This document shows positions 1-64,000 of a stretch of 64,000 nucleotides of DNA, in pieces. Position 1 is the stretch's first letter, and each line of letters opens with the position of its first letter. Position numbers and translations under genes: made by a program. Under the pieces are notes generated by a model. It saw nothing but the letters and a program-made list of their open reading frames with translations. It was not told the DNA's origin and did not search any database. The stretch lies in the NCBI GenBank assembly GCA_026936335.1, contig JAPMXV010000059.1, forward strand, positions 1 to 64,000, written 5' to 3'. Source of the DNA: Mantamonas sphyraenae STR306. Taxonomy: Eukaryota; Protista; CRuMs.

Positions 1-165
1 CCTAACCCTAACCCTAACCCTAACCCTAACCCTAACCCTAACCCTAACCCTAACCCTAACCCTAACCCTAACCCTAACCCTAACCCTAATTCTAACCCTA
101 ACCCTAACCCTAACCCTAATCCTAATTCTAACCCTAACCCTAATCCTAACCCTAACCCTAACCCT
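1..165. repeat. Telomeric repeat tract (CCCTAA)n, i.e. TTAGGG on the minus strand, with variant units (TTCTAA, TCCTAA) proximally
   Basis: Perfect CCCTAA tandem array from base 1. Variants appear from ~90 and the array ends abruptly at ~165. Confidence 0.98.
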
Positions 166-444
166 GCGTTAACTCATGGGAATGTATTCAGCATCGGAGT
201 GATGAGTCCGGTCTATGATATCTGAGTTGTGCTTGTGTCCGATGGCAGGTCGCTGAGTTGGGTGGTGACATGGGGCAGTGGGCTCTGGGTGGGAGTGGAA
301 ATGTCGCTGGTGAGTGGGCGTCGTCCTGCAACGCCGCGCAGTCAGCACTGCCCATCCGCCTTCAACCAAAATATCACCAACACCCACAACACCTCCCACC
401 AGTCCAACACAATCCGCATACACTCCAGTACCACCACCACCACC

Positions 445-3400
445 ATGGACAACGACTACGCAAGCACTCCGAAGCAGCAACACACACCCAACATCTACCC
501 AGGGTGCGTTCTGCCTTTAACTCCGTTTTGTGACTGCCCGCTTCTCCCGCTTGCTTGCCTCCTCCATGCCTCCGTCGCTTCCCTGCACTCCTCCCCTGCA
601 TCTCCACTTCCCCATCACCCCCGTGGCTGCATTCTCCGCTCTTTTCCGATCCCCTCTCCCCTGTCACTGCCCTCCCCTTTGCCAGTTTTCCGGTCTGCCA
701 ATCTCCTTCGTTTTCCCCTCTCTGCTCGTTCCAGCCTCCCTTCACCCCGCTTCTCCCCTGACGGCGTCCATCCCGCCTTCCGCTCACCGTTCCCACCCCG
801 CCCTTCCTCTCCCGTCTCCCCACAGCTATGCGTACATGGTCCCTCCCATGGCTGCCCAGCCATTTCCGAACATGCTGCCCGTTTCTGGCGTACAAATCCC
901 GTACCAGCACCCACAACCACCCATCATCTGGGTCCCTGTCAACACCCACTCTCAGCAGCACCACGCATATGCTCATCGGGGCCACCCATACTACGTCTAC
1001 CCTCCTCCGCCGCCTCCTCAGGCGCGACAAACCGCCCAGATGCACTTCGCTCAGCCTCCGTCGCACCCTCCGCCTGCTCAGCCCACCAAAAACCACAACC
1101 GCGTCCCCAAACGCGTCAGCCCTGCCTTTGTCGGCATCACACGCACCACATCCACCACCACATCGTCGTCCTCCTCCCACCAGGCCACAAGGCAGACTGG
1201 AGACAGCGACGACGACGACGCAGACCAGGACACACACACACAAGACATCGGTGACGTGGAGGACCTGATGTTTCTGAACTTTGGTCACCATGAACCATGG
1301 TCAATCTCCAGCACAACAGAGTGGATGACCAGCTTAGGGATGGAGGCGTACGAAGAAAACGGCGAGGCAAACGACGCAACCCAGCAGCACGTGGACGACG
1401 AGTTGGATACTCAGGGTGCACTCTTCATTGCAGAAACTGGTGATGCCATGGATGAGGAGTACATGCCGCATGATGACAGCGACGACGACGCAGACGACAT
1501 GGAACAGGAGGACGCGGACGAATGGCAGCCGAGACACACACGAAGAGGTCACAAACGGCGTCGAGGAAGCCACACCAGCCGTCCTATTGATCCACAAAAG
1601 ATGAAAGACAACGGACAGCACAGGCGCAGGGTCACGGCTGGCAGTGGCACAGAGACAGGAACGTCGAGCACACGGGCAATGAGGGACAGGAACGGAGACA
1701 CGGGCACACGGAAGAAAGCAGGCGTGAACAAGACGAACAAGTTGCCAGATGGTGTTGTGCGCAAAGGGTGGTCGCGGGACTGGCGCAGTGACGAGCGCAG
1801 CTACAGCAACATGAAGGAGCACACGGCACTGCTGAACCACATGCACACCCTGGCCAATGAGCATCCTATCGACGACATCCCAGACCTCATGACCATACAG
1901 GCGCGTGTTGTGGTCTGTCATGGCACGCTGAACACGCTCGTCCAACAGATTCTGCTCGCTCTGGGCAACATTCCCCTCCCCCAGGGTGACATGGCCTTCT
2001 GCCTCACCCTTCTCGGCCGTGACATTGATCAACAGGAATGCAGCCATGCCATCCTCCACGCTGGTCTGGCCATGGGTGTGACAAAGGCTGGGTTGAAGGT
2101 TTGCTGGCTGGAGGAGCCACACGACCACGGCGACCCCAACTACGCCCTCCTCCACTTGCTCATGACAGAGATGGACACCCTCGGCGACAGGCCCCATCCC
2201 ACCACCTGGAAGCAGCACGAGCAGACCCAGCTGTGGCTACAGAAAGCACGACGCCCTGCTGACAACGAAAGCGACCCACACTGGACACAAGGCGACTACG
2301 ACCACCACCTCACCACCAACAAGGTGTACAAGTGGCATCCAGAGCCTGTGCGCAGTGGCTGGAGCACCAACCGGCACAACGACGAGCGTGGCAGCTGCAC
2401 GGCGCGGGAGTTCCTGACGCTGCTGGCACACATGAAGACACGCGCAGCCAAGTTCCCTCACCACCAGCACGCACACGAGAACCAGACACTGCGTGAGCTG
2501 ATCAACAACGGTGACCTGCTGTCCCTGCTGCGACACATCATCCTGGCGCTGGGCAACGTTGGCGTGCCGCCTGTCGACCTGGCCTTCTTTGTTCGCCTTC
2601 TCAGGCCACGCCTCACCTACAAGCAGGTCTGCCCTGCCATCAGCGCCACCCTCACTCGCGGTGTCACCTCCCTCTCACTCAAGATCGCCTGGCTCGACAA
2701 CCCCAAACCCAGCGACGCCACACTGCACACCCTCCTCCTCACCCTCATCGACCGCATCACACCCCACATCACCACACGCCCCACCACCACCGACGCCGTC
2801 AACGCCCTTTGCATTCCCAAGCTTCTTCTTCCTGAGCCAACAGAGGAGGAGTTGGTGGTCATGGAGGATGGGCTGCCAGATGGAGTTTTGCGCAGTGGTT
2901 GGACGCACTGGCGCAAGAGCGAGCGCATGCACAGCAACAAGAAGGAGCACACGGCACTGCTGAACCACATGCACACCCTGGCCAACCAGCATCCCATCGA
3001 CGACATCCCAGACCTCATGACCCTCCAGGCGCGTGTTGTGGTCTGCCATGGCAGCCTGTTGGCGCTGGTCCGACAGATTCAGCTCGCTCTGGGCAACATT
3101 CCCCTCTCCCAGGGCGACATGGCACTCTGCCTCACCCTTCTCGGTCGTAAAGTTGATCAACATGCGTGTATCCTTGTCATCAACGGCGCTGGTTTGGCCA
3201 GGGGTGTGACAAAGGCCGGGTTGAAGGTGTGCTGGCTGGAGGAGCCACACGACCACGGCGACCCCAACTACGCCCTCCTCCACCTCATCATGACAGAAAT
3301 GGACACCCTCGGCGACAGGCCCCACCCCAACACCTGGAAGAAGCACGAGCAGACCCAGCTGTGGCTGCAGAAAGCACGACGCCCTGCTGACAACAACAGC

Positions 3401-4019
3401 GACCCACACTGGACCCAATGCGACTACGACCACCACCTTCCCACCACCGAGATGGACAAGTGGCATCCTGAGTCTGTGCGCAGTGGCTGGAACAGTGGCC
3501 CTACCAGCGACGAGCGTGGCAGCTGCACGGCGCGGGAGTTCCAGACGCTGCTGGCGCACATGAAGACACGCGCAGCCAAGCACCCTCGCCATCAACACAC
3601 AAACGAGCACCAGGCACTGCGTGAGCTGATCAACAACGGCAGTCTGCAGTCCCTGCTGCGACACATCATCCTTGCGCTGGGCAACGTTGGCGTGCCGCCT
3701 GTCGACCTGGCCTTCTTTATCCGCCTCCTCAGGCCCCACGCCACCTACCAACAGGTGCAACAGGCCATCCGCAAAAATCTCACCCGTGGCGTCACCTCCC
3801 TCTCCCTCAAGGTCGCCTGGCTCGACAAACCCAAACCCAGCGACGCCACACTGCACACCCTCCTCCACACCCTCATCGACCGCATCACACCCCACATCGC
3901 CACTCGCCCCACCACCTATGCACTCGTCAACGCCTACCCCATCCCCCCCCTTCACCCTCCCCAAGCGCAAAGCCCCTTCCTCCTCCTCCTCCTCGTCCAA
4001 ACGTCAACGCCTCGAATGA
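445..4019 (+). CDS. Telomere-adjacent hypothetical protein with four copies (A-B-A-B) of an unrecognised ~180-aa domain; probably nuclear
   Basis: Exon 445-503 (MDNDYASTPK..), intron 504-825 (GTGCGT..GCTCAC..CAG), joining the ORF 530 frame at YAYMVPPM. Removing one C from the C8 run at 3943-3950 gives the ending IPPFTLPKRKAPSSSSSSSKRQRLE* (stop 4019), which parallels IPKLLLP in the first repeat and is NLS-like. Confidence 0.75.
1741..3960 (+). repeat. Intragenic tandem duplication, ~1.13-kb unit x2
   Basis: LPDGVVRKGW..(1741) vs LPDGVLRSGW..(~2872), with long identical stretches such as KEHTALLNHMHTLAN and GLKVCWLEEPHDHGDPNYALLHL. Confidence 0.92.
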
Positions 4020-4049
4020 ACCACCCTTTCATTCCCACACCATCTCCAC

Positions 4050-4319
4050 TCACTCTCCCCTCCCCACCCACCCAACCACCCTCTGCATCACCTCATCCGG
4101 CAGTGTCACCCACCCTTCCCACCCTCCCTCTCCTCCCCATTCATCACCAACGCAACCTCCATCGCCTCATCCACCCGTCCTGCCTTCCTCCACCCTGCCT
4201 TCCTCACCATCCCCACCGTTTCCCTCCTCGGCTTCGCACCCCACGCCCGCAACACCTCCACAATCCTCTCATCCTCGCTCAATCCCTCTCTCCAGCACAG
4301 TCTCCTTCCCTCTCCAAAT
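4050..4319 (-). pseudogene. Degenerate C-terminal fragment of an ankyrin protein with an F-box-like tail
   Basis: Minus-strand translation across two frameshifts gives GKETVLERGIERG/DERIVEVLRAWGAKP (ankyrin-like) ... WVTLPDEVMQRVVGWVG. No upstream part of the gene is visible. Confidence 0.4.
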
Positions 4320-5007
4320 GCTCAACACCCCCGTTCCAACCGGCGACCTGAGTCGCGCTGACCAGACCAGCAAACAACCTTCCATGTCCACATACTCTGA
4401 ACTCCGTGACGTCACCCCTCTCGCAGGTGCATCGATCAACGGCCAGGTCGACATCATCCAAAAGCTTGTGGCCAACGGCGCCGACGTGGCCGAAATGATC
4501 AACGACCGCACCGCGCTCATGTGGGCCTCCCTCAACGGCCGGACTGAATCCGTGCTTGCGCTTCTCAACGCCGGCGCCCCTGTCGACCAGGCCTCCCCAT
4601 ATGGGTGGACGGCCCTCATGAGTGCCTCCCAACGCAACAAGGCCTCCACCGTCCGCGCCCTTCTCGACGCTGGCGCCGATCCAAACGCCGTGAAGCAGAA
4701 CGGTGGCACAGCACTCATGTCTGCGTCACGCAAAGGTGCCACTGACGCCGTGAAAGCCCTCCTCGCCGCCGGGGCCGACGTCGATGCCTGTGACGACAAC
4801 GGCACGACGGCCCTGATGCTCGCTTCGCGCTTCTCGCTCCCCGTCACCGTCCGAGCCCTTCTCTCTGCCTCTCCTGACGTCCATGCCCTTGACAACGAGG
4901 ACCACAATGCTCTCCACCTCACCAACTCTCTCCCCATCGTCCACCTCCTCGTCGAGGCCGGCGCGGACGCAAATCATGCGTCCGACGTCCTTCTCTACAG
5001 CCAGTAG
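4318..5007 (+). CDS. Ankyrin repeat protein
   Basis: About 6 ANK repeats (TPLAGASING, TALMWASLNG, GWTALMSAS, GGTALMSAS, GTTALMLAS). The start could be 4384. Confidence 0.88.
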   Translation: MLNTPVPTGDLSRADQTSKQPSMSTYSELRDVTPLAGASINGQVDIIQKLVANGADVAEMINDRTALMWASLNGRTESVLALLNAGAPVDQASPYGWTALMSASQRNKASTVRALLDAGADPNAVKQNGGTALMSASRKGATDAVKALLAAGADVDACDDNGTTALMLASRFSLPVTVRALLSASPDVHALDNEDHNALHLTNSLPIVHLLVEAGADANHASDVLLYSQ

Positions 5008-5020
5008 ACCACTTCATTCT

Positions 5021-8000
5021 TCATTTCCTGCCCTTTGCCGGCGCTGCACCAACTCCCAGCCCACCAAACAGTTCTCCAAACCCAAGCCCGGCCATCAGGG
5101 ACTCCATGTCCTTCTCCACGACGTCATCCTTCCCCTTTCCCTTCCCTTTCTCTTTCTTCTCCTCCTCCTCGCTCCGACCAAACAACCCTGCAAAGCCCAA
5201 GCTTGCGGCCATCGAATCCTCCTTCTCCTTCTCCTTCTCCTCCTTCTCCTTCCCCCCTCCTCCTCCTCGCTCCCACCAAACAACCCACCAAAACCCAAGC
5301 TCGCCGCACTCGCCTCCTCCTCCTTCTCCTTCCCCTTCCCAACCTCCTCCTTCTTCTTCCCATCTCCTTCAAACACATCATCAAACACCGAGCTCACATT
5401 CCCCCACAGCTCTGCAAACAAATCCGTTTCCATCGCCTCATCCAGCTCCTTCTGCGATGCCCGTCGCCTTCCTCCCCTCGCCTCCGCCTCTCTCTCCTCT
5501 GCCTCGCTCTTCACATCCACCTCCTTCAAATCAAACCCCAGCTCCGCCGCCGCCTTTTCCTCCTTTTCCTTCTTCTTCCTCTCCTCCTCCGCCTCCTTTT
5601 CCTTGTCCCCATCCCCGAACCACCCGGCCACCACATCCCCAAGGTTCTCAAACGCCTCCACAATCGCATCTCCCAAATCCTCCTCCTCCTCCTCCTCCTC
5701 CTCTTTCACAGCCTCCTTCTTGGCGTCCCCTCCGAAAAACCCAAAGAACCCTTCCTCCTGCGCCTGGTTGTACCGCCGCAGATACGACAGCGCCTTGCCC
5801 TTCTCCACCACGGCGCGCGGCGGGAACCGCATCCGCTGGTTGTCACCGCAATCAAACGCAAGCAGATCCTCGAAAGCGCCCATCGAGTCTGGCAGCCGCT
5901 CCAGCTGGTTGTTGTTCAAAAAGATTGTCCGCAGGCTCTGCATCGTTCCAAACTCTTGCGGCAACTCACGCAACTGGTTGAACGACACGTTCAGCGACAC
6001 CAGCCGCTCCAGCTTCAGGATGCTTTGCGGCAGCTTTGTCAGCTTGTTGTCAAACGCAGACAGGTCTTCCAGCGCCGTGCACTGCCCAATCTGCATCGGC
6101 AAGTGTGTCAGCCGGTTGCTGTTTGCAGACAGCAGCGTCAGCCCACTGCACTCCTCCAACTCCACCGGCAGCTCCTCCAGCCGGTTTCCGTTCACACTCA
6201 GCTGCTCCAGCGCACGGCACAGGCCCACCCTCCCAGGCAGCGCCTCCAGCTGGTTGTCGTCCACTTCCAGGCACACGAGCTTGCTCAGGTTGCCCACCGC
6301 TTCCGACAGGCTCTGCACACGATTGCGACTCAGCAGCAGCTGCTCCAGGCCTTGCAGCTCAAACACGCACTCCGGCACATGCTCAAACTGGTTGTCGCTC
6401 AGATCCAGCACCGCCAGCGACTGGATGTGGCCCAGCTCCACGGGCAGATCACTCAGGTGGTTGTGATTCAGGTACAGAGTGTGCAGCCGTTGCAGCCGGT
6501 CCACACGCTCGGGCACCGTTCGCAGGCCGTTGTTGTTCAGAAACACCTCTTTTGCGCTCTTCACTCGGCACACCTCCTCCACAATCGCCTCCAGCTCCAG
6601 GTCAGGCCAGTTGCTCACGTCTACCGTCTCTGCTTGGCCTTCGCGGCACTGCTTCACGTACGCCTCCAGCTCCTCAACCATCGCCGCCTGCTGCGCCAGG
6701 TGGTTCACAAACGTCTGCGCTGGGATTCGGCTCATGAACGAGCTTGGCAGCGTCTCAAACGGATTTCCTCCCAGCTTCAGTGCCGCCAGCTCCGTCAGCT
6801 TGCCCAGACTCAACGGCACCCTCTTCAGTTCGTTGTCCTCCAGATTCAGCGCCGTCAGCGTCACCATGTCTCCCATTCGTTCCGGCAGCTCCTGCACCTC
6901 GTTCCGTGCCAGGTCCAGCGTCTGCAGACTGCCCAGCTTCGACACCGTGTAGTGCAGCCGCCGCACACGGTTGTCGCTCATCAGCAGGTGCACCACATTG
7001 CTCTGCTCGCAAAACGTACTCGGGATCTCCGAGATGCTGTTTCCTTGCAGCAACAGCGTGTGCAGCTTCGGCAGCTTCCGGACCACGCTCGGAAACTCTT
7101 CCAGCCGGTTCTCCGCCAAATTCAGCACCTGCAGACTTTCAGCCAGGAAGAACAGATTCTTTGGCAGTGCCGTCAACTCGTTCCGCGGCAGATACAGCTC
7201 TTCCAGATTTGCAAACGCCCCGTTCCTCATCATGCTGTCCAGTTGCTGCACCCGGTTGAATCCCACAGACAGCCGCACAAGCTTGGGCAGCGCATCCGAC
7301 AGCTCGCTCGGCACCTCGCGGATGCTGTTCCCGTCCAAGCGCAGCCTGCGCACACGCTTGCCCACCTTGCGCAGCTCTTCCACAGGCACCTCCGACAGCG
7401 ATTTTTGGCTGAGGTTCACTCCGTCTGCCTTCACCTTCTTTGCCTTCGCCACAACCTGTTCCACAGACGGGCCCCGCACCGGTTCCATCACCACAGGTTC
7501 CCGCTCACGAACTGGCTTCTTGCCCTTCTTCTTCTTCTCCTCCTCCTCCTCCTCAACCGCCGCTTCCACCTCCTTCGCCGTCACCATCATGCTCTGACGC
7601 CGCGTTTCCTTCCTTTGCTCCTGCTTCTCTCGCCGTCTCGCCATCCTCTCTGCCATGTCGTCCGCCTGCGCAGAGTCCTCCCCTCCATCCACCGCCACAT
7701 ACACCCCTTGTTCCTCCTCCTCCTGCTCCCCCTCCTCCTCATCACTTTGCGCCTCCTCTCCTTGCAGCTCTGCATAGATCGACATCCGTGACTTGCGCCT
7801 TTCCTCCGCCTTCTTCTCCCGCCGTGCCAATCTCTCCGCCACCTCCTCCTCCCGCAACTCCTCCTTCGCCACCACCACCTCCTTCGCCACCACCTCCTCC
7901 TTCTCCTCCACCTTCACATTCTCCTCCTCCTCCTCCTCCTCTTCATCATCCTGCGCCTCCTCCCCTGCAGCTCTGCATAGATCGACATCCGAGATTGCCT

Positions 8001-8395
8001 TCGCCTCTCCCTGCGCTCATCCTCCTCGCTCTTCTTCGTCTCCTCCTGCTTGACCTCCTTCACCCCGGTCCTAGCCGCCACCTCTTGCACATCTGCCACC
8101 TTTTTCGCATTTGCCTTCTCCTCCATTGCATTTGCCTTGGCCACCTCCTCCTGCACGACGGCCGTGCTCTTTCGCCGTGCCTCCTTTCGCCGCTCCCGCT
8201 TTTGCTTCCGTCTTGCCATCCTTGCCGCCATGTCGTCATCCTCATCACCCCCGTTTCCTCCCCATTCATTCGCAGGCTTCAAAATGTCAAAGTCTGTGCG
8301 TACGTGCATCACCCATGCCCTTGTCAGCGCTTCCACAAAACCAACGTTGGAAAATTCACCCTCCCTCCGCAAAACCCACCGTCGTTGTGTGACAT
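5021..8395 (-). CDS. Leucine-rich repeat protein with E/K/R-rich N- and C-terminal regions
   Basis: Two blocks of LxxLxLxxNxLxxLP repeats in ORF 5095-7917. Proposed start MSHND (8395), intron 8294-8379 (GTGGGT..GCTGAC..CAG), and apparent single-base frameshifts at ~7962 (G run) and ~5250 (C run), which restore the repeated motifs MSIYAELQGEEAQ and AASLGF(G/A)GLFG. Confidence 0.85.
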
Positions 8396-8562
8396 GCTTG
8401 CCTGCACACGCTGCACCGCACCCCACTCTGTCAGCATCGACCCTTGCATCCTCCCACCTTCCACCTCCCCACCTCTCCTCCCATCTCCCTCTCCACACAC
8501 ACCTTCCCAAAAACTCGTTTGTTGCCCCGCCTTGCGCCATCTCCCCCATCCGAATCGTAAAC

Positions 8563-11500
8563 ATGATGGCGTGCCATATCAGGCACACATTGCTCATTCT
8601 AGGCTGTCTCTTGGCAGCTCTAGTGCTCGGTGATCTCAACTCCGAGTGGAGCGCGGACGATGACTATTCCACGGAAGGTACGTTTCGCAAACCTTCTCCT
8701 TATCCTTAGCCACATTGCATCAAGCTCCGTCCACATGTGTTCTCCCCGTTTCCATTCTGCCACCGTCTCTTGCTCCCTATTGCGCCGGCTGGAGCCGTCC
8801 GGAAAGTCCCTCCGCGCGTTTTTTTTCTCGCCTCCTACAGAATGCTGACCTTATCCCGCTCCGCCCGCGCAGATCTTGACCGTGGTGTCGATGACGACAT
8901 GTTTGAGGAATCTTCATCGACGTACAGCGAATCTGGTGCAGGGTATGTCATTTCAGAATCTCCTGGTGGCATGCAAAACGCGCAAACACAATACGCGTCG
9001 AATCCCTCCGCATCTGTGTATGGCCCAGCCCGGCCCACCGGCCTTGACTACGGCCGTGTGTCGCCTCACCAATCCATGCAAACCACGCACACCGTGCTTG
9101 CGGGCACATCTACGCCCACCCATACAGCTAGCGTCTCCTCCGGCAACGCTGAGCCCTCGAAACGTTCTCTTGCCGATTCCTGGGATGATTGGGGAGACTT
9201 TGGCAACCACGGCAACGACGGTTTGGGCAAACATGGCAATGACGGCAACAATGGTTGGGGGAACCACAACAACAAGAACAACAACAACGGCAAGGCAAAG
9301 GCCAAAGGCCATGGCAACGACGACGGCCTCGGCCTGAATCTCGGCCTCGACCTTCACCTCGACGGCAAGAAGACCAACAAGAAGAAGGGCAACGACAACA
9401 AGCAGGATCCCTGGAAGGCCAACGACGCAGGTGACCAGCACCGCCCTGTGCAGGCTTGCCGCAAGGTCGCAAACCTGCAAACCGTCAAGGGGTCCATTTC
9501 CGACGCCTCCATGGACGAGAGCAACTGCTGGTTGATCTCTCCCGGACGCAGGGACGTGTGCGATGTGCGTGTCGAGGTTGACCGTGTCAAGGTGCCTGAA
9601 AAGTGCCCTGTGCGCTTCTACGACACACGCGACACGCAAAAGCCCATCGACCTCAAGCGCTCCGTCGAAAAGAAGGATGACGAAGGTCCCATGCGTTTCA
9701 AGCTCCACACAAAGTCGCGTGGCCTCCTGCTGCAGTATGTCGCCCCAGACGTCGATGACCTGATCGGCGCCGCCCTCGGAGGCGACCATGACAACTTTGG
9801 CGGCGGCGGCTTTGGCGGCCTGGTTTCCGACGCAAACCGCGTCGACTTTGCGCGCTTTGGCTTTGAGGCCAAGTACGAACTCGTCTTTACAGACACCTGT
9901 GGCGTCTGTGGCGGCGACGACTCGGCCTGCAAGGGCTGCGACGGCAAGGCTGTTGCAAAACCAGGCAAGCCCGCAAAGAAGGATACCTGTGGCGTCTGCG
10001 CAGGTGATGACTCCTCCTGCCGCGGCTGCGATGGCAAGCTCTACCCCAACGGCGGCAAGAAGGTCAAGGATGCCTGTGGCGTCTGCGGCGGCGACAACAG
10101 CGCATGCCGCGGTTGTGACGGCAAGCTCTACCCCAAGGGCGGCAAGCCCGTCAAGGACGCCTGTGGCGTCTGTGGCGGCGACGCCTCGTCTTGTCGCGGC
10201 TGCGACGGCAACCTGTACCCCAACGGCAACAAGGCTGTCGTCGACAAGTGCGGCGTCTGCAAGGGCGACAACTCAGCCTGCAAGGGCTGCGACGGCAAAC
10301 TCTACCCCAACGGCGGCAAGGTTGTACCCGACGCCTGCGGCATCTGCAACGGCGACAACAGCACCTGCAAGGGTTGCGACGGCAAGCTCTACCCCAAGGG
10401 TGGCAAGCCTGTCAAGGACAACTGTGGCGTCTGCGGCGGCGACGACTCGACCTGCCGTGGATGTGACGGCAAGCTCTACCCCAAGCCAGGCACAAAGGTT
10501 GTCAAGGACAAGTGTGGCGTCTGCGGCGGCGACAACAGCGCATGCCGTGGCTGCGACGGCAAGCTCTACGCATCCGGAGACCGCAAGGTCAACGATCGCT
10601 GCGGCGTCTGCGGAGGCGACAACACCGCTTGCCGCGGCTGCGACGGCGTCGTTGTCCCGCCACCAGGCAAGCCCAAGGCAAAGGACGACTGCGGAGTCTG
10701 TGGAGGCGACAACAGCGCCTGCCGCGGCTGCGACGGCAAGCTCTATCCCAACGGCAACAAGACCGTGTACGACAAGTGCGGCGTCTGCGGAGGCGATGAC
10801 TCATCCTGCCTCGGCTGCGACGGCAAGCACTATCCCAAGGGCGATCGCAAGGTCAAGGACAAGTGTGGCGTCTGCGCAGGTGACGACTCGACCTGCCGCG
10901 GCTGCGACGGCAAGATCGTGCCCCCGCCGGGCAAGCCCAAGGCCAAGGACCCATGTGGCGTTTGCGGAGGCGACGGCAAAACCTGTGCCGGTTGCGACGG
11001 CGTGCCAAACTCGGGCAAGACCAAGGACAAGTGCGGCGTCTGTGGAGGCGACAGCAAGAGCTGTGCAGGATGCGACGGCGTGCCAAACTCGGGCAAAAAG
11101 GTCGATGTCTGCGGCGTCTGCGGAGGCGACGGCAAGCACTGCCTCGGCTGCGACGGCAAGCCAAACTCGGGCCACAAGAACGACGCCTGCGGCGTTTGCA
11201 AGGGCGACAACTCCACATGCAAGGGCTGCGACGGCGTGCCCAACTCGGGCAAGAAGCTCGACGGCTGCGGCGTCTGCGGAGGCGACGACTCATCCTGCCG
11301 TGGCTGCGACGGTAAACTCTACCGCCGCAGCCCGTCCACACGACCTCAAGTTGACGGATGCGGCGTGTGCGGAGGCGACAACTCAAAATGCCGCGGTTGC
11401 GACGGAAAACTCTATCCCAAGGGCGGCAAGCCTGTCTATGACAAGTGTGGCGTCTGCAACGGAGACGATTCGTCGTGCAAGGGATGCGACGGCGTACCCA

Positions 11501-14500
11501 ACTCTCGCAAAAAGGTCGACAACTGCGGTGTCTGCGGAGGCGACGACTCCTCATGCCGCGGCTGCGACGGAACCTCTACCCCAAGGGCAACAAGAAGGTC
11601 AAGGACAACTGCGGCGTCTGTGGCGGCAACAACACAGCTTGCCGCGGCTGCGACGGCAAGCTCTACCCGAAAGGCGGCAAGAAGGTGGAGGACAAGTGTG
11701 GCGTCTGCGCAGGCGACAACTCGGCCTGCCGCGGCTGCGACGGTAACCTCTACCCGAAAGGCGGCAAGCCCGAGAAAGACGATTGCGGAGTTTGCGGCGG
11801 CGACGATTCATCGTGCCGCGGCTGCGACGGCAAGCTCTACCCCAACGGCGGCAAGCCGGAAAAGGACCAGTGTGGAGTCTGCGGCGGCGACAACAGCGCC
11901 TGCCGCGGCTGCGACGGCAAACTGTACCCCAAGGGCAACAAGAAAGTCAAAGATGACTGTGGTGTGTGCGGCGGCGACAACACAGCCTGCCGCGGCTGCG
12001 ACGGCAAGCTCTACCCCAAGGGCGGCAAGGTTGTCAAGGACAAGTGTGGCGTGTGCGGCGGCGACAACTCCGCTTGCACAGGCTGCGATGGCAAGATCGT
12101 ACCGCCTCCGGGCACCCCGGCCAAGAAGGACAACTGCGGCGTCTGTGGCGGCGATGACTCCACCTGCCGCGGTTGCGACGGCAAGCTGTACCCCAAGCCA
12201 GGCACAAAGGTGGTGAAGGACAAGTGTGGCGTGTGCGGCGGCGACAACAGCAAGTGCACAGGCTGTGACGGCAAGATTGTGCCCCCTCCGGGCACCCCTG
12301 CACACAAAGACGAGTGCGGCGTCTGCGACGGAGACAACACAGCCTGCAAGGGCTGCGACGGCAAGCTCTACCCCAACGGCAACAAGAAGGTCACCGATTC
12401 CTGTGGCGTCTGTGGCGGCAACAACGCAACCTGCACTGGCTGCGACGGCAAGCTCGCTCCTCCTCCTCACCATCCGGCCAAGGTCGACAAGTGCGGCGTC
12501 TGTGGCGGCAACAACACAGCCTGCACCGGTTGCGACGGCAAGATCGTCCCTCCTCCGGGCAAGCCCGCAAAGAAGGACAACTGCGGCGTCTGCGCAGGCG
12601 ACGACTCGTCCTGCCGCGGCTGCGATGGCAAGCTCTACCCCAACGGCGGCAAGAAGGTCAAGGATGCCTGTGGCGTTTGTGGCGGTGACAACAGCGCATG
12701 CCGCGGTTGTGACGGCAAGCTCTACCCCAAGGGCAACAAGCTGGTCAAGGACAAGTGTGGCGTCTGTGGCGGCGACAACTCGGCATGTACAGGTTGTGAC
12801 GGCAAGGTCGTGCCCCCTCCGGGCAAGCCTACGCAGAAGGACGACTGTGGCGTGTGCGGCGGCGACAACACCGCCTGCAAGGGCTGCGACGGCAAGCTCT
12901 ACCCCAAGGGTGGCAAGCCAGTCAAGGACAAGTGTGGTGTGTGTGCAGGCAACAACAGCGTGTGCACAGGCTGTGACGGCAAGATCGTGCCTCCTCCGGG
13001 CAAGCCGATGGCAAAAGATGCGTGTGGCAAGTGCGGCGGAGACGGCAGTGCATGCAAGGGCTGCGACGGAGTCCATCACTCGGGCAAAAAGTACGACAAG
13101 TGCGGCGTCTGCGGCGGCGACGACTCTTCTTGCAAGGGCTGCGACGGTGTGCCCAACTCGGGCAAAAAGACCGACGACTGTGGCGTCTGCGGCGGCGACA
13201 ACACAGAGTGCAAGGGTTGTGACGGCAAGCTCTACCCCAAGGGCAACAAGAAGGTCAAGGACAACTGCGGCGTGTGCGGCGGCGACGATTCATCGTGCCG
13301 CGGCTGCGACGGCAAGCTCTACCCCAAGGGCGGCAAGGTCGTCAAGGACAACTGTGGCGTGTGCGGCGGCGACAACACAGCATGCAAAGGCTGCGACGGC
13401 AAGCTGTACCCCAACGGCAACAAGAAGGTCAAGGACAACTGTGGCGTGTGCGGCGGCGACAACACAGCCTGCAAAGGCTGCGACGGCAAGCTCTACCCCA
13501 AGGGCGGCAAGGCCGTCGTCGACAAGTGCGGCGTCTGTGCAGGCGACGACTCATCCTGCAAGGGTGTGACGGCAAACTGTACCCCAAGGGCAACAAGAAG
13601 GTCAAGGACGACTGCGGCGTCTGCGGCGGCGACAACAGCGCTTGCCGCGGCTGCGACGGCAAGCTCTATCCCAAGGGCGGCAAGGTTGTCAAGGACAAGT
13701 GCGGCGTGTGCGGTGGCAACGATACCGCTTGCGTCGGCTGCGATGGCAAGCTCTACCCCAACGACGAGCCCAAGGGCCACGACAAGTGCGGCGTCTGCGG
13801 CGGCGACAACAGCAAGTGCACGGGCTGCGACGGCAAGATCGTCCCTCCTCCGGGCAAGCCCGCCGCCAAGGACAACTGCGGCGTATGTGGCGGCGACGAC
13901 TCGTCCTGCCGTGGCTGCGATGGCAAGCTCTACCCCAAGGGTGGCAAGGTTGTAAAGGATGACTGTGGCGTCTGCGGCGGTGACAACAGCGCATGCCGCG
14001 GCTGCGACGGCAAGCTCTACCCCAAGGGCAACAAGCTGGTCAAGGACCAGTGTGGTGTGTGCGGCGGCAACAACTCGGCATGTACAGGTTGTGACGGCAA
14101 GGTCGTGCCCCCTCCGGGCAAGCCTACGCAGAAGGACGACTGTGGCGTGTGCGGCGGCGACAACACCGCCTGCAAGGGCTGCGACGGCAAGCTCTACCCC
14201 AAGGGTGGCAAGCCAGTCAAGGACAAGTGTGGTGTGTGTGCAGGCAACAACAGCGTGTGCACAGGCTGTGACGGCAAGATCGTGCCTCCTCCGGGCAAGC
14301 CGATGGCAAAAGATGCGTGTGGCAAGTGCGGCGGAGACGGCAGTGCATGCAAGGGCTGCGACGGAGTCCATCACTCGGGCAAAAAGTACGACAAGTGCGG
14401 CGTCTGCGGCGGCGACGACTCTTCTTGCAAGGGCTGCGACGGTGTGCCCAACTCGGGCAAAAAGACCGACGACTGTGGCGTCTGCGGCGGCGACAACACA

Positions 14501-17500
14501 GAGTGCAAGGGTTGTGACGGCAAGCTCTACCCCAAGGGCAACAAGAAGGTCAAGGACAACTGCGGCGTGTGCGGCGGCGACGATTCATCGTGCCGCGGCT
14601 GCGACGGCAAGCTCTACCCCAAGGGCGGCAAGGTCGTCAAGGACAACTGTGGCGTGTGCGGCGGCGACAACACAGCATGCAAAGGCTGCGACGGCAAGCT
14701 GTACCCCAACGGCAACAAGAAGGTCAAGGACAACTGTGGCGTGTGCGGCGGCGACAACACAGCCTGCAAAGGCTGCGACGGCAAGCTCTACCCCAAGGGC
14801 GGCAAGGCCGTCGTCGACAAGTGCGGCGTCTGTGCAGGCGACGACTCATCCTGCAAGGGGTGTGACGGCAAACTGTACCCCAAGGGCAACAAGAAGGTCA
14901 AGGACGACTGCGGCGTCTGCGGCGGCGACAACAGCGCTTGCCGCGGCTGCGACGGCAAGCTCTATCCCAAGGGCGGCAAGGTTGTCAAGGACAAGTGCGG
15001 CGTGTGCGGTGGCAACGATACCGCTTGCGTCGGCTGCGATGGCAAGCTCTACCCCAACGACGAGCCCAAGGGCCACGACAAGTGCGGCGTCTGCGGCGGC
15101 GACAACAGCAAGTGCACGGGCTGCGACGGCAAGATCGTCCCTCCTCCGGGCAAGCCCGCCGCCAAGGACAACTGCGGCGTATGTGGCGGCGACGACTCGT
15201 CCTGCCGTGGCTGCGATGGCAAGCTCTACCCCAAGGGTGGCAAGGTTGTAAAGGATGACTGTGGCGTCTGCGGCGGTGACAACAGCGCTTGCCGCGGCTG
15301 CGACGGCAAGCTCTACCCCAAGGGCAACAAGCTGGTCAAGGACCAGTGTGGTGTGTGCGGCGGCAACAACTCGGCATGTACAGGCTGTGACGGCAAGGTC
15401 GTGCCCCCTCCGGGCAAGCCCACGCAGAAGGACGACTGTGGCGTGTGCGGCGGCGACAACACCGTCTGCAAGGGCTGCGACGGCAAGCTCTACCCCAACG
15501 GCGGCAAGCCCGAGAAGGACAACTGCGGCGTGTGCGGCGGCGACAACACCGCCTGCCGTGGCTGCGATGGCAAGCTGTACCCGCAGGGCAAACCGCTTGC
15601 CAAGGACCAGTGTGGCGTCTGTGGCGGCAACAACACAGCGTGCCGCGGCTGCGACGGTAAGCTCTACCCCAACGGCAAGCCCCTGGGCAAGGATGCATGT
15701 GGCGTCTGCGGTGGCGATGACTCGTCCTGCCGCGGCTGCGACGGCAAACTCTACCCCAACGGCGGCAAGAAGGTCAAGGACCAGTGTGGCGTGTGTGCCG
15801 GGGACAACTCGGCATGCACAGGCTGCGACGGCAAGGTCGTACCCCCTCCGGGCAAACCCACTCAGAAGGATAACTGCGGCGTCTGCGGCGGCGATGACTC
15901 GTCCTGCAAGGGCTGCGACGGTAAGCTGTACCCGAAGGGTACTCCCAAGGCGGTGGACAAGTGTGGCGTGTGTGGCGGCGACGATTCATCGTGCCGCGGC
16001 TGCGACGGCAAACTCTACCCCAAGGGCAACAAGAAGAGCCTGGACAATTGCGGCGTCTGCGGCGGCGACGACTCGTCCTGCCGTGGCTGCGACGGCAAAC
16101 TGTACCCCAAGGGCGGCAAGGCCGTCAAGGACCAGTGTGGCGTGTGTGGCGGCGACAACAGCAAGTGCAAGGGCTGCGACGGCGTGCCCAACTCGGGCAA
16201 GTCGTTTGACGCCTGCGGCGTGTGTGGCGGCGACGGATCCAAGTGCGCCGGCTGCGACGGCGTGGCCAAGAGCGGCAAGAAGTACGACCCGTGTGGCGTG
16301 TGCGGTGGCAACGGCAAGAGCTGCGCAGGTTGTGACGGCGTGCCCAACTCGGGCAAGAAGGTCGACCCGTGCGGCGTGTGTGGAGGAGACGGCAAGAGCT
16401 GTGCAGGCTGCGACGGCGTGCCAAAGTCGAACAAGACCAAGGACGCATGCGGCGTGTGTGGCGGCAACGGCAAGAGCTGCGCAGGCTGCGACGGCGTGCC
16501 CAACTCGGGCAAGGACGTCGATGCTTGCGGCGTGTGCGGCGGCAACGGCAAGAGCTGTGCCGGTTGCGACGGCAAGCCGAAATCGGGCTTGAAACTGGAC
16601 GCGTGTGGAGTGTGTGGTGGTGACGGCAGCACCTGCAAGGGTTGCGACGGCAAGTTCTATCCCAAGGGAGGCAAGAAGGAGGTGGACCGCTGCGGTGTGT
16701 GCGACGGCAACGGCAAGTCGTGCGTCGGATGCGATGGCGCAGCCGTGCCTCCTCCGGGCAAGCCCAAGAAGAAGGACAACTGTGGTGTGTGCGGCGGCGA
16801 CGATTCGTCGTGCCGCGGCTGCGACGGCAAGTTGTATCCCCATGGCCACAGGAAGACAGTGGACAAGTGCGGCGTGTGTGGCGGTGACGACTCGTCGTGC
16901 CGCGGATGCGACGGCAACCTGTATGTCAACAGCACCAAGCTGGCAAAGGACGCGTGCGGCGTTTGCGGTGGCAACAACGCAACCTGCACCGGTTGCGACG
17001 GCAAGGTGGTGCCTCCTCCGGGCAAACCCGCACAGGAGGACAAGTGCGGCGTGTGCAAGGGAGACTCGTCCACGTGCCGTGGCTGCGATGGCAAACTGTA
17101 CCCGGACGGCAACAAGAAGGTCAAGGACGCGTGCGGCGTGTGCGGAGGCAACAACGCAACCTGCACGGGTTGCGACGGCAAGCTGTATCTCACGGGCAAC
17201 AAACCCGTGGTGGACAAGTGCGGCGTGTGTGGCGGCAACAACACAGCGTGTGCAGGTTGCGACGGCGTGCCCAACAGTGGCATCAAGCCAGACGGCTGCG
17301 GCGTGTGCGGAGGCAACGGCAAGACGTGCGTCGGCTGCGACGGACGCTTTGGCTCCAACGCTGTCTACGACGGCTGCGGCGTGTGCGGAGGCAACAACTC
17401 GACTTGCTTCGGCTGCGACGGCACCCCGCACGGGAACAAGACGTACGACGCCTGCGGCGTGTGCGGAGGCAACAACTCGACCTGCATCGGCTGCGACGGC

Positions 17501-17854
17501 ATTGTCAACAGCGGCAAGGTGTACGATCTGTGTGGCGTTTGCAACGGCAACAACACAGCCTGCCTTGGCTGCGACGGCGTGCCCAACTCGGGCAAGACCT
17601 ATGACTTTATGGGCGTGTGCTCAAACAGCTCCAACGCAACAGCCACAGCCGTGGTGGGCGGCCTTGCTGCAGGCGCTGCCGGTGGTGTGGGTGTCATGAG
17701 CTACTTCCTCAAGGGTGTCATGGACGGAGCCAGCCAGGTGAGCCAAGTCACCGACATCGGCAGCAACGTCTTTGATGGCGGAGGACTCAACAACCCTCTC
17801 TACGAGGCCAGTGGCACGACCAACCCGTTGTACAATGCGCCTGGCGAGATATAG
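8563..17854 (+). CDS. ~3000-aa type I membrane protein: signal peptide, CUB-like domain, roughly 90 DxCGVCGGDxSxCxGCDG repeats, GxxxG transmembrane helix, cytoplasmic tail with two NPLY motifs
   Basis: Exon 8563-8677 encodes MMACHIRHTLLILGCLLAALVLG, then intron 8678-8872 (GTACGT..GCTGAC..CAG). CUB-like signature NCWLISP..FGFEAKY. The repeats continue across three ORFs joined by 1-nt deletions at ~11570 and ~13563. C-terminus AVVGGLAAGAAGGVGVMSYFL..NNPLYEASGTTNPLYNAPGEI*. Confidence 0.88.
12777..15367 (+). repeat. Near-perfect 1296-bp tandem duplication inside the Cys-repeat array
   Basis: Identical side ORFs are offset by 1295/1296 (13022 vs 14317; 13642 vs 14938). The unique peptides GVHHSGKKY and PNDEPKGH each occur twice. 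Confidence 0.92.
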
Positions 17855-17946
17855 TATCGCGATGGGATGACGACTGATGAATGAATCGATGATGGAACCC
17901 TCTTTGCTCACGTTGTGAATGGATGATTGGATTGATGTGATCGCCC

Positions 17947-19911
17947 TCACGAAAACTGCTTGCACCCCCAGGGCATCGACGAAAAGTGATTGTACGTGTA
18001 CTTGACTCCACACAGCCAGCAAAACTCGTAGTGGCAGGACCTGCACGTCATGTGGTTGCATCCGCCGTTCTTCTCAATAAACGCCTTGCAGCGCGGACAC
18101 GGCTTGCTGTGCCGCACCACCCACTCTTTGTACTCACGGTCGTTGACCGAACTCTTTTCCACAATGCGCTGGTACTCATCGCAAGTCGTGTCTGGATGCC
18201 ACTCGGTCATGCAGCTGCTGCAGAAAGTAAACTTGCACCGCGGGTTGCTGCACACCATCAGCAGCTCGCCCTCCTCACCCACCATGGCGTTGTTGCAGCC
18301 CGGGCGAGGGCACCAATGCAGGCCCTCCATCTCTTTCAGCGCGTTGCGCAACAGAAAATCCTCGTACCGCGCAAAGTCTGCCTCGTCCGTCACGCTGCGC
18401 ACCTCTTCGTACTTGATCTTGTGTGCACAGTCGGCTGCTGGACACTCGAGGTCGGTGATACCATCCTTGACCTTCTCCACCACGTACGTGCCCAGGCAAT
18501 CGCTGCAAAACTTGTGGTAGCACCCGTCCAGCAGAAACATCTCGCTGTTGGGATACTCCAGATAGCAGATTGGGCACAGGTGTTCCTCTCCGTCGTCTTC
18601 CAGAGCCCGCCTCTCTTTGTGTGACCCCGTGCTGCTGCTGCTTCCGCTGCTGCTTCCGCCCGTTTCCAGCTGCACCTCCAGCTCCTCCTCTTCCCCGGGC
18701 GCCACCACATGCACCACCTTGGCCTTTCCCTTGACTCGTTGCTTGTCCAGAAGAACCTCACTGCTTTGCACCTCTTCCTGCTGCTCTTCCTGCTGCTGTT
18801 CCTCCACGTCCACCTCGACAACTTCCACCTGCGCTTCTTCCTCCTCAGCCTCTGTTTCCGCGGCCCTTTCTTGCACGCGCTTCTCCGTGTACCTCTTCCA
18901 CCGCGTCACCGCCCCCATGGCCAGCTGATACCGTTGAGAGCTCGCGTTGCGACGCAGCTCTGTCCACAGCGAACCCATCAGGGCCTCGTCGTTCTCCTCC
19001 TCGGCCCATGCCTCCACAGCCTCCACCAGGTCCTTGTTTGTGTTGTTGCCCACCTGTTCGTTCTTCAGCATCACCTTGAGCGTCTCATTCAGCTCATTGG
19101 CCTCGATGGCGAGCCTCTCCATCTCCTTCAATCGTCGTCGCAGCCCTTCCACCTCGGCCACCCGTTTGCCATACTCCTCGCCTCCAGCTCCTTGCTCCAA
19201 CTGCCTCTGCAGCATCTCCAGCCTGTCTGTTGCTCCACTCGCACGCTTCTTCTCCTCCACTGCCCGCTGTGCGTATTCCTGAGCAAGCTCACGCAACACT
19301 CGGTTCTCCTTCTTCAGCTGTGCCTTTGTATCCTCGTTTGCCTTGACTGTCCTCTTCATCGATTGCATCTGTATCTCCAGCATCTGATGGATCGTGCTCT
19401 GTGTGTCACCACAACCAACCCCCCACGTTTTCGGGTCAGCGCAAACTCCAACTGCGCTCCCACTTCCGTCGCGCAAAACTCACCCGAGCCTGCTCCACAA
19501 AAAGTGTTCGTCCCAGTGCCTCCACCTCCACCATGCTGCCCACCAATTCGTGCTCCACCTCTGCAAACTGGAGCATCACGTTCTGCGAATCGCCCTTGGG
19601 CAGACTGGACGCCTGTGTGTCAGCGCAAGGAAACTTCTCTCCCCTCACCCTTGTGCGCCCACGTACACTTTGGCTGCCACAATGCGGTTTTGCGACGGAT
19701 GTGGAAACAAATGCACGGCCAGCTCTTCGATGCCCATGCCCGTGGGAACGTTGCGCACAAGCACCGTCCTGTTCAGCGCCCAGTTCTCGTCAAACGTAGG
19801 CGCAAACTCGTCACTCAACATCCTCGTCAGCTTGCCCACAGTGCTGCTGCCCCTGCGGTTGCGCGTCTTTGCCTCTTCCGACCCATCCAGTTCCGGCACA
19901 GTGATGCTCAT
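17947..19911 (-). CDS. RBR (RING1-IBR-RING2) E3 ubiquitin ligase with N-terminal coiled coil
   Basis: RING1 CPICY..CYHKFCSDC..CP; IBR WCPRPGC..C..C.FTFCSSC..WH; RING2 CPRCKAFIEKNGGCNHMTC..C.YEFCWLC. The 5' exons (MSITVPELDG..) are joined through two short GT..GCTGAC..AG introns between ~19400 and ~19670; exact boundaries are less certain. Confidence 0.9.
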
Positions 19912-19997
19912 GAAGACGACTCGTGTGGGTTTGCTTGGCCAGCCCTCCTCGCATGCGCCCAACACATCTCTCGTCCCCCCCCCTCCCCTCCCCAATC

Positions 19998-22055
19998 ATG
20001 TCCATCCTCAAGTTTGAACCATTCTCCTCTGTGGTCGACGCCAGCTTCTGGCATGAGCTGACTCGGCTCAAGCTGGATTTGTACAAGCTGGACGACTCGG
20101 CAGTGCCCATCCACGGCCGCTTTGGCACGGGATACCAGCCGTCCATGCCTGCACGCTTCACTGTCGACACCGATGCATTCCCCACGGGCGACGACGAGCC
20201 GTACATGGCGCCTGCGTACCATTGGCCTGCGCCAGGACAGCTGACAAACACAAACACGCTGGAGCAGTTCCACAAGCTCGACTTTAAGGCCCAGTTTGCC
20301 CAATGCACCGACGCGGTGTGGGAGGACATCACGTCTGGCCGGGCCATCGATGATCCGTCCCTTCTCAACCGCTTCCTCCTGCTTACGTTTGCCCAGGTGA
20401 AAAAGTACACCTACACCTACTGGTTTGCCTTTCCCGCCCTCACCTTTTCGGACAACGTCACCGTGGCCTCGGAGCCGCTGCCCGTGTCCGATGTGTACTC
20501 CGACGACGACGCCGCTGCCATCTGCACCCAGTTCCACGACCTCGGTGGCCCGCAGGTCTTTCTCCTCAGCCGACCCGACGGAAAAGACCACCCGCCGCGT
20601 CTGTCCTTGCTGTCCGACTGGCATGCAGTTGTGTCCGACGGCGATGTGCCCACCGTGGGTTTTGGGGATCCGGGCTCCCGTTCCACCAACCCCGGATGGA
20701 ACCTGCGCAACGTGCTGGTGCTGCTGGCCCAGGCCTTTGGCGTCTCCTCCCTCGACGTCCTGTGCTACCGTGAAGCGCCGGGGAAGCAGGACATCTCCAA
20801 CAGCATTGTGCTCCAGGGGGTGACCCTGCCACCGCTGCCAGACACCCCACACGCCGTGGGGTGGGAAAAGAACAAACGGGGCAAAACGGCACCTCGCAAG
20901 GTGGACCTGAGTGGTATGATGGATCCCAAACGACTGGCATCCACCTCTGTGGACCTGAATCTCAAGCTCATGCGATGGCGTCTGTTGCCCGAGTTGGATC
21001 TGGAGCTTGTGCAGGGTCTCAAGTGTCTGCTGCTCGGCTCGGGCACCCTCGGCTGCAACGTGGCACGCACCCTCATGGCCTGGGGTGTGCGCAACATCAC
21101 TTTGGTGGACAATGGCAAGGTGAGCTTCAGCAATCCGGTGCGCCAGACCCTGTTTACCTTTGAAGACTGTCTGGACGGAGGACGCCCCAAGGCCCAGGCT
21201 GCTGCAGACCGCATGCAGCTCATCTTTCCCGGCGTCAATGCACGTGGCCTCAACCTGTCCATCCCCATGCCCGGCCACGCCGTCGCAAAGTCCTCCGAGG
21301 CTTCTGTGCGTGATGCCGTCGCCCAGCTGGAACAGCTTGTCAAGGACCACGATGTCATCTACCTGCTCATGGACACGCGCGAGAGCCGATGGCTGCCCAC
21401 CCTTCTGGGTGCTGTCCATGGCAAGCTTGTCGTCACCTGTGCCCTTGGCTTTGACAACTATGTGGTCATGCGTCACGGCGTCGACGCTGACCGTGTTTCC
21501 AGCCCTGGATCTTCCTCCTCTTCCTCCTCCTCTTCCTCCTCCGCTTCCTCCTCTTCCATCCAGCCGGGTCCCCGTCTGGGCTGCTACTACTGCAACGACG
21601 TGGTGGCACCCACCGATTCGCTGTCCGATCGCTCGCTGGACCAGCAATGCACAGTCACGCGCCCGGGTCTGTCCATGATGGCCAGTGCCGTGGCGGTGGA
21701 ATTGGCTGTGGCGCTCATGCACCACCCTCTGCGCACTCTGGCACCGGCCGACACAAAGGTGCAGCTGACCACACAGACACAACATCCGCTGGGTCTGCTG
21801 CCACACCAATTGCGTGGCTTTCTGACCCACTACACGTCTGTGTTTGGTGTGTGCGAGGCGTTTGACAAGTGTACCGCATGCTCGCAGATTGTGGTCAACG
21901 AGTACGAGCGACGAGGCGCCGACTTTGTCCTGGACGCCTGCAACGACTCGGACTTTCTCGAGACCATCTCGGGTCTCAAGGACATGAAGGCGGCCATGGA
22001 TGCCATGGATTTCGAAGCATTTGACGATGACGATGACGATGTGGATGATTTTTGA
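19998..22055 (+). CDS. ATG7: Autophagy E1-like enzyme ATG7
   Basis: LKFEPFSSVVDASFW, NPGWNLRN, VDLNLKLMRWR, LLLGSGTLGC, SFSNPVRQ, MDTRESRWLP, RLGCYYCND, and LDQQCTVTRPG (catalytic Cys). Confidence 0.97.
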   Translation: MSILKFEPFSSVVDASFWHELTRLKLDLYKLDDSAVPIHGRFGTGYQPSMPARFTVDTDAFPTGDDEPYMAPAYHWPAPGQLTNTNTLEQFHKLDFKAQFAQCTDAVWEDITSGRAIDDPSLLNRFLLLTFAQVKKYTYTYWFAFPALTFSDNVTVASEPLPVSDVYSDDDAAAICTQFHDLGGPQVFLLSRPDGKDHPPRLSLLSDWHAVVSDGDVPTVGFGDPGSRSTNPGWNLRNVLVLLAQAFGVSSLDVLCYREAPGKQDISNSIVLQGVTLPPLPDTPHAVGWEKNKRGKTAPRKVDLSGMMDPKRLASTSVDLNLKLMRWRLLPELDLELVQGLKCLLLGSGTLGCNVARTLMAWGVRNITLVDNGKVSFSNPVRQTLFTFEDCLDGGRPKAQAAADRMQLIFPGVNARGLNLSIPMPGHAVAKSSEASVRDAVAQLEQLVKDHDVIYLLMDTRESRWLPTLLGAVHGKLVVTCALGFDNYVVMRHGVDADRVSSPGSSSSSSSSSSSASSSSIQPGPRLGCYYCNDVVAPTDSLSDRSLDQQCTVTRPGLSMMASAVAVELAVALMHHPLRTLAPADTKVQLTTQTQHPLGLLPHQLRGFLTHYTSVFGVCEAFDKCTACSQIVVNEYERRGADFVLDACNDSDFLETISGLKDMKAAMDAMDFEAFDDDDDDVDDF

Positions 22056-22174
22056 GGCATTCAAAATGCAGGGAATGTGTTGGTGCTTTTGTTCTTTCCT
22101 GCTGATCCGGGTTTGCTGTTGCGTGCCACACGCGGGGGGCTGCGGTTCGCCCAGGCACACGTCACACGTCACTC

Positions 22175-23023
22175 TCACTCCACCAGTTCGGAGACTGCAA
22201 AGCGCAGCTCCTCCTCGGTGACGTCAAAGTTAAACTCGATGAGCTCGAGGTAGGCAAACTCGAGCTCATTGATGTGCTTGAGGGAAATGCCACCGATGGC
22301 ACTCCACATCTTGTTGGAGTAGCGCTGGTCCTCGCAGAACTTGGTGGCCAGGAGCACACTCATGAGCAGGAGCTTGTGCACGTTTGTTCGGCTCACGCGC
22401 ACGCGTCCGCTGCTCTGCAGGCGGCCCAGATAGATCATGGCCACCACGTAGCAGGTGTCGCTGATGTCGCTGTACTTCCTTATCCTGGCCATGTACGGCT
22501 CGACGCCGATGCTGGCGCACGTGTTGGATTCCAGGTTGAACTTTGCGCTCAACTCGTTTTCCCACGGCTCCTCGTCGTCCGCCTCCTCCTCGCACAGGCT
22601 GTTCTCTTTCTTGGCGCTCCAGTCACCAAAGACACTCTCCACCTCCACATCCTCCACCAGCTCCTCGCTCATGGCCGAAGCCATGCTCACGTTGGAGCCG
22701 TTTGAGGCATTGCGACGGTGGCCTCGGGTCCGCCTGCCGTTCGCGTGTGCCTCCAGTGCCTCCTTGGTCAGACTGGACGGGCTGCTGCTGCCGTCGCGCT
22801 CCACGCACGCTTCAAGCAGCTCCAGGATGCGGTCCAGAAGGGCGCAGTTGCAATCGCCCGTGTCAAACGCCACGCCGGCGTCGCGACGAGTCGATTTGTG
22901 GCAAGTGCTGCAACGCCCTCCTTTGCGGTGTCCGCTCTCCTCCACCATCATCTCTGCCTTGATCTCCTTCTCCACTTCCACCTCGTCTTCCTTCATGATC
23001 GACGTTCGAAACGTGTGCATCAT
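22175..23023 (-). CDS. PHO80/P-type (cyclin-U-like) cyclin
   Basis: IGVEPYMARIRKY..CYVVAMIYLGRL..NVHKLLLMSVLLATKFCED..YSNKMWSAIGGISLKHINELE..YLELIEFNF. Start codon uncertain. Confidence 0.88.
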   Translation of the reverse strand: MMHTFRTSIMKEDEVEVEKEIKAEMMVEESGHRKGGRCSTCHKSTRRDAGVAFDTGDCNCALLDRILELLEACVERDGSSSPSSLTKEALEAHANGRRTRGHRRNASNGSNVSMASAMSEELVEDVEVESVFGDWSAKKENSLCEEEADDEEPWENELSAKFNLESNTCASIGVEPYMARIRKYSDISDTCYVVAMIYLGRLQSSGRVRVSRTNVHKLLLMSVLLATKFCEDQRYSNKMWSAIGGISLKHINELEFAYLELIEFNFDVTEEELRFAVSELVE

Positions 23024-23702
23024 TGTGTCGCCCTTGCTATGGGTTTCTGTGCTCGGTTCGCTTCGTCGTCGGGGGGGTGCCAAAAAACGCTTGAAAAAAA
23101 CGCCTTCTTTGCTGAGTATTTCTCGCAGTGTCGGTGGCTGTCGTGTGTCTCACTACACTCAAGTAGGCTCACACACAAGCTAGTGCTTCCGTTGGTGGTT
23201 GCGTGAAATGTGGGTTGCGCGCGTTGCTCTTGCTGCGGTTGCTGCTCGTGTCGTCGTCGCTTCTCCGTGTCGCTGACGTGGATTGGGCGTCGATGTTTTT
23301 GGATACGTGCGGCTCGCTTGCGTTGCTTTCTCTGTCGATTGGCCTGCTGCTGCGGTGTCAAATGCACTCGGACAAGCTGGCTATCTGTAGGGGTACTGTG
23401 TTCCTGGACAGAGGGCGTATGGGGGTTGCTCAGAAAAGAAAAGAAGGGGCCAAACGGGGGTTGTGGGTTGGCGTTCTTTCCTCAGGGGTCGCTGGGTTGT
23501 GTTTTTTGGTCGATTCCCCTCGCGCATCGACCTCGCATCCACCTTTGAAACATCCCAACCACATGCCCATTCTCCACGGTGCTGTAATGATGAATCGCCA
23601 TCCCTCTCCCCTCTTTGTCGTGCACGCACACTCATGGCTCTTCCAAAGCGAAAACCGTCAAGCTCCATTGTCCGTGGCCACACACACTCTCTCTCTGGCT
23701 CT

Positions 23703-24588
23703 CTAGTCCTCCTTGCCAGGGACCGGTGCCTCCTTGCCCGTGGCAGCGGCACGCTTGCGCAGCTCGGCGGTGTCTTGCTCGCCTGCGGGCTTGCTGGAGG
23801 AGGACAGCGCCTCGCCGACAGCGTTGCGCACGCTCTCGTTGTTCTTGACATAGTCGATGGTGGTCTCGAGTGCCTGCTGGCCCAACTCGGTGGCTGCAGA
23901 CAGACCCTGCTTGGCCAGACGCTGGCTGGCCTCCTTGCTCTTGTTGGCCAGCTCCTCCAGGTTCTCGTCCAGCGACTTTTCGTGTTGCTTCAGCCACGGG
24001 TGCACAAACTTGTCATACACCACCAGCGCTCCCTGTACACACAGCACACAGTGTCCGTGTCGTCCCCACGAGGTCCCAACGCACCGTCCACACGACAACC
24101 GCGGCAGCAAACGCGTCAGCCAAATTCCATCCTCCGAAATGGCCCTCTGGCGCCTTTGCTGGGCACCACGCCGCTCCGGGGCGCCACCGGCACTCTTCTC
24201 CGCCGTCCCATCGTGGCACCACTTCCCTCTCTACTCACCTGTGTCGAGGGCAGTTGCAGCCACAGCACCAGTCCCAGCTTCAGCTCGTAGTAGAACGGGA
24301 ACCTGCACGGAATTGCGTCAGCACGCGTGCCACGATTTTTGCAACGGCCCAACACTCGGCCCGGCGCCACAGCACCGCAAGAGCACCGTGCACGCCAACT
24401 CACCAAGACACCAGCACGTCCATGAGACCCTCCACGACGGCAAACAGGCTAAACACGATCCAGTACGTCAGCCACTGCTGGTCGTCCTGAATGTCGTCGT
24501 GCGTCTCCAGCGCCTTGAAGCTGCAGTACGACGGGTACACAAATCCCAGCAGCAAACCCAACGGCTTTGACAAAACCCAACCAATCAT
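23703..24588 (-). CDS. TB2/DP1/HVA22 (REEP/Yop1) ER-shaping membrane protein
   Basis: LGFVYPSYCSFKALE..DDQQWLTYWIVFS..WFPFYYELKL..WLQLP..GALVVYDKFVHP. Introns 24303-24403 and 24033-24238 (GTGAGT..AG) keep the frame. Confidence 0.92.
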
Positions 24589-24635
24589 TTGTTGATGATG
24601 TTTTTTTCCAGTGGCAGCACAGTCGCGTTCGGTTT

Positions 24636-25733
24636 TCACGTCTCCTCCGTCTCCTCCTGCTCCTCATCGTCCTGCTCGCTGACCACCTTGACGTCATCGC
24701 TGCTGCTTGCTCCAGCGTTTGCGCTTGCCTCGTTGCTGGCCCCATGTTCGCGTTCCCATGCCTGCTGTTTGGCAAACGCATCGTCAAAGATCTTCAGCAG
24801 CGGTCGGTGACGATCGTCCCTCACGCAGATAGCCCGTGGCATCCCAGAATGAGTTCTTGGTCGCACGTTCGGGCTTCGACACCAGCCAACGCACGGCGTT
24901 CTCCTGACCCATCCATGCTGCGTGGTAGAAAAGCGACTTGCCCTCCTTGTCCTTTGCGTTGACGTCTGCACCATGCTGCACCAGACACTTCACCATCTCA
25001 AAGTTGCCCGCACGAATGGCATTGCGCAACGGCGTGCCTCCTTCTTCCGTCTCCACTGCATCCGGGTTTGCCCCTCCCTCCAGCAGCGCCTCGGCAAGTT
25101 CGATTTGCAGAAACTGGTTCTCGGAGCCCACCAGCAATGCCAGCTCATGCAGTGCCGTCACGCCCTTCAGGTCTCCTTTGGAAGGATCCGCCCCCTTTTC
25201 AATGAGGAATTTCACCAGCTCCACGTCCTTCTTTCTGCAAAAACGGCGGTTGAAAAGTTGAGAATTCGCGTCAGCTCCATGTCGGGGTTCCCCGAACAAA
25301 AAGCAAGCGCAGTGCCCCATCGCAGCACCCTTCAGGTATCGCTCCCGACACAAATCTCATGCAGCCACAAACTATACACAGAGTCCATGCATTGCAGTCT
25401 GGCACCGCATGCGACTGCGGTGCCCGTGCAAGCCTGACAAGAAAACTCGTCAACAACGTCAAAAAACACTCACCCGCAGGCGTAGTGCAAGGGCGTTCGG
25501 CCGCGGAATCCACCTGCACTCAGATCTGCCCCCTTTTCTGCCAGCCATGCTGCTCCAGCAAGCCTCTTCTTGAACGACTTGTTGGCGCCACAAACGTGGC
25601 AGATGGCAGGGCCGTCAATTCCCACATGCGCGTTGATGTCCAGCCCGGCGTCCAACGCCTTTTGCATGCCGGACGTGCTGCACTTGTCCGAACTGCTCTC
25701 CATGCGTTCCTTTGCGCTTTGGTTGTTTCCCAT
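24636..25733 (-). CDS. Ankyrin repeat protein, possibly N-myristoylated (MGNNQS)
   Basis: GRTPLHYACG / intron ~25235-25474 / KKDVELVKFLIEKGAD..GVTALHELA..GGTPLRNAIRAG. An apparent frameshift near 24870 leads to an acidic C-terminus with stop at 24636. Confidence 0.75.
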
Positions 25734-25915
25734 GTTTGCTTTTCTGTGTTGTCTATGCGAGAAGGTGGTTTCCATCGCGCTCCACTCTGCACTCATCCCA
25801 CAATGACACTTGCATTCATGCTCACTCCATTCCCAAATCCCCCACACTCTGCACCAAACCTCCACCTGCGCCCATGCCCTTGCCCTTCCCAATCCAAGCC
25901 AATTCCAACACGACC

Positions 25916-26793
25916 ATGTTCCGTTCCGTCGCCACCCCGTCCCACTCCTCCAACCTGATGTACATAGCAACCAGGGCTGGCACTACCATGGCTCATCTTT
26001 CTACAGCCTCCTCTTCCTCTTCCACCTCTCGAAGGCGGCCTGCCAAGGCTGTCCTCACCATGGTCCGTTTGCTCCTCCCTGCCCCACCCCCCTCCCTCAC
26101 CAGTCCACCTTTCCGCCTCACACATGTCCCCAATACAGACCCCAGCCGCCGTGGAACGTGTAAAAACTCTCATGCAGCAGCGCAAGGACGCAGACCAGCT
26201 CCTGGGCGTCCGGATCGGCGCAAAGACTCGTGGCTGTTCCGGCATCTCCTATACCCTCGAGTATGCCAAGGAGAAGAACAAGTATGACGAAACCGTGGAA
26301 GAGCAAGGTATGTTGTGAATCATCATCCCCCCTTTCCCGCCTATATCCCTCCCTGTGGCTCATTTTCCGTCCGATGCCAAAAGGCGTCACTGTGCTCGTT
26401 GATCCCAAGGCCCTCATGTACGTACTGGGCACACAGATGGACTTTGTCACAGACAAACTCAGCAGCCAGTTTGTCTTTTCCAATCCCAACGCTACAGGCA
26501 TGTGCGGCTGTGGCCAATCCTTTTCCTTTGAAATTCCCCGCAATCAGCAGCTTGCCTCTGCCTCCTCCTCCTCCTCCTCCTCCACAACTGCCGCCGCGCA
26601 GCCACAGGCCATCCAAGATGACGACCAAGACGACTGGGGCTTCTTGGACGACGACAAAGACGACGCAGATGACGACAACCTCATTTCCATCGTCCAGCCC
26701 GCCGATCCCTCCGATCCGGGCCTGTCCACCATTGAATCCTCATCCACACGCACCAAACGCGGCATCGTTGTTAGTACCAACCGAGACGCGTGA
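25916..26793 (+). CDS. ISCA1: Mitochondrial iron-sulfur cluster assembly protein IscA/ISCA1
   Basis: S/R-rich presequence; TRGCSGISYTLEY, VLVDPKALMYVLGTQMDFV, FVFSNPNATGMCGCGQSF. Introns 26063-26138 and 26308-26383. Confidence 0.92.
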
Positions 26794-26831
26794 CCCAACA
26801 AAGGACTGAATTGTGCAATGCCACCACCTCA

Positions 26832-28176
26832 TCATCTCCTGCGCCCCTGCTTCTTCTTCCCGCCTGCTCCGCGCCTCTTGCCACCACTGCCCCCGCCCGC
26901 ACTCGACGACTGTCCGTCCACCTCGGGACTCAATGTGATCACACTGCCGTTTTGGAGCTCGTCCTTGTTCGGAGACGCCGCAATCTTGTCCTGTGTCTCC
27001 AGAAAGAACATCAGGTCTCGCACCTGCGCCTCCAGCTCTTCGATGTGCGCATCCTTCTTTGCCAGAGCCTTTGCATGCGCCTCTTCCATGGCACCCACCT
27101 TGCCCTGCCACTGCCGTGTCCCCTCTGTCAGCGTCTCGTTCAGGTGCTTCAGAAACTCGTTGTCCTCCTGCAGCGCCGCCCTCTCGCTCTCCACACTCTT
27201 CATGCTTTTGGTTGCCTTCTTCACACGCCCTTCCAACTCTTTCACTTGCTCAGTACGCTTCTTCAGCTCCTCCTCCCTCTCTCCCAGCTTCGACTCGTAG
27301 TACATCCGTTGCGCCTCAAGCTGGCTCGTCAGCAGAAACTCGTACTCGGCTGCAATCGACTCCAACTTGGCCACTTCCATCTGTTCCATGTACACCGGAT
27401 CGCCTCGCTTGCCTCCCCGCTCCCCTTCGGGCTCCGGCAGCTCCACCAGCTTGCCGTCGAGCTTGTTCTGGATCAACCTGTGCACATATCCGTCACCAGC
27501 ATAGTCCCACACCCGTTGCGTGGCAATTTCCATGCTGTAGGTGTGCTTTGTCTGTTCATAGTGGTGCAGCGCATGCTGCCCGGCAAAACGCCCGCAGCCG
27601 ATGAAGCCACAGATCACGCAGATCCACAGCTGTTCTGTCGACTCGCACACCTCGCAAAACGAGTCGATGTCTTGTTCGGGCTGGTAGTACCTGCACACGG
27701 GACAGTCATTCTGTCCCCATCGTGCAAGGCATTCCGTGTGGAAGCTGTGGTTGCACAGGATCGTCAACATGCCACTCACCGTCGTGTCCATGCGCTCCAA
27801 GCACACTGCGCATTGTGGCAGAATCGTAAACTTGTCTGGTGGGAAGCACGACGTCAGGTGGGCGTCCTCCAGCGCATTCTTGCCCTCGGGTTCCAGAAAC
27901 TCCACCGACGCCACATACAACAGGTGGCACAGCTCTCCCTCCAGCGAGTTGAACCGCGAGCCGTTGTGATGCACGAAAAACTCGTCTGCGCTCGCCTGGT
28001 CCACAAAGCTCATCAGCACCGTGTACTTGTTCGGCGTGTCGTCTCGCACAATCCGCAAATTCCTCATGTGCGACGTAAACACGCCACAGAACTGCAGAAA
28101 CTCGCTGCAACCGATGCGTGTCGGCACTGCCAGTGCTGCTAGGAGTGGCTGACGGTCCTCCTGTGTGTGTATGTGC

Positions 28177-28215
<39 letters not shown>

Positions 28216-29001
28216 AGCCCCAGTTGCGTGGTTGTCTCTCTCCTTCCTCCCGCAATCTCCACCTACAGGCAGATACCGCTCCTTCTCCAGCAGAAGCATG
28301 CTCTTTTCGTCAATGCCTGTCATCTTCTTTGTGCTGTCGTCTCCTGTGCTCGAATCCTGCGGAAGCGGAGTTTGCGCTTCCAACCCCCCATTGCTTTCCC
28401 GCGTCTCTCCCTCCTGCTCGCTGTCCTCATGGCTGTCCACGGCGTCGTCGTCGTTGTCCTCTGCTGCAGAGGATGTGTGCAATGTTCGCTTGCTCTTGCG
28501 CGAGCGCACCTCGGTCCATCCCTCGCCGCCGCTGCCGCCGCCGCCGCTGCTGCTGCTGCTGCTGCTTCCGCTCAGTGTTCGATCAAGAGAATTCCCAGCT
28601 GTGTCGTGGCCCCGTGTGGCCGCCACAATGTCCTCTGCACTGCCCAACGCCTTCATGGGCGACACACTGGTGTGCAGGTGGACCACCGTCTTCTTCTCCA
28701 TGAACAGATGCACTCGTCCTCGCTGCAGTTGCACAGACGGATTTCCGCTTTGCACGTTCAGCAGTGCCTCGCCGTTGTTCACTGTCGAGCCCTGCACGTC
28801 ACCGCTCACCTGGCGTTCCAACGATGCGTCTGCAAGCACGCTCCATCCCTGTTCGAAAGCATCGGCCACCTCGTCATACGGCGTCACCACAACCACCTCC
28901 TCGTCCTCTTCTCCCTCGCCGTCTCCTGCTTCGTCCGCAGGCCTACTGCTCACTGACAAATGGTACGTGGATGCACGTGCATGTCGGTCAACACTGTGCA
29001 T
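26832..29001 (-). CDS. BRAP: BRCA1-associated protein (BRAP2/IMP) E3 ligase: BRAP2 domain, RING, ZnF-UBP, coiled coil
   Basis: RIVRDDTPNKYTVLMSF..NGSRFNSLEGELC; CAVCLERMD..CNHSFHTECL..CPVCRY; LWICVICGFIGCGRF..HA..HY; QRVWDYAGDGYVHRLIQNK. Intron 28161-28266. Confidence 0.93.
28162..28214. repeat. (GT/CA)n microsatellite inside the BRAP intron
   Basis: Directly visible TG run. Other simple repeats: (CT)n ~35119-35160 and ~38891-38915, (CAG)n ~56699-56731, (CA)n ~57751-57770 and ~58673-58714. Confidence 0.9.
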
Positions 29002-29113
29002 GCCAGGCGTGGGTGCAGTTTGGGGTTGTTTCGTTGTTGCCTTCCGCGCTTCCTGCGCCACTGCCACAAAGGCAAACTCATTCAACGTCAACGCGTCACG
29101 TCAAGAGTGTGTC

Positions 29114-32100
29114 ATGTCCAGTGACGACTCTACCATCGACCTGTTGCACCAGCTTGCGCAGGCCCTGGGTGTGGACGACCCGCCCAAACGCATCTGGCGC
29201 ACCCTGCTATTTCCTGGAAGCCGCGTGCCGCAGACACTTCCGTCACAGAGGCAACACGTACGTGATCCCTCATGCTCACCATCTGCCTCCTTGTCTCCAT
29301 GTGCACCGTGGTTGCTGCGCAAACCCTCGTTCTCGATCTTGGCGCCAAAATCCACTGACACCCTCGCGCATGTGTCTGCACAGAACAACACTGTGGCCAC
29401 CAACCAGGCCATTCTTGCACTGGCCCGGCAGAAGCGTCAAGCCGAATCGCATGTTCTGCAAGGCCTTGTACAGCAGATGCGCGCGAGGGATCAGCTCCAG
29501 CCCATTGTCGGGAAGCGGCACAGCACGGCACGAAGCACACATGCCGCTCATGTGCTCACTCTCAGCAACCCAGAGGCGCTGTTGGCCGTGCTGCACGCGC
29601 TGTCAAACATGGAAGAGCATCCAAAGGCACTGGCGCTGCACACGCTGAGTGCTTCTTCGCAAGCGCTGCTGCGAGACCAGCAAGAAGATTCGGACGTGTA
29701 TACAGATTGGATGCACCCGCTGGAGAAGCAGTGTAGCAACAGTGTGGACTCTTCCCTGCTCAAGAACATGTTCCAATCGTCTGCAAACGAGCCAACGTCG
29801 TCGTTGGCCGCCACCATCAACTCGGGCAACCGCTCTGCGTACCAAAGTCACATGCTGGGAACCCTGCGCCAGCTCATGGACCTTCCTGCCCTCGATGTAC
29901 AAACAAACGGCACAGAGACGCTGTTGGTGGGTGTAGAGGAGGTTGAGGCCAACAAGGAAAACACTGCGCTGGTGTGGCTGGACAATCCATCGGCATCGGT
30001 GCAGCTCCTCCACAGTTGGGACCCATGGACCCATGGGTCGGTCAAACCAGGCGAGTTGGCTGTGGATCTGCTGAGCGAAGCTGGGGCCGATGCCTTTGAG
30101 ACTGCATATTCTGCACACTTCGCCAGCAAGTTTCTGGATGGGACCCTGGTGCTGAGCGAGCCATTGGTTGTACGTGCACTTCTCTTTCTGCTGCATGGTA
30201 CGCCGTCGTCGCTGTACACGCTGGACACACACCAGATGAGCTTTGAGGCAACGCAGCCGTTCCGTCTCCAGCACATGGACACGGTGTCGACGGCGAATCT
30301 GGTCCACCACTTTGTAGAGGCTGGCACGTTGGTGCATCGTCTGCGTCGCCTGGTGCGTCTGCTGACCACAGGACCGCGTGCGAGCGCCATGGGTGCCACG
30401 GCACAAGCGTTTGCCTGGTCTGTGCACAAGTACCTCACCCACCTGGACGCCTATCTGGTGGGCGTGCAGGCACTGATTGTGCGTGACGTCGGTTCCTTGT
30501 CACTGTTCCAACTGCTTGTGCGCACGCGGCTGGTGCGTCAGCAGTTGCTGCAGCTTGCACAGATTTGCCTGCTCAGCGATGCTCAAATGGGCGCCAAGAC
30601 CACCGATGTGGATGCACACGTGTACGAAAACCTCCCGCGCGGCGCATCTCTGATCGATCACGTGTACAGCATGTGTGTACAGTCGGACAGCGATGGTTTG
30701 CTGTTGTCGCTTCTCATCGACACCCTCCAACCCTACCTGGTGTCCCTCTACCGATGGATCTACCACGGCCAAGCAGCAAGTGATGAGTTTGTGGTTGGAG
30801 CACACGAGGAAGTGACTGTGCACCACGACGCCTTCTGGGACGCTGGGGCTCTGGATCGGGGCAACCAAGCCTTGCCGCAATTCCTGCAGCGTGTGCATGC
30901 CCATATTGTGACATGTGGCAAAGCCATGCAGGTGCTACATTCGTTTGACGCATCACATTACATGGTGCGACTGAGTGGTGAGGCGCTGCCGCTGCGCATC
31001 GCTTTGAGCACGCCGCAGCTGCACCATCTGCGACAAGTGCGGCTGCGCATGCTGAACAGGGCCAACTATGAAGCCATGCGGTTGGAATTGGCCAGTCAGG
31101 TGGCAGGGGTGCCACTGGAACAAGGCACGTACAAGGAGATGTTGGAACAGGCTGCCCGTCGACACCAGCAGCGGCTGCGCACGAGCGGACACCACCAGGA
31201 CGTTGTGCGTGCTCGTCAGCAGGAGTGGATGGCCCAACTGCAGGTGCAGATGCAGGAACAACGGGAGCGGAGAATGGAAGCAGCGCAGGCGGCTCGGCAG
31301 GAAGAACTGGCTTGGTTGGCCGAACAAAGCAGCCAAGAGAACTTGACTGTGGGACCACTGGCTCGGCGCACGGGCACCCTTGCCGATTTCGAGACACTCA
31401 AGGAACAAGCGAGGCAGGAGATGGAAGCCATGTATGCCGAACAGACGCGTGAGGCCAATGAGCGCATTCGACGATTCGAATGGCGCGCACGGCGCCTCGA
31501 TTTGCAAGCCGACCGCCTTGCGCTGGTCTTTGCAAACAATGACGAGGAAATGGCATACTGGCAGAGTGAAAGCGCACCAGTGAAGAGGGCAGGTGGTGGC
31601 TTTGTGTGGCAGCCTCGATGGCGTGCGGTTGGTCGTGGCGGTGGCACAGACCCTACGACGACAGGCGAGGAAGACACAGGGCACGTGGCATGGACTGAAG
31701 ACGGTGGAGACGAGCCTACAAACACCGATGTGGTGTGGGAAAGCCAGGAGGAGGCGATGGAGGACTCCTCCGCAGCAGAGGATTCAACAACGCAGGCTGA
31801 GGGTGACGTGACTTGGGACGACGCAGCAGAGGACACAGAAGGCAGCAAAGCGTGGGCGGAACCCGTGTTTGAACTGCCCCGTGTGATGGACGAGCAACGG
31901 GTGGAGGAAGATGACGAAGCCGAGGAGGAGGAGGACGTGGTGGAGTTGGCGTCGCTGGATGGCAGCGATGCAGAGTCGACTGCGTCTTTGTCGGGCATCC
32001 AAGTCGTGGATGTGATCCATGTGCACGAGATGGAGGAGGGAGGAGAAAACAACGTGGTCGATGATGAGGATATCTTGACGGTGGTGACCACGGCGTCGTC

Positions 32101-33284
32101 CTCCTCTGCCCCCCCCTATGGACATGGACGTGGAGTGGCATCGTGTCAACCCACTCATTGTGGACCAGGATGGCGTCAGACAGAAGGCAGATACGGCGTT
32201 GCCCGTGGCCTTGCTTCTTCAACACAGCATCGTGGATTCCATCCTGATGCAGTTCCACTTGAGCAACGCGGCTGTGCTGCGCGTGTTTGTGCGCGATCTC
32301 GATGTGGAGACACATCTGCAATGGCTGCGCAAGCTGTATCTGATGGAAGCCGGTCTGTTTGCAGACCAACTGTGTTCCAGCCTGTTTGGACGGTTGCAGC
32401 AAGGGACACCATGGCTGAGCACGGATGCTCTCAACACACAGTTGCAGATGGCTTTGGACACAGCGGGACTGGCAGAGGATGACCATGCGCAGCTGTTCCG
32501 CTTTCGTGTCCAGCCACAGGAGGACAGTGACAAGGTGGACGGGCAGGAGGCGGCACGGTATCGTGTGCACGACCTGGCAGCGCTGGACCACCTGCGCCTG
32601 GAGTACGCATGCTCGTGGCCATTGACGCTGGTGTTGGACTCTTCCTCCATGGATGCGTACAACCGTGTGTTTTCCTTTCTGCTGCGCATGAAGCGAGCCA
32701 CGTATGTCCTGCGGCAAATCTGGGTGGCGCTGCAGGTGGCCTGGCAACGCAGTCGTGCGAGCAAGGCGCAACTGCGGCGTCTGCAGCTGTTTCGACACCA
32801 GATGGAACACTTTGTGGCCACCATGCAGGGGTACATTATTAACCAGGTCATCCAGGTGACCTGGCAACGGCTGGTGACACGCATCCAGTCGTCGGTGCGC
32901 ACATTGGATGACCTGCGTGCCGCGCATGCAGACTACGTCGACGAACTCATGTTTTGCTGCTTGCTCAATCCCAAGGCCAAGGTGGCCATGCAGATGATCA
33001 ACTCCATGCTGGGGTTCATCCTGCAGTTTGAAGCGCTGACGCGTCGCTTTGTCGACGATGGCTCGGGACTCCACGAGATGCATGCCATCATGCAGAGCTT
33101 CTCCAAGCACAGCGACTTTCTCTTTCTCGTGCTCACAAAGCTGGTTGCCAAGAGCTACCAGCCCCACATGGAAGATCTTCTCCTGCGCCTGGATTTCTCC
33201 GGCCGCAAGGCTGCCGGCAGCAGCAGCTCTGCACACAGCTCGTCCTCCTCCTCTGCTGCAACAGGTGGCAAGACTCGGTTTTGA
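29114..33284 (+). CDS. TUBGCP6: Gamma-tubulin complex component (Spc97/Spc98 family), most like GCP6
   Basis: GRIP1-like region (LVVRALLFLLHGTPS, QPYLVSLYRWIYHG, LPQFLQ..IVTCGKAMQVL), long coiled-coil/acidic insert, then GRIP2 (HLQWLRKLYLMEAG, LRLEYACSWPLTLV, YNRVFSFLLRMK, LLLRLDFS). One extra C in the run at 32109-32116 splits the ORF. Confidence 0.8.
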
Positions 33285-33352
33285 AGTGCAGTGTGTTGTT
33301 GAGATGGAAGAAGCACACGAGCCACGGAGCAGGCCAATGAAAATCCACCGCA

Positions 33353-34156
33353 ATGTCCACGTTTGAGGAGGAGGGTGAGTGTGCTGCACGCACAAAGGAT
33401 ACACACTGTCACTCACTGTGCCGACTCTAAACGAGCTCACATCCACCCTCCCATCACAGTGGGCCTTTTTCAAGAGGTGGCGTTGGATCTGGAGCATCCA
33501 ACCCCCAAACAACTGTCGCAGAAGTTGATGACGGCTGTGGTGAGTGGCAACATGGAAGGTGTCGTGCAGGCGTTGAACATGGGTGCAGACGTCAATCTGC
33601 CGTTCAAAATGGGCAACAAGCGCGAGGAGGAGTTGCCGCTGGTGGCAGCGATCGGGGAAGACGATGTGGAGCTGTGCGACTGCTTCTGGATCATGGAGCA
33701 CGCGTGGATACGCCGCTAAAGTCAGGAAGAACCATCTTCTCCTTTGCAGCGCTTCGTGCTCGCTTGACCATCCTTGAATTGCTTGTGGACGCTGGTGCCG
33801 ACCCGTTCCAGCGGGGAAGCAAGGATGAGACAGCCCTCATGCTCGCCGCTTTCGGAAACCGAGTGGAAACCGTGGAATGGCTTCTGGGAATGGGAATGGA
33901 CGTCAACGCAGAGACGTCGTCCGGCTGGACGGCCTTGTTGCTTGCTGCGAGGCGTCCCGGCACCCAGCTCGTGCCCATGCTGGTGGAGGCCGGCGCTGAC
34001 GTTTACTCCTCCCAACCAAGCTCTTCCACAGCCCTCTTTTATGCCATCCGCAACAGCAACGACGCAAACGCAAGCGGCCCCAATGGCAAGACTGTGTTCT
34101 CGCTGGCCGAAACTGTGGGATCGGAGGAGGTGTTGACTTTCTTTCAATGTGCATAA
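33353..34156 (+). CDS. Ankyrin repeat protein
   Basis: MSTFEEE / intron 33375-33459 (GTGAGT..GCTCAC..CAG). ANK repeats ETALMLAA and GWTALLLAA; 1-nt frameshift at ~33674. Confidence 0.75.
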
Positions 34157-34399
34157 ATGTGTGGTCCATGTGTGGAGCAAGGGGGAGAAGAGAGTCCACG
34201 AAAAGAGTCACCAAATCCCATCCAGCCATCTCATTTCCACTTCTACTCCACATCCCCCTGTCTTCCATTGGCCATTCTCATTCTCATCGTGTGGTGCACT
34301 CGCCCGCAGTTGCTCGCCGCCGGATTCCTCAATTCCCTGTCAGACGGGTTGGCAGTCCGGAGACGCTTGTCCGGAGCTGCAGCAGCCGCGGTTTCCGTC

Positions 34400-34645
34400 T
34401 CACCCTGAATGCTGGTGGGGTTGCTCACCCAACATGAACTTCCAAATGGCCACCAAAAAGGGCAGCGAATGATAAAACAAGTCGAAAATGTCCAGGGGGC
34501 GAGTGAGACGGCCTTCGCGAAGGAAGCGCAGCTTCTCGACAATGTGTGGCTCGGGAACAAAGGGAGCCAAGCCCAGAGTCAAACACATGATGAGAACCAT
34601 GGACCATGGCACATGGATGACCATCTCCCTGACAGTGTCGAGCAT
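34400..34645 (-). CDS. Small (81-aa) membrane protein resembling a conserved uncharacterised bacterial family (LGLAPFxPEPHxxEKL..RPxDIFDL)
   Basis: MLDTVREMVIHVPWSMVLIMCLTLGLAPFVPEPHIVEKLRFLREGRLTRPLDIFDLFYHSLPFLVAIWKF; intronless. Family resemblance recalled from memory. Confidence 0.72.
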   Translation of the reverse strand: MLDTVREMVIHVPWSMVLIMCLTLGLAPFVPEPHIVEKLRFLREGRLTRPLDIFDLFYHSLPFLVAIWKFMLGEQPHQHSG

Positions 34646-34718
34646 GTGTGCTTGTCGCGTTGCGATTCGATGTTGCTGCGTCGACGCAACCCACGCAACC
34701 CACTCACCACACCCATCA

Positions 34719-37077
34719 ATGGAGGACCTTTGGCAAGCATGCATCTCCATGGACGTGGAGGCAGTGGATGCAGCCTTGAATCAGGTTGGGGCAGATGCTA
34801 GCGACGAAAACGGAAACACAGCGTTGCACTACGCGGCTGTGTGCGGCTCTGCACGTCTGGCCACCCACCTTCTGGGGGAGCTGGGAATGCAGGACACAGC
34901 CAACAAACAGGGCAACCTGGCATTGCACTTTGCAGCGGGTTTGGGCCATGTCAACGTCGTGTCGAAACTGCTCAAGTACGGCGGTGATCCCACCGCCCTG
35001 AACGAAAAGGGAGAAACGGTCCTTGCCGTGTGTAAAGACACAAAGACACAGTCGCTGTTGCACGGTACGTGATCTGCTCTCCACTTTGACTCTTCCTTCC
35101 CTTTTCCGTCTCACCCTTTCTCTCTCTCTCTCTCTCTCTGTCTCGCTTTCTCTCTCTGTCTTGTGCGACTGACGCCCACGTTTGGGAATGATCGCAGACG
35201 CCCTTCGCAAGCTGCATCCGGAATACACAGTGGCAGCCAGCATGCAGGAACTGCAGGCACGACAAGCCGCACGTACGGGGATCACACATGGCAGTAGTGG
35301 AGCCATTGTGCACACAGCACGGCCTGCAACGCAGCTGCACAAGGCGGAAGCGCTTGTGCAGGCGGCTCGGCAAGGGGATGTGGCCACACTGCAGCAGCTG
35401 GTGCAGGAGGAGGGCCTGGATGCAGATGCCCACGGGTCGAATGGGCTCACCGCATTGCATGTGGCATGTGAACACGGCCATCTGGAGGTGGTGGAGTATC
35501 TGTTGAGCGAAACCAACGCCGACGTGAACCGGATGGAAGAGTACCGCAACACGCCGCTGCTACTGGCGGCGTCCATGGGACACACAAATGTGGTGCGCCA
35601 CCTGCTGCGTCACACAGACGTGGCATGCAATTACCAGGGACTGTTTGGCAACACAGCCTTGTTGCTTGCGGCAGAGTCGGGACACACGCTGGTGGTGCAC
35701 GCCCTGTGCACGATGGGCGATTCCATTGACGTCAACCTGGCCGACAACGACGGTTACACGCCGTTGCATTATGCACTGCAACGTAGACACCACAGTTCCG
35801 CTCTGGTGTTGCGTCAATGCGGGGCGGACTTGCACATCACCAACGCACGCGGCGACACCCCGCTTGACCTGGCCACACCCAAAATGCGACAGGTGCTGTT
35901 GGATTTGCAACACGACGACAAGGAACAGCTGGTGCACTTGGATGAGAATGACCAGTTGCAGGTGCGGGTGCAAGACGTGGGTGAGGGTCACGGTGACACA
36001 GACACAGACACAGACACAGCGTCGGATTCGGAATCGCTGCAACAGCTCATGGAATCCATGCATGCACACGACGAGGTGTCATTGGAGGATGTGCAGCCTT
36101 TGTCGGGGGAGATGCTACAGATTGGAGCGGGCTCGTTTGCAGACATCTTTCTGGGCGAGTATCAGGGTGAGCCTGTGGCTGTAAAGCGATTGCGTGGCAA
36201 GTGGCCGTCACGCAGTGCATTGGAAACCCTGTGGAGTGAGATCCAGGCCCTGCAGGAGGTGGATCATCCGCATGTGGTGCGTTGCCTCGCTGCCTGCACC
36301 CATCCCCCGGCCGTCTTTGCTGTCCTCGAGTACTGCGAGGTGGGTGCCTTGGACAATGCCATCCAATCCGACCGACATGCGTTGGGCACTCCGCAGCGAT
36401 GGAAGGTGGCCGTACAGGTGGCTCAAGCCCTCGCACACCTCCACGACGACGCCGGGCTTGTACACAGAGACATTAAGCTCAGCAACGTCCTCCTGGACGC
36501 ACACGGCGATGCCAAACTGGCCGACTTTGGTCTGTGCACACGTCGTACGGTGCTGGAGGAAGCCGAGGACAACATGAAGGTGGTCAACGGTGCGGTGTGT
36601 CGGGGAGCCATGGGAGCTCTCAGCAGCATGGCTCCCGAGGCCTTCCTTGGCAAACGATACGACCACCGCGTGGATGTGTACAGCTTGGGACTGCTCCTGT
36701 GGGAACTGTTTGCTGATGCACGTCCATTTCCGGGATTGGGACCAGCACAGGTGGCGCAGGGCATGAGTCGCAACGACGACCAGCGCTTGCAACTGAGCAT
36801 GCCCAACAACTTTTCGCCGGCCCTGGTACAACTCATCCAGCAGTGTGTGGCATGGTCACCCGAGGAGCGACCTGAAGCGGCACAGGTTGCGGCCACCTTG
36901 GAGGAGATGGGCAGCCATGGTCTGTTTGTGCAGTACCACGGCAGCAGCAGCAGCAGCAGCAGCAGTGAAGAAGAGAACAACCCGCACGCGCATGGAGGTG
37001 AGGAAGAGGAGGATGAGGGGCAACAGGATGCAGCCTACGGCGCTTCATTCGTCCTTCCGGACATTGTTGTCGATTGA
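34719..37077 (+). CDS. Ankyrin-repeat TKL-type protein kinase
   Basis: An ANK block (34719-35064) splices via intron 35065-35197 (GTACGT..ACTGAC..CAG) to a second ANK block and a kinase domain (IGAGSF, VAVK, HRDIKLSN, DFG, MAPE, DVYSLG). Confidence 0.9.
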
Positions 37078-38761
37078 CCAGAGTGCTCGGAAGCCCACGG
37101 GCACGAGCACAAGGGCACAGGCGACAGAAATGGACAGGAGGGGCAGGAACGGCAGGCGGGGCGCAATAAACAGTGGATGGATGAGCGAGTAGAAGAGTTG
37201 GAGGAGCAGGAGTCCTGCAGCGAGGAGGGCCCACCTCCAGGTGGCGTTGTGCAGCAGCAGCAGCAGCAACGCATGGTAGCAAACATACACGGCCAGCTTA
37301 AATGGAGTCTCTGCCGATTGGTGAAGGAGGGGAAACAACGAAAAGTGGCCCACAGCCGAAAGGAGGGCATACTGCCGCAGCTCGCCCTGGCTGCGCAACG
37401 CAACCACACTCAAGGGCACAGTGATGGTCAACACGGCCTTTTCGTGAACATGCCACGAGAATAAATAAAAGGCAAAGGCAGAGGCGGTGCAGAGGTGGAC
37501 AAAGTTTGCACGCAGACGGGGCAGCTGCGACGCAGTGGTACGCAGCACACGCCACAGAAGCGGTAGGAGGGCAAGCAGCACCAGGGCAAGTGTGGTGCTT
37601 ACCTGTGGCGAGGGAAGGTAGGCGTGTTGCTGGCCCTCGGTACCCACCAGACCACCGGTCATGCCAGCCGTGATGGTGGAAGGCGGACGACCCAACAGCC
37701 GGGTGGACACCATCCCTGCCGCTTTGTCGGCCATGTTGTACAGTGCCCATACGTTGGGTGCCCAGAAGGCATGACACAGGCCACGTTGCACGGGAAACAG
37801 GCGCTCCTTGAGCTGTAGCAGGGTGTTGAGGGCCGTGTACTGCGGTTGGGAGAGCAGAATGATGGGCAGCACAGAGACGCCAAACACAGTCAACACCACG
37901 GCAGCAAGGTGGAACAGACCAGTCATGGGCGATGACGGATGTCCCATCACATGGACCCTCAGCAGGTAGACAAAGAAGGCGGGGGCCACGTACAGAAAGA
38001 GGTGTTTCAGGTTGAGGAGCACGGCAAACCACAGCGCTGCCCACACATTCCTCTGTTGCTCAATGGCCAGAATGGCCAACAGGAACACGGCCATCAACAT
38101 ACCATTGTACTGGAAGTGCACATGGTCGACCAGCAGCAATCCGGGGTTCAACACAACAAGCAAGTACGCCACGTCACTCTTGCGCATGCCCAACACCTGC
38201 CATTTGCCCATGCTGGCATCATCTCCTCCCGTTCTCGTCTTCCCCATTTTCTCCTCCTGCTTCTCCTCCTCCTCCTCCTCCTCTCCCTCATCCTGGTACA
38301 GTGCGTTGCACACACGGGCTGCCACGCGGAGCAGCAACAGATCCGAGGCAATCACCGTCAGCCTGTGCAGCACTTTGACTCGTAGCGGATCCTCCAACGT
38401 ATGCAACAGTGCATCTGGCACAATGCGCACCATCTCCCCGTGCAGAGGGCCCACCACCATGCTCAACAGCGCCTCAAAGTACGCAAAGAAGGGAGGATAG
38501 TCCAAGGTCCACTGCGACGTCGCCTCACGGTACCACTCACGCACGGGCAGCGAGTGTGTGATTGCCAGCCAGTTGCGGTGCACATCAAAGTCAGTTGAGT
38601 GGCTGTCATGGCCCGTCCCCATCACGAGAGCACTCGTCGTGTCAGCGTTCATTTGTGGGAGTGCTCCCACACCTGCACCCTCTGGAGGTTCCCACATACT
38701 ATGCGGGCACCAGCAACAGTTTCACACATGTCACAGCCACAGCAATCGACACTTTCAACAT
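37045..38761 (-). CDS. ALG8: Dolichyl-P-Glc alpha-1,3-glucosyltransferase ALG8
   Basis: KLLLVPAY / intron 38603-38699 / HSTDFDVHRNWLAITHSLP, WTLDYPPFFAYFE, DHVHFQYNG, RLFPVQRGLCHAFWAPNVWALY, WHVHEKA. Confidence 0.95.
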
Positions 38762-38947
38762 GGCAACCCTCGCTTCCGGAAGCCGTTACTGTATTCGCAA
38801 GCTCGCTTTCCGCTTCCTCTTGGCTCCCTCTCCGCAAACTCCACCCTCGATCACAACTCGGTTTTCCATTGCTTCACATGTGCAAAAGAGTCTCTCTCTC
38901 TCTCTCTCTCTCTCTCGCACACCCCCGTTCCCTTGACGACCACCTCC

Positions 38948-39520
38948 TCACATGAGGTGTCGTGTGGCGTTTGCCACGGCGACAATCTCTTCGATCCAGG
39001 AATCCATCCGGTCTTGATCAAACTCGCTCACATTCTTTGGGTCAAACTTGTGCACCTGCGGCACAGGCAGGTTCATGGGCACAGACAACATGCCCAATTC
39101 ACTCACGTATGCACGCAAGGCCATGGCTGCACGGACCCCTCCAAAGTTGCCCACGCTATAGCTGGCGATGCCCGCCGTCTTGAACCGGAATTCAGGTTTA
39201 AAGTGGTCCAGGATGTTGAGCAGCGCAGGCGGAGGCAGGTGATTGTACTCTGCCGAACACAGAACGATGGCCTGCGACTTTGTGAAAATCTCTCCGACCT
39301 CCTCTACCGCTTCTGGAGCTTTCTCGCCCTTCTTGACGAAATGCCGCGGTTGTTCCAGCATGGGCAACCCCACCTCCTTGGGGTCCACCAGGTTCACCTC
39401 GTGTCCATGCACTTCCAACGAGTTTCGGATCCATTCCGCGACCTTGTGGCCGTGCCTTCCGTTCCGCACCGACCCCAACACCACGGCGGCAGAGATCGGT
39501 TCCAACACCGCCTCTGCCAT
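38948..39520 (-). CDS. NAD(P)H-dependent FMN reductase (SsuE/azoreductase-like flavodoxin fold)
   Basis: VVLGSVRNGRHG, SAEYNHLPPPALLNILDH, KTAGIASYSVGNFGGVRA. Confidence 0.9.
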   Translation of the reverse strand: MAEAVLEPISAAVVLGSVRNGRHGHKVAEWIRNSLEVHGHEVNLVDPKEVGLPMLEQPRHFVKKGEKAPEAVEEVGEIFTKSQAIVLCSAEYNHLPPPALLNILDHFKPEFRFKTAGIASYSVGNFGGVRAAMALRAYVSELGMLSVPMNLPVPQVHKFDPKNVSEFDQDRMDSWIEEIVAVANATRHLM

Positions 39521-39668
39521 CCTCGTATTCCTCGTTGTGCGTGTGCGTGCAAACATATTTTCTGTTCTACAGTGGGTGTTTGTTGTTGTGGTTGTCCTGC
39601 ATCACGTGGCGCGAAGAACCGTTGCTGACCAACTTCGGTCCGCGATGCGCTCAGCTCCGCAAAACCCC

Positions 39669-42600
39669 CTACGCAAACCGCACCTCCTCAAACACCACCT
39701 TTGGGAGCCCATCCACACCCTTCCCATCTCCCCCGTCCTCATCGTCGTCGTCGTCCACTGCCCAGTTGAAATCCTTCAGTCCCTTCTCCACAATGCTTGC
39801 GCGTCGCGAGCCAGCGCGGCTGGGCTGGGTGCTGCTCCTCCTGCTTCCCCTGCCACTTGTTCGGGCACTGCTCGTTGCCGTCCCCTCTGCACTGCCTGCC
39901 TCGCCCGTCTCACTGGAGATGGTGGGGATGTCCATCATCATGCTCGTGTCCATGTTGCCATGCACCTCTGCACCATCCCCATCCTCCTGCTCCTCATGCT
40001 CCTCCTGCTCCTCCGTGTCATCCTGCGCCACACTGTCCAGCCCTTCCAACACCACCTCGTCGCTGTCCATCACAGCCAAACTCGTGTGCATGCGCAGCCC
40101 ACGCATCAGACCAGCACTCATCGTCACTCCCAGTTGCGTGGCATGTGCCGCAAGGTCACCCACCACACGCGAACACTCACTCAGCAGGATCTCGTCATGC
40201 GCACGCACAAACTTGCCCACACGGAACTCACGCAACACATTGGCACGCAGCATCATGCCCAGCTTCTGTCGCCACACACTGCGTGTCTTCACGTACGCAT
40301 TCATGTCCTCGCCCGCAGACACCCTTTCCATCCACTCTCCAAGCATAAAGTGTCCGTGTGCACTCGGTGACACGGGCGGCCGTGCCAACTTGCTTCCACC
40401 CATGTTCTTCTCCTTGGCCATGCCCACCCCTTGTCCCGCCTTGCCTTTGCCTGCTGCCGTTGCCCTCGACGATGACGACGACGACGATCCACCGCCGTCC
40501 AGTGCATCCTCATCCTCCTCGTGCACCACAAACAGCTTCATCCTGTCCCTGTTTGCCGCTGTGGCACTCTGCAGGCCTCCGTCTGAATCCTCGTCGTCCT
40601 CTGCCAATTGCTCCTCCTCCCATTCCTCCCCAGCTCGCTTCACCAACGCCTCCAGGTCCGCACTCATGCACAACACATCCATCTGTGCAGCTGCAAGTGC
40701 ACGCGGGTCCTTTGGCACACTCACACGGCCCAGCACCTGCCCACTCTTGCCGTCTGTGACCATCTGTCGCGCAGCACCAATGTCTGTGCACACCACAGGC
40801 ACACCACACATCGCTGCCTGCCCAATGTTCGACGACACGCCACCCGACAACGAGCATTCCAGCACACACCACGCAAACGGCACCACTTCGGCGCCTGCAG
40901 GTCCCTGCAGACTCACCGTGTGTGCCAATCCCAGCGTCTGGATCAGCTGGTGGCACACAGACGCGTACCGTACGTCCTCCACCACGCCACGCACAATCAA
41001 TCGGTACTCGCTCAGACCAAACTCGTGCACAATCACACTCGCCGCACGGATGGCCCCCACAATGTCGTTCACGGGACTGATCGCCGCCATCATCATGCAC
41101 GTCGGCCGCTTGCTCTCCAGGTACCGTCGCACGCCTACCCGTTCTGCATTCACACCCGTTGGCACCACGTGGCTCTTGCGTTCCATCATGCTGTGCAACT
41201 TGGCGTCGTCGTGGGCGCCCACGAGCATCTGCACCCATTCTTCCATCGATCCCGACGCCGCAGGAACAACCGCATCCGCTTCGTACAGCACAGCCTTGCA
41301 CACTGCCAGCTGCAGACCCAGGATCGACTTGCGCACAAAGCGCGAGTATCCCTGCAGTTCGTTCAGATACAACACCTTCTGACGCAGATCCAGATCCTGT
41401 TCCCACACCACCAGCCTCGACCCAAACACTCGTTTCGTCACCACTCCCACCAGTGCTTGCATGTCGTGGTTCGACGCATGCACCACCGTCACACGGCGCG
41501 GTTTGGCACACAGCGGCGTCAGCAGGCGCACGTACACAGCCAACAGCACGCGTGCATCCTGCTCCGTCATGTTGGCTGTCATGGCCACGTCTTGCTCGTC
41601 CCACGCGTGGAACCACGCCTTGATGCACGCGTCGCTGTTCCATGTCGCCTCCCATCCATAGAACTGGAAGTACGTAAACATGTCCAGCATCAGCTTGCAC
41701 ACTTGCTCCATCTCCTCTCTGCTCGACGGCTCACGTGTCACAAAGCTCACCAGCTCGCGTACGAGTGGCACAAAGTAGCGCATCACCACCGTCTCCGATG
41801 TTTTGGATCGCATCATCGCCAGGTGGCCCATTGGCACGTCTGCCTGCTCGTTCTGGTACACGTGTTCAGGCGTGTGCGACCACACCTTTTGCACACTCAA
41901 CGCTTGACTGATGCGTGCCACACCACCCATTTGCACGTGCATCTGCATCTCTGCCTCCGTCATGCGCACCTGATTCATCCACACCATTCCCTTTGTCTGG
42001 CCCATCACCTCACTTCTGCTCACCAACACATCCTGTGCCGCACTCAACCATCCCACACGGTCCAGACCCAACACGCTCAGTTCGCGCGTGCCCTTGTGGC
42101 CCATCCTCTGACGCTGTCGTGCCACAGAGTTGCTCCCAGGCGTCGTCATCCGATACAAGTCCGCATACTCATGCCACAGCGGACATGACACGCCCTCTGA
42201 CATCCGTGCGTCGATTGCACACACAATTTCTGCCTCGTGTGCATCCAAATACGCACGTGCCTCCTCCACGTGGCCCCTGTCACGTGCTTTCCAGTACGCC
42301 TCCAGCAACGGCTCCCGTCGCAACACAAACTCATCCAGTTCCCGCACATGGAACGCACCCAACTCTGCCATTTCCGACTGCCACATTAGTGCAAGCAGCG
42401 ATCGCGAACGTTTCGTGTTCACATACGTGCTGCACAGGTGCCGTTCACGCCCGGCCTTTTTCACCACAAACTGCGACCGCACACTGTTGTCCAATCCACC
42501 CAGGTCGTAGTCAAGCAGGGTGCTCTCTGCCTCCGTGTGAATCAGTCCGTACGGATCCGCTGCAATCATGAACGGCGCCTCGTGTGTCATAAACACATCA

Positions 42601-45600
42601 CGCGTCTCTCGCGATCCCAGCTGCTCCATGTCCGACTTGTCCCACAGCCCTGCGTTCAACAACCCTGCCTTGACACTTGTCTTGCGTCGTCCGCCCGGTC
42701 GGTCTCCGCTCAGACTCGATCGCGGCTCAGCTTGCGCTCCTCCGGAAAACACGCTTCCTCGGCCCAGGTTGCTACGTGCCACCCCGCTCGGCTTGCGACT
42801 CATCTGCACAGATGAACGTCCACTCATGCGTCGTCCCAGACTGAATGACAACCGCTTGCCGTCTGTCGACACGCGTCGTTTCTCTTCCGAAGCCCCGTGT
42901 GATTCACGTGTCGATGTGCGATCAAACCGCACCATTTGCTTCAGCTCCTCCGGATCAATGTCCGCAGCCTCTTCGCCATCCACGCCTGCGGATGCCACAG
43001 TGGCCTCTGCTGCCGCAATGCCACTTTCGTCTGCCATGCGCACCATACTTCCGGGCCCTTCCCCAGCAGACAGATCGTCCACCATACCACTGCGCAGCGT
43101 GTGTACCATCTGTCGCTGATGCAACACCGTCTCGCCCAACTCCCAACACAGACTGCGCATCTCCTGCTGCGATGCAACCACCATGCGCACCGTCTGCTTG
43201 TCCAGAGTCTCCACACACACTGTGCGTTCCGAAAACACCTTGCCTGCGTCCTGCTCCGCGTGCACACTCTTCACATGGCTCAGATCCACCTGCACGTCGG
43301 CCACCCTCGCCACCGTCTCTTCCATCACACGCGCACTCGCCATCATCTCTTCCGTCAGCTCATACCACTCCACACGCCCGCGCAGCACACGCATCCACAT
43401 GCGACGTCGTGTCCCTCCCTGTTGCAGCACCTCCACCACCGTCTCCAACACAACCTCCTCCCGCGTCTTCACATCCACCTCCATCGTCTCCGTCGTCAAG
43501 TCGTCTTCGCCCTCACCATACGTCAGTACACTTCGCCACGTCTTGCTTCCACTCGAGTACAACACAGACGCCGCAGCGCGTGTTGCTTGCATCTCAAAGC
43601 CCACTGCACGCCAGTAGAACACAGTCATCTGCCACTGTTCGTCTCGGCACTCGTACGTCACCTCCAGTGGGCGGCTCTCGTCCAGCGGACGTGCAGAGTC
43701 GTGTCGATAGTACGCATCCACACGCACAGGGTAACCCGCACGGTCCATGCTGCTCACGTACAAACGCTTCGACAGCACACGTCCGCTGGCGTCGAACCAG
43801 CTTGTCTCCAATGGCACCTCCTCCTTGGGCTCTTCTGCAAGGTCGCCTGCGTACACTTTGGCCACATGGCCCGACCCACCTGCACGCCGTGAAAAGAACA
43901 TGGTTGTCGTGCGTCCAACGTCCATGCGCACGAGCTGTTGCAACTCCCGCTGCCCGTGTGCGTTCTTGTACGTCACCACCTCGCATGCACTTGATCGTCC
44001 GGGCTCCTCTTCGTGCACTCCCACGTACACATGGCCCACCCACGTCTCGCTGTGTGCACGCCCACTGACAAACACTGTCTTGGGCTGCGGCTGCACATAC
44101 GCAAACACCACCTGCGGCACATCGTCCGCACCCAACACCAATGTGCGCGACAGGTTGTGACGCACAAAGTCCAGCAGCAGATTGGCCTCCATGTACGGAT
44201 GCACCAACACCTTGGGCATCACCCATCCACTCAACGCAACCGCCATCGGATACACCCACTGCGAACCCTTGGCCAACTTCTTTGCCAGCCAACCCATGCC
44301 TCCCACGCTCGGTTCGTTCGTCACCGCCCAGTGGTGCTCTGCCACATAGTCACTCATCGCATTGGTGCTCATAAACATGTCCCGCACAAGCGACTCTACC
44401 TGCTGCCACGCTCCAGCACGCATCACAGAAGAAACCACTCCTGCCAACATGCTCTCGTCCACTCCATCGCCTCCGTCGCCCATTTGCAGCAGTTGTACCA
44501 GTTTGCGCCCATGCGCACGCGATTCGTCCGTCGATTTCAGCCACTCGGGCACCATCGCACTCCCGTGGCGTTTCCTCGCGTTCCTCGTGTCCATCTCTTG
44601 CATGACACCGTCCTGTTCACCCTCTTTCGCATCTTTCTTCTCCCCGTCCTGGCCACTCCAGTCGCTTTCGTTCACACTGTCTGTCGGTGACGAAAACGCC
44701 GTGTGTGCATCGAGCTGGCCCAAGCCGCCGTCACCACCTCGTCCAATGCCACCTTCCACCATCGCAGAAGCCATCTGCGCCACGGCATCCGTGTTCATGC
44801 GCTCCACCAGCGCGTCGCGGATGCCCAAAGCCACTTGGTTGCTGAGAACCACGCGTGCCAGCTCCTGCGACACCACCCACGCCTGCGACTGTTGGGTGCG
44901 CTCCTTGCGCAGCTGCGACAGACGAACCGACCTGTGTGCGTGTGCTTGCAGACAAGCCATCACATCATCCGCACGCTCATCAATCACGTCGCACAATGCA
45001 CCCACCGTCACCATGTCTGCACGCAGATCTGGTGTCTGCAGCATCAACACAGCCACAAGCACCTTGCGCAGACGCAGCGGAAACTCTGCCCAATGCTGCT
45101 CGACGTCGAAACCCAGCAGGGAGTGACGCGCTATCACAGACGGTGTTGCTTCCAGCATCGCCATACGCGTCTCTGTGGGCATCATGTCCAACTGCTTCTC
45201 GATGCGCGACGGCAGTCCGTACACCTCCAACGATCCCGTCTGTTCGCTCTCCTCCTCGTCGCCACTCTCGTCCATCGCATGCAGCACAACTTCACCGTAC
45301 TCTTCCAGTGCCCCATCGCTGGTCACCGTCAGATCCATCCCGTCGCCCGTGACATTCACCAACAGCTCGCTCAGCACGGCGTTGTGATGCGACATGTGCA
45401 TCACGTTCTCCGCATACTCGTGCAACAGCACCTCCACAATCACGCGCACCTGTTCCTTGTCATTGCGTGCCTGCCATGGCACCGCCACAAACACATCCAA
45501 CACCATCTCGTCTCCGGATTGGCGCAGGTGCGACACTCCCATGTATCCCACCATCGATTGCTGCCCACACACCCCCTCCCCGCCTGCCTCGTCGCCCACA

Positions 45601-48600
45601 TACAATGCCTGCATGTGATCCTGTGCCACCAGCAGTACGTTGATCTCCCCATCTGTCCAGTCGCGTGCCAATCCCTGCAACAACGCCTTGCCCTCAGGGA
45701 AAGCGGCACTCAACACCTGGTTGTGCTTGCGCTCTTCCATCACCATCGACGCTTCACGTACCAATTGCAACACGCGGTCGTCCACTTGCGGGTCCAGCAG
45801 TTCCATCAGTGGCTCCTGTGTACGCCCCAGTGCATACAAATGCTGCAACACACGCAATTTGCGCGCCTCATTCTCCTCCTGGCCCACAAAGCGCATGGTG
45901 CTCACACTCATCGATGACTTGAGTCGCTGTGCGTGGGTTTCAGACAACACCCGGTCCTCATGCACATTCACACGCTTGCCATTGAACCCCATGATGACCA
46001 CATAGAGAGCAAACAGGATGCTGTTCAGCATGCCGGCCAGATTCAGCACTGCCTGCTGCCTCCACACCTGGAAAGCAACGCCAGCAAGCACATACGACAC
46101 TACCAGAGACAGAAGCAGCGCACGCGTCGCATTCAGCCTCTCCAGGCCCAGGAACCAAACTGTAAAAGTGGCCCACAGCAACAGCGTATGCCCAATCAAA
46201 TTCTCGGCCAGGTAGAGCATCAGTGTACCACGCACCACGCCCACCCATGCGCGTGCAACACCCACAAAGCACACCACCATTGCCACAAAGCACACCAGGG
46301 CAAAGCGGCGCATAAGACGACGATACTCCATCTGTTTCAGCACCTGCCGCTCGTCCAGACTCTGCAAAAGTGGACCACGTCGACTTGCAGACGACTCTTG
46401 TGCCAGCAGACTCCTGAGTTCTCCGATCCCAGCGTCCCCATCGCCATTCTCTCGTCGCATCGCAGCGTCTTCCAATTCTGCCTCCAGCGCATTCCTCTTG
46501 TCCGCGGGGGCAAACCCACCCGTGGCCAGTAGATCCGGCATCGTGTTGCCCTTGCTCTGCCTGCGCTTCTTCTCCAACGCCTCTGCCTCTGCCTGCTCGC
46601 GTGCAGCACGCTCGCGACGCCGGGCTGCTGGACGAGGGTCGGTGAACGACGATGAGACGCTGATGAGACCCACAAACGGGGCTGTGCAGACCATGAGGAC
46701 GTAAAGCAAACCCCACACCTGGGGCACCAGCAGCGAGTTCAGGCTGGCCACAGAGTCGACAAAGTAGGTGCGTACGGTGTAGAGATGAGTCCACTCCAGG
46801 AGGGGCCCCAGGAACACAGCCACCATGAACAGGGAAGAGAACACGGCGTGTTCAAACTCCCATTCCCACATGATGCCTCCTCGGATGTCCGGTTCCATCC
46901 TCAGCTTGGCTTGGAACATGTCCGAGGCCTCTTGCAGCACCCATTCCCATTCCACGCTCACGGGTGCAGGCACCGTGCGGTTGTACACGGTGCAGTACCA
47001 CCTCACAAGCTTGCTTTCGTGTTCGTGGTTCAATGCGCGTCGCATCACTACCTGCTCAGGCGAGCTGTTTGGCAGACGCAACGCACGCAGTTGAATCGAC
47101 AGCCAGCCAGCCTCCAATTGCTGTTGCACCGCTGCCGAGAAGCGACTGCGTGCACGCATCAGTTCCATGGCATGTTCCCTCTGTGCCATCACGTCGTCTT
47201 GTGCAAACGAAGGCACAATCTCCTGGTTCTGGTGATGGTACCACTCCAGGATCTCCACCTGTTCGGTGAGACGGATGGAAAAGTACCACTCCATGCGTCG
47301 GCGTCCCAGCAGCAGAAAGGCATGCCAGCTCCATGCGGCACACAGAACAAGGCCACCAAAGTACAGCGGAAGCACGGCGGAACGAAGCGTGGCTGCATCC
47401 AGCCACACGGCCACAATGCGAGGTGCGGCCAGCAGCAGCAAAGACAAGCCATTCATCCACCAGGCACCCGAGTACACATAATCGCGCGTGTGCAGTGCCG
47501 TGGTGGCCGTGGTGCACACAGTCACAAACGTCAACACAGGCATGTGCAACAGCAGCACCAGCGCAGGCCACAGTCCATCCACGCCAAGCACAATGACAGT
47601 CACCAGCGCCACCACAATGGATGCCCCTGTCCCCAACATGGCAGCAGACAACAGGCGTTGCGTGGCCACCACGTCGCTCAGACGGAAGCTAAACGTACGC
47701 AGCAATGCGGTGCACATTTTGGCCACCGAAGTGGCTGGAGCCGCTGCCAAAATGGTGCTCAGGGTCAGGCTCACCTGCATGGACCACAGGATCATGGGTG
47801 GCATGGCACTGTGCATCAGCACGCCCTCGCCCGTGCCAAGCATCACAATCAGATCCAACAACAAAGGCAGATGCAGCAAGGCACCCAACGAGAAGCGAGC
47901 TGCACGCTCCTGCTCCTCGCGGAAGTGTTCCTGCGATTCGTACAGGCTGCTCTCGTCGTAGCAGTCCTCTTCGCCGCGGGCATCCTCTTTGCGAGCCTCG
48001 TGTGCCACCTGTTTGTACACGGTGGCACTCAGCACACCCAAGGGTTTGCCAAATGCGTGCTGCACCGTGTGCTGGTTCCAGCCCAGCGACTCGAGTGCCA
48101 CACTCACCGAAAACGGCGACGGCAATGGAAACGGGTACATGTCACGCACCTGGTTCTTCATCAGTCGCACGGCTGTGTTTTGACTGGCCATCGACAGCAA
48201 TCGACGCACCAGCTCCGTCACCATGGGCCGTTCCAGCTCATACTCCATGCGTTGGCTCATCAGCTTCAAGAACGACTCCAGGAAATTCAGCGATGCATCC
48301 GACCACATCGCATGCGTCACTGCGTGGTACAACAGACCGCTCAATCGCGATCCTCCCACTTCGCTCTTGTTGCGCATGGGCGTCACTTCAAGCGACGTGC
48401 GATGCTGGTCGCGTTGCGGGTTCTTCACCAGCAGGGTGGCAGCCAGGTGCTGTACCTGTTCCGCTGTACGTCCCACTTCGTCCAATGTTCCCTCCTGCTG
48501 CACCTCGGACAACTCCAGGCGCATACGCTGCATCACAGCCGGCGTTTGTTGCACCAGCACTGCCAGCTCCATGTTGGATGCGTGCTGCAATTGGTGCACA

Positions 48601-51600
48601 ATGCGATCTGACAACGCGTCCCACACATCGCCCTCGTACATCTGTGTCCTCTGCGAAACAAGGTGCTCCAGGTACACACAGTGGCTGTGTGTGAATCCCC
48701 GCCAGTCCATGTACGCATGCACCACGGCTTCTGCAATGTTTGGATGATCGCGTGCCACATACACGTCCAACCACTCCTCGTTGCTGCTCTGCCCTCCTCC
48801 CTCGCTGATGCTGTAGTACTTGTGTCCCGCCGCTGTTGTCAGCGTACGAGGGTCACAATGCCAAACCTGCACGACAAACCGCTCCCGCAGCTGATCGGCG
48901 CGTGTGCCATACACATTGTCCCGTGAGTTGTACCCACGCGGTTCCTGCAACTGGCCCATCACACCCTCTTCGCGAACCTCAAGCAGCTCTTGCGCCAGGT
49001 CCGCCAGTGCTGCGCCCACCTCACCCGTGCTCAGTTCACCCACGGGTGACATCGTCTTCACCGTTGGGTGCACCGTTGCCAATTCCCGGGCATGTGCCAC
49101 CGCATCCAACATTGCCCGAAATTCGCGCCGGTGTTCAAATCGCACCTCGTTGCGCTCTGCATCGTCCTTGAAAACCTCAAACATGCGCGGCTGGTTCAGA
49201 TTGCTCAGCACGCCCTTGTCACGCAGCAAGCGCAGACGTGACATCACTTCGGCTCGCTCACGCAGTGTGCAATTGATGCCAATCTCGTGCTGGTCGCCAC
49301 TCACATTGTCTGGACCCTCGGTGGATCCCGACAGTGGTTCCCATCCCGCAGTGCCACCCACTCGTTCCCCCGTCACCTCACTGCAAGCGGCCAACATCTC
49401 TGACACCAGTGCCGGTGCGTCGACTTCGTCAAAGTCGATGGAGCTCTCGTTGGGCCTGTAGTTCAGCACCGATCGGTCGCTCTTGCTCTCAAACACACTG
49501 TACGCCACTGGTTTGTGCAGCTGCGCCAACAGGCCTGGTGCATACCCTTGCACGGGCCCGTACTGGCGTGTCAGGTGCCGATCCAGCCGCGACAGATCCT
49601 CGCGTGAGGGTACCAGAAAGTGGCCTTCGGTGTCCTCTTCCATGTCGTCCAGACGGGTTGGCGCCGGGCTGGCACGCAAGGAAACATGTGCAGATGCGGT
49701 CGAGTAAACCGACATGGGAGTGGCACGTCCGTCCAGCTGGCGACGCCATTTGGGCACCGGTCCACCGCCGTCGTCCAGTTGCTGCAAGGCATCACGCAGC
49801 TTCTGTGTGCGTTCCTCGTGCTCCTTGTCCATGAGAGCCACTGTGTCTTCCACGGGAGTCACGGGCACATCTTCGCACAAGGCCATGAACCGTTGTACCT
49901 CGGGGCGTGCCATCAGCCCCACGGGTCCTGCGGGGCGCAGATTGGTGCCGTACAAGTTTAGGTTGCTCATGGTCGGGTCGACGTTGACCCACGCTCGAAA
50001 GTCGTTGAAGTTGGCCCAACTCATGGACAGGAAGCGTTCGATGAGCTCCGGGTGCACGTGTCGATAGTCGGCCACGGTTTCCACCGCAAACACGTGAAAG
50101 TCTGCTCTGTTCTGTCCCTCGATGCCCAGGCGATCAATGTACTGGCGCAGTTCGGTGCGTTGGGCATTGGGCAGCTTGCGCATGTGGCCGTTGTAACGCA
50201 TGGTGCAGTTGTGCAGCACCACCCCATTGATCACTGCCCGCAGTTTGTCAAACACCTCTTCGCCGTTCTCCATCACAAACCACCGCTTGCCTGCGTCCGA
50301 GTACGAATGGCGCTGTGTGATCTCGGTCAGGCTGTCCACCGCATCCTCCACGCCCACTCGCTCCACAAACTCGTCCACGTTGACAAACACAATGCCGTCG
50401 TACAGATCCCGCTGCGAGTGGTGGTCTCGCTGGGCCATCAGGTCGTCCACCACTGAATCCAGCGTGTGCATCGACAGTCCCATCCCTTCGCTCAGCCGAC
50501 CCGTCGAATCCTCCATGCCCAGGAAGGCGGTGTTGTCCACCGACCTGCCCGAGCTCATCAGCCGCTCCATTTCCTCATCCTCCACCGTGAACGAATCCAC
50601 ACTGAACACAGAACTGTCCGATTCCCGTCGCATGTCCTTTCGCTTGCCCCTGCGGTCCAGATTGTCCAGCATGGCCAGCGAGCTCGTCGATTCCAACGGC
50701 TGCGGGCTGAGTCGTCCCGAATACTTGGATCCGTGTTCGCTCAGTCGTGTCTGTAGCAACGATCCTTGGCCGCCCAGCACACTCACCACTGCGTCCGAAT
50801 CCTCACGCTCTTCCAACAGAGCCAGTAGGCCCTGCCGCTTCGTGGATGCGTTCTTGCGCATTGTGGCTCGACGCAGACTCATCTTTGACTCGCCCTCCTT
50901 GCCACCACTGCCACCACTGCCACTTGCCACACTGTGGGTGGGTGACAGCACGGACGGTTCGGGGCTACGGAACATGCCCACTTCGTGGCTTGTTGTGGAA
51001 CTCAGCCTGCTCATCTCCAGCGACTCGTACTCGTCGTTGCCAGATGTGCTTCCACGTCGCTGCTTGCGCTTGCCCTGCAGCATGGCACCCAGGCCCTTGG
51101 CTTCCTCGCTGAGGTGACTGGAATCGTGGGTGCCACTCAGGCGGATGTGCTTCAGGTCGACAATGGCCAACAGGTGCTTCTTGGCATAGCGACGGTGTTT
51201 CACAGACATGCCCTTTTGCATGCTGGGGTCCACTGCAAGCATGTCGTACCTGCCCAACAGGTCTTTCTCGTCGGTGGTGAGCGTGTCATGGAACCTGCCG
51301 CGGTACAGGGCAAAGGAGCGCACGTCAAAGGTCTCTGCACGCATGGCACTGAGACCACGTGGCTGGGCCACAATGTCCAAGAGGCCACTTTCCACCTTGC
51401 TGCTGTCCACCACGGTGTACAGGGAACCCTGGCGCAAACGCAGGAAGCGAACGATGAACCACAGGATGCCTGCAGCCACCATGGCACCCACCACATACTG
51501 TGGGTTGTCCAGCAGCACCTGGTACCAGGGGGGAGGAGGCACACCGGGGGGAGGCACAGGCTCACAACGCGGGCCACGGTGACCCACGCGACAAACACAG

Positions 51601-54600
51601 GTGCCACGCAGACAAAAGCCACCCTCGCCACAGGACCAAGGGCATCCGTAGGGCACAACGGTAAAGTTGAATGGCGAGCCGGGGATGGACACGCCGTCCA
51701 GAGTGACGTCTGCGTAAAAGGTGCCACGCACATCCCATGCAGTCAACACATCCACTGTGTACTCACTGTCATTGTGACGCGGTCCCACCAGCTGCAACTT
51801 GCCATCCAAAGCAGTCTGGGTGGCTTCGGTGACGGCGCGTGCGGCTGTGCGAACGGCTGCAGTTGGGGCTTCCGGAAGCAGGCGGATGGCAAAGTTGAGA
51901 CCGGGCACGTTGCGGTAACCCTGGCCTGAAGGATGGACCACATAGATGTGCAACTGTTGCAAGACACCCGCACGGATGGTGGCACGTCCTTCGGTGCCCA
52001 CCTCCATGTGATCCCGACGAACAGGCAGGTATTCCACAGGCACATCCACAGGCACCACACGTTTGCGCTGAACCTGGTCCATGGTCACCCACGCCGTCAC
52101 GTCAGGACCGTAGAACTCACGTCGGATGCTGGGCGATGGAAGCACAGCCACTCCTGTGATGGGCACCACACATTCGCGGGTGCCCTGCACCTCCACCTGC
52201 ACATGCGTCAACAGCGCCGTCCCATTGAAGGGTTCGTACAGAAGCTCCACTGAGGGCCGGCATGAGTCCAGGGCCATGCGAGCAAGGAACTTTTCCGTCA
52301 TGTGTTGCTGCTTCTCGCACTTGAGGGGAAATGTGGTGAACTGCATCAGTTCGTCCACAATGGCCTCCACCCACAGGGAGAGCAGACTGGCACGGCGTCC
52401 CTCCCATGGGAACACCACCAGGTTGGCTTGATGGAACATGTATCCGTCGTGGTCGAACCACAGGAGATTCGGAGCCAGCTGGTTGCGTTCCCTGGTCAGC
52501 AGACCATCCATTCCCTGGCGTCCCAGTTGCGCCTCGTAGCGGAAGTTGTACTGGTCCAGGTTCTCCTTGGGTGTGCCTGCGTTGTAGTAGATTTCTGTCG
52601 GGTAGCGAGGGATGATGAGGGTGCCATCGGCGCCGTTGAATTGCTGGGTTGTGTACAGTGCATGGTGGCGGTTTGTGGCACGCAGCTCATTGCGTGTGTT
52701 GTCTCCCACCGCATAGATGATGCCATGTTGTTGCAATCCACGCAAAGCATCGCCGTTGAGCAGACCGGAAATCACCGGTGTTACGATGCATCGTTCGCTC
52801 CACGTCCAGCATCGCTCCCTCAGTTCCGGGTCTGTGTCCAAGTCGGCCCACCGTGTGCCACATCCCAGACCGTCATAGAACACGTCTGCATGCACCTGGT
52901 TCTTGTAGATCTCACACGCGGCATCCTCCAACCGCGTCGGCTTGCCCTCGCAGTCGGTGCATCCCGTGCACAGAGTCGGGTTCTGATCCGCCACTGTCAG
53001 TGACAAGTGGGTGTAGGTGTGTGTCAACCAGTAAAAGTTCTCGCGCAGGGCACGGGACACACGAAACAGCTCGTCGGCTTCCCACTCGGTCTTGTTCTTG
53101 CCAGTGCCCAGACCATTGAATGGCAGCTCAATGCGGTAGGTGGAGTTTGCGGGCATCACACGCGTGCGCATGTGTTCCTGCCACTCCAGATGCCAGCGCA
53201 TGTCATCGCCTGTGGCCCTGCGTGTAGGCGCCGTCTGTCCAGGCAGTGAAAAGATGCCCGTGGACAGGAAGTGGTCGTCCATCTGTGTGATCAAGTACTG
53301 CCTGCGCACACCAACAAAGCGCCCACCGCTGCTGGCAAAGTTCCACAGAAGTCCCATCAACACCGGTCCACTCTTGTCGAAAATGGCTGGCAGCGCATGC
53401 ATGTGCAGGGTCTCTCCGCCCAGGTCGTCGGTGTGCAACGTCACCGCGGGACGGTCGCCCCAGTTGCGATACGTCATCAGCACACGCACGCTGGATGGGT
53501 CGGTCACACGGCCCACAAAGTAGTAGCTTGTGGGCAGAGGCACGGTGAGGTTGGCCTTGTAGCCTGCACCCATCACTCGATGGCCCTCTTCGGTCAATCC
53601 CAACCACGTGGCATTGTTCTGACCGCCTGCAGGAAACCCGGGGTCGTTCTCCATGCCCATGTCCGCCGAGGGTTGCGACACCACACTCACGGTGGGAATG
53701 TTCCACTTGGCACAGTATGTGCGCAGGGCATCACGCAAACCAGGTGTCATGCCAGCCACAAACTCGCCGGTGGGATCGGCATAGCCCAGCGTCCATGAGG
53801 TCATCATCACCGCAGAGTACAACGGTGCCCCGTCGTCAGAACGGGTCAGATTAAACGTGGTTGCGTCGGGCAACGGCACGCCTGCCGCTGTGGCCATGCA
53901 TCGCTTCTCGTACGGCACTGCCAGCGACATCAGCAACCGCTCAATGATCTCCAGACCCGTGTCACTTGCGGCACCCGTGGCACACAGCACCAGCACCTTC
54001 TGTACACGTGGAGGGTGCACCACACGCACCACAGTTTCGTTGCGCACACGCACTGTGAATGGCGATCCTGCCACCGCCTGTCCGTCCATGCGCACGTCCA
54101 AGGTGACGTTTGTGCGATCGTGCGTGCGCACAAACGAGTAGCGATACACGCCGCCCTGCACAGAGTCCGGGGTCAGGTCCAACCCATCCGGTTGGAGCTG
54201 CACACGCAGACGTGGCGACAGTGTGTTGACGTCACGTGTCCCTGGGCCCAGCGGCGAGCCCACAAACAGACTGAAATTGGCGGAAAGGCCCACCACCGCC
54301 TCGGTCAGGCCCGACCCGTTGACAAACACATCGGCGGGTGTCACGGGCAACACACTCTCGTTGACGTTGACTGGAAAGAAGAGGGACTGTGCAGGCTTTG
54401 CGTGCAGCCACGAGGTGTGGTCGGGACCGTACTCTTCCACGTAGGATTGTGCCGAGGGCAACACACGCACACCGGTGACGGGCACCCAACAGTCTCCCGA
54501 TGCGTTGACACGCACACCCATGAGCACGCGGGTCAGGTTGGGGTGGAAGCCAATCTCTGCCGTGGCGTTGCAGGCATCCAGGGCCATGCGACGCAGGTAC

Positions 54601-56398
54601 ATGTCACCCAACACATCCTGCTTGACCGACAGCACCGGAAGCTGCAGGTAGCGAAGGTAGGTGTCGACCACCGCGTCAATCCACAGAGTCAGCAAGGAGG
54701 CACGCGTGGTGTCGTGTGTGTGATTGGCCCGTGTGTAGTTGAACACCACCAGGTTGGCCTGGTGGAACATGTACGGATCATGTCGGAAGGCACCCAGAAT
54801 TTTGTTGAAGTTGCGTGCCTCTCGATCCACAATGTCGGCAATGGTGTCGTTGGCGTACTGCGGGTAGCGAAAGTGGTATTGGTCCTCGTTCTGCACGGGC
54901 AGCGCACAGTCAAAGTAGATTTCTGTGGCGTAGCGTGGGATGATGAACAATCCATCCCATCCGTTGAATGCACGTGTGGTCCACAGGCCATGGTACAGGT
55001 TGGGCGGCACCAATTCGTCGCGGGTGTTGTCTCCAACTGCGTACACCAGACCACGGTCCGTCATGGCTCGAATGGCGTTTGCGTTGAGCAGACCCGAGAT
55101 GCGTGGTGTCACAATGCTCTTGGGCGACCAGGTGTGGCATTGGGGATACTCGGCGCCTGTGTTTGTGCCACAGGGGACTCCGAAAAAGGTGTCCGCCACA
55201 GCCTGGTTGCGTGCCACCTCACAGTACGCCTCCTCGTACCGAGTTGTCAGGTTGTAACATCCCACGGTGCACCCTGTGCAGAACGACTCGGTTTGGTCGT
55301 TGACTGTGAGACTGAGGTGGGAGTACGTGTGGGTGCTCCAGTAAAAGTCGTCGATCATCTCCTTGGACTTGAGGTAGAGCTTGTCGTTGCGTGTGGAAGT
55401 GATGCCAAAGCCATTGAAGGACAGTTCGATGGCAAAGTTGGACCCGGCAGGCAGGCGATGCTGGTTGAGGTGGCGTGTGTAGTTGCGATGCCACTCCATG
55501 TCCTCGGGCGAGCAGCGGTATCGCTCTGTGCCTCGGTCCCGCAACGAGGGTTGCCACACGTTGGTAAAGAGGAAGTAGTCGTCCATGTGTACGTCGAGGA
55601 GGACGCGACGGTAGCCACGGAAGGGAAGTTCGTGGTGGGTCAGGAACTGGAACCACAGGGTGTTGATGGACGCCATGTCGTCTGTGAACGTGTTGAGGTC
55701 AATGAAGCTGTGGAATTGAAGGGATCCTGACACGTTGAGTTGGGTCACAGCCACGTTGACTTCGTCGGGCAGGCCCTGGTACCGGAGCAAAGGCGTGTTT
55801 GTCTCCGGACGCGTGTTGTTGACTTTGTAGTGGAAGGGCTTGTCAAACACCAGAGTGGTGTTACATTGAGCACATCTCGAGTGTATACGCGTGCGTTGGC
55901 AGCATCAAAGGTGAGGTTGAAGGCTGCCTCGCCGGAAAAGATGGAGCGCATGCCAAAGCTCTCCAGGTGGAACGGGTTGGAAGCGAGCACGACACGACGG
56001 GCGCCTGTGGCCCGTTCGAACTGTGCGAGGGTATTGATCATGGCATTGGAGTACAGGTCGGCGTACTGGCCATTGGGACGCTGGTAGCTGAGACGGGGAG
56101 TGGTCATGACAATGGCCTCGTACTTGGGCCTGCCCTGCGGCGTATAGAGTGCAGGGAGGGTCACGGGGGTCACAATGGTCTTGTTGGCGACGTAATGGAA
56201 GTGATCGTAGGGCAGTGCAAGGCCATCGATGATGGCAAGCGCTGCCGTGAGCGAAGGGTCCTGGTCTTCGTCGTTTGTGGCGCTGAGTAGCAGCCACTGA
56301 GTGGGTTCATACGCCATGGTGTCTGGAGACACCTGCGTACCCTCTGTCAGTGCCAAAGCCAGCACCAAGGTGGCTAGAAGAAGCCACAGTGAGCGCAT
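39669..56398 (-). CDS. Giant (~5,580 aa) fusion: signal peptide, 2x Agd3-like CE18 deacetylase, 2x filamin/Ig, EGF-like, TM, degenerate GH114-like barrel, multi-TM region, PH-like domain, GT4 (Gtb3/PelF-like) domain
   Basis: Start MRSLWLLLATLVLALALTEG at 56398, joined to the 5393-aa ORF by a 1-nt deletion at ~55862. Agd3-type motifs occur twice (MDDxFL, HTY(S/T)H, SGLLN, GDNTR, PRY, YMFHQANL). The C-terminal GT-B motifs include GVPVVCTDIGA. Confidence 0.88.
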
Positions 56399-56607
56399 TT
56401 CTGGGTTTGGGTTTGCTGCGGAGGCGTGGAAGGAGTTCCGGACGTACCGAAAGCAAAAACGCCTGCGCAACGACAAACGGGCCCAGGGACCGACAACAGT
56501 GAGGAGACACTGGAGGAAACAGCGGGGAAATGGATGCGTAGGCAGCGAATGAGTGTGGGAGGGATGTGGGATGAGAGAGAGAGTGGCGCCGAGGGAGCCA
56601 TCAAGAC

Positions 56608-56696
56608 ATGTTTTCTCGTTTGGGCGGCAGCAGCAGACGAGGTGGGAGTGTGATGGGTGGGAGGGTGACATGGGCGTGGTCGGAAGGAAAGCGAAT

Positions 56697-56733
<37 letters not shown>

Positions 56734-57696
56734 GGGGCAGGGGGCATGCGTGAGCTGACGGGCAAGGGACTGATCACGGTGGGGGCGGAGGTGGATGAAG
56801 AGGAACACTGGCCGGTGGTTGTGCGTCGGCCAGTGTCGTGGTCAGAGATGGATGCGATGCAACATGTGTCCAACACACGATACTACAACTGGATTGAGAT
56901 GGCACGTGTGAAACACCTGGTGAAGAGTGGCCTGGCCAACACCAAGGACGTGGGGTTTGTGATTGCCGACTCGTCGGTGTCGTTCCTACAGCAGACCCGA
57001 TGGCCCGACGTGGCATACATCAAGTCCCGGGTGTCCCACATGGACGGGAAGAAGGTTGTGTTTGAGTATGCGGTGGACACGGAGCGGGTGGGTCGCGTGG
57101 CAGTGGGCCATGCGCTGGGGTTGGTGTGGGACGTGAAGAACAACCGGACCATGGAAGTCACCGACGAAATCCGACAACAGGTGTTGGCTCTGGAGGCACC
57201 ACGACAGGTGAACCAGGAGCCAGGAAGTGTGGAGTATGTTGCAGACGTACAGGGGCTGGAGGACGAGGAGGCGTGGAACTTCTCTGTGGACTACGAAGTG
57301 GAGTGGGGCATGCAGGACGCCCTGCAGCATGTGAACAACGTGCAATACGTGCGTTGGATGATGGATGCCCAGTTGGAGTATGGCACGGCGGTGGGATTCA
57401 TGATGCCAGGCACCGTGTTTGACAAGGAGGGCAACGGCATTGTGGCACGCTGGAGTCACTGCCGTTTCCACCACCCTGTGTCCTACCCTGACGTGATTAC
57501 TGTGCATGCACGTGCAGGTCACATGAGCAACCGTACAGCCACTCTGGAGGTGCGCATGTGCAGTCAGGCCACGGGCAAGCTGGTGGCGTCCGGCAGGGTC
57601 ACCGGCGTCTACTTCAATGTCAAGACCCAGCAAGGGGTCAGCATTCCCCAGGAGCATCGTGATCTTGTGTCTGAGTTTGAAGGACGGCCATTGTGA
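56608..57696 (+). CDS. Double hot-dog acyl-CoA thioesterase (4HBT/YbgC-like), probable mitochondrial presequence
   Basis: Two copies of the motif: VSWSEMDAMQHVSNTRYYNWIE and VEWGMQDALQHVNNVQYVRWMM. N-terminus MFSRLGGSSRR. Confidence 0.9.
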
Positions 57697-57771
57697 TGAT
57701 GGGAGTGATGAGGATGGAGGGTGGGTGGGGGGATGCGCAGGTGCAACAAACACACACACACACACACACAA

Positions 57772-58860
57772 ATGTCCACCAACGACGACTTGGCTGACGA
57801 AATCCAGCAGACTCTGCAGAAGATCTACGAGACCCGAACAGAGATTGTGGAGGTGCGCAACTCTGGGGATGCCGATGCGGACAAGCAGCTCAAGGCAAAG
57901 ATCCGAGTGCTGAACAAACTGGAGGGAAAGCTGAAGGAGCAGCGCCAGGAGGAACTGGAACGCTTTGAAGAGTCGCTGGACTTGGGCCAGTTGAACCTGT
58001 TTGGCAGTGTCAAGGGCACCACTCTGGCGGTGGCTGGTAGGTGGCGATTGAGAGTGTGGGCAAGGGCAAGGAACGGGAGGCGGAAGGAGAAGAAATGGCC
58101 CACAAAGACGACGTGGCACACCAAATCCACAAACACTCACACACAGAGACACACACACACACCCTGCGCGGAACACACCCACCAGACAAGACAATCAACT
58201 CACCGTACAAGGTGGGTGGGCCCAGCAACAGCGAGGTGATTGCCAAGCTGGACTTTGCACTGGCGTCCAAGAACGACGAGGAGGATGACGACGACGACGA
58301 GCCTCCGTTTATCCGCACCAAGAGCACCAAGACACTGAGCGGACAGAGTGGTCAGCAAAAGTGGCACTCGCTGATGAAGATGTTCAAGGAGTGGAAGCAC
58401 CAGGAGCGTGTGAACAACGCCAACGAGCTGTACGTGTGTGTGTCTGCTTTCCCGCCGATTGTGTCCCGTGCAAAAGATCTGCCCCGTAGGCCACCAGTTC
58501 TGGATTCACGGCCATGTGGAGCGAGTGTCGGGTTGCGTGGTGGGGTGGGGAATGGAGATGCATGGGCCTGTGTGGCCATGGTTGGACGTATCGGGAGGCG
58601 GTGGCGGGTTTGTGTGAAGGCCGGTGCTTTTTGGGCTTGAGAGAGAGAGGGGGAAAACGGCTGAAGATCACTCACACACACTCCCACACACACACACGCA
58701 CACACACGCACACAGGTTGGAGTCCAAGACAAAACTGGAGCAGGAAGAAAAGGCAACCCTGCGTGCAGCCATTCACTCGCTGCGACAGCGCAAGACGCTG
58801 ACGACGGACGAGGAAATGCTGCTGGAGCAGTACCAGCAGAAGCTCAAGGTGATGTCTTGA
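57772..58860 (+). CDS. Hypothetical coiled-coil protein
   Basis: MSTNDDLADEIQQ.., apparent frameshift at ~58040, intron 58430-58715 (GTACGT..CAG), ending LLEQYQQKLKVMS*. No family recognised. Confidence 0.6.
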
Positions 58861-58988
58861 GCAGGACCAAACGCAGGGGGGGGAGGGGAGGGGAGGTGGG
58901 AAACACAACATGGATGGAGCAACAGAGACAATGAATGAATGGATCGTTACTCGTCATGACACCCACCCACCCAACAAAAACGACAAAA

Positions 58989-61900
58989 ATGGAGAAGCGG
59001 CGAGTGTGGGCTGCGGCAGCGTTGCTTGCTGTGGCGTCCTTGGCCGTGTTGACGGTGTTGTATGGCACGGGATCAGTGTTGGAGATGGACAGTGCAGGGG
59101 AGATGGAGAGCAGGAAGGGCCCCGATGGCGATGGAAGGCAAGAGATGATGGGCAACGGGGCAGGTGGGGAGGGGGTGAAGGAAGGCAAAACGCAGGTTCA
59201 ACGGCCGAGGAGCCAGTTCACAGGTGTATCCACGACGATGTGGTGGCCAAACGCATGCTGGGTGCACCTGTGTATGTGCACGAGAACAAGCACATGAGCA
59301 CACAGGAGTGGGAAGAGTGGCGTAGCAGCAAGGCAGGCATGGAGGCACGTGCAAACAAACGCGCGCCGGAGCCCATCCGCATCCGCTTCGATACGTCGCT
59401 GTTGGACAACGATCCCAACCGCACATGCACGACAGCAGGACAGAACTACAAGATTGGCAGTCCAGCAGGGCCTGGATTGTCACCCACATGTGGAGGCAGC
59501 ACCACAAGCGATTGCTGGGGGTTGTGCACTGCAGACGACGTGTTGACGCCTGCCAAACGCACCCAATTCCTAAACACCACCCTGAGTGATGCCACCACAT
59601 GGTTGAGTGGGGCATTGCGTGTGGAACGTGTGCCAGGCACCCATCTGACCCTGGCCAATGGCAACTGTGGGTCCCCCGGGTCGTTTGCCATCCCGTCCTC
59701 ACGCGTCTCACCAGGCACAACCGACGCAGACCTGCTCATCTTCCTGACCGCCCGCCCTGCAGTGGGATCGACAGTGGCGTATGCGTCTGATTGCAACCAG
59801 TTTGACACCCATGGTCGTCCTGTGGTGGGACACTTCAACATCAATCCCAACCGGGTGGTGGTGTCCCCCACAGCACTTGTGCGACACCAGCAAAAGGCTG
59901 TGGCCATCCATGAGATCACCCACATTCTGGGGTTTGTCAATGGCAGGTACAACAACTTCCGCGACGGATCAGGCAATCTGATTCCCCAGAGCAGCGTGGT
60001 GGTCAGCAGCACACACAACAGTCACACCGTGTACAAGATCATCAGCAGCAATGCACGTGCATGGGCACGCACACACATCGACTGTGCCACCCTGGATGGC
60101 GTCCAGTTGGAAGACCAGGGAGGCGCAGGCACCGCAAACTCCCACTGGGAACAACGTCTGTACTACAACGACTACATGAGTGGGTCCATCTTCAGCAACC
60201 CGGTGCTGTCTGGTCTCACCCTCTCCCTCCTCCAGGACATGGGCTTCTACTACCCGGATTTCACGTACGAAGGCATCCAAACGCTGGCCTGGGGACGCAA
60301 GCAGGGCTGCGACTGGGCCACCCAACGCTGTGACAGCACGTCGTCCTGGTCGACTGCCCTGGGATACCGATGCACATTGGCAGACAGTGGCGTGCAGGGC
60401 TGCTCTGTGGATCGGGAGAGCAAGGCCACGTGCAGCATTGTCACGTACCCTCCTTCCACCATCCCATCCTACTTCCAGTACTTTGCCAACGCCCAATTGG
60501 GAGGTGGCCAACAGTTTGCAGACTTTTGTCCCCACCAGACGGCGTATGCAAGTGGCAACTGCCGGGAACCCACCAATCGCAACTCGCAGTCCTACCTGTA
60601 TGGCGAGGACTTTTGTGCCCATTGTCGATGCTACTCTTCGTCGCTGTTGGATGTGCGTGCCGTGTTTAGCACGTCTGCACGTCCGCGATGCCATGAAGAA
60701 CGATGCCTGGCCAGCGACGAGTTGCAGGTGGGAGTCAACGGGGTGTGGTACACATGTCCCCAGGCGGGGGGAGCCCTGTCTGTGTTTGGTTTCACAGGCA
60801 GTGTGACATGTCCCACGGCAGCACAGGCCTGTGGGGACTTTGCCATCCCTGCGTCGGTGAGTCCCACCCTGCCTGCGGTGACCTCTGTGTTTCCGGCCAA
60901 GGGACCCAGCAATGGATTGGAAGTGGTGACACTGGCCGGGGTGCGATTCCACACGGGAATGAGTGTGGACATTGGTGGGGTGCCATGCACGAATCTCAAC
61001 GTCGAGTCGAGCACGCAGGCCACATGCATCACGGGAGCCAAGACGGGCCTGACCACAGCCACCAACGTGGACGTGGTGGTGACACACAACGCCGCGTTGA
61101 ACTACCAGACAGTGCGACGCAATGCGTACCAGTACGACCCGACCTTTCCCACGTTTACGCGCATTTTCCCCACGGGAGGCCCCACGGCAGGAGGCACCCC
61201 GGTGACACTGTTTGGCACGGCCTTCTCCGAGGTGGGCAGCACATACGTGACACTGGCAGGACTGCAGTGCAGCAACACCACCGTGTTGGACTCGACACGC
61301 ATCCGTTGCTTCACCCCAGACACAAACACCACAGCCATCACCAATGCCGACCTTGTCATCACCGATGCCACAGGTCGCATCCTGCAGAGCAACGGTGCGT
61401 ACACGTTTGACAACGCATGGCCACGCATCACAGCAGTCAGTCCTGCTGTGGGACCGCCGCAAGGACGAGGGGTGGTGACATTGACCGGGGTCGGACTGCG
61501 TGGCGATGGACCTGTCACTGCCCAGGTGGGTGACTTTGCATGTACCAACCCACAGTGGCTGCCTGGTGGCAGTCAGGTGCGATGCAACACCCCGCCGGCG
61601 GTGAACCTGGCTTCGTTGACACACACCCACGCCTACGTGGAAGATGCCAGTGGACGTGCAGCAGCCGGACCCTTTGTGTACACGTACGACCCAGCGTGGG
61701 TGGACTTTGACAATCTGCAGCCACCCACGGGCCCGTCGTTGCCGCAGACGTACTGGACGGTGACACTGACAGGACGCAACTTTGCCACGGGGCCCGAGGC
61801 AGCCAATGTGAGTGTATGGGTGGGTGGACAGGCGTGTCGCAACACACAGGTGTTGTCATCGACACAGTTGACATGTCTGCCTGCACCTGTGAACATCACC

Positions 61901-62731
61901 AGTCCGTTGGCCACGGATGTACGTTACACGGATGCCAACCGCAGTGTGGAATACACACGTGCAGAGATGTTTCTGTATGACCACGAATGGCCTGTGGTGG
62001 ACAGGATATTCCCCACGGGTGGCTCTGTGGCAGGGGAGCAGTACATTGAGTTGAGTGGCAGCAACTTTATCACCACACGTGTGCCCTCCATCAACGTGGA
62101 TGGTCGTGCCTGCCTCTCCCCCACTGTCATTTCATCCACACTGGTGTCCTGTGTGACACCTGCTCGGAGCAGTGCCCTCAACTCGGATGCCCAGGTCGAC
62201 GTCACTCTCCTTGATCCTGCCGGTCGCCTGGCTGTGGCCAACAATGCCTTTCGCTACCAGGCCACCTGGCCCCAGTTTGTCTCCATTTCCCCGGCCTCTG
62301 TGGTCAACCAGGAGACTGCCACCATCACCATCACCGGCACAAACTTTACCTTTTTCATCAACAACAACGCCGCCACGGCGGCGAGCATCAAGGTGCTCCT
62401 GGGCGACACGGAGGCCACGTCGGTCAATGCCACTAGTGACACCACCGTTGTGGCCACGGTGGCCCCCAAGCTGGCTGCTCTCAGTGCAGACGCAAAGGTC
62501 GACGTGACCATTGTGGACTCGCAGGATCGCGCCGTAAAGGTGCCCGGCGGCTTTACCATTTCTGTGCCACCGACGCCGCCGCCGCCTGTGGAGCCACTGC
62601 TGATCTTCTTTGCAGCTGTGCCCGTGGCCATGGCCGTGCTCTTTGTCTTTCTCAACCGCGTGTTTGGCGTCCTCCGAGGCGAGGAGAAGATTCCCGTGAT
62701 TGTCATGGTGCGCCAGAGCACGCGTTCATGA
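58989..62731 (+). CDS. Leishmanolysin/GP63-like M8 metallopeptidase with six IPT/TIG domains and a C-terminal TM helix
   Basis: Signal/anchor MEKRRVWAAAALLAV (frameshift in the G run at ~59170), HRCIHD propeptide, HEITH zinc motif, LEDQGGAGTANSHWEQR, DYM Met-turn, and six P.(I/V/F)...P..G...G...VTLTG.(N)F repeats. Confidence 0.92.
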
Positions 62732-63080
62732 GGTGGGATGCGACTGTGATTGAAATACATTGCAAGACTTGTACAGGTGTGAAGCGTATTTATTTGGGGG
62801 CATGGACCCGTGTGGTTTGAGAGAGTGTGGTTAAATTTTGATTGAGATGTAAATCTCGGTATGGTGTATTGCGATGTGATTTGGAGTTGAATCAAAAATT
62901 AAGTGGTGGTGGAGGGTGGACATGAGAATGGTGGTAAACGCATTCGCATGCAGTCTAGCAAAGCATATTCTGAACAGATAACTCGACACGGGGCCGCATG
63001 GCGAGAGTGTGAAGCAGGCCGGACGCCTTGACCACACTTGCAGCAGCTGCACGCCACACGAAACAACAAAATCAAGAAAC

Positions 63081-64000
63081 ATGTGGACAATGTGGCAGAT
63101 GGTGCGCATTCACTTGGTGGTGTGCATGCTGGCGGCTGTGGTGATGTTCAACTTTACGGCGAGGTGTGGGTGGACATACACGGAGGAGGAGGCGCCTGTG
63201 CGGATGCTGCTTGTGGGAGATCCTCAAATCGAAGGGAGCGACCGGCTGGAGCGGGAGGGCCTGTGGGGGATGGTTGCAATGACCCTGGACGACTGGTACA
63301 TGCGGTTTGTGAGCTGGCGGACACAGGCAGCGCTGGGACCTGCGCACGTGGTGGTTATGGGAGACGGGATGAGCAGGCAGCACCTTGCGCAGGAGGAGTT
63401 TGAGTCACGTGCGGATCGTCTGGAGTGGATGTTTGGCAAGGCAGAGGCAGGGCAGGACGAACGAGCAGTGGCGGGAGAAGGGCATGCAGTGTGGCACCTT
63501 GTGGGCAACCACGACGTGGGTTACGGCCACGAGCTCCGGGGGGAAGAGATGCGTCGGTGGGAGGGGCGTTTTGGACGTAGCAACGGGATGGTGGAACTGG
63601 ACGGCCACCGGGTGGTGTTTGTGAACGCAATGCTTGTGGACGGACGAGCAGGAGATGAAGAGGAACAGGAGGCGACGTGGGCTCACCTGCGAGCAGTGGC
63701 CAAAGCACAAGCAGAAGAGGAAAAGCCACTTGTGCTGCTGACACACATCCCTCTGTACCGTGAAGTGGGCAAGGATGGGGCGTGTGGGGAGGAGGCACAC
63801 GTGGCCATGGATGCGTTGGGACGTGTGATCCGACAGAACACCCTGAGTGCAGAGAAGAGTGCGTGGCTGCTGCAGCACCTACGCCCACGCTGGGTGCTCA
63901 GTGGACATGACCACGAAGGCTGTGTGCACACCCATCCCTTGCCCACCAAGAATGGTGGTGTTGGCATGGCTGACGTGGCTCCCACCCATGCCACCGAGAT
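63081..64000 (+). CDS. Calcineurin-like metallophosphoesterase, TED1/MPPE1(PGAP5)/CDC1 family; runs off the window and is missing from the ORF track
   Basis: Manual translation: N-terminal TM, LLVGDPQIEG, VVMGD, LVGNHDVGYG, VLLTHIPLY, VLSGHDHEGC. Confidence 0.88.
   Translation, partial: MWTMWQMVRIHLVVCMLAAVVMFNFTARCGWTYTEEEAPVRMLLVGDPQIEGSDRLEREGLWGMVAMTLDDWYMRFVSWRTQAALGPAHVVVMGDGMSRQHLAQEEFESRADRLEWMFGKAEAGQDERAVAGEGHAVWHLVGNHDVGYGHELRGEEMRRWEGRFGRSNGMVELDGHRVVFVNAMLVDGRAGDEEEQEATWAHLRAVAKAQAEEEKPLVLLTHIPLYREVGKDGACGEEAHVAMDALGRVIRQNTLSAEKSAWLLQHLRPRWVLSGHDHEGCVHTHPLPTKNGGVGMADVAPTHATE

Follow-up and report, generated by a model that had tools for sequence, protein, structure and literature searches.

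Gene Structure and Reading Frame

The window (the whole 64,000-nucleotide stretch of Mantamonas sphyraenae STR306 DNA that was analysed) carries on its minus strand a real gene, which encodes one type I membrane protein of 5,576 aa. Its features, in the order of the protein, are as follows.

39669..56398, minus strand: whole gene (length read with X at the slip; ~622 kDa)
56339..56398, minus strand: signal peptide-like hydrophobic N-terminus (from sequence, without a predictor)
55860..55862: frame slip, one base absent from the assembly (runs X1, X2 and X3 each have contigs with the insertion)
54400..56302, minus strand: Agd3 module 1 (CBM87, CE18 deacetylase and C-terminal beta domain)
54051..54359, minus strand: filamin-type Ig domain 1 (Pfam E 2.4e-7)
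52080..54005, minus strand: Agd3 module 2 (42% identity with module 1; every catalytic residue kept)
51660..52037, minus strand: filamin-type Ig domain 2, weak (Pfam E 0.016)
51561..51644, minus strand: EGF-like unit (Pfam EGF_Teneurin E 3e-5)
51441..51497, minus strand: single TM helix, then basic residues
49915..51341, minus strand: GH114/GH166/GH191-like barrel, as in Ega3 and the PelA hydrolase (AF2 model)
45880..47927, minus strand: MOP/MATE-fold membrane domain, two lobes and a cytosolic insert (AF2, pLDDT 80)
42590..45780, minus strand: Gtb3-collinear region, fold without assignment, lineage-specific inserts
40613..42110, minus strand: PelF-like GT4 with a degenerate active site
39672..40100, minus strand: acidic low-complexity C-terminal tail (from sequence)

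The initial annotation had described one apparently intronless gene of ~16.7 kb with a signal peptide. The single gene stands; the signal peptide, however, is not continuous with the main frame. The minus strand reads 5,411 codons without a stop from 55904 to 39672, while the ATG at 56398 and the signal peptide sit in a different frame, which ends at a stop at 55745 and is joined to the main one by the missing base. Contigs from three independent runs each have one extra base at 55860/55862 and no joint within 50800–56500; therefore, a base is missing from the assembly, and this interval has no visible intron. The intron check on read contigs covers 50800–56500, and below 50800 the frame is open all the way. 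An intron at 55,860 was ruled out, since the contigs give a 1-base insertion without a joint, and an alternative genetic code was rejected, as none is required for reading the gene. Profile and database searches were run on both frames separately; the joined protein with an X at the break was used in scripts alone.

Could the locus be an artefact, either two genes mis-joined or a pseudogene? The frame slip at 55,860 and the lack of any RNA run on record would fit such an origin, but the slip is absent from the three runs, and the Agd3–TM–Gtb3 junction is bridged by single contigs (X1 50800–56213; X2 50800–52981), so the mis-join that had been considered at the outset was not seen. The stop-free frame and the excess of synonymous variants in 50.8–56.4 kb (29, vs 4 non-synonymous) further count against decay, and the ectodomain is shown to be under purifying selection. 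We regard an artefact or a decaying gene as extremely improbable. A bacterial contaminant was ruled out by the adjoining genes, which are eukaryotic (Alg6/8 and a thioesterase).

The Ectodomain Carries Two Agd3 Modules

Both modules proved to be Agd3, as first proposed. Pfam matches were Agd3_CE (E 2e-121), CBM87 (E 2e-6, module 1) and Filamin (E 2.5e-8), and the Agd3 structure 6NWZ was matched by module 1 (E 9e-31) and module 2 (E 9e-34). The motifs CM1 DD, CM2 HxxxH, CM3 R and CM4 MxH are present in the two modules, and each retains all seven residues that are essential in Agd3 (PMC7229062); module 1 has equivalents of D377, D378, H510, H514, R613, M666 and H668. Judged by these residues, both deacetylase sites are shown to be intact, and the modules are predicted to be working enzymes. 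Five of the six motif patterns listed in the initial annotation match twice where it placed them; the first is absent with the spacing as written and present in a wider form, RRxxxxxx(H/Q)MDD(Y/H)FL.

Module 2 aligns with homologs that carry CBM87, and the Agd3 alignment profile, which module 2 itself helped to build, covers it from position 17. The columns of CBM87 Trp292 and Trp344 hold Phe/Tyr in the modules, in an alignment that is gapped near 344. Apart from these two modules, the genome contains no further Agd3 copy. The nearest Agd3 relatives include Bdellovibrionota MAGs.

In the stalk, the filamin-like assignment is secure for domain 1 and weak for domain 2, and the EGF-like unit was borne out. 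Upstream of the TM helix there are 25 N-glycosylation sequons, a density of 1.5 per 100 aa, compared with 0.3 per 100 aa downstream. The proposed topology, in which the deacetylases are tethered outside via the TM helix, holds up.

The Remainder Is a Gtb3 Paralog

The Gtb3 family HMM spans main-frame residues 1521–5295, near end to end (iE 6e-184, 4e-28 and 1e-107). By homology, the part after the TM helix is a full-length Gtb3 paralog, in line with the Gtb3/PelF identity given to it initially, and the helix itself occupies the position of the A. fumigatus Gtb3 N-terminal hydrophobic helix (residues 32–50).

The barrel is interrupted by a disordered Ser-rich insert (about 51130–50470) and keeps 10 of 10 conserved columns. 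Foldseek, suggested earlier for each domain, related its fold to GH191 (E 3e-6), PelAh (E 3e-5) and Ega3 (E 2.5e-4), and structure comparison gave Z 15.0 and rmsd 3.4 over 201 aligned residues; sequence profiles gave no match with Ega3, and the link comes from the fold. Across the Gtb3 family alignment, only two Gly of the barrel are at least 90% conserved, together with zero acidic residues. The barrel is predicted to be cytosolic and is probably a non-catalytic element of the Gtb3 family.

The many TM helices recognised at first are supported by hydropathy and by the MOP fold of the AF2 model (Z 18.2, rmsd 4.3, 398 aligned against solved structures, the best 14 rows being all MOP); sequence profiles gave no link to solved structures, whereas the fold comparison did. 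Profile alignment (hhalign 98.5%, E 3.4e-15) indicates that the membrane domain is homologous to bacterial PelG-like proteins, which makes the Pel analogy stronger than originally stated. The window protein has no direct match to Pfam PelG (PF16933), and the connection goes via the bacterial neighbours of pelF, 2 of 14 of which match PelG (best E 1e-7). The domain keeps 19 of 35 conserved columns, compared with 26–27 in the paralogs, and given this relaxation the Gtb3 body may be drifting. The region at 42590..45780 gave no usable match in ESM Atlas or Pfam, and a PH-like insert at 43.1–43.4 kb was dropped, as Pfam gave no confirmation.

The GT4 Active Site Is Degenerate

The C-terminal domain matches GT1/GT4 in Pfam (E 7e-8), and its best NCBIfam match is PelF (E 6e-15), under the cut-off. 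Nine of 12 near-invariant sites are altered, among them the phosphate-binding lysine and the two glutamates of EX7E: D-H..R-E is replaced by E-Q..R-Q at 41402–41381, the pyrophosphate-binding Lys by Asn at 41069, and EX7E by G..Q at 40844 and 40820. At twelve key sites the family reads HHDHRENSKDEE and the window protein NHEQRQTANDGQ, a change unique among 123 rows, bacterial PelF included. The protein retains 62 of 102 invariant columns, vs 97 and 100 in two paralogs. The lost Lys and Glu correspond in the alignment to conserved GT4 residues of BshA. E405, R325 and K330 of PelF are proposed donor-binding sites (PMC10185581), and in the GT4 enzyme TviE either EX7E Glu is essential (PMC8760489). 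The domain looks catalytically dead.

The initial annotation had read the protein as a single-polypeptide machine. All functional modules do lie in one chain with the right topology, and the GT-B core residues persist along with one each of Arg, His and Asp, as a self-contained synthase–exporter–deacetylase with a GT4 active through a non-canonical site would have it. We consider this very unlikely, since both EX7E glutamates, the Lys and the DH/RE motif are jointly lost, as in no other homolog. With its conserved catalytic and nucleotide-sugar-binding residues lost, the protein would not be a self-contained synthase, and the single-machine claim fails for synthesis.

Paralogs, Pathway Genes and Distribution

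Two intact Gtb3 paralogs, which keep the conserved GT4 residues, lie on other contigs (C1 and C31). C31 also holds a GalE, 345 kb from the paralog, that scores above the family cut-off and whose gatekeeper position is occupied by Cys, which we take to be a mark of UDP-GlcNAc/GalNAc use. The genome search for pathway genes proposed earlier thus yielded two gtb3 copies and GalE; neither sph3 nor a stand-alone ega3 (GH114) was found in the genome, both weak negatives; the Sph3 positive control gave no signal. An A. fumigatus Gtb3 family member adjoins sph3, ega3 and agd3; here, the genes of the uge3/sph3/ega3/agd3/gtb3 pathway are dispersed.

HMMER searching with the Gtb3 half recovered 745 proteins, which exposes as false the blank result of a word-based search with the whole half. 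Gtb3 homologs are also present in chytrids, in unicellular holozoans, in one ancyromonad and in a glaucophyte. This spread shows that the family range extends well past fungi and, as far as homology goes, argues against an arrival of Gtb3 solely in Pezizomycotina. Monophyly of the three Mantamonas copies was rejected (AU p 0.018), and no end branch of the tree is longer than that of the window protein (1.74).

No second Agd3–Gtb3 fusion was found among long proteins, long Gtb3-family matches and 160 Agd3 loci, and the long-protein search returned P0001 alone (Agd3–VWD, without Gtb3). The initial statement that such an architecture is not known to have been described holds up. In other probable protists, Agd3 is part of EGF or VWD proteins that lack Gtb3. 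Might the ectodomain, then, bind and deacetylate a bacterial Pel/GAG-like matrix while the cell grazes, with the cytosolic pseudo-enzyme signalling or driving uptake? Besides those Gtb3-free proteins, the receptor-like layout with its signal peptide, its Ig/EGF stalk and a single TM, the Bdellovibrionota relatives and the bacterivory of Mantamonas (PMC10492846) are in favour of a prey- or surface-directed enzyme or sensor. However, this would not account for Agd3 being fused to its pathway partner Gtb3, or for the two intact synthases, which have no other Agd3, and we consider it quite improbable.

Proposed Mechanism

Two deacetylases on an apparently dead Gtb3, together with intact Gtb3 copies, suggest that a sticky cationic coat is made by a machine of several subunits. 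We consider it somewhat probable that the window protein is the pseudo-synthase subunit in an exopolysaccharide machine of the GAG/Pel type, the polymer being named from homology alone. GalE would supply UDP-GalNAc, from which the C1 and C31 paralogs would build, in the cytosol, a chain of the alpha-1,4-GalNAc type, and the chain would exit through their PelG-like domain. The window protein would join these paralogs in the membrane via its retained Gtb3 body, and the filamin/EGF stalk would present the two CBM87–CE18 units outside, where they would de-N-acetylate the chain as it emerges. The cationic polymer would then provide this surface-gliding marine flagellate with an adhesive coat or trail.

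The retained Gtb3 body comprises 3,900 residues with every domain, an open frame and a confident fold; this exceeds the needs of an anchor and was counted for a subunit. Counted against it were the relaxed membrane domain, the dispersed genes, the missing sph3 and ega3, and the Phe/Tyr in place of CBM Trp. Alternatively, a free-standing tethered deacetylase might work on the polymer that the cell itself makes with Gtb3, the dead body being an inherited anchor or sorting signal that forms no complex. Fungal Agd3 acts as a free secreted enzyme (PMC4817252), and both the relaxation over the whole Gtb3 half, beyond the active site, and the long end branch would agree with this; yet one TM helix is enough for anchoring, and the barrel has lost none of its conserved columns. 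We judge this alternative unlikely, and it seems more likely that the pseudo-synthase keeps the deacetylases beside active Gtb3.

A broader reading of the subunit model, which we put forward tentatively and with some doubt, is that Gtb3 goes back to an ancient fusion in eukaryotes, which combined a PelA-hydrolase-like barrel with a PelG-like MOP translocase and a PelF-like GT4, and that it functions as an oligomer, the Mantamonas paralog being a dead, deacetylase-carrying subunit at the export site of a cationic polymer for adhesion or gliding. If so, GAG/Pel-type synthesis would be older than fungi and would not stem from transfer into Pezizomycotina.

Significance

According to a 2023 review of GAG synthesis (PMC9860509), Gtb3 had yet to be modelled, and both its mechanism and the way it is coupled to Agd3 were listed as open. 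This locus joins Agd3 to Gtb3 physically, and its natural dead paralog flags likely catalytic residues. The domain map (barrel, PelG-like MOP domain and PelF-like GT4) connects the fungal with the bacterial systems; among the papers searched, two name Gtb3 as well as PelG, a single time each. The homologs from CRuMs, one ancyromonad, holozoans and a glaucophyte call into question, for Gtb3 at least, the transfer that has been proposed to the ancestor of Pezizomycotina. The locus also offers a candidate surface chemistry for gliding flagellates that is open to testing.

Comparison with Known Systems

Like A. fumigatus Agd3 (6NWZ), the modules combine CBM, catalytic and C-terminal domains with four catalytic motifs on the extracellular side. 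Agd3, however, is a single secreted enzyme, while here two tandem copies sit on a membrane protein, at about 28–30% identity, with a Cys-rich insert after the HxxxH motif and with Phe/Tyr aligned to the CBM tryptophans. Agd3 is also borne on large extracellular proteins of probable protists, P0001 (3,484 aa) and L040/L041 (Agd3–EGF), the EGF unit of L041 likewise lying downstream of the Agd3 module, but these have a single Agd3 module and no Gtb3 part.

With Gtb3 of A. fumigatus and other eukaryotes, the window protein is collinear over nearly the full length and shares the N-terminal TM helix, barrel, membrane domain and C-terminal GT4. It differs in its lost GT4 active site, an extra 1,630-aa ectodomain and long low-complexity inserts; compared with A. 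fumigatus Gtb3, its gene lies outside any gene cluster and has two intact paralogs elsewhere.

Bacterial gene runs of the type agd3–pelF–pelG-like exist (L175, L120, L176). The membrane domain is homologous to the PelG-like neighbours of pelF, and the barrel resembles the PelA hydrolase. In bacterial Pel, PelF, PelG and PelA are separate proteins, whereas here there is one chain, in which PelD/PelE counterparts were not identified; its deacetylase is CE18, of another type than that of PelA, and its GT appears dead.

Gene Model and Genomic Setting

Mantamonas sphyraenae, a member of the CRuMs supergroup, is a marine flagellate that moves by gliding. The genome searched here comprises 25,061,354 bases in 78 contigs, and the GC content of the window is about 59%; the published FALCON assembly has 25.06 Mb, 78 contigs, and 59.19% GC (PMC10492846). 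The fusion gene has eukaryotic neighbours (gamma-tubulin complex, RBR ligase, Alg6/8, cyclin, leishmanolysin). On the minus strand, 5,411 codons (55904-39672) run without a stop in one frame. The initial annotation's single gene starting at 56398 held as a single product, but its ATG sits in another frame of the assembly. Since each of three runs (X1, X2, and X3) yields contigs with one additional base at 55860/55862, and since none of the run contigs shows a splice joint across 50800-56500, we attribute this to an assembly slip. With an X placed at the frame break, the fusion protein is 5,576 aa long.

Could two genes have been mis-joined? Single contigs crossing the Agd3-TM-Gtb3 junction (X1, 50800-56213; X2, 50800-52981) rule this out. 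Moreover, the variant positions within the run-covered stretch (50.8-56.4 kb) are 29 synonymous versus 4 non-synonymous, which indicates purifying selection on the ectodomain. On both counts, an artefact is extremely improbable. Run X1 is labelled 'DNA?'. Its longest contig reaches 20 kb (versus 169-278 kb) and the gene's 5' end is uncovered; together with the run list of the study, this suggests that X1 is the RNA run. Run X4, otherwise nearly without the gene, contains three short, low-depth contigs (99%+ identical; window 51043-55405), probably from cross-contamination inside the study.

Elsewhere in the window, 58910-62731 (+) encodes a Leishmanolysin (M8) domain with six IPT/TIG domains downstream of it, and the long Cys-rich repeat frames at 8737-17854 (+), matching ADAMTS_CR_3, are probably one large extracellular protein.

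The Ectodomain Carries Two Agd3 Modules

Both proposed deacetylase modules match Agd3, and the motifs described as duplicated occur twice, the first with wider spacing than originally noted. The modules share 42% identity, and the tree joins them as sisters (SH 94), suggestive of a tandem duplication. A. fumigatus Agd3 requires each of the residues D377, D378, H510, H514, R613, M666, and H668 (PMC7229062); their equivalents are kept in both modules. The CBM tryptophans align with Phe/Tyr. The density of sequons, 1.5 per 100 residues upstream of the TM helix and 0.3 downstream, fits an N-terminal part that lies outside the cell. In the Mantamonas genome, no further Agd3 was found.

In the FastTree phylogeny, which has long branches, an environmental Agd3-EGF protein and proteins from Bdellovibrionota MAGs come closest; these and the fungal clade are separate from most bacterial Agd3. 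The Agd3-EGF protein, at loci L040/L041, is a probable protist protein, sister to the Mantamonas modules. The closest bacterial homologs come from L108 (2799-8635, two near-identical copies) and L109, both binned as Bdellovibrionota; in the tree these homologs fall with the eukaryotic proteins and away from most bacterial Agd3. Other probable protist forms are Agd3-VWD (P0001, locus L019; 3,484 aa) and a secreted Agd3 with a Pro/Thr linker (L028). Weak Pfam matches of the L108, L109, and P0204 proteins to the heparan sulfate N-deacetylase domain (E about 1e-3) hint that CE18 is related to NDST deacetylases.

The Remainder Belongs to the Gtb3 Family

With the C-terminal 667 residues as query, HMMER returned 745 proteins, led by a family of 2,600-4,400-aa proteins. 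Its 2,893-aa A. fumigatus member is taken as Gtb3 because its gene adjoins those for Spherulin4, GH114, and Agd3. The family HMM, built from 40 proteins with the query left out, covers main-frame residues 1521-5295, and PelF is the best NCBIfam match of the GT4, in agreement with the Gtb3/PelF-like identity first proposed. Since a hydrophobic helix of A. fumigatus Gtb3 (residues 32-50) corresponds to the single TM helix, the ectodomain appears to have been placed N-terminal to a pre-existing anchor.

Downstream of this helix, the predicted fold is a barrel that most resembles GH191, the PelA hydrolase, and Ega3 (Z 15.0, 14.7, and 11.6; Foldseek E 3e-6 to 2.5e-4). As no acidic residue in the aligned region is conserved across the family, the barrel is probably non-catalytic. 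The multi-pass region was modelled (pLDDT 80) as a MOP/MATE fold (Z 18.2, rmsd 4.3, 398 residues); 14 MOP rows headed the structure comparison before a drop to Z 7.5, and Foldseek likewise placed MOP folds first, yet at E 0.016 or weaker. As independent evidence, the membrane-region profile selected bacterial ORFs at agd3 and pelF-like loci (E to 1e-15; 4,819 ORFs searched), two of which match Pfam PelG, and the profiles of the membrane region and of these bacterial proteins matched each other over 414 aligned columns (98.5%, E 3.4e-15). Thus, with its membrane domain linked to PelG-like proteins and its GT4 to PelF, Gtb3 looks like a PelG-like translocase fused with a PelF-like transferase.

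The Fusion GT4 Site Is Degenerate, with Intact Paralogs

The initial annotation suggested seeking other gtb3 copies, and the genome search found two with intact GT4 sites:

Gtb3 paralogs in the Mantamonas genome
C1:99218-110314, + strand, Gtb3 paralog, intact GT4 site
C31:397724-408105 (about), + strand, Gtb3 paralog, intact GT4 site

The C31 copy lies in two overlapping frames (693 and 3,024 aa) with a break near 399,700 that may reflect an assembly slip or an intron. A partial GT4 match (E 6e-13) at C36:114791-115219 (+), inside a 1,365-aa frame, is probably another GT4.

The paralogs keep 97 and 100 of 102 near-invariant Gtb3 columns, and the fusion protein 62. At twelve key GT4 sites the family reads HHDHRENSKDEE and the fusion protein NHEQRQTANDGQ; both EX7E glutamates and the lysine, aligned with conserved BshA residues, are lost. 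Among 123 rows, including bacterial PelF, no other showed comparable loss. Being numerous and scattered over 600 bases, the substitutions are very probably real rather than sequencing errors, and the site, as read from its residues, is degenerate. In the GT4 polymerase TviE, either EX7E glutamate is essential (PMC8760489), and in PelF the residues proposed to bind the donor are E405, R325, and K330 (PMC10185581). An all-in-one synthase with an active GT4 is therefore very unlikely. Of the 'single-polypeptide machine' originally proposed, the tethering of deacetylases to a Gtb3 body stands, but the intact transferase sites lie in the C1 and C31 copies. The Gtb3 body outside GT4 is also relaxed, though less focally.

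Gtb3 Distribution and Novelty

Among the best 150 matches, named sources of intact Gtb3 homologs are Fabomonas tropica, Creolimax fragrantissima, 'Clim' (presumably Corallochytrium limacisporum), Cyanophora paradoxa, several chytrids, and Bifiguratus. In the IQ-TREE phylogeny, they form one group separate from PelF (100/100), with Pezizomycotina Gtb3 nested with Bifiguratus and a chytrid paralog (100/100). The C31 paralog groups with Fabomonas and environmental sequences and the C1 paralog with others; the tree does not fix the position of the fusion protein. A single clade for the three Mantamonas copies was rejected (AU p 0.018). Two homologs have other N-terminal or repeat domains: LIM domains at the N-terminus of P0059, and HEAT/transportin repeats in P0027, possibly a merged gene model.

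The GAG cluster has been described from Pezizomycotina and Trichosporon, with horizontal acquisition raised (PMC4817252), and Agd3 is also known in chytrids and bacteria (PMC7229062). The spread of homologs over Fabomonas, Creolimax, Cyanophora, chytrids, and Bifiguratus suggests an older eukaryotic history of Gtb3, with sampling patchy at 150 matches and contamination or inter-eukaryote transfer possible.

No other Agd3-Gtb3 fusion was found in a search of limited reach through long proteins, long Gtb3-family matches, and Agd3 loci. Likewise, titles and abstracts contained no report of such a fusion or of protist GAG genes, in line with the initial annotation, which knew of no description of this architecture. 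The individual parts are all of known kinds; the novelty lies in how they are arranged, in the proposed division of labour with a pseudo-enzyme, and in the lineage.

Proposed Mechanism and Bacterial Counterparts

How might a degenerate synthase serve? The analysis establishes the fusion architecture, intact deacetylase sites, a degenerate transferase site, intact paralogs, and a GalE gene in the genome. We lean towards a model in which the C1 and C31 paralogs would synthesise and export an alpha-1,4-GalNAc-type polymer; the fusion protein would join them via its own Gtb3 body, displaying two deacetylases at the outer face, and deacetylation would yield a cationic adhesive polymer. A tethered, free-acting deacetylase with a vestigial Gtb3 body is a doubtful alternative, and an enzyme or sensor aimed at prey or surfaces is less probable still.

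Sph3 and stand-alone Ega3 were not found in the Mantamonas genome (weak negatives). A nucleotide-sugar epimerase-like domain lies at C49:84300-85595 (-), within a 1,643-aa open frame.

Bacterial loci L175 (7722-13715), L120, L176, and L124 (4912-8572) hold runs of agd3, pelF-like, and pelG-like genes, whose PelG-like members are mostly missed by Pfam PelG and match the Gtb3 membrane profile. In these bacteria, the components are separate genes, whereas in Mantamonas their counterparts form one chain.
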